Below, one piece after another: positions 1 through 64,000 of a DNA stretch of 64,000 nt (position 1 is its first letter; each line of letters starts with the position of its first letter). A model generated the notes under the pieces. It made no database searches and was not told the DNA's origin. It saw only the letters and a list, made by a program, of their open reading frames with translations. This DNA comes from Nannocystis pusilla (GTDB lineage Bacteria; Myxococcota_A; Polyangia; Nannocystales; Nannocystaceae). Location: NCBI RefSeq assembly GCF_020073745.1, contig NZ_JAIRAU010000002.1, positions 17,694 to 81,693 of the forward strand. Reading direction: 5' to 3'. A program made the position numbers and the translations under genes.

Positions 1-2
1 AG

Positions 3-168
3 GTGCTCGTGGCCGCCAACGCCGCGCTCGGCGGTTGCCCTGCGGCGCTCTCCGCCTCCGAGCTCAGCGATTGCGCGGCGAAGATCAACCAGGCGTACGT
101 CGACGGCAAGGCAGAGGTCTGCAGCGGGACGCTTGAGATCCCAACCCCGACCCCGATCCCCGGTTGAT
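3..168 (+). CDS. 3' end of an upstream gene (partial, C-terminal ~55 aa; ...CAAKINQAYVDGKAEVCSGTLEIPTPTPIPG*)
   Basis: Open frame from the window edge to the TGA at 166-168, with high third-position GC. No domain recognised. Confidence 0.3.
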
Positions 169-341
169 CGGGAGGCCTGCCCTGGCCCGCGCGTCGCGGT
201 GGGGCCGCGCGCGCGGCGAGGATTGACCGCTGCGCCTTCGAGCCGTGACACTGTCCTCGTCGGCCGGCGACCCCCCCGCGAGCTGATTCTCGAAGGTCGC
301 GCGACCACTCGCCTGCGGCATGCAACCGGCACGGTGTCCTC

Positions 342-1373
342 GTGAACAACGCAGCATCCCCGTCCACTCCCCCCGCTGACGCACCGCCGACCGCATGGAT
401 CGGGTACACGCTCGACGGTCGTTATCGCCTCCGGGAGCTCCTCGGCGAGGGCGGCATGGGGGCCGTGTTCACGGCGGAGCAGATCAGCCTCCACACGCTC
501 GTGGCGGTCAAGATGATCCACGCCGAGTACACGGGGAACGCTGAGATCTCCGAGAGGTTCCGCCGCGAGGCGATGGCGACGGCGAAGATCGATCACCCGA
601 ACGTGACCCGCGCGATCGACTTCGGCCGTCTACCGACCGGTGGGGCATACCTCGTCACGCAGTTGGTCCGCGGACCGACGCTGACCCAAACGATTGCCGC
701 CGGGAAACTGCCCTGGCGGAGGGCGTGCGAGATCGGGTTTCAGATCGCCGACGCGCTCGTGGCGGCTCACGGCGCGGGTATCATCCACCGCGATCTGAAG
801 CCCGACAACATCCTCCTCGAACGGCGCGAGGACACGTCGGTGGTCAAGGTCCTCGACTTCGGGCTGGCCCGCCTGGCCGAAGGGCCAGGCGCGACCCCAT
901 TGACGCGCCTCGGCACGGTGATGGGCACGCCCGGTTACATGGCGCCCGAGCAGGGCGCGGGCGAACCGACCGACGAGCGCACGGACCTGTACGCGCTGGG
1001 CGTCATCCTCTGGGAGGGCCTCGCGGGCCGGGAGCTGTGGGACGGCGGCGAGCTGTCGGACATCCTGCTCCGTCAGCTCTCGCAGCCACCGCCGTCGCTG
1101 GCCGCCGAGATTCCAGATCTGCCGCCCGAACTCGATCGCCTGCTCCTCAAGTTGCTCGCGCGCGAAGCTCGCGACCGCCCGCAGACCGCTCGCGAGGTCC
1201 GAGACGCCCTGCGGGCCTTGGCTCATCGTCCGACGCAGGCAGTCGTGGCGCCCACGCCCACGCCCGCGCCCACGCCCACGCCGCCTCCGTCGAACCGAGG
1301 TTTGGTCGGCTTCCTCGCGGTGTTCGCCGGCCTGGCCCTGCTCGTCATCGTGCTCTGGGCGGTGCGGCAGTAG
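342..1373 (+). CDS. Hanks-type Ser/Thr protein kinase with a C-terminal TM anchor
   Basis: Glycine loop LGEGGMGAVF, VAVK lysine, catalytic loop HRDLKPDNILL, DFGLAR and GTPGYMAPEQ. A PTPTPAPTPTPP linker is followed by a hydrophobic C-terminal helix. The ORF opens with GTG. Confidence 0.9.
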   Translation: MNNAASPSTPPADAPPTAWIGYTLDGRYRLRELLGEGGMGAVFTAEQISLHTLVAVKMIHAEYTGNAEISERFRREAMATAKIDHPNVTRAIDFGRLPTGGAYLVTQLVRGPTLTQTIAAGKLPWRRACEIGFQIADALVAAHGAGIIHRDLKPDNILLERREDTSVVKVLDFGLARLAEGPGATPLTRLGTVMGTPGYMAPEQGAGEPTDERTDLYALGVILWEGLAGRELWDGGELSDILLRQLSQPPPSLAAEIPDLPPELDRLLLKLLAREARDRPQTAREVRDALRALAHRPTQAVVAPTPTPAPTPTPPPSNRGLVGFLAVFAGLALLVIVLWAVRQ

Positions 1374-1442
1374 TGGGAAGGGTCGGCAAGACGCCACGAA
1401 AGTGACGCCGCACCTCCTGGGGGTGTTGCAGCCGCGTCTCGA

Positions 1443-3011
1443 TCATCCGGAGGTCTCTGCCTCGAAGCGAGCGATCGCTCGCGCGAGATCGTCGCGGAGG
1501 CACTCGAGACAGTCGTAGCGGACGACCCACTTGCGACAGGAGTCCTTCGGCGTACGGGCGATGATCTTGAGGGCGGAGAGCGCTCGAACATCGCCGGCTG
1601 CTTCGATCCGCGCGAGCGCATCCTTCTTCGCGGCACACTTGCTGGCGCGCTCGAGCTCGGCGAGGTCGCGGAGATACTCGGGGATCGCGGCCTTCGCCGG
1701 CGCGCCGGCGATCGCCGCGCTGGCCAGCCGGCGCGCTTCGGGATAGGTGCTGCCGAGCAACATCCTGACGTCGTCGGCGTACGCGGCGGGCGCTTCGGCG
1801 ACGAGCTCGTCGATCGTGGCCCGACCGCGAGGAGCAGACGTCTCGGCGCTCTCGGACTCCTCGGGTGCCGCGTCGCCTCGGCTGGCGGACCACGCGACGA
1901 ACCCGAGCAGGACGAGCGCAGAGGCTCCCACGAACCACCGGCCAGGCGACGCTCGCCGGTTCGCGGAGCTCCGCGAGTCGGCGCCTGTGCTGGCTGCTGT
2001 TCCGCCCGGCCGGACGTCCGGGAGCGTGACGTCGCCGGGAGTCGGCTTTACGCCCGCGGGCAGGGACGTGGCCGCGGGATGGAGAGGCGGGGCGGCGGCT
2101 CGTTCGCCGTCGAACGCGAGTCGCCGCAGCTCGTCGCGGGCGGTCGCTGCCGACGCCAGGCGCTCCGCGGTCGAGCGCGCGAGCAGCCGCTCGAGCAGCT
2201 CTGCGAGCCCGTCGGGGACATCGCCGCGCAGGCTCGGTGCGCTGCGCGTGAGCTGCCGCGAGAACACCTCTGTCACCGAGTCGCCCTGCCACAGTTGTTG
2301 GCCTGTGCAGCACTCCCACAGGACCACGCCGAGGGCGTAGAGGTCGACGCGGTGATCGACCTGACCGCCGACTGCCTGCTCAGGCGCCATGTACCCCGGC
2401 GTCCCGATGACCGCGCCCATGCGCGTGAGCGGTTGCGCGGCGTCGGCGACGCCTCCGCCGAGCTCGCCGGAGACCCGGGCGATCCCGAAGTCGACCACCC
2501 GCGCGTGCAGCGATCCGTCGCCGCGTTGCTCGAGCAAGATGTTGTCGGGCTTGAGGTCGCGGTGAACGATCCCGAGCGCGTGCGCGGCCGCCAGGGCGTC
2601 CGCGACCTGGCTGCCGAGCTGGCACACCTGCGGCCACGAGAGCGGTCCCTGCGCGAGACGCTTGCTCAGGCTCGTGCCCCGGACGAGCTGGATCACCAGG
2701 TACGCGCCGCCCTCGGGCAGGTGCCCGTAGTCGATCGCGCTGGCGACGTGGGGGTGGTCGAGCTGGGCGGTCGCCAGCGCCTCACGGGTGAAGCGAGCCT
2801 CGGCCTGGCTGTTCGCGGCGAACTCGGCGCGGATGGTCTTGAGCGCGACCTGCTTGCGCAGCTTCAGGTGCTCGGCGACGAACACCGCGCCCATGCCACC
2901 CTCACCGAGCAGCTCGACGACCCGGTAACGACCGTCGATCACGCGGCCGATCCAGCGCGCCGCCGGACCGTCGGCCGCGGACGCCGGCAAATTCGGGGGG
3001 GTCGTCGGCAT
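1443..3011 (-). CDS. Hanks-type Ser/Thr protein kinase with a TM segment and C-terminal extracytoplasmic domain
   Basis: LGEGGMGAVFVAEH, VALK, HRDLKPDNILL, DFGIARV and GTPGYMAPEQ. A hydrophobic segment (FVGASALVLLGFVAWSA) precedes a ~150-aa C-terminal domain. Confidence 0.9.
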   Translation of the reverse strand: MPTTPPNLPASAADGPAARWIGRVIDGRYRVVELLGEGGMGAVFVAEHLKLRKQVALKTIRAEFAANSQAEARFTREALATAQLDHPHVASAIDYGHLPEGGAYLVIQLVRGTSLSKRLAQGPLSWPQVCQLGSQVADALAAAHALGIVHRDLKPDNILLEQRGDGSLHARVVDFGIARVSGELGGGVADAAQPLTRMGAVIGTPGYMAPEQAVGGQVDHRVDLYALGVVLWECCTGQQLWQGDSVTEVFSRQLTRSAPSLRGDVPDGLAELLERLLARSTAERLASAATARDELRRLAFDGERAAAPPLHPAATSLPAGVKPTPGDVTLPDVRPGGTAASTGADSRSSANRRASPGRWFVGASALVLLGFVAWSASRGDAAPEESESAETSAPRGRATIDELVAEAPAAYADDVRMLLGSTYPEARRLASAAIAGAPAKAAIPEYLRDLAELERASKCAAKKDALARIEAAGDVRALSALKIIARTPKDSCRKWVVRYDCLECLRDDLARAIARFEAETSG

Positions 3012-3071
3012 CGGGCCGCGAGACTATACCCCGAGCGGCGATCGAGTACGCCGCAGCGTTCGTCGCTTGTC

Positions 3072-3953
3072 CTAAAGCTCGCACTGACCCGGCGGCGGCG
3101 CCTCGATCGGCGGCACGCCGTAATTGTCGAGCAATGTCGCGTTGCTGGACGGCACCGTCGTCGGCCCGCAGAAGATGTTGCGCAGGTACGCCCCCGCCTG
3201 CCCGGTGATGCTCGTGGCCCCGAACACGCGCGAGAAGCTGATCCCGAAGTTGTTGCCCTTGGCGGCGAGGTCGCCGGTGATGGTGACGCCGCGCATCCGC
3301 ACGCCGTTGCCTTCGGCCGACACCGAGCCGTCGATGACGACCTCGTAGTCGCCCCAGCCCTCGCCGAAGACGACCACATCGGTGCCCTTGATCACGAGAT
3401 CGCCGACGTACACGCCCGGCCCGAGCACGACGACGACGTTGTCCTCCTCGAGCGTGGTGGCGATCTCCGACAGCCCCGTGACCGGGTCGAAGAAGATCGC
3501 GCCGCCGCCCTCGCCGACGGCGTAGCGGATCGGCGTGTTGGCGAAGTACGCGGTGGCGCCGCCGTCGAACGCGATGGGCGCGTCGTACACATCACCCGCG
3601 GCGTCGACGTCGAGGCCGAGCGTCGCCGGGCCGACGTGGAGGTCGATCGACGCGACCGGCACGTCGGCGACCGCGAGTCCGTCCACTGTAACGGCGGCGC
3701 CGCCGGGCTCCGGATCGACATCGACTCCGTCGCGCACATCGCCGAGCTCGCCTGGCACACCGGTGTTGTGCGGGCTGTTGACCACCGGGTTGACGACCGC
3801 GACGACGACGGTGCTGCCTGCCGGGACATCGGCCGTGTCGCCCGCGGTGTGACCTGCGGTGTCGGTCGAGACGTCGAGGTGCTGGTCGCCGCAGCCGAGA
3901 GCGGCCGCGAGGAGCGCAGCAGGAAGGAGCCTCATGGCGCGGATGTGCTTCAC
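3072..3953 (-). CDS. Secreted lipoprotein, possibly beta-helix fold
   Basis: Signal peptide with lipobox LAAALGC. Repetitive G/D/V-rich beta-strand-like segments (VVIDGSVSAEGNGVRMRGVTITGDL). No catalytic motif recognised. Confidence 0.55.
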   Translation of the reverse strand: MKHIRAMRLLPAALLAAALGCGDQHLDVSTDTAGHTAGDTADVPAGSTVVVAVVNPVVNSPHNTGVPGELGDVRDGVDVDPEPGGAAVTVDGLAVADVPVASIDLHVGPATLGLDVDAAGDVYDAPIAFDGGATAYFANTPIRYAVGEGGGAIFFDPVTGLSEIATTLEEDNVVVVLGPGVYVGDLVIKGTDVVVFGEGWGDYEVVIDGSVSAEGNGVRMRGVTITGDLAAKGNNFGISFSRVFGATSITGQAGAYLRNIFCGPTTVPSSNATLLDNYGVPPIEAPPPGQCEL

Positions 3954-4057
3954 GGCGCTTGGAGCGGTCTGCTCGCCGTTTTTCCAAGCGACGCGGCTTG
4001 CGCATGCCCGCCCACTGCCGGTAGCAAGCGCGAGCCCTCCGCGGGTACACTGACGCC

Positions 4058-5080
<1,023 letters not shown>

Positions 5081-5276
5081 TCAGCGACCGTCGCGCTCAG
5101 GACGCGAACGGGTCCTCGTCGGCTGCCCCTCGCAGTTCTCCCCCGGAGAGATCGATGATTGCGCGACGCCGATCCACCAGTCTCCGCGACTCGGGCTGAC
5201 GAAATCATGGCATCGTTCGCTAGACCGCGTCGCCCCCGCCCTTGCGCGGCGGCGCGGGCTCTGCGACGCTCTGTGC

Positions 5277-6413
5277 ATGCTGAGCGGACTCGCGCCGGGG
5301 GTGCTCCTCGAAGATCGCCATCGCATCATCACCGCGGGCCTCGGTGGGGCGCGCGACCGCGGCGCAGGGGCCACGCCACTCTCCCCGCTCATCATGATGG
5401 CACAGGCGGGTCCTCCGACGCCCCCGCCTCCGGACAAGTGGAGCGAGCTCCTCAGCGAAGAGCCGTCGGCGCCGCCCGGACCACCTCCCGCGCCGCGCGT
5501 TCCAGCACCGCCACCGCCGGGTAAGCGACGGTCGCCTGGGCTCATCGCTGTCCTCGCGCTGCTCGGACTGGGTGTGGTCGCTTTCGGCGTTCGCATGGCG
5601 AGTCCGGACGGGGACGAACGAGCGGAGCCGCCGGCGGCAGCATCCGCGGCCCCGGAGAGCGCTGATTCGTCATCGCCGAACGATACGCCTCCGGCCGATT
5701 CGTCTCCGTCCAGGGCGGGAGAGCCCGGCGCGGGAGAGCCGCGAGCTGGAGAGCCCGGCGCGGGAGAGCCGGAAGCCGCAGAGCCGGGGTCTGAGAGGTC
5801 CGGGTCCGAGAAGTCCGGGTCGGGGCAATCCGAGTCCGAGAAGTCCGGGTCGGGGCAATCCGATTCCGAGAAGTCCGGGTCCGAGAAGTCCGGGTCGGGG
5901 CAATCCGGGTCCGAGCAATCCGGGTCCGAGAAATCCGAGTCCGGGCAATCTGGATCGGAGAAGTCCGAATCAGCGAACACTTCCGCAGCGAAGTCCGAAT
6001 CGGCGGAGACTCGGGAGGCCGATCGGCAGAAACAATCACGCGGTGAGGCGGAGCCCGCGGCGCAAAAGACCTCCGAGAAGGCGCCCGCCGACAAGGGCTC
6101 GTCGGAGTCGAGTCCCGCGAGCGAGCAAGGGCCGCCGCCGGCCATGCCGGATCCGCCGACCGAGCCCGAGCACCTGTTCCGCCCGCATCGCGACGCGATC
6201 GCCAAACAATGCAAAAATCCGCGCGGGCTCGCCAACGCGCTCGTCGTCCTGCGGATCACGATCGAGGGGACCCGGGTCGCGCACGCCGAGGCGAACTTCA
6301 GCGAAGACAGCGCTCGCCAGGCGGCCGCCGGCTGCATCGAAACATATCTGCTCACCAAGGTGAAAGTGCCGACGACCTACACGGGGTCGAGGAGCTTCTC
6401 GTACGCGTTTTGA
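5277..6413 (+). CDS. Membrane-anchored protein with a low-complexity (SGSEKSGSGQSE)n tandem-repeat region and a conserved C-terminal domain
   Basis: Pro-rich N-terminus, one TM helix (LIAVLALLGLGVVAFGV), degenerate SGSEKS/SGSGQS repeats encoded by 30-33-nt nucleotide tandem repeats (~5716-5975), then a non-repetitive C-terminal ~90 aa. The start could instead be the ATG at 5394 (MMAQAG). Confidence 0.55.
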   Translation: MLSGLAPGVLLEDRHRIITAGLGGARDRGAGATPLSPLIMMAQAGPPTPPPPDKWSELLSEEPSAPPGPPPAPRVPAPPPPGKRRSPGLIAVLALLGLGVVAFGVRMASPDGDERAEPPAAASAAPESADSSSPNDTPPADSSPSRAGEPGAGEPRAGEPGAGEPEAAEPGSERSGSEKSGSGQSESEKSGSGQSDSEKSGSEKSGSGQSGSEQSGSEKSESGQSGSEKSESANTSAAKSESAETREADRQKQSRGEAEPAAQKTSEKAPADKGSSESSPASEQGPPPAMPDPPTEPEHLFRPHRDAIAKQCKNPRGLANALVVLRITIEGTRVAHAEANFSEDSARQAAAGCIETYLLTKVKVPTTYTGSRSFSYAF

Positions 6414-6443
6414 CGCCGGGCTGCGGAGGCGTCGCGGACGGCT

Positions 6444-7151
6444 TCATCGGGTCGGTGCGGCGACCGGAGGTGTGAGCATGAGCCGCCGGCCCTCGAGGCG
6501 GGCGAGGAGCGCCGAGGCGAAGACCGTCAGGCCGACGAACTCGAGCGTCTCCTCGCACCAGTCGATCAGCGCGTAGCCGAAGCTGTCGTCGCCGTAGCGC
6601 TCGGTCCACCAGCCGAGCGGCAGCTCGAACAGCACCGCGCCGGTGACGTAGATCGCGCCCGCGAGGACGAATCGCCGGGCCGTCTCGGGGGACAGGCGCC
6701 GCAGGAAGCCCAGGAAGGCGAGGCCGAGCACCGTCACCAGGAAGCCGGCGGGGATGACCCAGTCGAAGTAGAGGACGCCGCCGACGTCGAACTGGCCGCT
6801 GAGCCGCTCGTGGAAGCCGACCGCCTCGTCGATCGAGATGAGCAGGAAGCCGAGCGCGAGCAGGCGCCAGAAGAAGCGGTCGCTAGCCTCGCCGGCGGCG
6901 ACCCAGGTCAGGAGCCCGGAGCACAGGAGCGGCAGGACGCTCGCGTACCACGACGGCATGTTGCCCTCGTAGCTGAGCGACCACAGGGAGATCGCCGGAC
7001 CTTCGTGCCCTCCGAGATGCCGCAGCAGCTCGACGGCCAGGCCCGCGAGGCTGAAGGCGATACTCGTGACGGCGAGGACCCGGCGCGCCACGAACACGGG
7101 AAGCTCGACCGTACCGGCTGGCGAACGCTCCTCTCCGACTTGCGACGACAT
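6444..7151 (-). CDS. Integral membrane protein, unknown function
   Basis: Five or six hydrophobic helices, high GC3, 235 aa. Confidence 0.55.
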
Positions 7152-7599
7152 ATGTCAATGATACCAGCCCGGGGTGTCTCCCTCGGGGCAGATGCGTGAC
7201 AGTTGGGCTTTGCGCTCTCACCGCCTGACCACGCGTCCGAGCAGGGTCCCACGGCTTCAGGACAACTCACGCCGGAAGCGGTGACCTCTTCCGCGGAGGG
7301 TGTCGATCATCCACGCGGGGGCGCCGAGCTTCTCAGGCAGGCGGTCGATCGGGACGCGACCTGTCGCTCAGGAGCCTGGTGGTGCCGGGATCGGAGCCGC
7401 GACCCGGGCGCGCGGTGGCGGCGAAACAGCCGGCGAAGCCGCGAGCAGGGTTCGCGCCCGGCCGGGTGAGGCAGGGCGACGCGGAGAAAGAAACCGAAGC
7501 CGTGCCCGGGCGGTCGGAGTGAGCTGGGGTTTCGCCGCAGCGTGCAGAGACAGGAATGACAGGACAGGGCCCGCGCGGGGATCCTCCGATTCGGAGACG

Positions 7600-8742
7600 A
7601 TGGTGATGCGACTGGACAGGTGCCTGATCGGTTGGCTGACGATATCCACCCTCGACGCGTTCGGCTGCGCGCCGGTCGCGGCCGCCAAGCCGGCCGCAGT
7701 GGCGCCCGCCGAGGCCAGCGGACCTGCGCGCGCCGTTCCGCCGCCGCGGCCGCCGAAGGGGCCGGACGGGCCGATCACGGCGGCCGAGCGCGACCAGGCG
7801 ATCGAGGCGATCGCGCGCGAGCTGACCGAGAAGTACGTGTTCCCGAAGAAGGCGACCGAGGTGGCGCGCGCGCTCCGGGCCCGCAAGAAGCGCGGCGAAT
7901 ACAATGGCATCACCACGGGCCACGCGCTGGCGACGGCGCTGACCGCCCATATCAACGAGGTGCTGTTCGACGCCCACTTCCACGTGCGGTTCAGCAAGGA
8001 GACGCTGCCGCCGCAGCGGCAGCCCGGGCCGCCGTCGGCCGAGGATCTGGCGCGCTACGAGGCGTTCGCCAACCAGGTGAACGGCGGGTTCGAGCGGGTC
8101 GAGCGGCTGCCGGGCAACCTCGGCTACGTCGAGGTGCGGTCGTTCGAGTTCCCGGGGCGCGGCTTCACGGCGGCGAGCGCTGCGATGGACTTCGTGGCGG
8201 AGACCGACGGGCTCATCATCGACCTCCGTCGCAACGGCGGCGGGGCGCCCGAGGTGGTGGCGTACCTCTGCAGCTACTTCTTCGACGAGCCGGTGCACCT
8301 CAACGACCTGTACTTCCGGCCAGCCGACGCGACGCGCCAGTTCTGGACGGCGCCGGTGCCGGGCAAGGCGTATGTCGACCGCGAGATCTACGTGCTCACC
8401 AGCAAGAACACCGGGTCGGCGGCGGAGGAGTTCGCCTACAACCTGCAGAACCTCAAGCGCGCGACGATCGTCGGCGAGGTGACGTGGGGCGGGGCCAACC
8501 CCGGCGACATGGTCCGCCTCGGCGACCACTTCGCGGCGTTCGTGCCGACCGGACGCGCGATCAACCCGATCTCGAAGACGAACTGGGAGGGCGTCGGCGT
8601 GAAGCCCGACGTCGCGGTGCCGGCCGACGACGCGCTGCGCGTGGCCCAGGTCAAGCTGCTCGAGAGGCAGGTGGCGAAGGCGACGGACCCGCAGGCGAAG
8701 GAGACGCTCGAGGCGCGGCTGCGCGAGCTGCAGGCGAATTGA
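7600..8742 (+). CDS. S41 family peptidase (C-terminal processing protease / IRBP-like), secreted
   Basis: Signal peptide (MVMRLDRCLIGWLTISTLDAFGCAP). S41 signatures IIDLRRNGGGAPEVV and YVLTSKNTGSAAEEFAY. GGAGA RBS 5 nt before the ATG at 7600. The track ORF extends to 7300 but the upstream part is low-complexity. Confidence 0.8.
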   Translation: MVMRLDRCLIGWLTISTLDAFGCAPVAAAKPAAVAPAEASGPARAVPPPRPPKGPDGPITAAERDQAIEAIARELTEKYVFPKKATEVARALRARKKRGEYNGITTGHALATALTAHINEVLFDAHFHVRFSKETLPPQRQPGPPSAEDLARYEAFANQVNGGFERVERLPGNLGYVEVRSFEFPGRGFTAASAAMDFVAETDGLIIDLRRNGGGAPEVVAYLCSYFFDEPVHLNDLYFRPADATRQFWTAPVPGKAYVDREIYVLTSKNTGSAAEEFAYNLQNLKRATIVGEVTWGGANPGDMVRLGDHFAAFVPTGRAINPISKTNWEGVGVKPDVAVPADDALRVAQVKLLERQVAKATDPQAKETLEARLRELQAN

Positions 8743-8863
8743 GGGGGCGTCTTCGGTAGGCCGCCCCGCCAGGGAACGACGCGCGTGAAGGACGAGCCCG
8801 AGCTGGTGCGAGGGTCCGCGGCGGGGAATGAAACGCCGTCGATGACGAGAGGTGGGGTGTCGC

Positions 8864-9460
8864 TCAGGCGAAGAGCAGGGCCATCATGTGGTCGTCGACG
8901 AGCGCGCCGTCGTCGCGGAGGACGAACGCGCGGCGGGTGCCCTCGAGGCGGAAGCCGAGCGCGTGGTACAGGGCGAGGGCGCGGTGGTTGTCGGCGCGGG
9001 TGTAGAGCTCGACGCGGAGGACGCGGCCGCCGTCGGGGTCGCGGTGGTCGCGGGCCCAGGCGAGGAGATGGGTGAGCAGCGCGCGCCCGAGGCCGCGGCC
9101 CTGCGCGCGCGGGTGGACGCCCATGCCGAGGACGGCGACGTGGCGGAGCATGCGGAACGGCAGGCGCACCAGCGACGCCTCGCCCAGCAATTCGCCGTCG
9201 TCCTGGGCGGCGACGAGGGCGAAAGCGGCGCCGGAATTGGCGCGCTTCTCGGCGTACGCGGCGAGGTCGGGCGGCAGCTCGTCGGGGTACTTCACGACGC
9301 CGTCGCGGGCGTCCACGATGGCCTGCTCGAGCGCGTACAGGCCCGCGTCGTCGCCCTCGGCGGCGGCCCGGAGGGTGCAGCGACGACCGTCGGTGAGCTG
9401 GACGGTGACTGGCGCGAAGGACATGACGGACATGGAGGCGTGGTCGGGCGAGGCTGTCAA
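8864..9460 (-). CDS. GNAT family N-acetyltransferase (last gene of the RiPP-like operon)
   Basis: GNAT motif VHPRAQGRGLGRALLTHLL and C-terminal YHALGFRLEG. Its start overlaps the stop of the upstream TldD-like gene by 4 nt. Confidence 0.75.
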   Translation of the reverse strand: MTASPDHASMSVMSFAPVTVQLTDGRRCTLRAAAEGDDAGLYALEQAIVDARDGVVKYPDELPPDLAAYAEKRANSGAAFALVAAQDDGELLGEASLVRLPFRMLRHVAVLGMGVHPRAQGRGLGRALLTHLLAWARDHRDPDGGRVLRVELYTRADNHRALALYHALGFRLEGTRRAFVLRDDGALVDDHMMALLFA

Positions 9461-10581
9461 GGGCGGGCGATCGGGCGCAGGGTGGCGGCGCTCAGGGCCA
9501 GGTGCGGGGCGCCCTGGCTGACGGGCAGGTTGTTCTGGCCGTCCTTGTCGCAGCCGAGCGCGGAGTCGAAGAAGGTGAGGTCGTCGGCGATGCCGGCGAG
9601 CCGGGCGAGCGTGGCGAGCTTGTCACCGACGAGGTCGAAGCGGCGCAGGACCTCGCCGGTCGGCCGGCCGTCGCGGATCCGCAGGCCATACGCGGGGCGG
9701 AGGACGAACTCGCGGCCGGCCGAGCCGCCGCCGATCACGCCGCGGCAATAGATGGCGTCGGCCTGGTCCGCGAGCAGGGCCGCCGGCGACCGCCCGCCGG
9801 GCTCGACGTAGGTCACCGCCATGCGCGGGATGGCGGGCGCGTCGCCGACCCGCCGCGCGTGACCCGAGCTGTCGACGCCGAGCTGCCGGGCGCTGGCGCG
9901 GCTGTGCAGCAGGCCGCACCAGACGCCGTCGCGCACGAGCGAGGTGGCGCGCGCCGGGACGCCCTCGTCGTCGACGTCATAGCCGCCGACGCGACCGGCG
10001 AGGCGCGGATCGTCGACCACGTGGAGCGGCAGCTCGGTCCAGCGGTGCCCGAGCTGGATCCCCGCGGGGGCCATGTACGCGGCGTAGTTGTCGGCCTCGG
10101 AGCTGTGGCCGATGCACTCGTGCACCAGCGTGGACGCGAGCCACGGGTCGAGGACCACGGGGCAGCGCGTGACCTCGGCGAGCGGGACGCCGTCGACGGC
10201 GGCCCGCACCTCGCCGGTGATCGCGTCGCTTGCGAGCGCGGCGTGGAGCTGGCGGGCCAGCGCGTCGGTGGCGGCCTCGGGGACGCAGGTGTGCCAGACG
10301 ACGGGGATCCGCGAGCGCGAACCGGCGACGACGAGCCGGATCACGAGGGCGGTGTGCGCGACGCATGCGTCGCCGCGGAGCCGCGCGCGCGACTCGAGCG
10401 AGAGCTCGTGCGTGACGACCTCGGGGCCGAGCGTGGCGGCGAGCGCGAGCTGCAGCGCCTCGGCGGCAGCGGCGAGCTCGGACCAGGCGAGCAGCCCGGG
10501 GTGCTCGTGCGTCGCGCCGAACCACCGCGGCGCGGCGCCGCGGGCCAGGAGCACGCTGCGGTGGAGGCGGACGTCGGTCAT
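9457..10581 (-). CDS. TldD/PmbA family metallopeptidase-like protein
   Basis: HECIGHSSE metal-binding-like motif and the C-terminal family signature GCDKDGQNNLPVSQGAPHL (GxC-K-GQxxPVSxGxP). Translationally coupled on both sides. Confidence 0.6.
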   Translation of the reverse strand: MTDVRLHRSVLLARGAAPRWFGATHEHPGLLAWSELAAAAEALQLALAATLGPEVVTHELSLESRARLRGDACVAHTALVIRLVVAGSRSRIPVVWHTCVPEAATDALARQLHAALASDAITGEVRAAVDGVPLAEVTRCPVVLDPWLASTLVHECIGHSSEADNYAAYMAPAGIQLGHRWTELPLHVVDDPRLAGRVGGYDVDDEGVPARATSLVRDGVWCGLLHSRASARQLGVDSSGHARRVGDAPAIPRMAVTYVEPGGRSPAALLADQADAIYCRGVIGGGSAGREFVLRPAYGLRIRDGRPTGEVLRRFDLVGDKLATLARLAGIADDLTFFDSALGCDKDGQNNLPVSQGAPHLALSAATLRPIARP

Positions 10582-12707
10582 GTCGTGAGCGCCCGTTCGA
10601 CGCCGGCGAGCAGGGCCTCTCCGGCGGGCGTGAGGCGGGCGTGCTGCCGCAGGGTGGACATCGCGGCGGCGACCCGGTCCTCGATCTTTCGCAGGTAGCG
10701 ATCCATCGGCGCCTCGGCGAGCGCGGGGACGCCGGCCGCGAGCATGCGGCGGGTCAGCTGAATGTCGTGGAGGAACGAGTACACGCCGTGCACGAGCGCC
10801 GTCAGCGGCCGCGGGATGGCGACGAAGGGCGACGGGTGGAGCTCGTGGTCGGGGTTGGTGAGGAGCGGGTAGACGTCGAGGAGTGAGCTGAGCTTGTTGT
10901 GCGCGGCCTCGTGGACGAGCGTCTGCGCGGTCATGTAGTCGGGACGGGCGCTGGCGGTGATGAGGCCGCGAAAGCCGGCGACGCTGGCGTTGTGCGGTTG
11001 CAGGCCGCGCGAGCGTACGGGCAGCAGGAGGGCGACGCTGTCCTCGAGCTCGGCGCGGGCGGCGGGCCAGTGGTCGCCGACGCGCTGCAGGCCCTCGGTC
11101 ATCGCGGCTCGCCAGGCCGCGAGCGCGGCGTCGTCGATGTCGAGGAACAGCGGGCTGACGCGGCCCTCGACGTCCTCGCGCGCCGGGAAGAACTCGGTGT
11201 ACCAGCGGCTGGTCCGCAGCAGGAGCACGCGGGAGCCGGGCGCCCTCGGCAGCGGCACGACCTCCCAGCCGTCGCCGCGGGCAGGTTCACGCAGCGCGGC
11301 GCGAGGGATCGCCAGCGCCTCGCCGAGGCGGAGCTCGTCGCCGGCGGCGACGGCGGTGACGACCTCGGGCAGCGGCTCGCGGGTCCGCAGCGCGCATGCC
11401 AGTGAGAGCAGGTGGATCTCGGTCGAGTCCGTGGGGGCGAGCAAGACGGGCTCGTCCGCGGGGAGCGCGTCGTGGACGAACAACGCCGGCAGCAGGGCGA
11501 CGCCGAGGTGACGCACGAGCAGCTCGAGCTGCGGCGGGAAGGCGAACTCGAGCGCCTCGGCCATGCGCCAGATCCATGAGGTGAGCTCGGGCCGCAGCAG
11601 GAGGTCGCGCAGGACGTCGGGGGCGAGCCGCTGCACGCCGGCGATCAATGTGGCCAGCGAGCGCCGGTGGGCCTCGTCGTGCAGCTTGGCGTGCGCGCGG
11701 CCGCAGAGGACGAGCAGGCGCTTGAGGTACGGGCGCCAGGCGTAGTCGCGCAGCAAGCGATGGGCGGCGCCGTCGGGCTCGGGGTGCGCGAGCCGGGTCG
11801 GGTCGAGCGGCGGCAGCGGGGCCTGCAGCAGCGTCCGCACGCGGGCCATGTCGATCGGCAGCGCGTCGGCCGACGAGGCGTGGCGCGGGGGGGCGACGCC
11901 GGCGGCCTGCCGCAAGCGGGTGACCCGCGCCTGCCACCACCGCCGCGCCAGCGCGCGCGCGACCTCGGGGTCGCGCAGCGCCTCGCCGAGGTCGGACAGG
12001 ACCCGGGCGAGCGCATCCGGCAGCGCGGCCTCGGCGGACGCGAGATCGACGGGGACGGCGGGCAGCGGCGCCCAGAAGCGCTCGTCCTCCGAGAGCAGGG
12101 CCGCGAGCGTGGGCACGATCTCGCCGTGCGCCGACTCGGCGTCGACGAGCAGCGAGACGCTCGTCGACGGGCCGCGCGACAGCCCCCAGTGCGGCCAGAA
12201 GATCGGGATGTACAGCAGATCGCCCGGCTCGAGCGTGTACTCGATCGCGCCCGCGGGCATGGGCACCGGGCCGAGCTCCGGGTGCTTGAGCATGCGCAGG
12301 CGCTGCTGATCGCGCGGGATGATGTCGGGCGGGTGCAATCGCCACAGCTTGGCGCCGGACTGCTGGAGGATGAAGTTGTCGCTGTAATCGTAGTGACTGC
12401 CGATGCTGTGCCCGTCCCGCATCTTCGAGCCGTCGAAGCCGACGCAGGCGCTGCCGAACAGGGGCACGAGCCGCTGGGCGAGCGCCCGCAGCCGCGGCAC
12501 CACGGCGTCGATGCGCTGGGCGAACACGACGTCGTCGCCCGAGCGCTTGACGCGGTCGGGGTCGAGCCGGGACAGCCGCGCGATGGCGTCGTCGAGCTCG
12601 TCCTCCGTGACGCCGGGCGTGAGCAGGCGCGAGGCGCCGCCGCGGATGAGCAGCGGGCGGCGGCGCCAGTGGGTGGCGAAGAAATCGTCGGGCAGCCAGG
12701 TGCTCAC
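10578..12707 (-). CDS. Cupin/JmjC-like 2OG-oxygenase domain fused to a C-terminal HExxH-motif domain (aKG-HExxH-type peptide hydroxylase-like)
   Basis: N-terminal HxD...H cupin pattern (GSHYDYSD ... IFWPHWG) within a double-stranded beta-helix-like region. C-terminal VHEAAHNKL (HExxH). GTG start at 12707 overlaps the TGA of the upstream TPR gene (GTGA); the track ORF extends to 13106 but that extension is Arg-rich junk. Confidence 0.6.
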   Translation of the reverse strand: MSTWLPDDFFATHWRRRPLLIRGGASRLLTPGVTEDELDDAIARLSRLDPDRVKRSGDDVVFAQRIDAVVPRLRALAQRLVPLFGSACVGFDGSKMRDGHSIGSHYDYSDNFILQQSGAKLWRLHPPDIIPRDQQRLRMLKHPELGPVPMPAGAIEYTLEPGDLLYIPIFWPHWGLSRGPSTSVSLLVDAESAHGEIVPTLAALLSEDERFWAPLPAVPVDLASAEAALPDALARVLSDLGEALRDPEVARALARRWWQARVTRLRQAAGVAPPRHASSADALPIDMARVRTLLQAPLPPLDPTRLAHPEPDGAAHRLLRDYAWRPYLKRLLVLCGRAHAKLHDEAHRRSLATLIAGVQRLAPDVLRDLLLRPELTSWIWRMAEALEFAFPPQLELLVRHLGVALLPALFVHDALPADEPVLLAPTDSTEIHLLSLACALRTREPLPEVVTAVAAGDELRLGEALAIPRAALREPARGDGWEVVPLPRAPGSRVLLLRTSRWYTEFFPAREDVEGRVSPLFLDIDDAALAAWRAAMTEGLQRVGDHWPAARAELEDSVALLLPVRSRGLQPHNASVAGFRGLITASARPDYMTAQTLVHEAAHNKLSSLLDVYPLLTNPDHELHPSPFVAIPRPLTALVHGVYSFLHDIQLTRRMLAAGVPALAEAPMDRYLRKIEDRVAAAMSTLRQHARLTPAGEALLAGVERALTT

Positions 12708-13942
12708 AGTCCTGCGTCCTTTCGTGTCGCCTGCAACCGCTCGAGCCGCGCGCGGACCTCGTCGAGCTCGTGGGCGCGGCCGAGGCGGGCCGCGGCGATG
12801 CTGGCGAGCTGGTACGGCTCGGCTCGCATCGGGATCCGCTCGAGGCAGCGCAGCGCGGCGGCCAGGCCGGCCGCGAAGTCGCCGCGCCGGCACTCGGCGA
12901 GCGCGCGCAGGGAGAGGCTGTGGGCCTGCATGGTGTCGACGAGGTCGCCCTCGGCGCGCGCGAACCACTCGGCCGCCGCGCTCGGCTCGCGCCGCGCGAG
13001 GTGGCGCAGGCCGAGCTCGTAGGCCGGCCAGGTCGCGCGGTCGCCCAGCCTGCGCGCCTCGGCGTGGGCCTCCGAGGCCTCCTCGAGCCGGTCGGCGCGG
13101 GCGCACAGCACGGCGCGCAGGGCCGTGCCGGGGCCGCCCAGGGGGTCCAGCTCGCTCGCGGTGAGCTCGGCGAGCTCGGCGTGCGAGGCCGGCGTCGTGC
13201 GGGCGACGACGGCGAGGCTGCGCGCGGCCTGCTGCGAGCGCGGGGTCGAGGGGGCGAAGGCGAAGCCCATCGCCGCGGCCAGCCGGGCGCCGAGCGGCCG
13301 CAGGCGCTCGGGCATGAAGCCGCTGGCGATCGAATGGGTCATCGCCGGCGGCTCGTCGAGCAGGCCGGCGGCGGCCAGCTCGGCGGCGACGGCGGCTGGC
13401 TCATGGGTCAGGTCGGGGCCGCCGTCGTGAAAGAAGTCGAGGTCGACGTCGAGCCGGGCGCCGCGCAACCCGAGCCGCGACAACCTGCGCAGCGTGGTCG
13501 CCTCGACGCGCAGCCCGCCGACGCGCGCGCGGGCGGCGACGTCGTCGGCGACGAAGCTGGCGAGCACCTCGTGCCCGTGGTCGGGCAGCAGCGACAGCGC
13601 CGACCACAGCACCTCCGCGAGCTGGGCGGCGCTCCGCGGCCGCGGCTCGGGCAGGACCCACACCACGCGCTCGATCAGCCCGAGGTCGGCGGCGGCGTAG
13701 AGGAAGCTGTCGAGGCCGTAGGCGAACCGGTCGTCGTCGCGGAACGGGAGATCGCGGTGAAGCGGGTCGAGACCGCCGCCGCGGGCGCCGTCGCGGACGC
13801 GCGCGAGCTGGTCGGCGGCGATCCGCTTGAGGTCGAGGTGATGATCGAGGACGACCACGCACTCGCGCGACCAGCCCTGGCGATGCCAGTGCGCGAGCAC
13901 CTCGCCGTGCTCCTCGAAGGCGCGGACGAGACCCCGCGTCAC
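12704..13942 (-). CDS. Hypothetical protein with C-terminal TPR-like repeats
   Basis: C-terminal half has Ala/Leu-rich helical repeats typical of TPR. The N-terminal ~250 aa is unrecognised. 4-nt overlaps with both neighbours. Confidence 0.5.
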   Translation of the reverse strand: MTRGLVRAFEEHGEVLAHWHRQGWSRECVVVLDHHLDLKRIAADQLARVRDGARGGGLDPLHRDLPFRDDDRFAYGLDSFLYAAADLGLIERVVWVLPEPRPRSAAQLAEVLWSALSLLPDHGHEVLASFVADDVAARARVGGLRVEATTLRRLSRLGLRGARLDVDLDFFHDGGPDLTHEPAAVAAELAAAGLLDEPPAMTHSIASGFMPERLRPLGARLAAAMGFAFAPSTPRSQQAARSLAVVARTTPASHAELAELTASELDPLGGPGTALRAVLCARADRLEEASEAHAEARRLGDRATWPAYELGLRHLARREPSAAAEWFARAEGDLVDTMQAHSLSLRALAECRRGDFAAGLAAALRCLERIPMRAEPYQLASIAAARLGRAHELDEVRARLERLQATRKDAGL

Positions 13943-14739
13943 GCGATCACCCCCAGACGCGCGAGGCCCTCGCCGAGCGCGGCGAGCCTCTCGACGGTGA
14001 CCACCACACCCTGGCCCGCGAGCGCGGCGATTACGGCGTCCGGCCGCGCCCGCCCGTGTTCCAGCAGCGCCGCGATGATCGGCGTGGCGGGGCCGCGGAC
14101 GAAGCGCGCGGGCGTGGCGGCGTAGAGGAACAGCGCCGCGCCGGACGGATCCGGGGCGACCGGGCGCTGCGTCAAGGTGCGGACGAACTCGAGCGGATAG
14201 CGCTGCACCGCGTAGTGGGCGGCGCCGTTGTGCCGGATCAACGCGGTGCGCACGACGAAGCTCGGGTCCCGGTTGAGCACGAGGATCGAGAGGAGTCCGC
14301 TCAGGAACTCGTGGGTCAGCAGATCGACGGCGTGCGGTCCGGCGGCCCGCAGCGCGTCGTCACCGCGCAGGAACTCGAAGAAGGCCTCCTCGACCGAGAT
14401 CCCGCGCGGGCCGTACGGCACCTGCCGGCTGTCGGCGTACTGCGGCGAGGCGACGAAGCGCTCGACCAGCGCGGCCGCGCCGTGACCGGCGCGCTCCAGC
14501 TGCGCGAACAGATCGGGGAAGGTGCTGCGCAGGCCGCCGTCGTACTCGACGTTGCCGCGCAACAGGTCGCGCCCGATCGCGCCGCCGATGGCGACAAGCT
14601 CGTCCGGATCGATGGTGCGCAGGTGGGCCTGCGCCGAGGGCTCGAGCCCGAGATGTTCGAGGCGGCCGGCGAGGAACCGGTCGCGCGCGCGGCGATCGTG
14701 GAGCAGGCGGTAGAGCGCGGTCTGTAAGGTCTCAGGCAT
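13939..14739 (-). CDS. Putative partner protein of the MNIO/DUF692 enzyme (DUF2063-like?)
   Basis: 266 aa, sits immediately downstream of and overlapping the DUF692-like gene, as MNIO partner subunits do. N-terminus LQTALYRLLHD...FPDLFAQL resembles DUF2063-type partners. Assignment is by context. Confidence 0.4.
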   Translation of the reverse strand: MPETLQTALYRLLHDRRARDRFLAGRLEHLGLEPSAQAHLRTIDPDELVAIGGAIGRDLLRGNVEYDGGLRSTFPDLFAQLERAGHGAAALVERFVASPQYADSRQVPYGPRGISVEEAFFEFLRGDDALRAAGPHAVDLLTHEFLSGLLSILVLNRDPSFVVRTALIRHNGAAHYAVQRYPLEFVRTLTQRPVAPDPSGAALFLYAATPARFVRGPATPIIAALLEHGRARPDAVIAALAGQGVVVTVERLAALGEGLARLGVIA

Positions 14740-15691
14740 GGGCCTCCTCGCCGAGCCAGGCGGCGGCCATGGCCGCGAGCCGCTCGAAGTTGGCGACCGA
14801 CTTGGGCACCAGCTCGCCGTCCTCGAAGTAGCGCGGATCTTCGTAGGTGATCGCGCGCAGGTGAGGGCAGCGCGGCAGCAGGTAGGCGAGCAGCTCGAGC
14901 TGCTCGTCGAGCAGGACGCCGTGGTGAAGGTCGCGGAACTTGCCGCCGGAGATCTGGCAGCCGGACAGGTGAATCTCGTGACAGGCGAGGAGCGGCAGGC
15001 GATCGATCGCCTCGAAGCGGCGCGGACCCACGCGGCCCTGCGACCACTGGTAGCTGAGGAGGTGGCCGACGTCGAGCGTGACCGGCGAGCCGGTCTCCTC
15101 GGCGACGACGCGGAAGAACTCGAAGGCGTCCATCGCCCCGATCGTGATCGTGGCGCCCTCGGTGAAGCCGGGGAACTCGACGCACACCGGCGCGGCCAGG
15201 CGCGACTGCCAGCCGCGGACGTTGCGGATGCAGGCGGCCAGCCCCTCGGCGGTCAAGAACGGCGGCAGCGGGTACGGCAGCGACTTGCCGGCGATCGACC
15301 ACAGCCCGAGGTCCTCGACGATCCATGCGAAGCCGTAGCGCTCGACGAGCGCGTTGGTGAACGCGGCCACCGCGTCGAACTCGATCGGATCGAGGGTCGC
15401 CATGTTGAGCAGGGTGTGGTGCAGCGCGCGGTGTTCGATGCGCGGCGCCGCGGCGAACAGGGCGTCGTAGGCGGCGAAGTAGTCGCCGGCGCGCAGGCGG
15501 TTGCGGTTGCCCGGCTGGAACGCGAACACGAGGTAATGGAAGCGCTCCTGGTGGCGCGCGAGGAAGTTGGCGACCCGCGGGGTGATGGTGTCGCCGCGCT
15601 CGGGATCGCGGGTGAAGCCGATCCGCTCGCCCCACGGCAGGTCCATGCCGACTCCGAGGCCGAGCCGCGGCGTGGTCGGTCGTCGCGTCAT
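14732..15691 (-). CDS. DUF692 / multinuclear non-heme iron oxidase (MNIO; MbnB/TglH-like) TIM-barrel enzyme
   Basis: N-terminal LGLGVGMD (the DUF692 GlGl start), WIVEDLGLW...LPYPLP, LDVGHLLSYQW and EIHLSGCQISGGKFRDLHHG (the family's eiHLAGh...DtHg block). The ATG at 15691 overlaps the rSAM stop (ATGA); the track ORF extension to 15832 is Arg-rich and rejected. Confidence 0.6.
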   Translation of the reverse strand: MTRRPTTPRLGLGVGMDLPWGERIGFTRDPERGDTITPRVANFLARHQERFHYLVFAFQPGNRNRLRAGDYFAAYDALFAAAPRIEHRALHHTLLNMATLDPIEFDAVAAFTNALVERYGFAWIVEDLGLWSIAGKSLPYPLPPFLTAEGLAACIRNVRGWQSRLAAPVCVEFPGFTEGATITIGAMDAFEFFRVVAEETGSPVTLDVGHLLSYQWSQGRVGPRRFEAIDRLPLLACHEIHLSGCQISGGKFRDLHHGVLLDEQLELLAYLLPRCPHLRAITYEDPRYFEDGELVPKSVANFERLAAMAAAWLGEEAHA

Positions 15692-17679
15692 GCGGACCTC
15701 CGGGCCCGCACCGGCGTGCCCGCCCCGGTCGCGAGCAGTCGCGCGAGCACGCGGGCGGCCTCGTCGCCGTCGGCCCGCAGCAGCTCGCCGTCGTGCCGGA
15801 CGGCGGGCGGCAAGCGATAGATCGTCTGCCACAGCAAGTTGGCGAGGAACGGCGCGGCCGCGCCGTCACGCCAGGTGGCGCGCACGACCCGGACCCAGGG
15901 GTGCAGCTGGACCGCGTACACGGGCTCCGCGGGCGGCGGCGGCCCGCGGCGCTCGGGCGGGACGTCGTCGTTCTTGTGGGGATGGACGTTGTGATGAATG
16001 GCGAGGAAGCGCCGCTGCATCGCCTCGAAGGGCGGGGCGCCGCGCGCCTCGAAGCGCAGGCCGACGCGACCGAGGCCGTAGCTGAGCAATTCGTTGCCCT
16101 GCCAGCGCTCGCGGTCGGGGATGACGACGCCGAATTCCTCGGGGCGCTCGGCGAGCGGGGTGCCGGGCTCGCAGGTGAGCATCTGCATGACGTCGATGGC
16201 GATCTTGCCGGCGTTGGCGGCGAGGAACGCCTCGGAGGCGGCGACCTCCTCGGCGGTCTCGTCGAGGATCCCGCCCATGACCGACAGCCGCAGCTCGATG
16301 CCGACGGCGTGCAGGTTGTCGACGATCGGCTGGTAGTCGGCGGCGTCGACGCCTTTGTCCAGCCGATCGAGGAGGCGCTGCGAATTGGTCTCGTAGCCGA
16401 CCGCCATCTGGACGCAGCCGAGGGCGCGCAGCTCACGGCAGACCTCGAGGTCGCGGAGCTGGCGCTCGAAGCGGCAGCGGACGCTGAACTCGATGGCGAC
16501 GCCGCGGCGACGGAGCAGGCGCATGGCCCGACGCACGACCGGCAAGTTGGTCATCTCGTCGACGAAGTTGATGCGGCGGACGTCGTAGGTGCGGACCAGG
16601 TGCTCGCATTCGTCGGCGATCTGGCGCGGCGACTTCTGCTGATAGCCGACGCGGCGCGAGCGGGCGCCGTACGAACAAAAGGCGCAGCGGCCCCAGAAGC
16701 AGCCGATGCCGGTGACGAGCGGGAGCTGGACCGCGTCCATGACGTAGCGCTGCCACGGCAGATCGGTGAAGTCGGGCGGGGGCAGGGCGGCGATCGGCGG
16801 CGGCGGATCGTCCCGCGAGGGCGCGCGGCGGTCGAGCCACACCACGGAGGGCACGTCGCTCCACGCGGCGGCGCCCGCGGCCGCGCGCGCGAGCGCGACG
16901 AGGGTGGCCTCGCCGGCGCCGGTCGCCAGCGCGTCGACGACCCCGGCGATCGCCGGGACGCGGGCCAGCGCGTCGTGACGCAGCATGATCTGCGGGCCGC
17001 CGAGCACGATGACGGCGTCGGGGCAGCGCGCCCGGATCCGCCGCGCCAACCACAGCGCCGGCCCGATCTGGCTGTAGAACGCCACCGAGATGCCGACGAC
17101 CGCCGGACTCGATCGCGCGAGCGCGTCGTCCAGCAGCGCCGCGAGGGCGCGCGCGGCGAGGTCGTCCGCGTCCGGCTCGTCGGCGGCGGTGAGCCGGGCC
17201 GCGAGCTGCGACAGCGAGGTCGACGAGAACTTCAGGGCCGAACGCTCGAGCAACAAGTCGATCGCCTGGCCGGCGAGTCGCAGCGCCGAACGGCTGTCGA
17301 TCGCCGCCGCGGCCTTGTCGAACACGCGGGCGCGCAGCGAGTCGCAGATCGACAGCAGGTAGCGCGCCATCGCCGAGCGATAGGCCCGCTCGAGCGGCTG
17401 CGGCTCCGCCTCGGCGGCGAGCTCCGGCCCGAGGTAGGCGCGCAGCGTCGCGGGCGCGAGCAGGGCGTGGCACAGCTCGATGTTGAGGTCGCGCGGTCGC
17501 ACCGCGACGCCTTCGCGCCGCAGGTACGCGGTCAGGACCGGCAGGCTGAGGTACGGGAACAGCCGCGCCTCGGTGGCCGGGGGGAACAGCAAGAGCACCT
17601 CGGGCGGGCGGACACTCGCGCGTATGTCGACGGAGGCTGGCATGTCGGTGGGGCGACCGGCGGGCCCGACGCCATGCAA
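15688..17679 (-). CDS. B12-binding domain radical SAM protein (class B rSAM, likely methyltransferase-type)
   Basis: N-terminal cobalamin-binding-like region (VVGISVAFYSQ...VIVLGGPQI) and a radical SAM cysteine cluster GCFWGRCAFCS. 663 aa. Confidence 0.8.
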   Translation of the reverse strand: MHGVGPAGRPTDMPASVDIRASVRPPEVLLLFPPATEARLFPYLSLPVLTAYLRREGVAVRPRDLNIELCHALLAPATLRAYLGPELAAEAEPQPLERAYRSAMARYLLSICDSLRARVFDKAAAAIDSRSALRLAGQAIDLLLERSALKFSSTSLSQLAARLTAADEPDADDLAARALAALLDDALARSSPAVVGISVAFYSQIGPALWLARRIRARCPDAVIVLGGPQIMLRHDALARVPAIAGVVDALATGAGEATLVALARAAAGAAAWSDVPSVVWLDRRAPSRDDPPPPIAALPPPDFTDLPWQRYVMDAVQLPLVTGIGCFWGRCAFCSYGARSRRVGYQQKSPRQIADECEHLVRTYDVRRINFVDEMTNLPVVRRAMRLLRRRGVAIEFSVRCRFERQLRDLEVCRELRALGCVQMAVGYETNSQRLLDRLDKGVDAADYQPIVDNLHAVGIELRLSVMGGILDETAEEVAASEAFLAANAGKIAIDVMQMLTCEPGTPLAERPEEFGVVIPDRERWQGNELLSYGLGRVGLRFEARGAPPFEAMQRRFLAIHHNVHPHKNDDVPPERRGPPPPAEPVYAVQLHPWVRVVRATWRDGAAAPFLANLLWQTIYRLPPAVRHDGELLRADGDEAARVLARLLATGAGTPVRARRSA

Positions 17680-17709
17680 TGCACGGCGCGGGCCCGCCGG
17701 TCCGGTCGC

Positions 17710-18021
17710 TCACTTGGTGAACAGCTTCGCGTGGGCGATGACGTGGCGGGAGACCTGCTCGATCGGGTTGCTCTCCGCCGCCTCGTCGAGGATCCGCTGC
17801 TGCGCGGTCTTCTCGTCGATGCCGTGTTGCTTGGCCAGGAGCGTCGACGCCTCCTTGAGGACGTTGAAGGTCCGCTCGTCGAGCTCGTCGAGCGGCTGCG
17901 CGACGGCGAAGCGGAACGCGTGGAAGGCGTTGCCGACCTTCAGCTCGTTCGATTCGATCACGTCGAGCTGCTCGAGCTCCGCCAGCTGATTCACATCCTG
18001 CATGCTTGATTCGTATGCCAT
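17710..18021 (-). CDS. Candidate precursor peptide / small acidic protein (103 aa), first gene of the operon
   Basis: MAYESSMQDVNQLAELEQLD...SNPIEQVSRHVIAHAKLFTK, no Cys. GGAGGA RBS 5 nt upstream of the ATG at 18021. A 30-nt gap to the rSAM gene. High GC3. Confidence 0.5.
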   Translation of the reverse strand: MAYESSMQDVNQLAELEQLDVIESNELKVGNAFHAFRFAVAQPLDELDERTFNVLKEASTLLAKQHGIDEKTAQQRILDEAAESNPIEQVSRHVIAHAKLFTK

Positions 18022-18872
18022 AGATCCTCCAATTCGCCTGCGACGCGCGGGCGTTCGCCTGTCGCACCTATTCACGACAGCGCGGGAAAGCTAGCACGGT
18101 GTATGGAGCCCCTCAAGACCCATGACCGCGCGCGCGGGCAGGAGACGGCGGTGATTCGTTGGTGTCTGTCGACCACGCATTGCGCTGCGCAGTGTGTTGT
18201 TTCCGAGCGAATGCTCGCCGTGACGATTGCGAGCACTCGCCAGCGGCCGTCGATTCGCGCGAGATGCATCATTGCGCGGCGAGGCGCGGAGCGGTGCGGC
18301 CCCTGACGCGACCGCGAGCGGGGCGTGCAGGCCGGGGCCCTCGCCCCCGATTGGGGTCGACTGCACCGAGGCGCGGGCGCGCTTCGGTGCCACGCGGACG
18401 CCGTCGAGCTGCACGTACGGTCCCTTGGACTGGATGAATGTTGCCGACAATGCGACGCGGGTCTTCGCAGAGTCGCTCGTCGGCATCGCATCGTGACAGA
18501 GGGCGTACGGCATCCCGCTCTTGAGCGCGCTCCCGGCATTGCTCGACGGCCGGCGCTCGCACGCGCACGCGTCGGCCCCGCGCAGGTGTGCGGCCCGATC
18601 ACGTCCGGCTCTCTGTCGACGACGGCACGGCAGACGTTGGCGGGGACGAGCCTCGCGGCGGTCCCCTCGACGTCCTCCGGCAGATCACGTGCCGACTTCC
18701 AGTTCTTGCAGGAGTACCAGTCGACGGGCAGCCGGCGAGCGCGTTCGGCGTGAATGCGACCGAGGGCGGTCTACGTCACGTTTGACGCCCTGAAGCCCGT
18801 GTGCGAGGATGCCCTCGCAATGTCCACGGATGCCCAAGCGCGCGCAGGTCGTCGCGTCTCGAGATGTGCGTG

Positions 18873-20405
18873 ATGGAGGTCGCGATTCGCATCGGCCTCG
18901 CCCTCGCGCTCTCTCTCCTCGTGATCGCGCTGTTCAGGCTCGGCCGCCGCGCCCCGGCCCGGCCCGAGGATGAGGTGCGCCCCCGGGGATGGAGCTCGAT
19001 CGTCGGCAATGCGCTGTTCCTCGCCGCCTTGTGGGCCGTGGTCGGCGTCATCGCGGCGTTCATGGCTTTCGGCGGCAACCTGGTCGACGCCGTCCCACCG
19101 GTCGCCGAGTTCGTCGAAATACGGGGCGAGCCCGGCGACGCAGCGCCCGCGTGCGGCCCGCCTGGCCCGCGTGGGCGGCCACACCTCGTCGAGGTCGTCC
19201 ACAGCACCGACCAGGGGCCCTGGCTCGCGCAGGCCGCCGACGCCTTCATGGAGCAGTGCCCGAACGTCCAGCTCCGGCTGACCGCGCGCGATGACTTCGA
19301 GGCTGCCAGCGCCATTCTCCGCGGTGAACTGCGACCGACGCTGTGGGCGCCGGCCGAGGAGCTGTCTCTGCGCTATCTGGACATCCGGTGGCGCGAGCAG
19401 TCGGCCGAGTCGCTGTTCCGGATCGACGAGCGGCGCCCCCTCGTCCGCTCGCCGCTCGTCGTCCTGCTCCACGAGAAGCAGTTCCGGGCGCTGCGAGCGA
19501 TCCGCGAGGCCGACGGCGATGGGGTGGGGTTCTGGGTCGACGCGCTCTGTCCGACAATTCCTCGCGCACCCGCGCTCGACGGTGTGCTGGAGAAGGACAT
19601 GCTCCCGGGCAACTGGCTCGACTGGTACCAACAGCGGAACCCGCCGCCGCCGCAGCCCGACCCGCGGCTCGTGACGAAAAAAGCGCGCTCCGCCCCTGCG
19701 GTCCCGCCGACGCCCGCCGCTCCGCTGATTCCGACGCCCGAAGAGCTGGGCTCCTGGGGCCGCGTCAAGCTCGGGTTCCCCGCGCCCAACTCCGCCGGCG
19801 GCCTTGCGACGCTCCTGCTGATGGCCCGGCAGCACCTCCTCGCCGACACCGCCGGCGACATCGCGCTCGCGCTCGAGCGCGAGGGCGAGGTCCTGCAGCG
19901 GTGGCTGCGGCGCTGCCACGCGGGGCGTGACGTCTGGTTCGGCTCCGCGGCCCTGCTGACCGACCATTTCTTCGACCTCGGCCCGACGAGCTATGACGGC
20001 GTCGTCACCTACGAGAGCCTCGTCTTCCCGATCCTCGCGCGACTCAGCGCCGACGAGCTCGGAGAGGTCCGGGTGTACTACCCGTCGACGACCCTCGTCG
20101 CCGAGCACCCCGCGGTGCTGATGTGGCCCGACGACGAGGGGCGCGCCCTTGAACTCGACGCCGCGCGGCGCTGGCTGGAGTACCTCGATCGCCAGGAGGT
20201 CCAGCAGAGCGCGATCACGCACGGCCTGCGCCCGGGGCGACTCGAGCGCCCGCTCAGCGCCTTCGACCTCGAGAGGAACCCCTTCCTCGACCTGCGTCGC
20301 TTCGGCATCGAGCTCGAGCCGACCATCGAGGAGCCGCCGCGGCCGGACGGGTCGGTGCTGCGCAGGCTCCTCGAGCTGTGGCGAGACGCGACCGGCCGGA
20401 ATTGA
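18873..20405 (+). CDS. Membrane-anchored protein with a large extracytoplasmic domain, unknown function
   Basis: Two N-terminal hydrophobic helices, then a ~450-aa soluble domain. Divergent from the RiPP-like operon. The start could be as early as 18801. Confidence 0.55.
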   Translation: MEVAIRIGLALALSLLVIALFRLGRRAPARPEDEVRPRGWSSIVGNALFLAALWAVVGVIAAFMAFGGNLVDAVPPVAEFVEIRGEPGDAAPACGPPGPRGRPHLVEVVHSTDQGPWLAQAADAFMEQCPNVQLRLTARDDFEAASAILRGELRPTLWAPAEELSLRYLDIRWREQSAESLFRIDERRPLVRSPLVVLLHEKQFRALRAIREADGDGVGFWVDALCPTIPRAPALDGVLEKDMLPGNWLDWYQQRNPPPPQPDPRLVTKKARSAPAVPPTPAAPLIPTPEELGSWGRVKLGFPAPNSAGGLATLLLMARQHLLADTAGDIALALEREGEVLQRWLRRCHAGRDVWFGSAALLTDHFFDLGPTSYDGVVTYESLVFPILARLSADELGEVRVYYPSTTLVAEHPAVLMWPDDEGRALELDAARRWLEYLDRQEVQQSAITHGLRPGRLERPLSAFDLERNPFLDLRRFGIELEPTIEEPPRPDGSVLRRLLELWRDATGRN

Positions 20406-20412
20406 GCCGAGC

Positions 20413-21417
20413 TCAAGGCGCAGCGGTCGACTCGGAGGCCGGCGACTCGGAGGCCGGCGCCGCGGAGGCCGGCGCCGCGGAGGCCGGCGCCGCGGAGGCC
20501 GGCGTCGAGTCACCACCGACGTTGAACAGCAGCGAGGAGCCCGAGCCGGTCGCTCCGCCGAGGACGAGCACCTTGGAGTTGGACGACTTGGCGAGCTCCG
20601 ACGTCGCTTCGAGGTCGCGCCAGCGCAGCACGTCGGGGGAGAGGTCGCCGATGATCGTGTTGTAGTCGCGGATGCCGCTCGCCTCGGTCCGCTTGCGCTG
20701 GGCCTCCGCCTCCTCGCGCTCGAGCTTGTGGCGATACTCGAGCATCAGCTGTTCCTGGCGGTACCGCTCGGCGATCGCGGCGAGGACGACCTCCGGCAGC
20801 TCGAGGTCGACCAGCTCGAGCTCCTGGATCTGCACGTACGGCTTCTCCTTCTCGCCGTCGCCGGGTTCGTCGCGCCCGAGCGTGGCGATCCGGCGCAGTT
20901 CGAGCATCAGGTCGTTGGCGCTCGAGTAGATCTCGTAGGCGGCTCGATCCCCGAAAGCCCGCCGGACGTGGGCCTGGATGTCCGGCTCGATCACCCGATC
21001 GAAGTAATCGGGGCCGATGTCGCGGTGGAGATGCCCGAGCATGTCGCTGTCCGGCCGGAACTTCACCGAGACGGCGACCTGCAGGTTGAGCCCCTCGTCG
21101 CTGAGGACGTCGAAGTTCAACGTCTTCTGCTGCAGGCGCACCTCGTACAGCGTCAGGTGGTCCCACGGTGGGATGATGTGCAGCCCTTCGCCCCACACCC
21201 TGTCCGTCACCGTGCCTCCGGCGAAATAGCGGTACATCACACCCTGACTTCCGGTCGGGATGGTGATGAACATCCGCGGCCACAGGAAGCCGAGCAACAT
21301 CAGCACCACGACCAGCGCGGTGTAGGTGAGGTATTCGACCCGGCCGAGCGTCTTCTCGCTCCACTCGCGCAAGGGCGACCGGTCGTCGACCTTCCTCGTC
21401 TCCCCGGTGTTCGCCAT
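20413..21417 (-). CDS. SPFH/band-7 (stomatin/prohibitin/HflKC-like) membrane protein with a C-terminal (ASAAP)n repeat
   Basis: N-terminal TM, then a band-7-like core (GLHIIPPWDHLTLYEVR...NFDVLSDEGLNLQV), a coiled-coil EREEAEAQRK, and C-terminal PASAAPASAAPASAAP encoded by a 15-nt tandem repeat at ~20428-20506. Confidence 0.7.
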   Translation of the reverse strand: MANTGETRKVDDRSPLREWSEKTLGRVEYLTYTALVVVLMLLGFLWPRMFITIPTGSQGVMYRYFAGGTVTDRVWGEGLHIIPPWDHLTLYEVRLQQKTLNFDVLSDEGLNLQVAVSVKFRPDSDMLGHLHRDIGPDYFDRVIEPDIQAHVRRAFGDRAAYEIYSSANDLMLELRRIATLGRDEPGDGEKEKPYVQIQELELVDLELPEVVLAAIAERYRQEQLMLEYRHKLEREEAEAQRKRTEASGIRDYNTIIGDLSPDVLRWRDLEATSELAKSSNSKVLVLGGATGSGSSLLFNVGGDSTPASAAPASAAPASAAPASESPASESTAAP

Positions 21418-21423
21418 GAGCGG

Positions 21424-21612
21424 TCAGCCTGCTCGACGGTCGGCCTTGCGTGGGCCCGAGAGCTGAGCGGCGATGAATCCGCCGATCGGCGTCAGCACGA
21501 TCGACAGCAGCACCGTCAGCCAGAAGCCGAGGCGCCGCGTCGTGCCGAGCAACCCGAGCGCCAACAGGGTCACGACCGGCAGCGCATAGACGAAGAGCAG
21601 GGTCAATTCCAT
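21424..21612 (-). CDS. Small two-helix membrane protein (62 aa)
   Basis: MELTLLFVYALPVVTLLALGLLG...LTVLLSIVLTPIGGFIAAQL. GAAGGAG RBS 6 nt upstream of the ATG at 21612. Sits between the DUF697-like and SPFH genes. Confidence 0.55.
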   Translation of the reverse strand: MELTLLFVYALPVVTLLALGLLGTTRRLGFWLTVLLSIVLTPIGGFIAAQLSGPRKADRRAG

Positions 21613-21628
21613 CGCCCGCTCCTTCGGA

Positions 21629-22285
21629 CTACGCCGGCCCCTGGGGCGACACGTTCGGCGCGCCGGGTCGATTGCGCAGCTCGGCGACCTTCTCCTTCGC
21701 GCCCTCGAATTCGCGCCTGAAGTGCTCGCGCATCCGGTGCGGATCGAAGTCGAGGAAGGTGCCGCCGGACTCGAAGTGCATGACGAAGACGCGGCCAATG
21801 GCGTGAGTGAAGGCGCCGGACGCGACCGGCACGCTGATGATCCCCAGCGCCTGGCCGACCACAGGAATCAGCTTGGCGAGGCTCATCCCGAGCGCCGCGC
21901 CGACGCCGACGCCGCCGATCCCGACGAGCAGCGTGCCGACGAGCTTCTTGACGAGATCCTCGCGGAACGCGATGCCGTAGAGCGCGGACAGCTCCTTGAG
22001 CAGCTTGACCTGCACGGCGCTGACGGCGAGCACGTCGGCGACCGGGATCGGTACCGCCCCCGCGCCGAGCGCCCACAGCACGTTACGATGAATGATCGCG
22101 TCCGCCTGCATCAGCCGCGTCTCCGGATCAGTGGCCATTTCTTTCGCTTGCGTCGTCTCGCTCACCATGGACAGTACCTCACTGCGTTTGAGTCCCAATG
22201 TCAAGGTCGCTGCATCGTTTTCCGTATCGCGCATGGCGCGCGATTCGGGCCCAGGAGCCCGCTCCGGCCCCGTTTTGGCGCGCAT
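21629..22285 (-). CDS. DUF697 (YcjF-like) family membrane protein
   Basis: LWALGAGAVPIPVADVLAVSAVQVKLLKELSALYG matches the DUF697 core as I remember it. The start is uncertain; an internal Met at ~22168 is possible. Confidence 0.35.
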   Translation of the reverse strand: MRAKTGPERAPGPESRAMRDTENDAATLTLGLKRSEVLSMVSETTQAKEMATDPETRLMQADAIIHRNVLWALGAGAVPIPVADVLAVSAVQVKLLKELSALYGIAFREDLVKKLVGTLLVGIGGVGVGAALGMSLAKLIPVVGQALGIISVPVASGAFTHAIGRVFVMHFESGGTFLDFDPHRMREHFRREFEGAKEKVAELRNRPGAPNVSPQGPA

Positions 22286-22754
22286 GAACCCTCACGCCCG
22301 GCGCGTTCGCCTGGCGTGACGATTCGTCGATCAATTGCGCTGCGAGGCCTCCCGGGTCCACCCGAGGAGAGCGCCTTCGCATGGCACCTGATGAGGCCCT
22401 CGTATGGTTCGCCGGGGCCCCCTGTGACACGAGTCCGAGCGTGGCTGGCGGGCCCCTCGAACGGCTCACGTCGGTGTGCGGAATCGAGGCCACGAGCGGC
22501 TCCCTGCACGGGTACGCGAGCCTGTTCGACGGGTCGCGCAGATCCGCGCGGCCCGTAGGCAATGCCCGGGGATGTGCGCTCGAGACCTCGGTCATCCACG
22601 GTGAGTCGATACACGTACCGCGCTTTGTCTCGACGGTCCTGTTCACCGTCGTTGTTCGCCACGCGTCGCGCACCGGGTGTTGACGACGACCGGCCGACGT
22701 GCGAGCGTCCTGCCGTTCTCCACACCTGGATCCCGACCGATCAGGAACAATTCC

Positions 22755-22982
22755 ATGCGCGATGAAGAGACGGATGACACCCGTTACGAGGTGGTTATCA
22801 ACCACGAGGAGCAGTACTCGATTTGGCCCGCCGACCGGGAACTGCCGGCCGGGTGGCGCAAGGCGGGCAAGAATGGCACCAAGCGAGAGTGCCTCGCCCA
22901 CATCGATGAAGTGTGGACCGACATGCGGCCGCTGTCCTTGCGGCTCGCCATGGCAAAGGCCGCGGAAGACCCGACCGGCTGA
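22755..22982 (+). CDS. mbtH: MbtH-like protein
   Basis: [15 protein letters not shown]...PAGWRKAG...[20 protein letters not shown] is the classic MbtH signature. ~75 aa. Confidence 0.85.
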
Positions 22983-23018
22983 GCCCGCCCGGCCAGCGGT
23001 GTACGACGAAATCGATCC

Positions 23019-24653
23019 ATGACTATCGTCGAACTGTTCCTCGACGAGGCAGGGAGGGAGCGACGCGCGGTGCTGACCGCGGCAACCCTCGCCGGCGTCG
23101 CCAACGTGTTGGTGCTCGCGCTGGTCAATGCAGCGAGCGCTTCGTCCGACCCGACCGAATTCCGCATCTTCGCGATGTTCGCGCTGGGCGTCGTCCTGTA
23201 CGCCGTCGCGGGGCGCGCGACGTACCACCGCTGTGTGGCCATCGTCGAGTCGGCGCTGCACCGCATGAAGACTCGGATCGTCGACAAGGTCGAGCGCGCC
23301 GATCTGGCCAGCATCGAACGCATCGGCTCCGCCGAGATCTTCGACCGCCTCACGGAGAACGCGGCCGTGATCTCCGGATGGGCAGGGCACATGGCCCACG
23401 TGCTGCAGTCGGCCAGCATCTCCGTGTTCGCCTGCCTCTACCTCGCGTACGTGTCGCCGACCGCGTTCGTGTTGCTCGCGCTGCTGACCGCGATCAGCGT
23501 GAGCATCTACCGCGCCAGGGTCCGCGAGCTCGACGGCTACTTCCAGGAGAAGGCGGAGACACGCCTGCGCTTCTTCGACTCTCTGACGGATCTGTTGCGG
23601 GGCTTCAAGGAGGTCAAGTACAGCCGTCGTCGCGGCACCGAGGTGCGCGCCGGCATCGTCGCTCACTCCGAGCGGATGCGTCGGGCGACGGTCCTGTCCG
23701 GCCGGATCTTCGACGACAACTGGATCTTCGCCAATTGCAGCCTGTTCGCGCTGCTCGGCACCGTCGTGTTCGTGCTCCCCCAGTACGTCCCCACGGACAC
23801 GGCGATGACCGGCACCCTCGTCGCCGGCACGATGTTCATCTGGGGTCCGCTCAGCGGCATCATCAACGGGGTGGCCGCGTTCACTCGCTCCAACCAGGCG
23901 CTGGCCGAGATCGCGGCGCTCGAGGCCAAGCTCGACGCGGCCGGCCTCGAGAGCTCCGAACCCGGCGAGGACCCCTGGGGCGGGCGCTTCTCGTCGATCG
24001 AGCTGCGCGGCCTTCAATACGGCCACGCCGGGGGCACCGAGCAAGGCTTCCACATCGGCCCGATCGACCTCACCGTGAATGCCGGCGAGGTGCTGTTCAT
24101 CGTCGGCGGCAACGGCAGCGGCAAGACGACCCTGGTCAAGACGCTCACCGGCCTGTATGCGCCGAGCGGCGGGCGCCTGCTGGTCGACGGCATCGCCGTC
24201 GACCCGCGCAACGCCGCCGCCTACCGCGAGCTGTTCACGACGATCTACTCCGACTTCCACCTGTTCTCGCGCCTCTACGGCCTCGCCGACGTCGATGCCA
24301 GCGAGGTGCACCGGCTGCTCGCGCAGATGCACCTTCGCAGCCAGACGTCGTTCGCCGAGGGCGGCTTCACCAAGCGCGAGCTGTCGACCGGTCAGCGCAA
24401 GCGCCTGGCGATGATCGTCGCGCTGCTCGAGGACCGCCCGATCTACGTCTTCGACGAGTGGGCCGCCGACCAGGACCCCGAGTTCCGCAAGTACTTCTAC
24501 ACCGAGCTGCTCCCCACGCTCCGGGCCCGCGGAAAGACCGTCCTCGCGGTCAGCCACGACGACCGCTATTTCTCCTGCGCGGATCGTGTCATCACGATGG
24601 AGCAGGGACAGATCCGCGCCGTCCAGCGCTCGGCCGAGAGCGCCGGTCATTGA
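23019..24653 (+). CDS. Cyclic-peptide-type ABC exporter (fused TMD-NBD, SyrD/YojI-like)
   Basis: Six TM helices, then Walker A GGNGSGKTT, ABC signature LSTGQRKRL and Walker B IYVFDEW. Confidence 0.85.
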   Translation: MTIVELFLDEAGRERRAVLTAATLAGVANVLVLALVNAASASSDPTEFRIFAMFALGVVLYAVAGRATYHRCVAIVESALHRMKTRIVDKVERADLASIERIGSAEIFDRLTENAAVISGWAGHMAHVLQSASISVFACLYLAYVSPTAFVLLALLTAISVSIYRARVRELDGYFQEKAETRLRFFDSLTDLLRGFKEVKYSRRRGTEVRAGIVAHSERMRRATVLSGRIFDDNWIFANCSLFALLGTVVFVLPQYVPTDTAMTGTLVAGTMFIWGPLSGIINGVAAFTRSNQALAEIAALEAKLDAAGLESSEPGEDPWGGRFSSIELRGLQYGHAGGTEQGFHIGPIDLTVNAGEVLFIVGGNGSGKTTLVKTLTGLYAPSGGRLLVDGIAVDPRNAAAYRELFTTIYSDFHLFSRLYGLADVDASEVHRLLAQMHLRSQTSFAEGGFTKRELSTGQRKRLAMIVALLEDRPIYVFDEWAADQDPEFRKYFYTELLPTLRARGKTVLAVSHDDRYFSCADRVITMEQGQIRAVQRSAESAGH

Positions 24654-24688
24654 CCTGGTCAGGGCGATCGATGTCGGGCGCGCCGTGC

Positions 24689-25408
24689 TCATCGTAGAAC
24701 CGCATGGCTCGGTGGAAACGCCGCGTCCAGGACCGCCTCCCAGTTCACCGGTAGTTGCGGGACGCCCGCGGCGGCGATGCGCGCCGTGAGCTCGTCGCGG
24801 GCGGTGATGCCGAACCTCCGGACGTAGGCCGACAGGTACTCCGGGCGGGAGAACAGGAACATCAGATCGGTGAGCTGCATCGGCCGAATCACCAGCATCG
24901 GGTGCGGTGCTTCGAGCGGGCGGTAGTCGGGGTTGTGCAAGCCGGGCTCGCGGCAGCCGGGATAGAATTGGCCGATCATCAGACCCCGGGCGGTGATCTC
25001 GGGCTTCAGCGCCTGTTGCACCGGGTCGATGAACCGCGGCCCCGCGTCGTTCGGCAACCCGGGGAATAGGGTCAGGATGGCGCGGAACTCGCGGCCCATC
25101 CCGGTGGTGGGGAGCTCCGCGGGGAAGCGTGCCACCAGCGCGCGCATCACCGACTCCACGGCGGCGGGGCGGAGCTCGCCCTCGTACACATGAAAGCGGA
25201 TCGATCGGAAGCGGTTCAGGCCGGGCTCGACAAAGGGACACACGGACCCCTTGCGACCGATGATCGGGTTCGGCCTGGAGATGAACGTCCTGAGCCACGT
25301 CAGCACCTCCAGCAGCTGCGCGCGAGCAGCTGCCGGGAGACCGGCGCTCTGCTCGTCGAGCTGCTCGGCGCATAACAGCCGGGCTTGCGATGGATCTGTC
25401 AGTTCCAA
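24689..25408 (-). CDS. Hypothetical protein (239 aa) translationally coupled to the NRPS
   Basis: Its start overlaps the NRPS stop by 10 nt. No motif recognised (…GRKGSVCPFVEPGLNRF…GQFYPGCREPGLHNPDYRPLE…). Confidence 0.5.
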   Translation of the reverse strand: MELTDPSQARLLCAEQLDEQSAGLPAAARAQLLEVLTWLRTFISRPNPIIGRKGSVCPFVEPGLNRFRSIRFHVYEGELRPAAVESVMRALVARFPAELPTTGMGREFRAILTLFPGLPNDAGPRFIDPVQQALKPEITARGLMIGQFYPGCREPGLHNPDYRPLEAPHPMLVIRPMQLTDLMFLFSRPEYLSAYVRRFGITARDELTARIAAAGVPQLPVNWEAVLDAAFPPSHAVLR

Positions 25409-28400
25409 GACGTGTCCTCCCTCCGCCCGCCCGAGGAGCCCGAGGGCGCGCCCCCGAATGCGTCCATGGAGGAGCAGCAGGCGATGAGGCGCCGCAGCGA
25501 CGCGAGGAACGCTCCTGCCATCCGCTCGATCGTCGAGGTCTCATGGACAGCGCGGCTGAAGCTCCAGCCGAGCCGCAGTCGCCCGTCCACCACGATGCAG
25601 CTCACCACGAGCTCGTGATACAGCGCCATGTTCGGGCTGATGCTCGTATGCGCCGTCCCGTCGAATGTCCAGGGCGAGCCTGCCTCGTACTGCCCGAGGT
25701 AGTTGAACACCACCGGCATCGGTACGGACAGCGACGCGCGTACATTCGCGTCCGGATGCGCATACCGCAACCAGCCGTATCCGAGGCCCCGGCCGGGCAC
25801 GGACCGCAGCTGCTCTTTCACGTCGTTCAGCAGCACGCCAGGGTCGCAGCCCGGCGGCACGCTCAGCCACAGCGGGATCAGCGACGAGAACCATCCCAGG
25901 GTGCGGGACACGTCCACGTCTGCCACGACAGGCTCGCGACCGTGGTGCTGCAGCGCCACGCAGACCGTGTCTGTCCCGGAGGCGGCGCTCAGCGCGGATG
26001 CGAGGGCCGACAGCAGGACCGCGTCGATCTCCGTCCCATGCGCCGAGCCGACGGCGCGGAGGAGCGCGCTGGTGTCCGCCGGCGAGAGCTCCGCCTCCAC
26101 GGTGCGGCTATCGCCGAAGGTCCCCGGCGCGCCGTAGCGATCTCGCACGATCGGAGTCACGCGACGAGCGCACTGCGCCTGCCAGTACCCGAGCTCCTGC
26201 GACAGGCCGCCGCCGGCGATGAACGCGTGGAGTCGCTCGGACCACTGGCGGAGCGACGTCGTCTTGGGTCCGAGCTCCGGCGTCCGCCCGGCGAGCAGCG
26301 CATCGCAGGTGTGTTGCAGGTCCTCGCACACGATTCGCCACGACACGCCGTCGGTGACGAGGTGGTGCATGACGAGGACCAGCTGCGCGCCCGCTTCGCC
26401 CAGATCCAGCCACGCAGCGCGGCAGATCGGGCCGCGGGACAGATCCATGCCGCGTTGCAGCCGCGCCACCGCCTCGGCCGCCGCGGCGTCGCGGGCCGAG
26501 CGATCCAACGCCGACAGATCCACCCGCTCGAGCACGACGGTCGCGCCCGCCTCGTGCTCCTGAACCCACCCGGACGCGGCGCGACGATACCGCAACCGCA
26601 CCGCGTCATGCTGCTTTGCGACGATCCGCAGCGCCTCTGCGGCGATCTCGGGCGAGAGCGCGGACGGGGGCGTCCAGCGCATCGCCGGGCAGTAGTGATG
26701 GGCGTCCACGGGGTCGCCATCCAAGAACCAGTGCTGGATCGGCGTCAGCGGCACCGTCCCGACGACGGCTTCCTGCTCCGCCAGCACGGCGCTGTCTCTC
26801 CGCACCACCAGCGCGAGCTGGGCCACCGTCTGATGCGTGAACATGTCGCGCGCCGTGAGGTGGAGGCCGGCTCGCTTCGCGCGACCGATCACCTGGATCG
26901 CCAGGATCGAGTCCCCTCCGAGCGAGAAGAAGTTGTCGTGGATCCCGAGCGGCGAGCGCTGCAGCACCGCCGACCACAGCTCGGCGAGCACGCGCTCGAC
27001 CTCGGTCCGCGGCGCCACGCAGGACGTCTCGGCCGCGTCGCGCGTCGCGTCGGGCGGCGGCAGCGCCTTGCGGTCCACCTTGCCGCTGGGGCTCAGCGGC
27101 AGCGCCGTGAGCCGCGCGAACAGGGAGGGGATCATGTACGTCGGCAGCGCGGCCCCGAGGTGCTCGCGCAATGCATCGTCGGTGCATCCGCTCTCGCCGA
27201 GCACCACGTACGCGACCAGGCGCCTGTCACCGGACGCAGGTTCCCACATGACCACGGCGCACGCGCGCACGGACGGGTGCGACGACAGCACCGCCTCGAT
27301 CTCCCCGAGCTCGATGCGGAAGCCGCGGATCTTGACCTGGTGATCGATGCGCCCGAGAAACTCGAGCTCTCCGTTCGCGTCCCAGCGGACGAGGTCGCCC
27401 GTGCGGTACATCCGCGCCCCGGGCGCGGCGGAGAACGGGTCCGGCACGAAGCGCTCCGCCGTCAGTTCGGGCCGGCCCAGATAGCCGCGCGCGAGCCCGG
27501 CACCCCCGATGTACAGCTCGCCCGGGACACCCACCGGCGTCTGCCTCAGGTGTTTGTCGACCACGTGGAGCTGCGTATTGGCGATCCCTCGACCGAGCCG
27601 GACGGCACTCCGTCCGGAGTCGACGCGAGACAGCGCGGACCAGATCGTCGTCTCGGTCGGCCCATACGCGTTCCACACCGAGGACGCCCTGCGCGCCAGT
27701 TCGACCGCCAGATCCGGCGTCATCGCTTCCCCGCCGCACAGCACCTGCAGGGGCCTCTCACCGTCCCAGCCGGCGTCCAGCACCATGCGCCACGTCGCCG
27801 GCGTCGCCTGCATCATCGTCGCGCGATCGAGGGCGCGCACCAGCGCTTCGCCGTTGCTCGCGTCGTCGCGAGACGCCAGGTGGATCGAGGCCCCCCGGAT
27901 CAGAGGCATGAACAGCTCCAGCCCGGCGATGTCGAACGACATCGAGGTCACGGCCAGCATCGCGTCCCGGGGCCCGATCCCCGTCTGCTCGGCGAAGGAG
28001 TGCAGCAGGTTCGTCAGCGCCGCGTGCAGGATCTGGACGCCCTTGGGCCGCCCCGTCGAGCCCGACGTGTACAGCACGTAGCTCGTGTGGTCCGGCCCCA
28101 CGGCGACTGCGGGGGACGTGCGCGGCTGCTGCCACACGGGCGTGCCCGCGTCGAGGTGCACGGTCACGACCTCGTGCGGCGGAAGGCTGTCACGCAGGCG
28201 CGCCTGCGTGAGCAGCACGGCGGGCCGCGCGTCCGTCAGCATGAATGCCAGCCGCTCTCGCGGATAGCTCGGGTCGAGCGGCACGTAGGCCCCGCCCGCC
28301 TTCAGGATCCCCAGCAGCCCCACGACCATCTCCAGCGAACGCTCGACGCACAGCGCCACCAGCACCTCCGGGCCGACGCCCAGGCCGCGCAGGTGATGGG

Positions 28401-31400
28401 CCAGCCGGTTCGAGCGCTCGTCGAGCTCCCGGTAGGTCAGCTGCTGTTCGCCGAACACCAGCGCCACCGCAGCCGGCGTCCGCCTGGCCTGCTCCTCGAA
28501 CAGCTCGTGGATGCACCTCTCTGCGGGACAGGTCGCCGCCGTGTCGTTCCACGCCGCGAGCTCCGCCTGCTCCGCCTCCGTCAGGAGGTCGAGCTGCGAC
28601 AGGCGCCTGTCCGGGTGGAGCACCCCGTCCTGCACCAACACCTGCAGGTGCCTGCCGAGCCGCTCCACCGCGCCGGCGTCCACCCGGGTCGTATCGTAGG
28701 TCAGGGAGACCTCGGTCCCGTCCGCGTCATGCAGCACCCCGAGCGCCAGCGCCTGCTTCGCGGTCACCACGCCGGTGGGCACCGCGTCGAGGAGCGGTGA
28801 CCAGCCGGCCGCGGCGGGGGTCGTCGGCGGCGTCACCTCGAAGAAGGTCACGTCGAACAGCGGGTTCTCGCCGGCCTGCCGCGACAGCCCCTGATCCTGC
28901 ACGACGACGTCGAACGGCAGCGCCTGGTGCTCGTAGGTCTCCAGCGCCGTCCGCCGCGCCCGCGCGAGCAGCTCGGCGAAGGTCGGATCGCCCGAGAGGT
29001 CGGTCCGCAGCACCACCGTGTTCGTGAAGAATCCCAGCAGGTCGGCCGTGCCCGGCACCTCGCGGTTCGCCACCACGGCGCCGATCCCGAAGTCCGTCTG
29101 GCCGCTGTAGCGGGACAGCACCGCCGTGAGGGCGGCATACCAGGCCATGAAGGGCGTGCAGCCGTGGGCTCGCGCGAGCGCCTGCAGCCCGCGGCTCGCC
29201 TCCAGCGAGACGCGCAGCGCGACGCTCGCTTCGACGCCGGGGCCGCGCGCCGGAGCGGCGCGAACGATGGGGAGCTCCAGCCGGGGCACGCTCGCGAGCT
29301 TGTCCTTCCAGTAGGCCCGCGACGCCGCGAAGCCGCCGGTCGTGAGCGCCTCCTGCTCGGCGCGGGCGTGGTCGGCGAACTGGTAGGAGAGCGCCGGCAA
29401 CGCTGCCGCTTCGCCGCGACAGCACGCCTCGTACAGCCGCGAGAGCTCGGAGAGCAGCACGCCGCTCGACCACTCGTCGGTGATGATGTGGTGCTGGAGG
29501 ACGAGCACGACATGGCGCTCGGCCTCCAGGCTCACGACCAGCACGCGCGTCAGCGGTCCGGTCGCGAGATCGAAGCGGGCCGCGATTTCGGCCTCAAGGT
29601 GGGCGCGCAAGGCGGCTTCCCGCACCGCCTCGGACAGCGTCGAGACGTCCTCCACGCGCATCGGGATCGAAGCGCCGTCCGCCACCGTTCGCGTCAGCAC
29701 GCCGTCGACCTCGGGATAGGTGGTGCGCAGGATCTCCTGCCGCTCCGCGAGCTGCTTCACGCTCTCGCGCAGCGCCGGCTCCGAGAGCGCGCCGCGGACG
29801 ACGAACACGTGCGGGACCTGGTACGACCGCGCCTCGGGCGCGAGCTTGTCGACGAACCAGATCCGCCGCTCGGTCCCGGAGAGGCCGGCGTACGCCGGCT
29901 CGGCCGCGCCGCGCGGGGAGGGAGCGAGCGCGGGGCCCGGTCGCGTCTCGATCCCGACGAGCAACGCCGCCAGGGCCGCGATCGTCGGCCGCTGCAGCAA
30001 TGTGGCGAGAGTCAGCCCGAGCCCGAGCCTCGTCTTCACCGCAGACGCGACACGCACCGCCAGGAGCGAGTGGCCGCCGAGCGCGAAGAAGTCGTCGTCG
30101 ATGCCGATGGGCCGCACGTCGAGCAGCTCTTCCCAGATCGCCACGAGGGCGCGCTCGACCTCGGTCCGCGGCGCCGTGAATGTCTCGTCCGCGCCGCGGG
30201 TCGCCTCGGGGGAGGGCAAAGCCTTGCGATCGACCTTGCCGTTGGCGGAGAGCGGCAGCGCGTCGAGGAAGACGAACGCCGACGGGAGCATGTGGTCGGG
30301 CAGGTCGCTTCGCAGGTGCTCGCGCAGCACGGCCGCCGCGAGCGCGCTGTCCTTCGCCACCACGTAGGCGACGAGGCGGCTGTTCCCGGGGGTATCCTGT
30401 CGCGCGACGACGACGCAGGACGCCACCGCGGCGTGTGACGAGAGGGCGGCCTCGACCTCGCCGAGCTCGACACGGAAGCCGCGGATCTTGACCTGATGAT
30501 CGACGCGCCCGAGGAACTCGAGCTCACCGTCCTCGTTCCAGCGGGCGAGGTCGCCGGTGCAATACATGCGGGCGCCGGGCTCGTTCGAGAACGGATCGGG
30601 CACGAACCGCTCGGCCGTCATGGCGGGGCGACGGAGATAGCCGCGGGCCAGGCCGACGCCGGCGAGGTGGATCTCACCGGGCATGCCGATCGGGACCTGC
30701 CGCTTCGCGGCGTCGAGCAGGTAGAGGCGAACGCCGTGCACGGGCCGGCCGATCGAGAACCTCTGCGGGCGCGAGGGATCGAACCAGGCCTGCGCGGCGA
30801 AGATGCTGCACTCGGTGGGGCCGTAGGAATTGAGGACCTGGCGGCCCTCGGCCCATTGAGCGACGAGCGCGGGCGGCGTGCGGTCGCCGGCGAGGGTGAT
30901 GTGGCGCAGGGCGGGCGCGCGGCAGCGGAGCACGCGCAACATCGCGGGCGGGATGAAGGAGAAGGTGATGGCGCGGTGTTCGAGGCACTCGGCGATGCCC
31001 TCGACGGCGTCGTAGGCGTTGCTGGGCAACACGCAGGTGGCGCCGTTGCACAGCGAGAGCATCCAGTCGACGATGGCGCCGTCGAAGGCGATGGCGGCGC
31101 TGAAGAGGATGCGATCGCCGGGATGGACGACGATGTGCCGGCGCTGGAAGGCGACGCGGGCGGCGAGCCCGCGATGCTCGTTGATCACGGGCTTGGGCTT
31201 GCCGGTCGAGCCCGAGGTGAACACGACGTAGTTCGCGTGCTCGCGGGTCACGCCGCTCGCGGGCGGGGTGATGGGTTGTGAAGCCCACTGCGCTGCATCG
31301 ACGTCGAGCCGCACCACCGTCACGCCCGGGGCCGAGAGCCGGACGTCCGCGTGCGTCAGCAGCACCGGCGCCTCGGCCTCGGCCAGCAGCAGCGAGAGCC

Positions 31401-34400
31401 TGTCCGGCGGATACGACGGGTCGAGCGGCACGAACGCGCCGCCCGCCTTCAAGCTCGCAACCAGACCCACCACCATGTCGAAGGACCGCTCGACACAGAG
31501 GGCCACGCGCACCTCGGGCCCGACGCCGAGCGAGCGCAGGTGGTGCGCGAGCCGGTTGGCCTGCGCCTCGAATTCGCCGTAGCTCAACTGCCGCCCGTCC
31601 TGCTCGAGCGCGACGGCCTGCGGTGCCCTGACCGCCTGCTCGGCGATAAGCTCGTGAATGCAGCGGGCGGCAGGATCGATCGGCGGCGTGTCGTTCCACG
31701 CCGCGAGCTTCTCGGTCTCCTCGTCGGTCAGCAGCTCCAGCTGCGACACCCGCCTGTCCGGGTGCGCCGCCGCGTCGGTCACCAGAGTCCGCAGGTGCCC
31801 GCACAACCGCTCGGCCGCCGTTCGCGACACGCGCGTCGTGTCGTACAGGACCTCGACGACGGTCCCCTCGGCCGTGTGCTGCACGGACACGGCCAGCGCG
31901 TTCTTGGCGGTCGCCAGGCCCTGGGGCACACCGCCGAGGAGCGGCGACCAGCCGACCGCGGCGTCGCTCGCCGGCGGCGTCACCTCGAAGAAGGTCACGT
32001 CGAACAGCGGATTCTCGCCGGCCTGCCGCGCCAGCCCCTGATCCTGCACGACGACGTCGAACGGCAGCGCCTGGTGCTCGTAGGCATCGAGGGCAGTCCG
32101 CCGCGCCCGCGCGAGCAGCTCGCCGAACGTCGGGTCGCCCGAGAGGTCGGTCCGCAGCACCACCGTGTTCGTGAAGAACCCCAGCAGGTCGGCCGTGCCC
32201 GGCGCCTCGCGGTTCGCAATCACCGCGCCGAGCCCGAAGTCCGACTGGCCGCTGTAGCGCGACAGCACCGCCGCGAGGGCGGCATACCAGGCCATGAAGG
32301 GCGTGCATCCGTGGTCGCGCGCGAGCGCTTGCAACCCGCGGCTCGCCGCCAGCGGGACGCCGAGCGCGACGCTCGCCTCGGGGCCGCGCCCGGGGGTGGT
32401 GCGAACGATGGGCAGCTCCAGCCGCGGGACGCCTGCCAGCCTGTCCTTCCAGTGGGCCCGCGACGCCGCGAAGCCGCCGGTCGTGAGGGCTTCCTGCTCC
32501 GCCCGGGCATGGTCGGCGAACTGGTAGGAGAGCGCCGGCAACGCTGCCGTCTCGCCGCGGCAGCACGCCTCGTACAGCCGCGAGAGCTCGGAGAGCAGCA
32601 CGCCGCTGGACCACTCGTCGGTGATGATGTGGTGCTGGAGGACGAGCACGACATGGCGCTCGGCCTCCAGGCTCACGACCAGCACGCGCGTCAGCGGTCC
32701 GGTCGCGAGATCGAAGGGGACCGCGATTTCGGCCTCCAGGTGGGCGCGCAACGCCAATTCTCGCGCCGCTTCGGACAGCGCCGAGACGTCCTCCAGGCGC
32801 AGCGGGATCGACACGCTGTCCGCCACCATTCGCGTCGGCACGCCGTCGACCTCGGGATAGGTGGTGCGCAGGATCTCCTGCCGCTCCGCGAGCCGCTTCA
32901 CGCTCTGGCGCAGCGCCGGCTCCGAGAGCGCGCCGCGGACGACGAACACGTGCGGGACCTGGTACGACCGCGCCTCGGGCGCGAGCTTGTCGACGAACCA
33001 GATCCGCCGCTCGGTCCCCGAGAGGCCGGCGTACGCGGGCTCGGCCACGCCGCGCGGGGAGGGTGAGAGCGCGGCCCCGGGCGTCGGTCGCGTCGCTATC
33101 CCGTCGAGCAACGCCGCCAGGGCCGCGACCGTCGGTCGCTGCAGCAATGTGGCCAGAGTCAGCCCGAGCCCGAGCCTCGCCTTCACCGCCGATACGACGC
33201 GCACCGCCAGGAGCGAGTGGCCGCCGAGCGCGAAGAAGTCGTCGTCTACGCCGATGGGGCGGACGTCGAGCAGCTCTTCCCAGATGGCCACGAGGGCGCG
33301 CTCGACGTCGGTCCGCGGGGCCACGTAGGTCTCTGCCGCGCCGCGGGTCGTGTCGGGGGAGGGCAGGACCTTGCGATCGACCTTGCCGTTGGGGTTCAGC
33401 GGCAGCGCGTCGAGGCAGACGAACGCAGAGGGGACCATGTACTCCGGCACCCTCGCGCCGAGCCACTCCCGCAGCGCGCTCGCCGTGGCGTCGTCGCCGA
33501 CCACGTAAGCCACGAGCCGCTTGTCGCCGGTAGCATCCTCGCGAGCCACGACGACGCAGTCGCGCACCGACGGGTGGGCCGCGAGTGCGGCCTCGATCTC
33601 GCCGAGCTCGATGCGGAAGCCGCGGATCTTGACCTGGTGGTCGATGCGGCCGAGGAACTCGAGCGCACCGTCGCCGCGGAAGCGCGCGAGGTCGCCGGTG
33701 CGATACATGCGTGCGCCGGCCTCGAGTGCGAACGGATCGGGGACGAATCGCTCCGCGGTCAGCCCGGGGCGGCTCAGATAGCCGCGTGCGAGCTGCACGC
33801 CCGACAGATACAGCTCGCCTGCGACTCCGACGGGGACAGGGCGAAATGCAGCGTCGAGCACGTAGGTGCGCGTGTTGTCGATCGGGCGCCCGATGGGCAC
33901 CGGCCCTGTCTCGTCGGGCCGGCAGGCGTGGCTCGTCACGTCGATGGCGGCTTCGGTCGGGCCGTAGAGGTTGTGGAGCTCGCCGCGGCTGGCCGCATAC
34001 CAGGCCTCGCGCAAGTGCCCGGGCAACGCCTCGCCGCTGGCGAAGACGTGGCGGAGCGACGCGCGCTCCCGGGGCTCGGTCGCCGCCAGGAACACGCCGA
34101 GCATGGACGGTACGAAGTGCGCCACGGTGACGCCGGTGGCCGCGATGAGGGCCGCGAGGTAGCGGGGATCCTTGTGCCCCTCGGGCGCGGCGATCACCAT
34201 GCGGGCGCCCTCGAGCAGAGGCCACCACAGCTCCCAGCCCGAGACGTCGAACGACAGCGGCGTCTTCTGCAAGACGGCGTCGCTCGCGTTCAAGCCGTAG
34301 GCCCGCTGCATCCAGCGGAGGCGGTTGTAGAGCCCGCGATGGGTGTTGAGGACGCCCTTGGGCCGGCCTGTCGAGCCCGACGTGTAGATGACGTAGATCG

Positions 34401-37400
34401 CGTGATCCGGCCCGACGTGGACGACAGGGGACGTGCGCGGCTGGTGCTGCCAGGTGGGCGCATCGAGCTGCACGACCACCACCTCGTGCGCCGGGAGGCT
34501 GTCACGCAGGCGCGACTGCGTGAGCAGCACGGCGGGTCGCGCGTCCTCCAGCATGAAGGCCAGCCGTTCGCGCGGATAGCTCGGGTCGAGCGGCACGTAG
34601 GCCCCGCCCGCCTTCAGGATCGCCAGCAGCCCGACGAGCATCTCGAGGGACCGCTCGACGCACAGCCCGACCAGCACCTCCGGCCCCACGCCCAGCCCGC
34701 GGAGGTGATGGGCCAGCTGGTTCGAGCGCTCGTCGAGCTCGCGGTACGTCAGCCGCTCTTCGCCGAACACCAGCGCCACGGCGTCCGGTGTCCGCGCGGC
34801 CTGGTCCGCGAACAGCTCGTGGACGCACCTCGCCGGGGGATACGCCACCGCGGTGTCGTTCCACGCCGCCAGCTTCGCGTGCTCCGCCTCCGTCAGGAGG
34901 CCGAGCTCCGCCAGGCGTCTGTCCGGATGCGCGACCATGTCGAGGAGCACGGTCCGCAGGTGTCCCCAGAGCCGCTCGATGTCTTCGCCGCGAAGCGCTG
35001 CGGGTGCCCACATCCAGCGCAGGTCGAGGGTCGTCCCGGCAGCCACCGTGATGGCGAGCGGGTAGCTCGTCTGCTCGAACGCCGAGAAATCCTCGATCGG
35101 CAGGACCTCGGCCTGCTGCGCCGCTTCGTCCACCGGGTAGTTCTCGAAGATGAGGAGCGTGTCGAACAGCGCGCGACCGCCACCCACCGCGCTCGCGCGC
35201 TGCACCTCGTACAGCGGGGTCGCCTCGTGGACGCGCAGCTCGACCTGCTCGGCTTGCAGCCGCTGCAGCCATTCGACCACGCCCTCCGAACCGGACCACC
35301 GGGCCCGCAGCGGCAGCGTGTTGATGAACAGGCCCACCATCCGCTCGATGCCGCGGATCGGCGCGCTGCGACCTGCCGTCGTCATGCCGAAGACGACATC
35401 CGTCCGCCCCGTGATACGGCCGAGCAGCTGCGCGAGCGCTCCTTGCACCACCGTGTTCAAGGTCAGCCCGCGCCGCCGGGCGAAGGCCGTGACCACCTCG
35501 GTCTCGGCCGCGGTCAGCGAGGTGTCACGCTGCGCGTGCTCCCGCGTCGCCTCCGCGGGCGGCGGGAACGGCAGCCGCGTCGGTTCCTCGACGCCGGCCA
35601 GGTACTCGGCGAAGAACGCCGACGAGGCCGTGTGGTCTCGCGTCGCTAGCCAGGCGATGTACCGCTCGTAGGCCACCGGCTCCGGCAGCGCGAGCGGCCG
35701 CCCGCCGTGGTGCGCAGCATAGGCGGCCTGCAGCTCTCCGAGCACCACCGGCATCGACCAGCCGTCGGCCAGGATGTGATGCGTCGTCTTCAGCATCCAC
35801 GTCCGGCCCCCGGGCATGCGCACGAGCACGACCCGCGCCAGCGGGGCCCGCCCGAAATCGAAGCCGGCCGCCCGTTCCTCGCGCCGCAGGGCCTCCCACC
35901 GCGTCTCCGCCTCGACCGCGTCCAGCGACGACCAGTCGTACGTCGGCATCGCGAAGGCGACGCTCTTCCGCACCACCTGCAGCGGCTCCGGGACGCCCTG
36001 CCACACGAAAGACGTCCGATACACCGCATGGCGCGCGAGCACCGTCTTCCACGCGCACTCGAGCGCCGCGGCGTCCACGTCGCCTCCCAGTTGCAGCGCG
36101 AGCTGGACGGTGTAGGTCGGCGACTCCGGCTCGTTCAGGGCGTGGAACAACAGCCCCGCCTGCAGCGGTGAGAGCGGGTAGACGCTCTCGACGTCGCGCG
36201 TGGTCTCGAACAGCCCGTCCAGGGCCTGCTGCCCGAGCCGCGCGAGCGGGAAGTCCGAGGGCGTGTAGCCAAACGCCTCGTTCGCCGCGCAGTGAGCGAT
36301 GAGTCGCCGCAGCGCGGCGACGAACCGCGCTGCGAGCCGCTCCACCGTCGCGCGGTCGTGGGTCGCCGAGCTGTACGTCCATGCGAACCGCAGCCGTCCT
36401 TGCCACACGCCGCCGTTCACCGCCAGCGCGTGCCACAGCTCCATCCGCGAGCTCGTGGTACTCCCCGTCGACTCCGCCGCCGGTCCGAGCATCCCCCGAC
36501 CTTGCGCCTCCATGTCGAACTGCCCGAGGTAATTGAACACCACCGGCGGATCCACCGAGAGCGCGGCGCGCACCGCCTCGTCCGCGTGCGCGTACCGCAG
36601 CCAGCCGTATCCGAAGCCCCGGTTCGGCACCGCCCGCAGCTGTTCCTTGACCCCCTTCAGCAGCGCCGCAGGATCGTCGGCCTCCGGGACCGTCAGCCAC
36701 ACCGGAAACATCGACGTGAACCACCCGACCGTGCGGGACACATCGACGTCCTCGAGCGGCGCTTCGCGTCCATGTCCCTCGAGGGTGACGCACACCGTGT
36801 CCGTCTTGCAGAACGCGCTCAGCGCCGCTGCGAGCGCCGAGAGCAAGACATCATTGATCTCGGTGCGGTAGGCCGCGCTCACGTCGTGCAGGAGGGCCCG
36901 GGTCTCGGCCTCGGACAGCTCCACGTCCACCGTGCGACCGTCTCCGACCGTGCCGAGCGCCGCCTCGTGGTCCAGCGGCAGCGGCGTGATGCCCCGCGCA
37001 CACTGAGCTCGCCAGAAGCCGAGCTCCTGGGACAGGCCGCGGGCCGCGACGAATGCGTGGAGCCGCTCCGACCACTGCCGGAACGAGGTCGTCTTGGCCG
37101 CGAGCTCCGGCGTCCGTCCGGTCAGCAGGGCCTCGCAGGCGCGCTCGAGGTCCTCGTGCAAGATCCGCCACGACACGCCGTCGACCACGAGGTGATGCAC
37201 GACGAGCAGCAGCCGCGTGCCCTCCTCGCCCAGATCCAGCCACGCCGCGCGGGCCACGGGGCCCGCGGACAGCGACAGGCCGCTCTGCAGAGCGTCCGCC
37301 GACGCCTCCACGGCCGCCCTGCGCGCGCGCGGCGGCACCGCCGAGAGGTCCACGCGCTCGAGCGGCAGCGCGACCTCTTCCGCGTGGCTCTGCACCCACC

Positions 37401-40400
37401 CGGACTCCGCGTGGTGATACCGCAACCGCAGCGCGTCGTGCTGCCGCAATACGACCTTCAGCGCCTCGGTCACGATCCCGGGCGACAGCCCGGGCGACGG
37501 CGTCCACATGCAGGCCTGATTGAAGTGGTGCGCCTCTTCGGGGGTCTTGCCCAGGAACCACTGCTGGCTCGGCGTCAGCGAGGCCGCGCCGGTCACCGCC
37601 TGTTCGGCCACGGCTGCGCTCGATCTGCGCGCCACCTGCACCAGCTCCGCGACCGTCTGGTGCATGAACATGTCGCGCACCGTCACGTGCAAGCCGGCTC
37701 GCTTGGCCCGACCCACCACCTGGATCGCCAGGATCGAATCTCCGCCCAGCGAGAAGAAGTTGTCGTGGATCCCGACGGACGGGGCGCGCAGCACCTCCGA
37801 CCACACCTCCGCGAGCGCTCGCTCCGCTTCCGTGCGCGGCGCGACGTGGGCCGTCTCCCCGGCCTGCCGGGTGTCTTTTGGAGCAGGCAGGGCCTTGCGA
37901 TCGACCTTGCCGTTGGCGGAGAGCGGCAGCGCGTCCAGGAAGACGAACGCCGACGGGAGCATGTAATCGGGCAGGTTGTTTCGCAGGTGCTCGCGGAGCG
38001 AGCCCACCGCGAGCGCGCTGTCCTTCGCCACCACGTAGGCGACGAGGCGGCTGTTCCCGGGGGTATCCTGTCGCGCGACGACGACGCAGGACGCCACCGC
38101 GGCGTGGGACGAGAGGGCGGCCTCGACCTCGCCGAGCTCGACACGGAAGCCGCGGATCTTGACCTGATGATCGACGCGCCCGAGGAACTCGAGCTCACCG
38201 TCCTCGTTCCAGCGGGCGAGGTCGCCGGTGCAATACATGCGGGCGCCGGGCTCGTTCGAGAACGGATCGGGCACGAACCGCTCGGCCGTCATGGCAGGGC
38301 GATTCAGATAGCCGCGGGCCAGGCCGACGCCCGCGAGGTGGATCTCACCGGGCATGCCGAGCGGGACCTGCCGCTTCGCGGCGTCGAGCAGGTAGAGGCG
38401 AACGCCGTGGACGGGCCGGCCGATGGAGAACCTCTCCGGGCGCGAGGGATCGAACCAGGCCTGCGCGGCGAAGATGCTGAACTCGGTGGGGCCGTAGGAA
38501 TTGAGGACCTGGCGGCCCTCGGCCCATTGAGCGACGAGCGCGGGCGGCGTGCTGTCGCCGGCGAGGGTGATGTGGCGCAGGGCGGGCGCGCGGCAGCGGA
38601 GCACGCGCAACATCGCGGGCGGGATGAAGGAGAAGGTGATGGCGCGGTGTTCGAGGCACTCGGCGATGCCCTCGACGGCGTCGTAGGCGTTGCTGGGCAG
38701 AACGCAGGTGGCGCCGTTGCACAGCGAGATCACCCAGTCGACGATGGCGCCGTCGAAGGCGATGGCGGCGCTGAAGAGGATGCGATCGCCGGGATGGACG
38801 ACGATGTGCCGGCGCTGGAAGGCGACGCGGGCGGCGAGCCCGCGATGCTCGTTGATCACGGGCTTGGGCTTGCCGGTCGAGCCCGAGGTGAACACGACGT
38901 AGTTCGCGTGCTCGAGGGTCACGCCGCTCGCGGGCGGGGTGATGGGTCGTGAAGCCCACTGCGCTGCATCGACGTCGAGCCGCACCACCGTCACGCCCGG
39001 GGCCGAGAGCCGACCCTCGATGTCCGCGTGCGTCAGCAGCACCGGCGCCTCGGCCTCGGCCAGCAGCAGCGAGAGCCTGTCCGGCGGATACGACGGGTCG
39101 AGCGGCACGAACGCGCCGCCCGCCTTCAAGATCGCAACCAGACCCACCACCATGTCGAAGGACCGCTCGACACAGAGGGCCACGCGCACCTCGGGCCCGA
39201 CGCCGAGCGAGCGCAGGTGGTGCGCGAGCCGGTTGGCTTGCGCCTCGAATTCGCCGTAGCTCAGCGACAGCCCGTCCTGCTCGAGCGCGACGGCCTGCGG
39301 TGCCCTGACCGCCTGCTCGGCGATCAGCTCGTGAATGCACCGGGCGGCAGGATCGATCGGCGGCGTGTCGTTCCACGCCGCGAGCTTCTCGGTCTCCTCG
39401 TCGGTGAGCAGCTCCAGCTGCGACACCCGCCTGTCCGGGTGCGCCGCCGCGTCGGTCACCAGAGTCTTCAGGTGCCCGCACAGCCGCGCCGCTGCGGTTC
39501 GCGACACGCGCGTCGTGTCGTACAGGACCTCCACGACGGTCCCCTCGACCGTGTGCTGCACGGTCACGGCCAGCGCGTTCTTGGCGGTCATCACGCCTTG
39601 CGGCACCGCGCCGAGCCGCGGTGACCAGCCGGCCGCTGCCGCGGGCGGCGTCACCTCGAAGAAGGTCACGTCGAACAGCGGATTCTCGCCGGCCTGCCGC
39701 GACAGCCCCTGATCCTGCACGACGACGTCGAACGGCAGCGCCTGATGCTCATAAGCATCGAGGGCAGTCCGCCGCGCCCGCGCGAGCAGCTCGCCGAACG
39801 TCGGATCGCCCGAGAGGTCGGTCCGCAGCACCACCGTGTTCGTGAAGAACCCCAGCATCGCCTCGGTCCCGACGAGCTGGCGATTTGCCACCACCGCGCC
39901 GAGCCCGAAGTCCTGCTGGCCGCTGTAGCGCGACAGCACCGCCGTGAGGGCGGCATACCAGGCCATGAAAGGGGTCGCGGCATGTTCGTGCGCGAGCGCC
40001 TGCAGCTGGCGGCTCGTCTCCGGCGGTAGCCGGAGCGAGACCTGTCCTTCGAGCCCCGAGACCGCTCCCGAAGCGGGAGCGACGATCGAGAGGTCGAGCC
40101 GCGGTACGTCGGAGAGGGCCTCCTTCCAGTAGGCCCGAGATGCCGCGAGCCCGTCGCCCGCGAGCGCCGTCCCCTCTGCGCGCGCATAGTCCGAGTACTG
40201 ACAGGCGAGGGCAGGCAGAGCGAGCGTCTCCCCGCGGCGCGACGCTTCGTACAGGGACGAGAGCTCCGCGAGCAGCAGCCCCCAGGACCACTCGTCCGTG
40301 ATGATGTGGTGCTGATGCACGACGACGACGTGCCGGTCCGCAGCCGTCTTGACGGCCAGGACACGGGTCAGCGGCCCACGCTCCAGGTCGAAGCGGTCCT

Positions 40401-42708
40401 TCACCTCCGCGGCGAGCATCGTCTGCAACGCCGCACCGCGCTCCGCTGCGGGCAGCGACGAGACGTCCTCCACGCGGATCGGGATCCGCACGTCGTCGGA
40501 CACCTCCCGCTTCGGCGTTCCGTCCACCTCCGGATAGGTCGTGCGGAGGATCTGGTGGCGCAATGCCAGCGCGCGCACGCTCTCCTCGAGCGCCGGAGCA
40601 CACAGCGCGGACGCGACCTCGAACACGTGCGGGATCTGGTACGACCTCGCCTCGGGCGACAACTTCTCCAGGAACCAGATCCGCCGCTCGGTGCCCGACA
40701 CGCCCTCGAACGGCGCCTCGCCGTCCGCTCGCGGCGAGAGGCCGATCTGCGGCCGCTCCGCTCTCGTGTCCCAGAGAGCAGCCAGCGCCTCGATCGTCGG
40801 GTTGCGAAGCAGCGTCGCCAGGCTCGGCGCACCCCCGAGTCGCGTCTGGACAGCCGATACGACACGGAAAGCGAGGAGCGAGTGACCACCCAGCAGGAAG
40901 AAATTGTCGCTGACGCCGATGGGGCGGACCTCGAGCAGCTCTTCCCAGATGGCGACGAGGGCGCGCTCGACGTCGGTCCGCGGGGCCACGTAGGTCGCTG
41001 CCGCGCCGCGGGTCGTGTCGGGGGAGGGCAGGGCCTTGCGATCGACCTTGCCGTTGGGGTTCAGCGGCAGCGCGTCGAGGCAGACGAACGCAGAGGGGAC
41101 CATGTACTCCGGCACCCTCTTGCCGAGCCAGTCCCGCAGCGCGTTCGCCGTGGCGTCGTCGCCGACCACGTAAGCCACGAGCCGCTTGTCGCCGGTAGCA
41201 TCCTCGCGAGCCACGACCACGCAGCCGCGCACCGACGGGTGAGCCGCGAGTGCGGCCTCGATCTCGCCGAGCTCGATGCGGAAGCCGCGGATCTTGACCT
41301 GGTGGTCGATGCGGCCGAGGAACTCGAGGGCGCCGTCGTCGCGGAAGCGCGCGAGGTCGCCGGTGCGATACATGCGTGCGCCGGCCTCGAGCGCGAACGG
41401 ATCGGGCACGAATCGCTCCGCGGTCAGCCCGGGGCGGCTGAGGTAGCCGCGTGCGAGCTGCACGCCCGCCAGATACAGCTCGCCTGCGACTCCGACGGGG
41501 ACAGGGCGAAACGCAGCGTCGAGCACGTAAGTGCGCGTGTTGTCGATCGGGCGCCCGATGGGCACCGGCCCTGTCTCGTCGGGCCGGCAGGCGTGGCTCG
41601 TCACGTCGATGGCGGCTTCGGTCGGGCCGTAGAGGTTGTGGAGCTCGCCGCGGCAGCCCGCATACCAGGCCTCGCGCAAGTGCCCGGGCAACGCCTCGCC
41701 GCTGGCGAAGACGTGGCGGAGCGACGCGCGCTCCCGGGGCTCGGTCGCCGCCAGGAACACGCCGAGCATGGACGGTACGAAGTGCGCCACGGTGACGCCG
41801 GTGGCCGCGATGAGGGCCGCGAGGTAGCGGGGATCCTTGTGCCCCTCGGGCGCGGCGATCACCATGCGGGCGCCCTCGAGCAGAGGCCACCACAGCTCCC
41901 AGCCCGAGACGTCGAACGACAGCGGCGTCTTCTGCAAGACGGCGTCGCTCGCGTTCAAGCCGTAGGCCCGCTGCATCCAGCGGAGGCGGTTGTAGAGTCC
42001 GCGATGGGTGTTGAGGACGCCCTTGGGCCGGCCTGTCGAGCCCGACGTGTAGATGACGTAGATGGCGTGATCCGGCCCGACGTGGACGACAGGGGACGTA
42101 CGCGGCTGGTGCTGCCAGGTGGGCGCATCGAGCTGCACGACCACCACCTCGTGCGCCGGGAGGCTGTCACGCAGGCGCGACTGCGTGAGCAGCACGGCGG
42201 GTCGCGCGTCCTCCAGCATGAAGGCCAGCCGTTCGCGCGGATAGCTCGGGTCGAGCGGCACGTAGGCCCCGCCCGCCTTCAGGATCGCCAGCAGCCCGAC
42301 GAGCATCTCGAGGGACCGCTCGACGCACAGCCCGACCAGCACCTCCGGCCCCACGCCCAGCCCGCGGAGGTGATGGGCCAGCTGGTTCGAGCGCTCGTCG
42401 AGCTCGCGGTACGTCAGCCGCTCTTCGCCGAACACCAGCGCCACGGCGTCCGGTGTCCGCGCGGCCTGGTCCGCGAACAGCTCGTGGACGCACCTCGCCG
42501 GGGGATACGCCACCCCGGTGTCGTTCCACGCCGCCAGCTGACGCAGCTCGTCCGAGGTGAGCTGCGGCAGGTGCTCGATCGGGCTGTTCGGGTCGGCCAC
42601 GGCGGCCCAGCGGAGCACGTCCCCGGCGTCGTCCTGCTGCGCCGCGACATTCTGCTCCGACCTCGGCTCGATCCCCCGAACGTTCCAGCTCTCGTCGTGC
42701 ATGCTCAT
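25399..42708 (-). CDS. Non-ribosomal peptide synthetase, five modules: A-T | C-A-T-E | C-A-T | C-A-T | C-A-T-E (5769 aa)
   Basis: Five sets of A-domain motifs (LTYRELDERSNQLA, YTSGSTGRPKG / FTSGSTGKPKP, NxYGPTE, GELYLAGVQLARGYL, YRTGDL, VKIRGFRIELGEIE). Five T domains (DNFFxLGG[HD]S[IL]L). Three C domains with HHIITDEWS and one with HHILADGWS following the first E domain. Two E domains (LTPxQxWF ... HHLVxDGVSWRI). No TE. The N-terminal 50 aa look like the tail of a C-A linker. Confidence 0.95.
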   Translation of the reverse strand: MSMHDESWNVRGIEPRSEQNVAAQQDDAGDVLRWAAVADPNSPIEHLPQLTSDELRQLAAWNDTGVAYPPARCVHELFADQAARTPDAVALVFGEERLTYRELDERSNQLAHHLRGLGVGPEVLVGLCVERSLEMLVGLLAILKAGGAYVPLDPSYPRERLAFMLEDARPAVLLTQSRLRDSLPAHEVVVVQLDAPTWQHQPRTSPVVHVGPDHAIYVIYTSGSTGRPKGVLNTHRGLYNRLRWMQRAYGLNASDAVLQKTPLSFDVSGWELWWPLLEGARMVIAAPEGHKDPRYLAALIAATGVTVAHFVPSMLGVFLAATEPRERASLRHVFASGEALPGHLREAWYAGCRGELHNLYGPTEAAIDVTSHACRPDETGPVPIGRPIDNTRTYVLDAAFRPVPVGVAGELYLAGVQLARGYLSRPGLTAERFVPDPFALEAGARMYRTGDLARFRDDGALEFLGRIDHQVKIRGFRIELGEIEAALAAHPSVRGCVVVAREDATGDKRLVAYVVGDDATANALRDWLGKRVPEYMVPSAFVCLDALPLNPNGKVDRKALPSPDTTRGAAATYVAPRTDVERALVAIWEELLEVRPIGVSDNFFLLGGHSLLAFRVVSAVQTRLGGAPSLATLLRNPTIEALAALWDTRAERPQIGLSPRADGEAPFEGVSGTERRIWFLEKLSPEARSYQIPHVFEVASALCAPALEESVRALALRHQILRTTYPEVDGTPKREVSDDVRIPIRVEDVSSLPAAERGAALQTMLAAEVKDRFDLERGPLTRVLAVKTAADRHVVVVHQHHIITDEWSWGLLLAELSSLYEASRRGETLALPALACQYSDYARAEGTALAGDGLAASRAYWKEALSDVPRLDLSIVAPASGAVSGLEGQVSLRLPPETSRQLQALAHEHAATPFMAWYAALTAVLSRYSGQQDFGLGAVVANRQLVGTEAMLGFFTNTVVLRTDLSGDPTFGELLARARRTALDAYEHQALPFDVVVQDQGLSRQAGENPLFDVTFFEVTPPAAAAGWSPRLGAVPQGVMTAKNALAVTVQHTVEGTVVEVLYDTTRVSRTAAARLCGHLKTLVTDAAAHPDRRVSQLELLTDEETEKLAAWNDTPPIDPAARCIHELIAEQAVRAPQAVALEQDGLSLSYGEFEAQANRLAHHLRSLGVGPEVRVALCVERSFDMVVGLVAILKAGGAFVPLDPSYPPDRLSLLLAEAEAPVLLTHADIEGRLSAPGVTVVRLDVDAAQWASRPITPPASGVTLEHANYVVFTSGSTGKPKPVINEHRGLAARVAFQRRHIVVHPGDRILFSAAIAFDGAIVDWVISLCNGATCVLPSNAYDAVEGIAECLEHRAITFSFIPPAMLRVLRCRAPALRHITLAGDSTPPALVAQWAEGRQVLNSYGPTEFSIFAAQAWFDPSRPERFSIGRPVHGVRLYLLDAAKRQVPLGMPGEIHLAGVGLARGYLNRPAMTAERFVPDPFSNEPGARMYCTGDLARWNEDGELEFLGRVDHQVKIRGFRVELGEVEAALSSHAAVASCVVVARQDTPGNSRLVAYVVAKDSALAVGSLREHLRNNLPDYMLPSAFVFLDALPLSANGKVDRKALPAPKDTRQAGETAHVAPRTEAERALAEVWSEVLRAPSVGIHDNFFSLGGDSILAIQVVGRAKRAGLHVTVRDMFMHQTVAELVQVARRSSAAVAEQAVTGAASLTPSQQWFLGKTPEEAHHFNQACMWTPSPGLSPGIVTEALKVVLRQHDALRLRYHHAESGWVQSHAEEVALPLERVDLSAVPPRARRAAVEASADALQSGLSLSAGPVARAAWLDLGEEGTRLLLVVHHLVVDGVSWRILHEDLERACEALLTGRTPELAAKTTSFRQWSERLHAFVAARGLSQELGFWRAQCARGITPLPLDHEAALGTVGDGRTVDVELSEAETRALLHDVSAAYRTEINDVLLSALAAALSAFCKTDTVCVTLEGHGREAPLEDVDVSRTVGWFTSMFPVWLTVPEADDPAALLKGVKEQLRAVPNRGFGYGWLRYAHADEAVRAALSVDPPVVFNYLGQFDMEAQGRGMLGPAAESTGSTTSSRMELWHALAVNGGVWQGRLRFAWTYSSATHDRATVERLAARFVAALRRLIAHCAANEAFGYTPSDFPLARLGQQALDGLFETTRDVESVYPLSPLQAGLLFHALNEPESPTYTVQLALQLGGDVDAAALECAWKTVLARHAVYRTSFVWQGVPEPLQVVRKSVAFAMPTYDWSSLDAVEAETRWEALRREERAAGFDFGRAPLARVVLVRMPGGRTWMLKTTHHILADGWSMPVVLGELQAAYAAHHGGRPLALPEPVAYERYIAWLATRDHTASSAFFAEYLAGVEEPTRLPFPPPAEATREHAQRDTSLTAAETEVVTAFARRRGLTLNTVVQGALAQLLGRITGRTDVVFGMTTAGRSAPIRGIERMVGLFINTLPLRARWSGSEGVVEWLQRLQAEQVELRVHEATPLYEVQRASAVGGGRALFDTLLIFENYPVDEAAQQAEVLPIEDFSAFEQTSYPLAITVAAGTTLDLRWMWAPAALRGEDIERLWGHLRTVLLDMVAHPDRRLAELGLLTEAEHAKLAAWNDTAVAYPPARCVHELFADQAARTPDAVALVFGEERLTYRELDERSNQLAHHLRGLGVGPEVLVGLCVERSLEMLVGLLAILKAGGAYVPLDPSYPRERLAFMLEDARPAVLLTQSRLRDSLPAHEVVVVQLDAPTWQHQPRTSPVVHVGPDHAIYVIYTSGSTGRPKGVLNTHRGLYNRLRWMQRAYGLNASDAVLQKTPLSFDVSGWELWWPLLEGARMVIAAPEGHKDPRYLAALIAATGVTVAHFVPSMLGVFLAATEPRERASLRHVFASGEALPGHLREAWYAASRGELHNLYGPTEAAIDVTSHACRPDETGPVPIGRPIDNTRTYVLDAAFRPVPVGVAGELYLSGVQLARGYLSRPGLTAERFVPDPFALEAGARMYRTGDLARFRGDGALEFLGRIDHQVKIRGFRIELGEIEAALAAHPSVRDCVVVAREDATGDKRLVAYVVGDDATASALREWLGARVPEYMVPSAFVCLDALPLNPNGKVDRKVLPSPDTTRGAAETYVAPRTDVERALVAIWEELLDVRPIGVDDDFFALGGHSLLAVRVVSAVKARLGLGLTLATLLQRPTVAALAALLDGIATRPTPGAALSPSPRGVAEPAYAGLSGTERRIWFVDKLAPEARSYQVPHVFVVRGALSEPALRQSVKRLAERQEILRTTYPEVDGVPTRMVADSVSIPLRLEDVSALSEAARELALRAHLEAEIAVPFDLATGPLTRVLVVSLEAERHVVLVLQHHIITDEWSSGVLLSELSRLYEACCRGETAALPALSYQFADHARAEQEALTTGGFAASRAHWKDRLAGVPRLELPIVRTTPGRGPEASVALGVPLAASRGLQALARDHGCTPFMAWYAALAAVLSRYSGQSDFGLGAVIANREAPGTADLLGFFTNTVVLRTDLSGDPTFGELLARARRTALDAYEHQALPFDVVVQDQGLARQAGENPLFDVTFFEVTPPASDAAVGWSPLLGGVPQGLATAKNALAVSVQHTAEGTVVEVLYDTTRVSRTAAERLCGHLRTLVTDAAAHPDRRVSQLELLTDEETEKLAAWNDTPPIDPAARCIHELIAEQAVRAPQAVALEQDGRQLSYGEFEAQANRLAHHLRSLGVGPEVRVALCVERSFDMVVGLVASLKAGGAFVPLDPSYPPDRLSLLLAEAEAPVLLTHADVRLSAPGVTVVRLDVDAAQWASQPITPPASGVTREHANYVVFTSGSTGKPKPVINEHRGLAARVAFQRRHIVVHPGDRILFSAAIAFDGAIVDWMLSLCNGATCVLPSNAYDAVEGIAECLEHRAITFSFIPPAMLRVLRCRAPALRHITLAGDRTPPALVAQWAEGRQVLNSYGPTECSIFAAQAWFDPSRPQRFSIGRPVHGVRLYLLDAAKRQVPIGMPGEIHLAGVGLARGYLRRPAMTAERFVPDPFSNEPGARMYCTGDLARWNEDGELEFLGRVDHQVKIRGFRVELGEVEAALSSHAAVASCVVVARQDTPGNSRLVAYVVAKDSALAAAVLREHLRSDLPDHMLPSAFVFLDALPLSANGKVDRKALPSPEATRGADETFTAPRTEVERALVAIWEELLDVRPIGIDDDFFALGGHSLLAVRVASAVKTRLGLGLTLATLLQRPTIAALAALLVGIETRPGPALAPSPRGAAEPAYAGLSGTERRIWFVDKLAPEARSYQVPHVFVVRGALSEPALRESVKQLAERQEILRTTYPEVDGVLTRTVADGASIPMRVEDVSTLSEAVREAALRAHLEAEIAARFDLATGPLTRVLVVSLEAERHVVLVLQHHIITDEWSSGVLLSELSRLYEACCRGEAAALPALSYQFADHARAEQEALTTGGFAASRAYWKDKLASVPRLELPIVRAAPARGPGVEASVALRVSLEASRGLQALARAHGCTPFMAWYAALTAVLSRYSGQTDFGIGAVVANREVPGTADLLGFFTNTVVLRTDLSGDPTFAELLARARRTALETYEHQALPFDVVVQDQGLSRQAGENPLFDVTFFEVTPPTTPAAAGWSPLLDAVPTGVVTAKQALALGVLHDADGTEVSLTYDTTRVDAGAVERLGRHLQVLVQDGVLHPDRRLSQLDLLTEAEQAELAAWNDTAATCPAERCIHELFEEQARRTPAAVALVFGEQQLTYRELDERSNRLAHHLRGLGVGPEVLVALCVERSLEMVVGLLGILKAGGAYVPLDPSYPRERLAFMLTDARPAVLLTQARLRDSLPPHEVVTVHLDAGTPVWQQPRTSPAVAVGPDHTSYVLYTSGSTGRPKGVQILHAALTNLLHSFAEQTGIGPRDAMLAVTSMSFDIAGLELFMPLIRGASIHLASRDDASNGEALVRALDRATMMQATPATWRMVLDAGWDGERPLQVLCGGEAMTPDLAVELARRASSVWNAYGPTETTIWSALSRVDSGRSAVRLGRGIANTQLHVVDKHLRQTPVGVPGELYIGGAGLARGYLGRPELTAERFVPDPFSAAPGARMYRTGDLVRWDANGELEFLGRIDHQVKIRGFRIELGEIEAVLSSHPSVRACAVVMWEPASGDRRLVAYVVLGESGCTDDALREHLGAALPTYMIPSLFARLTALPLSPSGKVDRKALPPPDATRDAAETSCVAPRTEVERVLAELWSAVLQRSPLGIHDNFFSLGGDSILAIQVIGRAKRAGLHLTARDMFTHQTVAQLALVVRRDSAVLAEQEAVVGTVPLTPIQHWFLDGDPVDAHHYCPAMRWTPPSALSPEIAAEALRIVAKQHDAVRLRYRRAASGWVQEHEAGATVVLERVDLSALDRSARDAAAAEAVARLQRGMDLSRGPICRAAWLDLGEAGAQLVLVMHHLVTDGVSWRIVCEDLQHTCDALLAGRTPELGPKTTSLRQWSERLHAFIAGGGLSQELGYWQAQCARRVTPIVRDRYGAPGTFGDSRTVEAELSPADTSALLRAVGSAHGTEIDAVLLSALASALSAASGTDTVCVALQHHGREPVVADVDVSRTLGWFSSLIPLWLSVPPGCDPGVLLNDVKEQLRSVPGRGLGYGWLRYAHPDANVRASLSVPMPVVFNYLGQYEAGSPWTFDGTAHTSISPNMALYHELVVSCIVVDGRLRLGWSFSRAVHETSTIERMAGAFLASLRRLIACCSSMDAFGGAPSGSSGGRREDTSWN

Positions 42709-42950
42709 GCGAAGTCCTGATCGATTCCCCGGGCATCCATCCGCGCGCAGGCCATACCGAGCGTCGTGCCGAGCATGGGATGCACCATGCTGTGTCGCCC
42801 TCGCTGACGCCCTGCAACGGTCCGGAGCTTGCCGTCATCGAGGAAGGCCGTGTTCACATTCGGCTCGTCTCCGAAGAGAGAAAAGACATCATCAGAAATG
42901 GCGGATTGATCGGGGAAATCGAACGAGCCGTGGAGCTCGCGTCATCGAGC

Positions 42951-42990
42951 GGTGGGCGGGCGCCCGCCGGGCGCCCAATAGGCGCCCGCC
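42951..42990. terminator. GC-rich perfect 14-nt palindrome GGCGGGCGCCCGCC plus adjacent GGCGCC...GGCGCC hairpin, downstream of the MCO gene and upstream of the NRPS start
   Basis: GGCGGGCGCCCGCC equals its own reverse complement. It lies in the 459-nt gap between the MCO stop (43168) and the NRPS start (42708). Could be a terminator/attenuator or operator. No clean U-tract follows. Confidence 0.25.
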
Positions 42991-43167
42991 TGGCCGGTGT
43001 GGAGCGCGATGGCACGCATGCTCGCGTGCGTCGGCGAGCGCCAGCACGGCCGTCTGCGATCCACGGATCACCACGGGTATTCGACGCAGTGGTCGAGGGC
43101 GCCGAAGCTCATGGCGGATCGTTTCGGAGAGGTTCGGGGGCGTCGTTCTCCGTGGATGGAAGGGGGC

Positions 43168-45117
43168 TCATTCGCTCTCGCAAGCGGCGTCCACCGGCGG
43201 CGCCGGGCAGGCCGCCTGCTGCACCTCGACGAGCTGCATCATGCCTTCATCCTCGTGCTCCAGGATGTGGCAGTGCAGCACGTACTGCCCCTGGAAATGC
43301 AGGAAGCGCGACAGGAACGTGAGGGTGCCGTCGGCGTTCGTGCCGCTCGTGGGTATGAGACACGTGTCGCGCCAGACAGGGTATGCCGGACTCTTCCCGT
43401 TGATGGACGTCACGAGGAACGAGTTGACATGGATGTGGAAGGGATGAATCGACTCTCCCGCCGTATCGGTGAATTTGTTGATGATTGTCCATTCCTCCAC
43501 GGCGTCGAGGAGGATGCACTGATCGACGCGGCCCTCGCAGAACGTCCTGCCGTCGATGAGGAAGTGCGCTCCGTCGGCGTCCTGGGTCACCGCGAATTCG
43601 ACCTGACGTGTGTTCGTGACCGCGTTACCAGGCTTCGACATGTCGTCGAACGACGGGTAAAGCGCCGGCGGCGTGAGCACCTGCGGGATCTGGAGGCTCG
43701 TGTCCGGCTTCCCCGAGACGACCACGGTGGCGAGGACCTGCGGCGCCCAGCAGACGAAGTCGAGGTAGCCGAGCGCCACCATCTGGTAGGTGCCCGCCTC
43801 GAATTGGACGAGCATGTCCACGCGGCCCCCCGGCGGGATGACGTACTCGACCTCGGAGACGGGGTCGGCGAGCGGCATCTTCAGGGGGGCGCCGTACGTG
43901 ATCCCGTCCGTCGCGACCTGGTAGTACGTGGCCGACTTCGCTCGCAGCGCGTCCCGGTCGAGCATGGGTGGGCCGTTCGACGAGGCGCAAGAATAGCCAA
44001 ATGGATCATAGCCGGGCTTCGGCAACGACGTCGCGGTGTCCACCTGATCGTCCGGCACGCGGAGGAAGGCGACGTCCAGCGGGGCACGAAAGCCCGTGTG
44101 CAGCACACGAAGACGCTGCACCTCGCCCGGGCGCATGCGAAGGATCGGATTCAGCTGGCCGTTGATGTGGAAGAAATCCTCGACGCCAGGAGGGAGGGGA
44201 CCGGAGTGGCCCATCTCCCCATACGTAGCGAGGCGGGTCTTCCCGTCGCATGAATCCTCGGTCTGGATCATGAACTCGCCGACGACGAGGAGTTGCTCCT
44301 TGCCCTGCCCCGGACCGGGCTCGGTAGAGAACAGCTTGTCGAGGTCGTCTCGCTCTTCGTCGCGAATGATGATCGCCCCGACCATGCCGCCCGCCACCTG
44401 GATCGCCGTCGATCCGTGCATGTGCGGGTGATACCAGTAGGTTCCGGCGGGATGATTGGCCTTCGTCCCGTCCGGCATCTCGATGTCTCGCGGGATATCG
44501 AAGACGAAGTCGTAGCTTTGACCAGGACCGATCGCCAGGAAGACGTCGTCTCCGGGCGGCCCGGGATCGACGTGCAGGCCGTGCGTGTGGAGGTTGGTCG
44601 TGTTGTTGTGGGTGCCCGCGCCGTGCCCGCCGCCGCCGTGCCCGCCGCTGCCCCCGCCCATGGCGCAGTCGGGGGGGTCCACGGCGCTGCTGTCGTCCGG
44701 AAGGCCGTTGATGAGCTTCAGCTTGAGCTGATCACCCGGGCGGAGCTCGATGCTCGGGCCCGGGACCGTCCCCGTATACGTCGTCGTATCGCCGAGGCTC
44801 GACTCCCCGTGATTGACCTTGAGACCCGTGTACGCGCGGGTCATGAACGTATACTGGCCGACCGTCACCTCGGTCTCGGTGATGGTCAGCTCGATATCGA
44901 GGACGCCGTCCCGGGAGCGGACGCTGGCGGGCGTGAAGAGCTCGGCGTTCTCGACCGGCTGCGGATTGTCGTCATCGACCGAGCTGCAGCCTGTGAGATC
45001 GGGCAGCAAGATGCCGGCGCCGAGCGTGGCGCCCACCCTGAGGAAGCCGCGTCGATCGAGCGTCAGCGCGACATGGGACGGGTTGTTGCCAGTCGAAGGT
45101 TTTCTCTGAAAGGTCAT
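43168..45117 (-). CDS. Multicopper oxidase with a Tat signal peptide
   Basis: RRGFLRVGATLGAGILL twin-arginine signal. Copper-site motifs HTHGLHV, WYHPHMHG, HCHILEHEDEGMM. Confidence 0.85.
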   Translation of the reverse strand: MTFQRKPSTGNNPSHVALTLDRRGFLRVGATLGAGILLPDLTGCSSVDDDNPQPVENAELFTPASVRSRDGVLDIELTITETEVTVGQYTFMTRAYTGLKVNHGESSLGDTTTYTGTVPGPSIELRPGDQLKLKLINGLPDDSSAVDPPDCAMGGGSGGHGGGGHGAGTHNNTTNLHTHGLHVDPGPPGDDVFLAIGPGQSYDFVFDIPRDIEMPDGTKANHPAGTYWYHPHMHGSTAIQVAGGMVGAIIIRDEERDDLDKLFSTEPGPGQGKEQLLVVGEFMIQTEDSCDGKTRLATYGEMGHSGPLPPGVEDFFHINGQLNPILRMRPGEVQRLRVLHTGFRAPLDVAFLRVPDDQVDTATSLPKPGYDPFGYSCASSNGPPMLDRDALRAKSATYYQVATDGITYGAPLKMPLADPVSEVEYVIPPGGRVDMLVQFEAGTYQMVALGYLDFVCWAPQVLATVVVSGKPDTSLQIPQVLTPPALYPSFDDMSKPGNAVTNTRQVEFAVTQDADGAHFLIDGRTFCEGRVDQCILLDAVEEWTIINKFTDTAGESIHPFHIHVNSFLVTSINGKSPAYPVWRDTCLIPTSGTNADGTLTFLSRFLHFQGQYVLHCHILEHEDEGMMQLVEVQQAACPAPPVDAACESE

Positions 45118-45231
45118 GGCGGGCTCTCGAGCCTCGGGGTGGATGGGCCCGCCCGGTTCAGGTTTCGTCGGAGGACGACCGGTGATTGCGGGGCTCGAGG
45201 GTGAAGAGCCAGGACCACCCCGTTGCGATCC

Positions 45232-45251
45232 AAAAAACTTCGAACTTTTTT
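45232..45251. promoter_or_regulatory. AT-rich 20-nt near-palindrome AAAAAACTTCGAACTTTTTT in a divergent promoter region
   Basis: 18 of 20 positions are palindromic around the TTCGAA centre, a striking AT island in ~70% GC DNA. It sits between the MCO/NRPS gene start (45117, -) and the lipoprotein gene (45572, +). Confidence 0.35.
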
Positions 45252-45571
45252 CGCGCCCTTGCGCCGACCGTTTTCGCGCTTCTGGGCTCCCTGATCGAGC
45301 GCCACGACCTCGCGCTGTTGGTCGAGTTCATGCGCTCGACCTGGCGCACCGCCGAATTCGCCGAGTTCGCGCCGATCTTCGCCGAGGTGTTCGGCGAGCC
45401 GCTCGAGGCGGCGATGGCCGGTCTCGAGGTCGTGGGTTCGTGCCTCGACCCCGGCGGCCACGGCCCCGAGCACCAGCTGTCCCGAAGGACATCTAGCTCT
45501 CCTGCGGCCACGGACCGCGATCACCCCGCGCTTGCCTGCGCCTTGCGGCCTCTCTAGCCTGTCGGGACCCG

Positions 45572-46408
45572 ATGTCGCGCCGCCGGAGCTCGCCATGGAC
45601 CTTCGCCCGGAGCGCCCTCGTGCTCGTCACCGCCTGTCGCCCCGCGCCCGCGACCGTCGTGGCGGCTCCGAGCCCCCCAGAGCGCGCGTCGCCGCGGCCC
45701 GGCACCGCGATCGACCTGTGCGCCGATCCGCCGGCCGCCTTCGCCAGCTACCGCTGGCTCCCCAACGAGGTCTTCACCCTCGTCACGGTGCGCCCCGACG
45801 AGCCCGCGCTCGCGACCTCGCTGCGGGCGCTCGAAGCGCGGGCCACCAACGCCTTCGGCGACGCGACACTCGCGTTCCCGGACCACTTCGCCCGCGAGCT
45901 CCCGCAGGTCCGCGCCCTGCTCGCGCGGGCAGGGCTGCGCCCCGCGGAGCTGGTGTTCCTCGGGGCCGGCGACACCGAGGCGTGGGCCGCCCCGCGGCTG
46001 TGCGGAGCCGACGCCCTGCGCCGCGCCAGCGCAGCCATGGGCCTGCGCGTGCGCGAGGTCCAGGCCCCGCTCGCGGCCGTGATCGCCGAACCAAGCGCGT
46101 CGGGGTACGCCCTCCTGCAGCTCGCGTCCGGCGGACCGCTGTGGATCGCCCAGGCGGACCGGCTCGAGAGGCTGCAGTCGTGGCTGGCCGTCCTGTCCGG
46201 CGACGTCGGCGAGTACTACGCCGAGTGGCTGCGCGACCCGGAGCGGCGAGGCACCCTGCGCGTCCTCGACACCGACCCCTTCCCCCCGGGCGCGGTGGAC
46301 GTGCTGGTCTGCGTGACCACGCGGAAGACCGCCGTGACGGGCGCCGAGGTCGACCACGGCGCGGACATCACCGAGGTCTTCATCACCGCGCGCAAGCCCG
46401 GGACGTGA
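45572..46408 (+). CDS. Lipoprotein, unknown function
   Basis: Signal peptide with lipobox LVTAC. 278 aa, high GC3. Confidence 0.5.
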   Translation: MSRRRSSPWTFARSALVLVTACRPAPATVVAAPSPPERASPRPGTAIDLCADPPAAFASYRWLPNEVFTLVTVRPDEPALATSLRALEARATNAFGDATLAFPDHFARELPQVRALLARAGLRPAELVFLGAGDTEAWAAPRLCGADALRRASAAMGLRVREVQAPLAAVIAEPSASGYALLQLASGGPLWIAQADRLERLQSWLAVLSGDVGEYYAEWLRDPERRGTLRVLDTDPFPPGAVDVLVCVTTRKTAVTGAEVDHGADITEVFITARKPGT

Positions 46409-46601
46409 GGCCCGATGCCAGTCCCCGAGCGGGCTCGGGAGGGGTCAGGAGGGGTCGCTGCTCCTCTCGCAGAACGCCGATGATAGGGGCGTTCGGCCAG
46501 CGGTCGTGCGGATCTCGGGCCACGATGGGACCGACGCGCAGCGCGGCCGGCGTGGCGGAGCACAGGCGAGGGCTGCTCGGAATGGTGCGGCGTCGCGGCG
46601 A

Positions 46602-48398
46602 CTACGGGGCGACGACCGGTTCGGCGCCGAGATCGCGGGCGAGGTCGGCGAGCTCGCCGATCGGGACCTGCAGCGCGGGCAGGCGGGTGATGTCGGCCCG
46701 CGCGGCCTGGGCGATCGACTCGCTGGCGCGCATGATGAGGCCGCCGTGGCCGTCGGCGACGACGGTGTAGCCGGCCCGGCGCAGGCGCGTGAGGCGGGCC
46801 TGGGCCTCCGGCGAGAGGTCGGTGGCGGACGGGCGCAGGGTGGGCACGCGGCCGGGCCAGACGGCAGCCAGGTAGGCGGTGATCCGCGGCGGGTAGAGGA
46901 CGCCGCCGGCTGTCTTTTCGTTCAGGTGGACGTCGACCAGGGCGGCGTAGCCGTGGACGTGGCAGCGGACGGCTCCGTGCAGGTGGCTGGTCCACATCGC
47001 CTCGGGGCTGACGGGGGCGGGCCACAGGCCGTCGAACCACGCGACGATGGCGTCGTAGCTGGGCAGGCGCTGGCCGCCGAGGGCCTCGCCGAGGCGCTGG
47101 ACCTCGGCGCCGAACCGCTCGCCGCGCTCCTCCCGGCGCAGGCGGAGGAGGACGGCGAGCAAGGCGATCGGGGCGGCGACGTACCACAGGCCGAACACGA
47201 CGAGGACGACGCAGACGACGGCGGTGAGCAGGAGGCCGGAGCCGCCGTCGCGGACCTGCTGCTGGCGCCGCTCGTCGGCGTGGCGGGCCAGGAGGGCCCG
47301 GCGGGCCACGGCGAGGGCGGTGGCGGGGATCCGGCCCTCGGGCTCGGGCCCGGCGGCGTCGGGCCGATCGGGGAGGAAGGAGCGGACGGCGGCGACGAGC
47401 TCGCTGGTCGTTCGGACAGGTGGACCGTCGGCCGGCTCGCGCACGGCGGCGACCAGCAGCGGCGCCTCGGCCAGCCCGCCGGGCGGGGCGGCCAGGCCTG
47501 CCGCCGACGAGGGGGTGCTCTGGCTGGCGCCGGCGCGGTTGTAGAGGATCGCCAGCAGCGAGGAGTTCGAGGGGCCGGCGCCGGGGATGGTGTCGCCGGC
47601 GCCGACGGGGCTGGTCGAAAGGACAGGTGAGTGCGGGGCCGGCAGCGGGCCGGACAGGGCCGCCGGGTCGAAGGCCGGCGCGAGGGGGACGTCGGAGAGC
47701 CTGTCTGCAGGGACATGTGGGATGTCCGCACGGACAGGTCGATCGAGGCTGGCCGCGGGGACAGGCGATGAGGGGCTGTCTGCAAGGACAGGTGAGCCGT
47801 CGGGCGGCGAGAGGTGGGCGAACACGCCGGCCGGGGCCGGCTCGGCGGCGAGGCCCTCGGCGACGAGGCCGGCAGCCAGCTCGGCCGCGAGCGAGCCGGG
47901 CTTGTGCCCGGGGACCGGCGGCCGGGCGGCGAGCTGGCCCGACAGGGTGGCGGGGCCGGGCCTGGCGGGCAGCGGGGCGCGCATGGTCTCGCCCGGCATC
48001 GGCTCGTAGCTGTCCTTGGGGGCAGGTCCCGCGGGGCCGGGGACGGGCGGCGCGGGGGCGGGGCCGATCGCCAGCAGGGTGGTGGGATGGACCGGCGCGC
48101 CGAGCAGTCTGGCCGAGGGCCCGGGCTGGCTGGGCGCGTAGGCGCGGGGCTGAGGCGGCGCGAGGTCGGCGGGCTCGGGGTCCGGCTCCGGGCTGACTGT
48201 TGGGACAGGTGCGCTGCGGACCAGATCGCTGACGGCCTGCTGGATGGCCCGCTCGTACAGGGCGAGCGCGTCGGCGACGGCCGCCGGCAGACCGTGATCC
48301 TGACCGCAGGCCGGGCAGGTGGCGGCACCGCGGATGTCGGCGAGCCCGAGCGCGTGCTGGCAATGCGGGCAGCGCAACGCGAGAGTCGGGGAGAGCAC
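46602..48398 (-). CDS. Hypothetical protein: N-terminal zinc ribbon, long Pro-rich linker, TM helix, C-terminal ~200-aa domain
   Basis: CPHCQ...CPACGQ zinc ribbon. Pro/Ala-rich low-complexity middle that carries several copies of the GGACAKGTG motif family at nucleotide level. TM LLLTAVVCVVLVVFGLWYVAAPIALLAVLL. Confidence 0.55.
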   Translation of the reverse strand: MLSPTLALRCPHCQHALGLADIRGAATCPACGQDHGLPAAVADALALYERAIQQAVSDLVRSAPVPTVSPEPDPEPADLAPPQPRAYAPSQPGPSARLLGAPVHPTTLLAIGPAPAPPVPGPAGPAPKDSYEPMPGETMRAPLPARPGPATLSGQLAARPPVPGHKPGSLAAELAAGLVAEGLAAEPAPAGVFAHLSPPDGSPVLADSPSSPVPAASLDRPVRADIPHVPADRLSDVPLAPAFDPAALSGPLPAPHSPVLSTSPVGAGDTIPGAGPSNSSLLAILYNRAGASQSTPSSAAGLAAPPGGLAEAPLLVAAVREPADGPPVRTTSELVAAVRSFLPDRPDAAGPEPEGRIPATALAVARRALLARHADERRQQQVRDGGSGLLLTAVVCVVLVVFGLWYVAAPIALLAVLLRLRREERGERFGAEVQRLGEALGGQRLPSYDAIVAWFDGLWPAPVSPEAMWTSHLHGAVRCHVHGYAALVDVHLNEKTAGGVLYPPRITAYLAAVWPGRVPTLRPSATDLSPEAQARLTRLRRAGYTVVADGHGGLIMRASESIAQAARADITRLPALQVPIGELADLARDLGAEPVVAP

Positions 48399-48539
48399 GT
48401 CGGGACGATACCTCAGAAAATCGGCCCCGGGCCGGACGTGGCGCGGGCGCGGGCGCGCAGGCCGGCGAGGCCCGCGATGGCGGGCGCGCGAGGTGAGGCG
48501 AGCGACCGCCGGCGCGGTCGCGAGTCGCAGCGGCGCAGA

Positions 48540-48900
48540 AGGTGACGCGAGTGACAGGTCGCGGCCGCAACATGGGGCCGAGGCGAGCGCGTGGCGGGGA
48601 GACCCGGGACGCGGAGGTGACGCGTGCGGGTGGCGGGCGCGAGGAGCCGAGACGAGCGCGTGGCGGGGAGACCGGGGCGCGGAGGTGACGCGTGCGGGTG
48701 GCGGGCGCGAGGGGCCGAGGCGAGCGCGTTCGCGGAGGTGACGCGTGCGGGTGGCGGGCGCGAGGGGCCGAGGCGAGCGCGTTCGCGGAGGTGACGCGTG
48801 CGGGTGGCGGGCGCGAGGGGCCGAGGCGAGCGCGTCACGGTGAGTCGGGAGGTCGGCCGTGCCGGCCGAGGCGAGCGCGTCGCGGTGAGACCGGGCGCTG
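48540..48900. repeat. Tandem direct repeat array: 53-68 bp unit GGAGGTGACGCGTGCGGGTGGCGGGCGCGAGGGGCCGAGGCGAGCGCGTTCGC, 4 full plus 2-3 partial copies
   Basis: Unit starts at ~48613, 48681, 48734 and 48787, with partial copies at ~48540-48611 and 48840-48900. It lies in the divergent intergenic region between 46602..48398 (-) and 49151..51859 (+). Confidence 0.85.
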
Positions 48901-49150
48901 GCAGGTCGTGCGGAGCCGTGCCGCGCGGACGCGGCGCGGGCTGGCCGGCGGAGGCGCGGAAGGGCCTGGAGGACGCGGGAGACGGCGGTCCGCGGCCCCG
49001 GCGAGGCCGGTCCCGGGTCGACGAGCCGCGGACGGCGGGCGATCGCCCGGACCTCGGCGGGGCGGCGCGGGTCGCGGGCGAGGATGCGCGCGGCGGCGAC
49101 TCGGGGTATGAGGGGGCGCCGCGCGCGACAGGCGGGCGGCGAGCAACACC

Positions 49151-51859
49151 GTGCCCGATCTGCCCGTCTCGCCTCCCTCGCCCCGCGGCCTCGACCTTCC
49201 GGGCGCCGCCTCCGAATTCGCGTCGCTCGTCGACGAGCGGCTGGCCAACGGCGCCCGCCTGCTGATCTTGCCGGCCCGCCCGGTCGGCGCCGGACCGGCG
49301 GCGATCCAGCTATGGGTGGGCTCGGGGACCGCGGCCGAGCGCCCGGACGAGCACGGGTGCGCCCACCTGCTCGAGCACATGCTCTTCAAGCCATGTGCTC
49401 TGGGACATGGCCCGAAGAGCATCCGCGCGCGCCTGGCGAAGGCCGGGGTGCGGCGGACCGAGCCGGCGCTCGACCTCGCGGGGGCGATCGAGGCGCTCGG
49501 CGGCGACATCAACGCGTTCACCAGCCACGACGAGACGGTGGTGCACGTGACGGCCCCGGCGGCGCGGGCGGCCGAGGCGGCGGCGCTGATCGCCGCGGCG
49601 ACGCTGCACCCGACGCTCGACCCGACCACGCTGGCGCAGGAGCGCGAGGTGGTGATCGAGGAGATCAAGCAGTACGACGACGACCCGGGCCAGCGGGTGA
49701 CGCAGGCGGCGCTCGGGCGGGTGTACGGGGGGCACGCGTACGCGCGGCCGGTGCTCGGGCTCGAGGCCGAGGTCGCCGGCCACACGGCGGCGCGGCTGCG
49801 GGCGTATCACCGCCGGGCCTACGCGGGCGAGCGGCTGACGCTGGTGGCCGTCGGCGCGGTCGACGTGGCGGCGCTGCGCAAGGTGGCGCGGGCGACCGTC
49901 GGGGCGCTGCCGGCCGCGCCGGCCCGGCGGCCGACGGGCGAGCCGGCGCCGCGGCCCGGGGTGACGGTGAAGCGCGCCGAGGTCCAGGAGGCCTATGTGC
50001 TGCTGGCCTGGCCGGCGCCCGCGGCCGGGGCGGCCGACGCGGCGGCGATCGACGCGGCGGCGGTGGTGCTCGGCAACGGCGAGTCGTCGCGCCTGGTCGC
50101 CGAGACACGGCGCAAAGAACAGGTCGTTTCGGACATCCAGGCCCACTGCGACACGCTGCGGCTCGGCGGGTCGGTGCTGGTGTCGGCGCGCACGACCGCG
50201 GCCCAGGCGGCCGCGGCGGTGACGGCGGTGCTGGCCCAGGTGCGGCGGCTGGCGGCGGCGCCGGTGTCGCCCGAGGAGCTGGCGCGGGCCAAGGCGATCC
50301 TCGAGAGCGACCTGGTGTACCGGCGCGAGACGGTGCAGGGGCAGGCGCACGCGCTCGGGGCGTGCGCGACGATCTTCGGCGACCTGGCGCGCGAGCGCGA
50401 GTACTACGCGGCCCTGGCCGCGCTGACGCCGGAGGCGGTCCGCTCGGCCTGCGCCCGCTGGCTCGACCCGGCGCGCGCGTGCGTCAGCCTCGAGCTGCCG
50501 CGCGCCGAGGTGGATGTCGCCAAGGCCAGGTCGGTCAAGTCCGCGGTCGACGCGGCGCTGAAGCCGGCGGAGGGGCCGCGGCGCGACGGTCCGGCGCCGA
50601 AGCGCGCGCCCGACGGGATCGACACGCTGACGCTGCCGAACGGGCTGCGGCTGCTGGCGCGGGTCGAGCGGGCGGTGCCGGTGGCGGCGGGCTGGCTGAT
50701 CTGGCCCGGGGGACAGCGGCGCGAGCCGGCGGCGCTGGCCGGCTCGAACTCGGTGGCCGCGGCCCTGCTCACCCGCGGCAACGCGCGCATGGACGGCGAG
50801 GCGCTGAGCCGGGCGATCGACGGCATGGCGGCGGGGCTCGACGGGTTCGCCGGCCGCAACAGCCTCGGGCTGCACTTCGAGTGCCTGGCGCGCCACTTCC
50901 CGGCGGTGCTCGGGCACGCGCTCGACTGCACGATCACGCCGACGTTCGCGGCCGACGAGCTCGAGGAGGAGCGGCGCGTGGCCCTGCAGGATCTGGCGGC
51001 GGAGGTCGACGACCCGGGCCAGGTGGCGTCCCGCGGGCTGCACAAGCTCCTGTACGGCGAGCACCCGTTCAGCCGCCCGGTCCGCGGCACTCCCGAGGGG
51101 CTGCGCGCGCTGACGCCGGCCAAGTTGAAGGCGCTGTGGCGGCGCGACTACCCGATCGGCCAGGCGGTGCTGGCGCTGGCCGGCGACGTCGACGTCGCGG
51201 CGGCGGCGGCCCAGGTCGAGGCGGCGCTGCGCGAGGCTGGCCTCTGGGACAGGATGTCCGAAAGGCCAGGCAAGGCGAAGCCGGTGCAGGCGCCGCGAGG
51301 GCCGCGCGAGCGCGAGATCTTCCAGGACCGCGAGCAGGCCCACATCGCCCTCGGCTGGCCGGGGATCGCCGTCGGCGACGAGCGCGAGCCGACGCTCGAC
51401 GTGCTCAGCGCGGTGCTCGGCGGCCAGACGGGGCGGCTGTTCACGGCGCTGCGCGAGGTCCAGGGGCTGGTGTACGAGGTGTCGATGTCGAGCGTCGAGG
51501 GCGTCGACGCCGGTCACGTGGCGATCCACGCGTCGACCAGCCAGGACAAGCTGCCGAAGGCGCTGGCCGCGATCGCGGCGGAGGTCGAGCGCGCGGTGCG
51601 AGAGCCGCCGTCGCCGGCCGAGGTGGCGCGCGCGCAGGCGTGGCTGGTCGGCCAGTTCGAGCTCGGGCAGCAGCGCCGCAGCCGGATGGCGTCGCTGCTG
51701 GCGCTGTCGGAGGTGTACGGGCTGCCGCGGGCGCGCGCGTTCGCCTACCCGCAGCGGGTCCGGGCGGTCACGCCGGAGGGGGTGTGGGCGCTGGCCCGCA
51801 CGCTGTTCCGCCCGCAGGTCGCGGCGCGCTGCGTGGTGCGGGCGAAGCGGCGCAAGTGA
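49151..51859 (+). CDS. M16 family zinc peptidase (pitrilysin/insulinase-like), two tandem M16 units
   Basis: Inverted zinc motif HLLEHM (HxxEH). Downstream GGDINAFTS...ETV. 902 aa is consistent with two M16 halves. An ~18-aa insertion (PCALGHGPKSIRARLAKA) sits right after HMLFK relative to the usual HFLEHMxFKGT...NAFTS spacing. Confidence 0.8.
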   Translation: MPDLPVSPPSPRGLDLPGAASEFASLVDERLANGARLLILPARPVGAGPAAIQLWVGSGTAAERPDEHGCAHLLEHMLFKPCALGHGPKSIRARLAKAGVRRTEPALDLAGAIEALGGDINAFTSHDETVVHVTAPAARAAEAAALIAAATLHPTLDPTTLAQEREVVIEEIKQYDDDPGQRVTQAALGRVYGGHAYARPVLGLEAEVAGHTAARLRAYHRRAYAGERLTLVAVGAVDVAALRKVARATVGALPAAPARRPTGEPAPRPGVTVKRAEVQEAYVLLAWPAPAAGAADAAAIDAAAVVLGNGESSRLVAETRRKEQVVSDIQAHCDTLRLGGSVLVSARTTAAQAAAAVTAVLAQVRRLAAAPVSPEELARAKAILESDLVYRRETVQGQAHALGACATIFGDLAREREYYAALAALTPEAVRSACARWLDPARACVSLELPRAEVDVAKARSVKSAVDAALKPAEGPRRDGPAPKRAPDGIDTLTLPNGLRLLARVERAVPVAAGWLIWPGGQRREPAALAGSNSVAAALLTRGNARMDGEALSRAIDGMAAGLDGFAGRNSLGLHFECLARHFPAVLGHALDCTITPTFAADELEEERRVALQDLAAEVDDPGQVASRGLHKLLYGEHPFSRPVRGTPEGLRALTPAKLKALWRRDYPIGQAVLALAGDVDVAAAAAQVEAALREAGLWDRMSERPGKAKPVQAPRGPREREIFQDREQAHIALGWPGIAVGDEREPTLDVLSAVLGGQTGRLFTALREVQGLVYEVSMSSVEGVDAGHVAIHASTSQDKLPKALAAIAAEVERAVREPPSPAEVARAQAWLVGQFELGQQRRSRMASLLALSEVYGLPRARAFAYPQRVRAVTPEGVWALARTLFRPQVAARCVVRAKRRK

Positions 51860-51904
51860 GCGCGGGCGCCGGCGCGCGGCGCTTCGCGTGGGCGAGAGTG
51901 CGTG

Positions 51905-52072
51905 TGTCCGAAAGGATATGCTCTTTCGGGCATGTGCTCTTCTATGTGTACAGGAAGACATGTCTGCGGAGACATGTCTTGTTCACCTCGCGCGCTCGGA
52001 GGCGCGGCCCCACGGTCGCCATCGCAGGGGACGTGATGAAAAGGACATGTTTTAAGAGGCATGTCTTCGGGG
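51905..52072. repeat. Intergenic cluster of 14-nt-periodic CATG-core decamer repeats (lower-GC island)
   Basis: ccgaaaggATATGCTCTttcgGGCATGTGCtctt...AGACATGTCTgcggAGACATGTCT...GGACATGTTTtaagAGGCATGTCT. Each decamer pair is separated by 4 nt. Confidence 0.8.
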
Positions 52073-52999
52073 CTAGCTGCGAGCGCGCCGCGCGGTGGCC
52101 CGGGCGGAGCCGCGCCCGACGTGCGCGCCGAGGCCGGCCCACAGCGCGTCGAAGACGGTCCGGCAGCGCCGTGAGGCCTTGAGATCTTCGTGCATGGCGA
52201 GCCACATCTCGACCTTCGGCGCGAACTCGCCGGCGAGCACGCGCACAAGCCCGGCGCGGCGGGCCAGCGAGACGTGGCAGGCACCGATCCCGCACCCGGC
52301 CCGGATCGCCGCGAACTGGGCGACGTCGTCGTCGGTGCGGAAGCTGAAGGCGTCGCGCGTGAGCGGCCGGCCGCCGAGGCGCAGGGTGCCGGTGTACGGG
52401 GCGGGCACGTCGAAGCCGACCAGGGCGTGCCGGGCCAGGGCCGCGGGAGTGGTCGGGGCCGGCCGGCGCGCGAGGTAGCCGGGCGCGGCGAACAGGCCGA
52501 GCTCGAAGGCGCCGACGCGTTTGGCCAGCAGCGCGCCCTGGCTCGGGCGAACCGTCCGCACGGCGATGTCGGCGTCGCGCCGCACGAGGTCGGCGATCCG
52601 GTTCGACACCACCAGCTCGACGACGATGCCGGGGTGCTCGGCCTGGAGGGCGGCGAGGACCGGCGGTAAGACCTCGGCGGCGACGATCTCGCTGGCGGTG
52701 ATCCGCACGGCGCCGACGTTCTCGGCCAGCGGGCCCGAGGCCTTGCGCAGCAGCGAGTCGGTGGCGGCGACCAGGGCCTCGACCTCGGGGCGCAGCGCCT
52801 CGGCGGCGGGCGTGGGCGCGAGCCCGCCGCGCGAGCGGGTGAACAGGGGCAGCCCGAGCGCCGCCTCGAGCGCGGCGACGTGACGGCCGAGCGTGGGCTG
52901 GCTGAGTCCGAGCCGACGCGCGGCCGCCGACAGCGAACCCTCGCGCAGGACCGCGGCGAACGCCCGGTACAGCGACCAGTCCGGCGGAGCGAGAGACAT
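52073..52999 (-). CDS. LysR family transcriptional regulator
   Basis: N-terminal wHTH (LYRAFAAVLREGSLSAAARRLGLSQPTLGRHVAALE) and a LysR substrate-binding domain. Divergent from the epoxide hydrolase gene. Confidence 0.85.
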   Translation of the reverse strand: MSLAPPDWSLYRAFAAVLREGSLSAAARRLGLSQPTLGRHVAALEAALGLPLFTRSRGGLAPTPAAEALRPEVEALVAATDSLLRKASGPLAENVGAVRITASEIVAAEVLPPVLAALQAEHPGIVVELVVSNRIADLVRRDADIAVRTVRPSQGALLAKRVGAFELGLFAAPGYLARRPAPTTPAALARHALVGFDVPAPYTGTLRLGGRPLTRDAFSFRTDDDVAQFAAIRAGCGIGACHVSLARRAGLVRVLAGEFAPKVEMWLAMHEDLKASRRCRTVFDALWAGLGAHVGRGSARATARRARS

Positions 53000-53081
53000 T
53001 CAAGGATGAATAGACGTTCCCCACTTTTATGCAATTCCAAACGGATGGCCGGACCGGCAGGTTCGCGGGCGGAGACCGAAC

Positions 53082-54194
53082 ATGCAGACCATCGACGTCC
53101 AGCCCTTCACCGTCGCGGTGCCCGAGGCCGCGCTCACCGACCTGCGGCGCCGCCTGGCCCAGACCCGCTTCACCGACGCGCTCGCCGACGCCGGGCCCGA
53201 CTGGGGCGTCGAGCCGGCGGCGCTGCGGGCCCTGGTGGCCCACTGGCAGCGCTTCGACTGGCGCGCCGCCGAGGCGGCGATCAACGCGTTCCCGGCGTTC
53301 CGCGCGCAGATCGGCGGGATCGGGCTGCACTTCGTGCACGCGCGCGGACGGGCGCCTCGGCGGCTGCCGCTCGTGCTCACCAACGGCTGGCCGAGCTGCT
53401 TCACCGAGCTGCTGCCGCTGGTGCCGCTGCTGACCGAGCCGGTCGACGGGGTCGGGTTCGACGTGGTGATCCCGTCGCTGCCCGGATACGGCTTTTCGGA
53501 CAGGCCGAGCCGGAGCGGCATGAACATCACCCGGATCGCGGCGCTGTGGGCCGAGCTGATGGCCGAGCTCGGCTACCCGCGGTTCTTCGCCCACGGCAGC
53601 GACATGGGCGCGGGCGTGGTCGAGCGACTGCGGGCCGACCACCCCGAGCGCGTGCTCGGCATCCACATGGTCAACGTGTTCTGGGGCTATCCGCGGCCGC
53701 CGGCGCCGACGCCCGCGGAGGCGGCGTACCTCGAGCGCGGGCCGCAGTGGCAGCAGCGCGAGGGCGCCTACGCGGCGCTCCACGCGACCCGGCCGCACAC
53801 GATCGCGGCCGGCCTCAACGACTCGCCGGCCGGCCTGGCGGCGTGGATCGGCGAGAAATTCGCGGCGTGGAGCGAGCGGCCGCCGTCGCTCGACGCGCTG
53901 TGCACGATCTTGACGATCTACTGGGTGACCGAGACGATCGCGTCGTCGCAGCGGCTGTACCGCGAGACATTCGCCGACGCGGGCGCGATGGCCCCGCCGC
54001 CCCGGCGCGGGCCGCCCGTGGCGGTGGCGATCTTCCCCGGCGACATCCTGCCGGCCCCGCGCGCGTGGGGCGAGCGGTGGTTCGAGCTCGCGCGTTGGAC
54101 GGAGATGCCGCGCGGCGGCCACTTCCCCGGCCTGGAGGCGCCCGAGCTGCTGGCGGCGGACATCCGCGCGTTCGCGGCGGGGCTCGTGGCGTGA
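53082..54194 (+). CDS. Epoxide hydrolase (alpha/beta-hydrolase with N-terminal EHN domain)
   Basis: Epoxide-hydrolase N-terminal-domain-like start (FTVAVPEAALTDLRRRLAQTRF), GIGLHFVHARG and alpha/beta-hydrolase features. Confidence 0.7.
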   Translation: MQTIDVQPFTVAVPEAALTDLRRRLAQTRFTDALADAGPDWGVEPAALRALVAHWQRFDWRAAEAAINAFPAFRAQIGGIGLHFVHARGRAPRRLPLVLTNGWPSCFTELLPLVPLLTEPVDGVGFDVVIPSLPGYGFSDRPSRSGMNITRIAALWAELMAELGYPRFFAHGSDMGAGVVERLRADHPERVLGIHMVNVFWGYPRPPAPTPAEAAYLERGPQWQQREGAYAALHATRPHTIAAGLNDSPAGLAAWIGEKFAAWSERPPSLDALCTILTIYWVTETIASSQRLYRETFADAGAMAPPPRRGPPVAVAIFPGDILPAPRAWGERWFELARWTEMPRGGHFPGLEAPELLAADIRAFAAGLVA

Positions 54195-54200
54195 CGGGCG

Positions 54201-54520
54201 ATGGCTGGACTTGAGGGCATGTTCGTGAGGGCATGTCCTCCCGGCCATGAGCGCGCGGCGACGGGCGCGCGGCCGCGGAGACATGTCCATGAGCGTATGT
54301 CCTCGGGTTCACGCGCGTGCGAACCGGCGCTCCTCGCCGACCGGCGGCGATTCGCTCGTCGGGGCAGCAGGAACGACGCGGCGGCGCGAGCGAGGCGGCC
54401 CTCGCTCGGGCGCTTCATGGCAGTCTCGTCGGAATAGCGACAGCTACCGGAGCCGCTCGAGTGGAGCGGTCCAGTCATGCCCCGGCGCGCGAGGCGGGTT
54501 GTCCTTGAGGGCATGTCCTC
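54201..54520. repeat. Intergenic cluster of 14-nt-periodic CATG-core decamer repeats
   Basis: GGGCATGTTCgtgaGGGCATGTCC (54218-54241), AGACATGTCCatgaGCGTATGTCC (54279-54302), GTTGTCCTTGAGGGCATGTCC (54495-54515). Confidence 0.75.
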
Positions 54521-54734
54521 AGGGCCAGTCGTCGAGATCGAGGCCGCGGCCGAGCTCCGGGTCGGCCGCGAGCAGGTCCCGCAGGGTGGCCTCGCGCAGG
54601 CCGAGGGCGCGCGCGCCGGCGCTCACGCTGGCCTGGGCCGTCAGGACGGCCCGGACCTCGCGGCGGAAGGCGGCGGGATCCGTGCGGCGCAGGGCCAGCA
54701 GCAGCGGCTCGCGGGGCTCGGCGGGGAGGGTCAC
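54519..54734 (-). CDS. Small Fis-type HTH protein (71 aa)
   Basis: SVSAGARALGLREATLRDLL resembles the Fis/NtrC C-terminal HTH. GTG start, no clear RBS. Confidence 0.35.
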   Translation of the reverse strand: MTLPAEPREPLLLALRRTDPAAFRREVRAVLTAQASVSAGARALGLREATLRDLLAADPELGRGLDLDDWP

Positions 54735-54772
54735 GCGCGGACTGTAGCGCGCTTGTCGCCGGCGGGGCGGTC

Positions 54773-55381
54773 GTGCTTCAGTCGCCCGGGATGACGAGGC
54801 GACGGACAGGCGCGTGGTCGTTCGTGGGGCTGATGTTGCTGGGGTGCGACCCGGCCGGGCGCGAGCGGGCGGCGCTGCAGGCCGAGCTGGAGGCGATGTC
54901 GGCGCTGCTCGCGGAGCACCGGGCGCAGATCGAGGCGCTGCAGGCCGATCTGGTGCAGCAGCAGCTCGCGCTGCAGGAGTGCCGACGGCCGAGCGCGCCG
55001 AATTTGCCGGCGCTGCCGGCGAGCGGGCCGGACGCGCCGGCGCTGACGCCGACGTGCGACGCCGGGGTTTGCGTGGTGAAGCGCGCCGAGTTCGAGGCGC
55101 TGATGGAGGCGCCGGCGGTGCTGGCCCGGCTCGCTCGCGTGATCCCGTCGACGCGAGAGGGGAAGGTCGTGGGGTACAAGCTGTACTCCGTCCGGCCGGG
55201 CACGCCGCTGGAGCTCGCCGGCTTCAAGAACGGCGATCTGATCCAGACCATCGACGGTGAGGCGCTCGGCGGCGCCGACGAGGTGTTGGGGCTGTTCGTC
55301 AAGCTGCGCCGGCTCGACCGCTGGACGATCGCGGGGCTGCGCAAGGACGCGCCGTTCGAGCTGACGATCGCGGTCGAGTGA
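54773..55381 (+). CDS. Lipoprotein with coiled-coil and a C-terminal PDZ-like domain
   Basis: Lipobox LLGC. EALQADLVQQQLALQ coiled-coil. C-terminal GYKLYSVRPGTPLELAGFKNGDLIQTIDGEAL is PDZ-like. Confidence 0.55.
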   Translation: MLQSPGMTRRRTGAWSFVGLMLLGCDPAGRERAALQAELEAMSALLAEHRAQIEALQADLVQQQLALQECRRPSAPNLPALPASGPDAPALTPTCDAGVCVVKRAEFEALMEAPAVLARLARVIPSTREGKVVGYKLYSVRPGTPLELAGFKNGDLIQTIDGEALGGADEVLGLFVKLRRLDRWTIAGLRKDAPFELTIAVE

Positions 55382-55420
55382 GCGCGAACGGGGGCCTGCC
55401 CGGCCCGGATTCGGATGGCT

Positions 55421-55800
55421 GAAAGGACATGTCGTCGGCGCCAGCCGCGAGCGACGACATGCCCGAAAGGACACGTTCGCTCCGCGGCTCGCCGAGCGCG
55501 CCGTCGCCCTGAGCGACAGCGACCCGATGGGAAGCGCGCTCTCGGTGCTCGACGCCGACTCGCCGGCGTCGACGCGGGTCGGTCGGGGCGGGGCCGTGAG
55601 GTCGCGGCCTGCGGGGGGCCGGGGGCGACGCTCGTAGGACACGGCCCCCCGCAGGGCGGGTCCGTGGAGGCGTTTGTGCATGTTCGAGTGGACATGTCTC
55701 AAGGGACATTTGCGAACGACGGACCCGAGGGGGCGGAGCTGCCCGTGGACATGTGTCCGCATGGACATGTCGTTCGCGCCAGCTCCGGTCGAGTGTCCGC
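55421..55800. repeat. Intergenic cluster of the same repeat family in a convergent region
   Basis: tgaaaGGACATGTCG...CGACATGCCCgaaaGGACACGTTC (55421-55475). TGGACATGTCtcaaGGGACATTTG and GTGGACATGTGTCCGCATGGACATGTCG (55690-55790). Confidence 0.75.
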
Positions 55801-55950
55801 GGGCGCGGGATCTCGCGTCGATCGCCGTCGCGGTCTCGAACGACATTCAGTAACTGGGCGGAGCGCGGAGCGGGTCCGCGCTGTTGACCGGGGTTCAAGC
55901 GCGGCGCGTCGCGGTGTGGCGCGGGCCACACGGATCTGCACCGTGTCGGA

Positions 55951-57720
55951 TCAGGCGGCCGAGGCGACGCCGAGGCTGCGCGCGAGGGCGCGGGCGACGG
56001 CGAGCGGGCGGCCCTTGAACACGCGGACGTAAGGAATGGCGCTGGCCCGGGCGGCGCGGGCCAGGATCCCGTCGATGTTGTGGGCCTGGAAGCCGGTGGC
56101 GATGAGCACGTAGTCGTAGCTGTGGCGCGAGATGCTCTCGCACTGGGCCTGGACCTTGCGGGCGTTGCCGTCGCACCAGGTGATGTCGAGGCCGAGCGAC
56201 TCCTCGAGCTTGGACTTGAGATCGGGGTCCTCGCGGTTGCTGACGAACAGGACCCGCTTGCCCTCGACCTTGGGCCGGACCTGGGCGACGAGGTGCGCGC
56301 CCGGATCGTCGACGTCGTCGGTCTCCTCCTCGAGGTCGCCGTCGCCTTCGGACGGCAGCACGCCGAGCTCGCCGCGCTTGAGCACGTCGTGCAGGCCGGT
56401 GAGGCGGCGACGCAGGCGGCGATCCTCGAACAGGTCGGGCCGCAGGGCGTCGATGCGCGGCCGGATCGGCTGGACCAGCGAGGCGACCTCGGGCGTGTTG
56501 TGGGCGTCGAAGGCCCGCTGCAAGAAGGCGAGCAGGGCCTCGTCGTCGAAGCTGTCGGCGGCCGCCAGCGCGTCGCGTTCGGCCCGCACGGCCGCCTGTT
56601 GCTGGCGCACCTGATCGGCGGAGGGACCGGTGCGGGCCCGCTCCGGCGGGGGGATGAACTCGGGGTCGAGCCAGCGGCGGAGCAGCGGCAGACGCTCGCC
56701 GAGGCGCCCCGCGAGCCAGCGCAGGCGACCCATGACGGCGCCCCAGGTCTCGGGGTCCTCGGCGGCGATGAAGCGACGGATCTCGCGCAGCGCCTGGGCG
56801 TGCTTGAGCAGCGCGTCGAGCTGCTCGTTGGGCAGCTCCTCGGGCGGCGTGGTGAGGTGGCGCGGCGGCGGGTCGGTGACGTTGCCGGCGATGGCCTCGA
56901 TGGCCCGCTGGGCCTCACGCAAGAGCGTGCGCGGCGGGCCCGGCGGGGTCTTGCGCGCGCGATCGGCCCAGCCGTAATCGTCGACCGGGACCTCGCTGGT
57001 CAGCGCCCGATCCTTGTGGTTCTGCACGAACTCGTGGGCCTCGGCCCAGGTCTTCGGCGCGTGCAGGGTCTTGAGCCCGAGCTCGGTGACCACGCACGCG
57101 GGCACGGCGTTCATCTGCAGCGCCTGCACCGAACCCGGCCACAAGGTCTTGCTCAGGTTGGTCAGCTCGTGGGCGATGCGCCGCACCAGCACGGTGATCT
57201 TGTGCTCGCCCTGGAACTGCTCGTCGAAGCTGCGCGCGCGCGAGATCCAGGCCAGCATGTAGACCTTTTGGTAGCGCGGGGACATGAGCGCGAAGTCGGG
57301 GCGCATGTCCTGGATGTCCTTGAGGATCTCTTCCAGCGTCTCGCGCGCCTCGGCGACCGCCGCCGCAGGATAGGTGGGCAGCTGAATTCGGCCGACGATC
57401 GGGCTGCGCGGCTGCTCGGGCTCGGGCGAGGCGGCAGCAGGCGGGGCGGAGATAGGTTCGGTGGATACGGAGGGCGGGACCGGCGCCGCGGGCGGGCGCG
57501 CTGGCTCCTGGAGGCCGTCGCGGAAGCGATCGAAGAGCTGACGCGCCGCCGCCGAGGGGAACATCTGCGTCAGCGCGTCTTCGAGGGCGCTGTCGCGGTC
57601 GGGTCCGCGGCCGAGCCAGCGCTCCGCGTCGCGCCAGATCAGCACCTCGGTCCACTGATGGGTATACATCGCGTGGCGATAGCCGCTGTCCGCGAGAAAC
57701 TTGGGTAGCCCGTCGTGCAT
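55951..57720 (-). CDS. Hypothetical protein (589 aa)
   Basis: Long ORF with high GC3. The C-terminal KRVLFVSNR...YDYVLIATGF...IPYVRV region is reminiscent of DUF2325-like domains. Function unknown. Confidence 0.5.
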   Translation of the reverse strand: MHDGLPKFLADSGYRHAMYTHQWTEVLIWRDAERWLGRGPDRDSALEDALTQMFPSAAARQLFDRFRDGLQEPARPPAAPVPPSVSTEPISAPPAAASPEPEQPRSPIVGRIQLPTYPAAAVAEARETLEEILKDIQDMRPDFALMSPRYQKVYMLAWISRARSFDEQFQGEHKITVLVRRIAHELTNLSKTLWPGSVQALQMNAVPACVVTELGLKTLHAPKTWAEAHEFVQNHKDRALTSEVPVDDYGWADRARKTPPGPPRTLLREAQRAIEAIAGNVTDPPPRHLTTPPEELPNEQLDALLKHAQALREIRRFIAAEDPETWGAVMGRLRWLAGRLGERLPLLRRWLDPEFIPPPERARTGPSADQVRQQQAAVRAERDALAAADSFDDEALLAFLQRAFDAHNTPEVASLVQPIRPRIDALRPDLFEDRRLRRRLTGLHDVLKRGELGVLPSEGDGDLEEETDDVDDPGAHLVAQVRPKVEGKRVLFVSNREDPDLKSKLEESLGLDITWCDGNARKVQAQCESISRHSYDYVLIATGFQAHNIDGILARAARASAIPYVRVFKGRPLAVARALARSLGVASAA

Positions 57721-57900
57721 CGCCCGTTACGCTAGTCTTTTCGCGCTGCTGCTGCAACGAAGGGGCAAAATGCCGCGCGCGGCCCGAGGTCCGCGCGGGC
57801 AGGGTGAGGGCCTGCCCCGGCGGAGGCTGTTCAGCGCCGCGCGCGCCGCGAGGACGCCGTTCGCCGCCCTCGCAATCGGACCTGAACCGCGTGCCGCGGC

Positions 57901-58680
57901 TCAGGTGCCGAGGACCGAGCCGCCGTCGACGCTCAAAGTGGCGCCGGTGATGAAGCTCGACTTCTCGTCGGCGAGGAAGAGGTAGGCGCGAGCGATGTCG
58001 TCGGGCTGACCCGCGCGGCCGACCGGGGTGTGCTCGATCATCGACTTCAGGACCTTCTCCGGGATGCTCTCCACCATCGACGTGGCGACGAAACCCGGGG
58101 CGACGACGTTGGCGGTGATGCCGTAGCGGCCGAGCTCGCGCGCCCATACGCGCGTCATGCCGATCACGCCGGCCTTGGCGGCGACGTAGTTGGTCTGGCC
58201 GAAGTTGCCGTAGAGGGCGACGACCGAGCTGGTGCTGACGATGCGGCCGTACTTCTGGGCGATCATGGTCGGGACGACCGCCTGGGTGCAGTTGAACACG
58301 CCCTTGAGGCAGACATCGAGGACGAACTGGAACTGCTCGGCGCTCATCTGGCCGACCACCTGTCCGTCCTTGACCTTGACCAGCTGGCCGTCGCGGACGA
58401 CCCCGGCGTTGTTGATGAGGACGTCGATGCGGCCGAACCGCTCGACCACGGCGGCGGCCGCGGCGGCGCAGTCCTCGGGCTTGCTGACGTCGACCTTGCG
58501 GGCGATGGCGACGCCGCCGGCGGCGGTGATCGCGGACACGACCTCCTCGGCTGCCTGTTCGGCCAGGTCCCACACGGCGACGGCGTAGCCGGCGTCGGCG
58601 AGCATGCGAGCGGTGGCGCGGCCGATGCCGTTGCCGCCGCCGGTGACGATGGCGATCCGCGGTGAATTGGTGCTTGTCAT
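57901..58680 (-). CDS. fabG: SDR family 3-oxoacyl-ACP reductase (FabG-like)
   Basis: IAIVTGGGNGIGRA (TGxxxGxG), NNAG, YVAAKAGV (YxxxK). Divergent from the ACP-led lipid cluster. Confidence 0.85.
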   Translation of the reverse strand: MTSTNSPRIAIVTGGGNGIGRATARMLADAGYAVAVWDLAEQAAEEVVSAITAAGGVAIARKVDVSKPEDCAAAAAAVVERFGRIDVLINNAGVVRDGQLVKVKDGQVVGQMSAEQFQFVLDVCLKGVFNCTQAVVPTMIAQKYGRIVSTSSVVALYGNFGQTNYVAAKAGVIGMTRVWARELGRYGITANVVAPGFVATSMVESIPEKVLKSMIEHTPVGRAGQPDDIARAYLFLADEKSSFITGATLSVDGGSVLGT

Positions 58681-58853
58681 GGGGCGGCGAGGGTACCGAG
58701 AGGCGCTCGGAGCCGCCTGCACCAAGAGCCAGCCCGAAGATGTGAGCTTGCGCCGTGTCGGTGGGGCAAAGCACGCTCCGCTCGGGTGTCCACGGAGGGG
58801 GAAGGGCGAGGCTTGTCGGCTCCCGGGCGATCCCCGTAGGATGCGCCGACCCC

Positions 58854-59144
58854 ATGACAGATGCCGCCCCGCCCGACGCGCTGGTCCGCGAGATCAAGGA
58901 GCTCATCATCGAGGCCCTGATGCTGCAGGACATGACCCCCGAGGACATCGACCCCGAGGCGCCGCTGCTGGTCGAGGGGCTGGGCCTCGACTCGATCGAC
59001 GTGCTCGAGCTGGCGATGGCGATCGGCAAGAAGTACGGGGTCAAGACCAAGGCCGACGACGCGCAGAACCGGCACATCTTCGCCAGCGTGACCAACCTGG
59101 CCCGCTTCGTCGCCGAGCAGCGGGCGGCCGCGGCGGCGAGCTGA
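58854..59144 (+). CDS. Acyl carrier protein
   Basis: LGLDSIDVLELAMAIGKKYG, with the DSI/DSL phosphopantetheine-attachment serine. ~96 aa. Confidence 0.75.
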   Translation: MTDAAPPDALVREIKELIIEALMLQDMTPEDIDPEAPLLVEGLGLDSIDVLELAMAIGKKYGVKTKADDAQNRHIFASVTNLARFVAEQRAAAAAS

Positions 59145-59156
59145 GAACCGGCGGCC

Positions 59157-59810
59157 GTGATGGCGGACCCTGACGGCAAGCCGCAGCGGGCCGCGGGGGT
59201 CCCGAGGTGGCTCCCGGCGGTGCTGCGTTCGCTGCTGGTCGGCGGCTACCCGCTGGTGGTGTACCTCGGCATGACGCGCTGGAGCCCGCGCACGCTGGCG
59301 CTGGTGCTCGCCTGCGCGCTGCTGCCGGGGCTCGTGCTGCGCCTGCGCGAGGCCCGGCGCGAGGACCTGTGGCCGGTGCTGCGGGTGCCGCTGTCGCTCC
59401 TCGGGCTGTTCGCGGCGGCGGCGCTGTCGGGCGAGCAGCGGCTGTTCATGGCCCTGCCGGTGCTGGTCAACCTGGGGCTTTTGGCCAACTTCGCGGCGAG
59501 CCTGCGCGGGCCGGCGTCGCTGGTCGAGCGGTTCGCGCGGCTGCAGGAGCCCGAGCTGCCGCCCGGCGGGCCGGCGTACTGTCGCAAGGTCACGGTGGTC
59601 TGGTGCGGGTTCTTCGTCGCCAACGCGGCCGCCAGCGCCGCGCTCGCGCTGTGGGCCCCGGTGTCCTGGTGGACGCTGTACACCGGACTTTTGGCGTACC
59701 TGCTGATCGGGGTAATGTTCACCGTCGAGTACGTCGTCCGCAAGGCGACCTTCCGCCGGTTCGGCGACGCGTTGCCCGACCGCCTGCTCCGCCGTCTGCT
59801 CCGCGCATGA
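59157..59810 (+). CDS. Integral membrane protein (possibly COG4648-like, as found in aryl-polyene clusters)
   Basis: Five or six TM helices. Sits between the ACP and AMP-ligase genes. Its stop overlaps the next gene's start (ATGA). Confidence 0.45.
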   Translation: MMADPDGKPQRAAGVPRWLPAVLRSLLVGGYPLVVYLGMTRWSPRTLALVLACALLPGLVLRLREARREDLWPVLRVPLSLLGLFAAAALSGEQRLFMALPVLVNLGLLANFAASLRGPASLVERFARLQEPELPPGGPAYCRKVTVVWCGFFVANAAASAALALWAPVSWWTLYTGLLAYLLIGVMFTVEYVVRKATFRRFGDALPDRLLRRLLRA

Positions 59811-61633
59811 GGTCCTTCGTCCCGCTCGTCTACACCGATCCCGCGGCGCGCGTCGCCGTCGGCGAGGCCGGCCCGCGCAGCGCGGGCGAGCTGATGCGCG
59901 ACGCGAGCCTCGTCGCCGAGCGCCTGCCGCCGGCGCGGCCCGGCAGCGAGGTGCTGGTGGTCTGCGGCGACCGCTATCACCTGGCGGTCACGGCCCTGGG
60001 CGCGTGGCTGCGCGGCCACGCGGTCGCGCTGCCGCCGAACGCCCAGCCGGCGGCGGTGCGCGAGCTGGCGGGGCGGCCCGACGTGGTGGCGCTGATCCAC
60101 GACTCCGACCTGGCCGACGCCCAGGACGTCCGCGAGTGGCTCTCGGGACATGCTCTCGGGGTCATGGCCGATCCGACATGGCCCGAAGCGCTACCGGCGG
60201 ACCGGCGGCTGGCGGTCGTGTACACCTCGGGCAGCACCGGCGACCACCAGCCGTGCGCCAAGACGGCCGGGCAATTGCTCGGCGAGGCGCAGGCGCTGGC
60301 GGCCACGTTCGCGCTGGCGGCCGGCGAGGTGGCGCTGGCGACGGTGCCGCCGTACCACCTCTACGGGCTGCTGTTCGGGGTGCTGGCGCCGCTGGCCGCG
60401 GGGGCGGCGTTCGCCCGCGAGACGCCGCTGCACGCCGAGACGGTGGCGAGGGCGGCGCGCGAGGTCGGGGCGACGGTGCTGGTCAGCACGCCGGCGCACC
60501 TGCGCGGGCTGACGGTGCTGCAGCGCGGCGACCTGCCGCCGCTGCGGCGGGTGTTCTCGTCGGGCGCGCCGCTGCCGCGGGCGACCGCGGACGAGCTGCT
60601 GGCCCAGCTCGGGCTGGCGGTGACCGAGGTGTACGGCTCGTCGGAGACCGGCGGGATCGGCTGGCGGCGGCACGAACAAGTCTTGGGGGACATGTCCCCG
60701 GAGCCAGCCTGGACGCCGCTGCCGGGGGTCGCGGTCGAGGTCGCGGCCGAGGGGCGGCTGCTGCTGCGCTCGCCGTTCCTGGCCCCCGACGCGCCGTCGC
60801 CGTACCCGTGCGAGGACCGGGCCCTGCTCGACGCGCGCGGCGGGTTTCACCTGCGCGGGCGGCTCGACGGGGTGGTGAAGGTCGCCGGCAAGCGAGTGGC
60901 CGTGGCGGAGGTCGAGCAGCGGCTGCTGGCGCTGCCGGCCGTGGCCGACGCGGCGGTGGTGGCGACCGAGACGCCGGGCGCCCGCGGGCACGAATTGATG
61001 GCCGCGGTGGTGGCCCGCGATTCGGGGCGCGACGCCGGCGAGCTGGTGGCCGAGCTGCGGCGGGGGCTGCTCCCGTGGTTCGACCCGGTGGTGGTGCCGC
61101 GGCGGATCAAGGTGGTGCCGGCGCTGCCGCGCGAGCCCAACGGCAAGCTGACGAAGCGGCGCCTGCACGCGCTGCTCGGGCTGACGGCGGAGGAGCCGGC
61201 CGAGGCGGAGCGCGGCGGATCGGTCGCGGCCGCGGACGCGAGCGGGGCTGCGGGGGACTCGGCGGGCGCGGCTGTGATCGGGTTCGAGGTCCGTGGGCAC
61301 GTGCGGCGCGAGGCGGGCGACGCGGCGGTGCACGAGGTCGAGGTCGGGGTGCCGGTCGACCTGGCGTTCTTCCGCGGGCACTTCGACGGCGCGCCGGTGC
61401 TGCCCGGCGTGGCGCAGCTGACGGCCCTGGTGGTGCCGCAGGTGGCGGCGCTGCGGCCCGAGCTGGGGCGGCTGCGGCAGGCGGCGCGGCTGAAGTTCAC
61501 CCGGCCGATCGCGCCGGGCGACGCGCTGGTGCTGCGGCTCGAGGTGCGGGGGACGAGCGTCCGCTTCTCGCTGGCCCGCGCGGGCGAGGTGGTCACCGCC
61601 GGGGCGCTCGAGTACGAGGCGCGCGGTGACTGA
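59807..61633 (+). CDS. AMP-dependent synthetase/ligase fused to a C-terminal FabZ/FabA-type hotdog dehydratase domain
   Basis: AMP-binding motifs YTSGSTGDHQP, SSGAPL, YGSSETG, GKRVAVAEVEQ, PREPNGKL. C-terminal FFRGHFDGAPVLPGVAQL is the FabZ signature. The ATG at 59807 is translationally coupled. Confidence 0.8.
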   Translation: MRSFVPLVYTDPAARVAVGEAGPRSAGELMRDASLVAERLPPARPGSEVLVVCGDRYHLAVTALGAWLRGHAVALPPNAQPAAVRELAGRPDVVALIHDSDLADAQDVREWLSGHALGVMADPTWPEALPADRRLAVVYTSGSTGDHQPCAKTAGQLLGEAQALAATFALAAGEVALATVPPYHLYGLLFGVLAPLAAGAAFARETPLHAETVARAAREVGATVLVSTPAHLRGLTVLQRGDLPPLRRVFSSGAPLPRATADELLAQLGLAVTEVYGSSETGGIGWRRHEQVLGDMSPEPAWTPLPGVAVEVAAEGRLLLRSPFLAPDAPSPYPCEDRALLDARGGFHLRGRLDGVVKVAGKRVAVAEVEQRLLALPAVADAAVVATETPGARGHELMAAVVARDSGRDAGELVAELRRGLLPWFDPVVVPRRIKVVPALPREPNGKLTKRRLHALLGLTAEEPAEAERGGSVAAADASGAAGDSAGAAVIGFEVRGHVRREAGDAAVHEVEVGVPVDLAFFRGHFDGAPVLPGVAQLTALVVPQVAALRPELGRLRQAARLKFTRPIAPGDALVLRLEVRGTSVRFSLARAGEVVTAGALEYEARGD

Positions 61634-62459
61634 GATGTCCGCAGGGACAGGTGAGAACGAGGTGTCCGGAGGGGCAGGTGAGATGTCCGGCGGGACAGGT
61701 CCGTTCCGGCCGTGCGCGCTGATCCCGACCTACGACAACCCGCGGACGGTGCGCGACGTGGTGCTGCGGGTCAAGGCGCACCTGCCCGACGTGGTCGTGA
61801 TCGACGACGGCAGCGGCGAGGCGGGGCGGCAGGCGGTCGCGGCCCTGGGGGCCGAGGGGCTGGCGCACGTGCGCCGGCGGGCGCAAAACGGCGGCAAGGG
61901 GGCGGCGGTCAAGACCGGGTTCCAGTTCGCGCGCGAGCTCGGCTACACCCACGCGCTGCAGGTCGACGCCGACGGGCAACATGACCTCGGGGACATCCCG
62001 AAATTCCTGGCGACCGCGCGCGAGCGGCCGGACGCGCTGATCCTCGGGGCGCCGGTGTACGACGCGTCGGCGCCGAAGGGGCGGCTGGTCGCCCGCAAGA
62101 TCACGCTGTTCTGGACCGACTTCGAGGCCGGCCGCGGGGTCATCACCGATCCGATGTGCGGCTTCCGGGTCTACCCGCTGGACCCCGCGCTGGCGCTCGG
62201 ACGCACCGGCGACCGCATGGACTTCGACATCGAGGTGGCGGTGCGCCTGGTGTGGGCCGGGGTGCCGGTGATCAACCTGCCGACGAAGGTCCGCTACATC
62301 GGCCGCGACGAGGGCGGGGTGTCGCACTTCCGCGTGTTCGGCGACAACCTCAAGATCTCGTGGCTGCACACCCGGCTGTCGTTCCAGCGGGTGATGGTGC
62401 GGCCGTGGATCAAGCTGTGGCGGCGCCTGCGGCGGCCGGCGCTGCCGGCTGGGCGCTGA
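61626..62459 (+). CDS. Family 2 glycosyltransferase
   Basis: CALIPTYDNPRTV...VVVIDDGSGE (DxD)...QVDADGQHD. The first ~19 codons (MTEMSAGTGENEVSGGAGEMSGG) are encoded by 7-nt-periodic repeats, so the real start may be the ATG at 61680. Confidence 0.8.
   Translation: MTEMSAGTGENEVSGGAGEMSGGTGPFRPCALIPTYDNPRTVRDVVLRVKAHLPDVVVIDDGSGEAGRQAVAALGAEGLAHVRRRAQNGGKGAAVKTGFQFARELGYTHALQVDADGQHDLGDIPKFLATARERPDALILGAPVYDASAPKGRLVARKITLFWTDFEAGRGVITDPMCGFRVYPLDPALALGRTGDRMDFDIEVAVRLVWAGVPVINLPTKVRYIGRDEGGVSHFRVFGDNLKISWLHTRLSFQRVMVRPWIKLWRRLRRPALPAGR
61630..61705. repeat. 7-nt-periodic repeat block overlapping the ligase stop and GT2 start
   Basis: gatgtcc gcaggga caggtga gaacgag gtgtccg gagggg caggtga gatgtcc ggcggga caggtcc. 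A 21-nt super-unit GATGTCCGSMGGGACAGGTSM occurs twice. Confidence 0.7.
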
Positions 62460-62462
62460 GCG

Positions 62463-62535
62463 AGAGGACAGGTTCGATCGGCCATGGCGGAAGAGGCAGG
62501 TTCGGAGGGACATGTCCCGGCGGTCAGGCCCGAGG
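62463..62535. repeat. Five contiguous 14-nt units of the repeat family at the GT2/acyltransferase junction
   Basis: gaggACAGGTTCGA / tcggCCATGGCGGA / agagGCAGGTTCGG / agggACATGTCCCG / gcggTCAGGCCCGA. Confidence 0.8.
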
Positions 62536-63509
62536 CGAGCGGCGCGGCGACCGGGGGCGCGGGCGAGCGGTCCGGCAGCGCGGCGTCGGCTGTCCCGGCG
62601 GTCAGGTCCGACGAGGGCGACCGGGCGTGGATGACCCGGCCCGAGCGCGGGACGGTGCTGGGGATCCGGGCGACGCTGCTGTTCTGCCGGGTGTTCGGCC
62701 GCCGCGGCGCCGGGGTGCTGCTGGCGGTGATCACGTTCTACTACGCGCTGTTCGCCGGCAAGGCGCGGCGGGCCTCGCAGGACTACCTGCGGCGGATCGG
62801 CCAGCCGCACGGGTTCTGGGCCGGCTGGCGCCACATCTACACGTTCGCCCGCTGCGCGCTCGACCGCGTGTTCCTGGTCCGCGGCGAGACCGGGCGGTTC
62901 CGCATCACCCACACCGGCATCGAGCACCTGCGGGCGCTGCAGGCCGAGGGGAAGGGGGCGCTGCTGCTCGGGGCGCACCTCGGCTCGTTCGAGGCGATGC
63001 GGGCCAGCAGCGTCGACAAGCGGATCCCGATCCACATCCTCGCGTACTGGCAGAACGCGAAGATGATCAACGACTTCCTGCGCACGGTGCAGGCCGACTT
63101 CGACGTGCGGGTGATCCCGATCGACCCGCGCGACACGAGCTACATCCTGACGGCGAAGGAGGCGATCGAGCGCGGGGAGCTGGTGGCGGTGCTCGGCGAC
63201 CGGGTCGGGGTCAACGACAAGACCTGCACGGCCGAATTCCTCGGCGCCCCGGCGCGCTTCCCGACCGGGCCCTATACCCTCGCGGCGCTGCTAAAGTGCC
63301 CGATTTACTTGACTTTCGGTCTTTATCACGGGCCCGACCGCTACGATCTTTATTGCGAGCCCTTCGCCGAACAATTAGAACTGCCCCGGGGCCGCCGCGA
63401 GGCCGCCACCGCCGCCCATGTCCAGCGCTACGCCGAACGCCTCGAGCACTACTGCCGCCTCGCGCCGCTCAACTGGTTCAACTTCTACGAGTTCTGGAGG
63501 GCGGAGTGA
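62484..63509 (+). CDS. LpxL/HtrB-like lysophospholipid / lipid A acyltransferase
   Basis: HLGSFEA (HxGxxE motif of the lauroyl acyltransferase family) and membrane-interacting N-terminal region ITFYYALF. The 5' end overlaps the 14-nt repeat array; an alternative start is the ATG at 62631. Confidence 0.6.
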   Translation: MAEEAGSEGHVPAVRPEASGAATGGAGERSGSAASAVPAVRSDEGDRAWMTRPERGTVLGIRATLLFCRVFGRRGAGVLLAVITFYYALFAGKARRASQDYLRRIGQPHGFWAGWRHIYTFARCALDRVFLVRGETGRFRITHTGIEHLRALQAEGKGALLLGAHLGSFEAMRASSVDKRIPIHILAYWQNAKMINDFLRTVQADFDVRVIPIDPRDTSYILTAKEAIERGELVAVLGDRVGVNDKTCTAEFLGAPARFPTGPYTLAALLKCPIYLTFGLYHGPDRYDLYCEPFAEQLELPRGRREAATAAHVQRYAERLEHYCRLAPLNWFNFYEFWRAE

Positions 63510-64000
63510 GTAGCGCGCGGGTGCTGCTCGTCGGCCCGCAAGGGCTCGGCCTCGGGGACGTCGTCGAGCTGGCCGAAGGGACAGCTTTTCCGGCGCTCGA
63601 CGACGCGCCGGAGTACCGGGCGCTGCTGGCCCGCGGCGCCGATCACCTGGCGCGCCGGCTGGCGTCGGGCGAGGTGGTGTACGGGGTGACGACCGGGTTC
63701 GGCGACTCGTGCGAGACGGCGGTGCCGGCCGAGCACGTGGCGGCGATGCCGGTCAACCTGATGCGCTTTCACGGCTGCGGCACCGGGCGGATCCTCGACG
63801 AGGTCGAGGCGGCGGCGGTGGTGGCGGTGCGCCTGGTGGCGCTGGCGCGCGGCTGGTCGGGCGTGCGCGTCGAGGTGCTCGAGCGGCTGTGCGACCTGCT
63901 CCGGCACCGCCTGTTGCCGCGGATCCCGGCCGAGGGCTCGGTCGGGGCCAGCGGCGACCTGACGCCGCTGTCGTACGTGGTCGCGGCGCTGGTCGGCGAG
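63507..64000 (+). CDS. MIO-dependent aromatic amino acid ammonia-lyase (HAL/TAL/PAL family), 5' partial; continues past the window end
   Basis: GVTTGFGDS and the MIO-forming tripeptide ASG in GSVGASGDLTPLSYV. The GTG start overlaps the upstream stop (GTGA). Confidence 0.8.

Follow-up and report, generated by a model that had tools for sequence, protein, structure and literature searches.

The window, a 64,000-nucleotide stretch of Nannocystis pusilla DNA, contains two genes that share an identical 14-mer. The coding stretches around the 14-mer are probably old, degenerate, in-frame members of a dispersed family of short repeats of the Nannocystaceae, which is similar to the hairpin-forming REP elements and Rickettsia palindromic elements (RPE). 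One gene encodes a peptidase with 97% identity to an N. radixulma protein, and the other a ligase that is 100% identical to an N. pusilla protein. The genes and the repeat sites inside them are:

49151..51859, + strand: gene of a double M16 (pitrilysin-type) peptidase of 902 amino acids, assigned by Pfam
49373..49428, + strand: intragenic array of the peptidase, four 14-nt units (starting at 49373, 49387, 49401, and 49415), 34.9 bits
51238..51268, + strand: second peptidase site, TGGCCTCTGGGACA and TGTCCGAAAGGCCA, translated LWDRMSERPG
59807..61633, + strand: gene of an AMP-binding enzyme (the ligase) fused to an ApeI/FabA-like hotdog domain, assigned by Pfam
60144..60190, + strand: intragenic array of the ligase, three 14-nt units (starting at 60144, 60158, and 60172), 30.2 bits
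60686..60699, + strand: second ligase site, the perfect 14-nt palindrome GGGGACATGTCCCC, translated G-D-M-S-P, in a lineage-specific loop

A 14-mer shared by two genes

The 14-mer GACATGGCCCGAAG is located at 49404-49417 and 60175-60188, on the + strand in both cases, and occurs exactly twice in the window. As stated in an earlier sequence-only reading, the two genes read it in different frames, and GHALGVMADPTWPEA and HMLFKPCALGHGPKS are their true frames. The surrounding stretches align in register without gaps (60147-60191 against 49376-49420, offset 10771), although the coordinates previously given for the ligase stretch were about 3 nt off. The description of the stretches as near-identical does not hold, because only 32 of the 45 positions are identical (71%), and only 18 of the 31 columns outside the 14-mer.

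Plain alignment makes the similarity of the two stretches unremarkable. The window contains 148 maximal exact 14-nt direct matches. With +1/-1 scoring the ligase-peptidase pair reaches 21. When the NRPS module repeats are left out, the remaining 43.5 kb contain 151 ungapped pairs that score at least as high, compared with 5-10 in shuffles. Local alignment under stricter penalties does not extend past 17 nt. Furthermore, the match is partly forced by the proteins: H-M of the peptidase gives CACATG, and T-W-P-E of the ligase gives TGGCCCGAA even in the array-less orthologue L012, which encodes TWPE without CATG (ACC TGG CCC GAA). Two CATG-rich stretches of a genome with 72% GC could thus happen to share a 14-mer. 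However, at both sites (A/C)CATG is present three times at exact 14-nt spacing. Pairs of CATG spaced by 14 nt occur nine times in the window, versus approximately once at other spacings, and the triple CATG-N10-CATG-N10-CATG is limited to the ligase site, the peptidase site, and one intergenic array. When a matrix of the 14-nt unit was trained on other loci only, the triple-unit scores of the peptidase site (34.9 bits) and the ligase site (30.2 bits) ranked second and fifth in the window and far exceeded the maximum of 9.6 bits from 40 shuffles. The 14-mer is not repeated elsewhere in the window, but an identical copy is present in a metagenome array that is unrelated, and the variant GACATGTCCCGAAG, which differs by one base, was found 11 times. 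Given the 14-nt phase of CATG and the family model, generic alignment statistics are too blunt a test, and chance was dropped as the final answer; coincidence is very improbable.

The earlier claim that the similarity exists at the level of DNA and not of protein domains was borne out. Codons ending in A or T constitute 6 of 15 in the ligase site, compared to 23 of 609 in the whole gene, and 5 of 15 in the peptidase site, compared to 29 of 903, and each site is the most extreme cluster of such codons in its gene. The rare-codon clusters at both sites, which also argue against coincidence, together with the differing frames and the unrelated proteins, rule out a protein-level explanation.

The repeat unit and its arrays

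The family's unit is an inverted repeat of 14 nt, TGTCC-N4-GGACA. Where units abut, they form the 10-bp palindrome GGACATGTCC every 14 nt, and CATG is the junction between them. The consensus of 126 units is RRGGACATGTCCNN, and the canonical copy, GGGACATGTCC-N4-GGACATGTCCC, is 24-26 nt long. The motif TGTCCNNNNGGACA with at most one mismatch is present 28 times in the window, compared with 1.46 ± 1.43 expected. The spread within the 64 kb is very uneven, with 26 of the 28 motifs located at 45-64 kb. The 4-nt spacers are nearly random, and the commonest one occurs in 5 of 88 copies, which fits selection on the arms or growth in situ better than a master element spread by copy-and-paste. The 14-mer found in both genes consists of a single repeat arm, of the commonest variant (TGGCC for TGTCC), and the common spacer CGAA. 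No stop codon was seen by inspection in the six frames of the family core. Because 14 nt shifts the frame between successive units, in-gene copies are translated in three ways, as GHV(P), DMS, or T(C/W). No Rfam family was detected in the window at the gathering threshold, the arrays are missing from the output of Tandem Repeats Finder, being too short or too degenerate, and a literature search on the motif and on Nannocystis or myxobacterial repeats yielded nothing relevant. The arrays outside the two genes, which are not assigned to a strand, are:

47695..47795: several TGTC(C/T)-N4-GGACA units inside an ORF (46602-48398, minus strand, no Pfam hit)
51900..51990: five to six units between convergent genes, 41 nt past the peptidase stop codon, including AGACATGTCT-GCGG-AGACATGTCT; fold z -4.7
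52041..52072: intergenic two-unit array adjoining the stop codon of a LysR gene on the minus strand (52073-52999); its score of 33.2 is the highest for a double unit
54205..54310: 106-nt long hairpin between convergent genes, consisting of two inversely ordered arrays; -67 kcal/mol, z -5.9
54500..54527: intergenic units TGTCCTTGAGGGCA and TGTCCTCAGGGCCA at the 3' end of a small ORF
55423..55475: intergenic hairpin GGACATGTCGTCG...CGACGACATGCCC, followed by GAAAGGACAC
55674..55777: intergenic arrays at 55674-55710 and 55745-55777, flanked by convergent genes
61634..61700: intercistronic spacer from the ligase to GT2, composed of ATGTCC-N4-GGACAGGT units that form hairpins
62464..62530: five degenerate 14-nt units across the GT2 stop codon and the annotated N-terminus of an acyltransferase (…SEGHVPAV…)

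The three intergenic regions of the window between convergent genes are filled with arrays, as are two intercistronic spacers, but no array is present between the divergent genes at 52999-53082, 54734-54824, and 58605-58854. Among 122 classifiable arrays, 105 are non-coding and 14 (about 10%) are in-frame intragenic. The end of an ORF with high GC3 is positioned within 80 nt of 62 of the 88 canonical copies, and in 29 of them ORF ends are present on both sides. A scan for intrinsic terminators gave a single match that coincides with an array (51900-51937), which does not support a general role of the arrays as classical terminators. Such terminators are hard to find in very GC-rich genomes, and the arrays, if they are bound by a protein or form 3'-end structures in RNA, would provide a handle on how gene ends are defined there.

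The intragenic copies

The peptidase array is a quasi-palindrome, in which positions 49405-49425 are an inverted copy of 49376-49396 (17 of 21 nucleotides). Its first unit overlaps the codons of the invariant active-site segment HxxEH-MLF and is a protein-constrained sequence, not inserted DNA. The orthologue on the distant contig L009, with 57% identity, has the canonical form GGACATGTCC-CGAA-GGGCATGTCG at the same place, and the peptidase copy is older than the genus. In the AlphaFold2 model, residues 78-90 of the primary site form a coil following the HxxEH helix (pLDDT 88), and residues 701-710 of the second site are also predicted as a coil (pLDDT 68).

In the ligase array the cores are GACATG, TCATG, and GACATG, followed by a CGAAG spacer, and the units are translated as G-H, V-M, and T-W in three successive frames. 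The first and second codon positions in the site are more variable than those in its flanks. Residues 111-120, which correspond to the primary site, are predicted as a coil with a mean pLDDT of 66, and residues 291-300 as a coil with a pLDDT of 68; the region of the second site is gapped in distant homologues. The interdomain linker of the ligase contains no units in the N. pusilla of the window, whereas two to four "RDMSAGT" units (GGGACATGTCCGCGGGGACAG) are present in five other species. The length of the linker ranges from 48 to 115 amino acids across species, and its residues 458-487 have a pLDDT below 50 in the predicted structure. With zero to four units in one genus, the linker is a natural series for studying how selfish repeats turn into protein sequence.

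Orthologue comparison places both primary sites at the same positions in each of the six other Nannocystis genomes. Across the seven genomes the two sites keep their CATG cores and rare codons, while amino acids next to them change. Third codon positions are variable in 5 of 30 site columns compared to 67 of 197 flank columns, although the sample is small and the genomes are close relatives. A clean insertion is not demonstrable at either coding site, as the loops vary in length among homologues.

The earlier reading regarded the ligase stretch as a copy of that in the peptidase gene. Such direct copying from one gene to the other, through gene conversion or a recombining cassette, could explain the exact 14-mer, which includes the same T-to-G arm variant and the same CGAAG spacer. 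However, among the arm variants of the family TGGCC is the most frequent, and CGAA recurs as a spacer. Beyond the 14-mer the two stretches match poorly (18 of 31 columns, as given above), neither site changes its orthologous position across the seven genomes, and the peptidase copy predates the genus. Direct copying is therefore highly unlikely, and the two stretches are better described as old members of the family. The related suggestion of a mobile or recombining element stands insofar as both stretches are members of a family of dispersed repeats that varies in copy number between species, but no sign of a recent transfer or recombination between the two sites was found.

Copy-number variation and possible growth of the arrays

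Arrays are present in six of six other Nannocystis genomes and on contig L009, with six to nine of them per 21-kb orthologous locus. The canonical double unit was identified in 91 metagenome contigs with a median GC content of 72%, where 88 instances belong to 76 distinct flank clusters, and the metagenome loci include approximately ten further in-frame intragenic cases. Copy number changes between species in unit steps, which makes the arrays a possible fine-scale typing marker. The hairpin at 54205-54310 has one 14-nt unit more than its counterpart in N. radixulma, and the ligase-to-GT2 spacer of other species ranges from 49 to about 230 nt and contains differing numbers of units.

The indels in unit steps, the variable spacers, and a run of about 18 tandem GAGGACATGCGCGC units in N. 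pusilla Na p29 are consistent with arrays grown in situ by mutation, through quasi-palindrome template switching or slippage, with no mobile element involved. A unit-like sequence such as CACATGCTCTTC of HxxEH-MLF could have been the seed, as the peptidase copy repeats the adjacent active-site codons in inverted orientation (the 17 of 21 nucleotides above) and, in Nannocystis as well as in L009, keeps the 14-nt phase of the native CACATG. Nevertheless, in-situ growth alone accounts neither for the presence of the same arm at dozens of unrelated loci and in distant lineages, nor for the preference for gene 3' ends, and is improbable as the full explanation.

According to the favoured explanation, a dispersed REP/RPE-like family, the repeats would spread or expand by transposition or by slippage between self-complementary units, and would settle where they cause little harm, in gene 3' ends, spacers, and tolerant protein loops. 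The intragenic copies of the ligase and peptidase may now simply encode loop residues, and would be frozen, because a 14-nt step inside a gene would break the frame. No mobilising enzyme was found: none of the neighbouring genes scanned encodes a transposase domain above the threshold, and a small array-flanked ORF in N. radixulma, considered as a transposase, does not resemble one by eye. In REP elements the cognate transposase is RAYT, a Y1 transposase, which together with the repeats on its flanks makes up a REPtron. The size range of MITEs, which are 70-300 bp long with terminal inverted repeats and a target-site duplication, is matched only by the 106-nt hairpin at 54205-54310, and most copies are far shorter.

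Folding of the arrays and possible protein binding

Two neighbouring units can pair to form a stem of 10-11 bp with a 4-nt loop. The folds of the peptidase site and several intergenic arrays have z-scores from -4.4 to -5.9. The hairpin 49379-49422 of the peptidase site has an energy of -30 kcal/mol (z -4.4), and none of 200 shuffles folded as well, whereas the ligase site has no significant RNA fold (z -0.2). When transcribed, the arrays may form hairpins that end or stabilise mRNAs. Variants with a single transition give G·U on the sense strand in 21 cases and A·C in 7 (p = 0.013), but the test is not clean, as an excess of the same sign is found in instances that could not be oriented. Compensatory double changes are not in excess (5.8% versus 5.2% in the null), but this comparison carries little information, as most of the hits with two mismatches are background (276 expected among 415).

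The lack of an excess of compensatory changes, the conserved arms with free 4-nt spacers, and the strong clustering of motifs by region would be expected if the arrays were sites of a sequence-specific dimeric DNA-binding protein that recognises TGTCC-N4-GGACA, with abutting sites loading several dimers. The intragenic copies would then have a function, such as that of roadblocks or of markers of the nucleoid or of domains, as proposed for the cyanobacterial palindrome HIP1. In agreement with this, the two coding sites keep their CATG cores and rare codons in all seven genomes although nearby amino acids differ. TGTCC-N4-GGACA is equivalent to ATGT-N8-ACAT across two palindromes, the PadR-type consensus. 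However, no PadR domain is encoded in the neighbouring genes scanned, in which the sole regulator is of the LysR type. The arrays avoid divergent promoter regions and hug stop codons, whereas operator arrays would be located in promoter or 5' regions with a cognate regulator nearby. Their unit numbers vary widely among close species, which is unexpected for conserved operators, and the sense-strand excess of G·U also speaks against this reading. We consider a protein-binding role unlikely.

Comparison with known repeats

REP elements, including the GTAG- and CGTC-tagged superfamilies, are dispersed multi-copy short imperfect palindromes that form stem-loops (Di Nocera et al. 2013, PMC3733652). 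They are located mainly downstream of ORFs, between convergent or unidirectional genes, often adjoining or supplying a stop codon; they contain G·U pairs on the transcribed strand, and a minority are inside ORFs and encode extra residues (PMC3733652). The Nannocystis family likewise consists of short stem-loop palindromes (24-26 nt in the canonical copy, about 20-40 nt in REP) that are mostly extragenic and 3' of ORFs, with a minority in frame and with an apparent sense-strand excess of G·U. In contrast to REP, it has nearly random loops and lacks a GTAG or CGTC tag: GTAG/CTAC is present within 12 nt of 0-1 of the 88 copies and CGTC/GACG of 3-10, without enrichment over control positions. Furthermore, the Nannocystis arm is itself a perfect palindrome, which makes the units direct and inverted repeats at once and produces tandem arrays with a 14-nt period.

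RPE were reportedly first described by Ogata et al. in 2000. The length of RPE-1 is approximately 100-150 bp. RPE are selfish DNA located in frame within protein-coding genes (mentioned in PMC3733652 and PMC1779305). Similarly, members of the Nannocystis family occur in frame in intact conserved genes, as well as between genes, and the segments that they encode are in coil loops of the predicted structures. The number of units in the ligase linker differs from species to species. The two have no sequence relationship, however, and the Nannocystis units are 14 nt long, with intragenic copies of 14-56 nt. The host is a free-living myxobacterium with a large genome, whereas that of RPE is intracellular and its genome reduced.

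HIP1 is the highly iterated palindrome GCGATCGC of cyanobacteria, a solitary 8-mer that is hyper-abundant inside genes and tied to orphan methyltransferases (PMC5861425, PMC4390886). Both HIP1 and the Nannocystis motif are short perfect palindromes over-represented in one bacterial group, inside and between ORFs. HIP1 is conserved between genomes at positions where it distorts codon choice, as the Nannocystis motif may be. The Nannocystis motif differs in forming phased arrays that vary in copy number and are mostly extragenic at gene 3' ends. The metboxes of MetJ are tandem 8-bp palindromic AGACGTCT boxes, which serve as operators in the promoters of one regulon. The Nannocystis arrays share with them the two to five abutting palindromic boxes and a similar sequence (AGAC-GTCT in metboxes, AGAC-AT-GTCT here), but avoid promoter regions and far outnumber the needs of one regulon.

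The repeats would provide the myxobacteria with a REP/RPE-like family whose phased self-complementary architecture is unusual, and we found no description of such repeats for the Nannocystaceae. It is also conceivable, though doubtful, that they are an undescribed kind of repeat, with a core free of stop codons in six frames and with neither a REP tag nor RAYT. Such a repeat would be spread by self-templated growth from seeds that resemble a unit or by an unknown enzyme, and would repeatedly build GHVP or RDMS peptides into myxobacterial proteins even beside an active site. Alternatively, under the same tentative view, the arrays might mark gene ends as the recognition sites of an unknown system that binds DNA or RNA.

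Annotation of Nannocystis genes

The repeat family accounts for the odd CATG-rich patches of rare codons and the lineage-specific loop insertions in Nannocystis proteins. Translated arrays also flag gene starts and ends that are likely to be mis-annotated, such as the acyltransferase N-terminus at 62484 and the C-terminal "DMSGGTC" tails in homologues of the ligase.

The shared stretches and their alignment

The stretches compared lie inside two genes, at 49373-49428 (peptidase) and 60144-60190 (ligase). Arrays, runs of related 14-nt units with CATG every 14 nt, occupy three convergent intergenic regions of the window and two intercistronic spacers, and are absent from its divergent promoter regions.

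49151-51859, double M16 peptidase gene
51860-52072, convergent intergenic region with array
54195-54518, convergent intergenic region with array
55382-55950, convergent intergenic region with array
59807-61633, AMP-binding/ApeI-hotdog fusion (ligase) gene

The 14-mer GACATGGCCCGAAG occurs exactly twice in the window, at 49404-49417 and 60175-60188, the positions given by the sequence-only reading. The stretches are translated in different frames, as GHALGVMADPTWPEA and HMLFKPCALGHGPKS, again in agreement with that reading. That reading also described a near-identical copy of about 42 nt; the match of 60147-60191 to 49376-49420 is ungapped and in register, but its identity is just 32/45. Judged by alignment alone, nothing sets the pair apart. 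It ends at 17 nt in a penalised local alignment, and the window (72% GC) contains 148 maximal exact 14-nt direct repeats. The pair scores 21 (+1/-1 scoring); once the NRPS module repeats are excluded, the remaining 43.5 kb contain 151 pairs scoring at least 21, versus 5-10 in shuffles. The bulk of the window's repeat statistics comes from those modules, which are near-identical, recur at a distance of about 7.66 kb and share exact matches as long as 414 nt, in a single NRPS gene (25399-42708, minus strand; 5,770 codons; condensation, AMP-binding and PP-binding domains).

Alignment statistics alone would have pointed to chance. Common to both sites, however, is (A/C)CATG three times at exact 14-nt spacing. 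The window has nine CATG pairs at 14-nt spacing, versus about one at other spacings, and CATG triples only at the two sites and in the intergenic array at 54218. Chance as the sole reading was set aside after the orthologous loci and this phase had been examined, and is now very improbable.

The repeat family

The 126 units from the window and from the orthologous region of six other Nannocystis genomes have the consensus RRGGACATGTCCNN. The flanks of 88 canonical metagenome copies identify the true unit as the inverted repeat TGTCC-N4-GGACA, with nearly random spacers between the arms; abutting units join GGACA to TGTCC, so that CATG is the unit junction. TGTCCNNNNGGACA, with at most one mismatch, is found 28 times in the window (1.46 expected). 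A matrix trained solely on units of other genomes, with both sites left out, gives three-unit scores of 34.9 bits for the peptidase site (rank 2 in the window) and 30.2 bits for the ligase site (rank 5); the maximum in 40 shuffles is 9.6 bits.

The exact 14-mer could suggest direct copying between the ligase and peptidase genes; the sequence-only reading took the similarity as that of a mobile or recombining element. The 14-mer consists of one family arm and a spacer, CGAA, that is a TTCG loop in reverse complement, and GACATGGCCCGAAG is also present in an unrelated metagenome array (GACATGTCCCGAAG is seen 11 times). Since the 14-mer recurs there and TGGCC is the commonest arm variant of the family, the match reflects shared family membership; gene-to-gene copying is scarcely credible.

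Arrays of 2-7 or more units are present in 6/6 of the other Nannocystis genomes, with about 18 tandem GAGGACATGCGCGC units in N. pusilla Na p29. Three arrays lie on a contig with a peptidase of only 57% identity. Among metagenomes, 91 contigs (median GC 72%) carry the canonical double unit, its 88 instances falling into 76 distinct flank clusters, and 26/92 loci analysed contain further arrays. In the viral collection the double unit is found in just one contig, IMG/VR UViG_3300005675_000065 (8925-8948), which may be a genuine phage of a Nannocystaceae host or chromosomal DNA put in the wrong class.

Within the window, 26/28 TGTCC-N4-GGACA motifs lie in the final 19 kb (45400-63600), and positions 1-45000, although they cover several convergent intergenic regions as well as the NRPS gene, have two weak matches only. 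The left part may be a newer arrival in the genome, or the family may spread locally.

Position relative to genes and unit number

RGRCATGTY has 16/20 of its matches in the non-coding 16% of the window. Among 122 classifiable arrays, 105 are non-coding and 14 are in frame within ORFs. For 62/88 canonical copies an ORF of high GC3 terminates no more than 80 nt away, on both sides for 29.

Unit number varies between species. At 54213 the window exceeds N. radixulma by one 14-nt unit, and the spacer between ligase and GT2 measures 49 to about 230 nt, with differing unit numbers. The ligase interdomain linker (48 to 115 aa) contains no unit in the window and N. radixulma, and five other species have 2-4 'RDMSAGT' units (GGGACATGTCCGCGGGGACAG) there, which indicates gain or loss of the family inside coding sequence over the history of the genus. 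Growth in situ, by quasi-palindrome template switching or slippage, is an unlikely account of the family.

The N. radixulma locus (5563-6181, window orientation) has an additional ORF of about 140 aa between the peptidase and LysR genes, with arrays at both flanks; the window lacks this ORF, and its two arrays lie side by side. By eye the ORF is unlike a transposase and has GDLTV.G.L.V-type repeats.

At 62484-62530, five degenerate units encode the annotated N-terminus of an LpxL-like acyltransferase (MAEEAGSEGHVPAVRPE). N. radixulma and N. punicea have a much shorter region here, which suggests that translation may truly begin further downstream. The distant ligase homologues P0023, P0031, P0036 and P0045 (alignment A1) end in ...DMSGG(T/S)C(V/A), the expected product of two units 14 nt apart; judged from these peptides, the ORFs as called may continue into an array that follows them.

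The two coding sites

The window's ligase matches a Nannocystis pusilla protein at 100% identity, and its peptidase matches that of N. radixulma at 97%. Nearly all of the six other genomes keep GACATGGCCCGAAG at both sites. The ligase orthologues have GGACATG-N7-GGACATG-N7-CGACATG, with varying amino acids in the intervals. A/T-ending codons (3-4% gene-wide) form each gene's strongest cluster here (ligase 6/15, peptidase 5/15). Variable third positions number 5/30 at the sites versus 67/197 in the flanks, and at first and second codon positions the ligase site is more variable than its flanks; this is the opposite of usual protein constraint, in few positions and close genomes.

The ligase site has three units, and its fold is not significant (z -0.2). 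One orthologue (67-69% identity) has two units (GAG CAT GTT CTC GAG GAC ATG TCG); a second orthologue lacks units and has ACC TGG CCC GAA, which implies that the TWPE part of the 14-mer there predates CATG. The peptidase site has four units, the first overlapping the invariant HxxEH-M-L-F codons. Its 49376-49396 recurs inverted at 49405-49425 (17/21), and the RNA hairpin at 49379-49422 has -30 kcal/mol (z -4.4). The 57%-identical orthologue carries, at the same position, GAA GGA CAT GTC CCG AAG GGC ATG TCG, two canonical units that keep the 14-nt phase set by the native CACATG; the loop is absent from homologues below about 53% identity. AF2 models predict coil for ligase residues 111-120 (pLDDT 66), for the residues encoded by two secondary sites (pLDDT 68) and for peptidase residues 78-90, directly after the active-site helix.

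Comparison with known repeats

The stretches and arrays are probably members of a hairpin repeat resembling REPs or RPEs. Its nearest known analogues are REPs, some of which are intragenic (Di Nocera et al., PMC3733652), Rickettsia RPEs (PMC1779305) and cyanobacterial HIP1 (PMC5861425). The location pattern, intragenic minority and G·U argument described for REPs (PMC3733652) have counterparts in the Nannocystis family. On the sense strand, single-transition variants give 21 G·U versus 7 A·C (p = 0.013). However, single-mismatch units at non-orthologous loci for which no neighbouring ORF gave an orientation, read on an arbitrary plus strand, give 37 versus 13; this similar skew, which may reflect pseudo-replication of tandem copies or genuine unit polarity, weakens the test.

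Some features speak against simple membership of the REPs: the family has no GTAG/CGTC tag, its spacers are near-random, and its variants show no excess of compensatory changes. A protein-binding array is a possible but much less probable explanation than the hairpin repeat. No matching family was found in Rfam, and no description of the motif in the myxobacterial literature searched.

At two other loci, L026 (1610-1760) and L032 (3430-3580), a stop codon is immediately followed by a run of four 37-40-nt repeats, each containing GGGACATGTCC-TTCG-GGACATGCCCC. On paper such a unit could pair as an 11-bp stem, with one A·C mismatch, closed by a UUCG tetraloop. The family is organised here at a higher order, in the manner of BIMEs.

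Two other tandem repeats occur in the window. A 1.3-kb gap between convergent genes contains about 12 copies of the 15-nt GGGTCCGAGAAGTCC (5787-5967; also periods of 30 and 45), with GTCC in the unit and no CATG core. Immediately upstream of the peptidase gene, divergent intergenic DNA (48577-48871) contains a G-rich repeat unrelated to the CATG family, with three perfect 53-nt copies (100% match) and overlapping periods of 68 and 106 nt.
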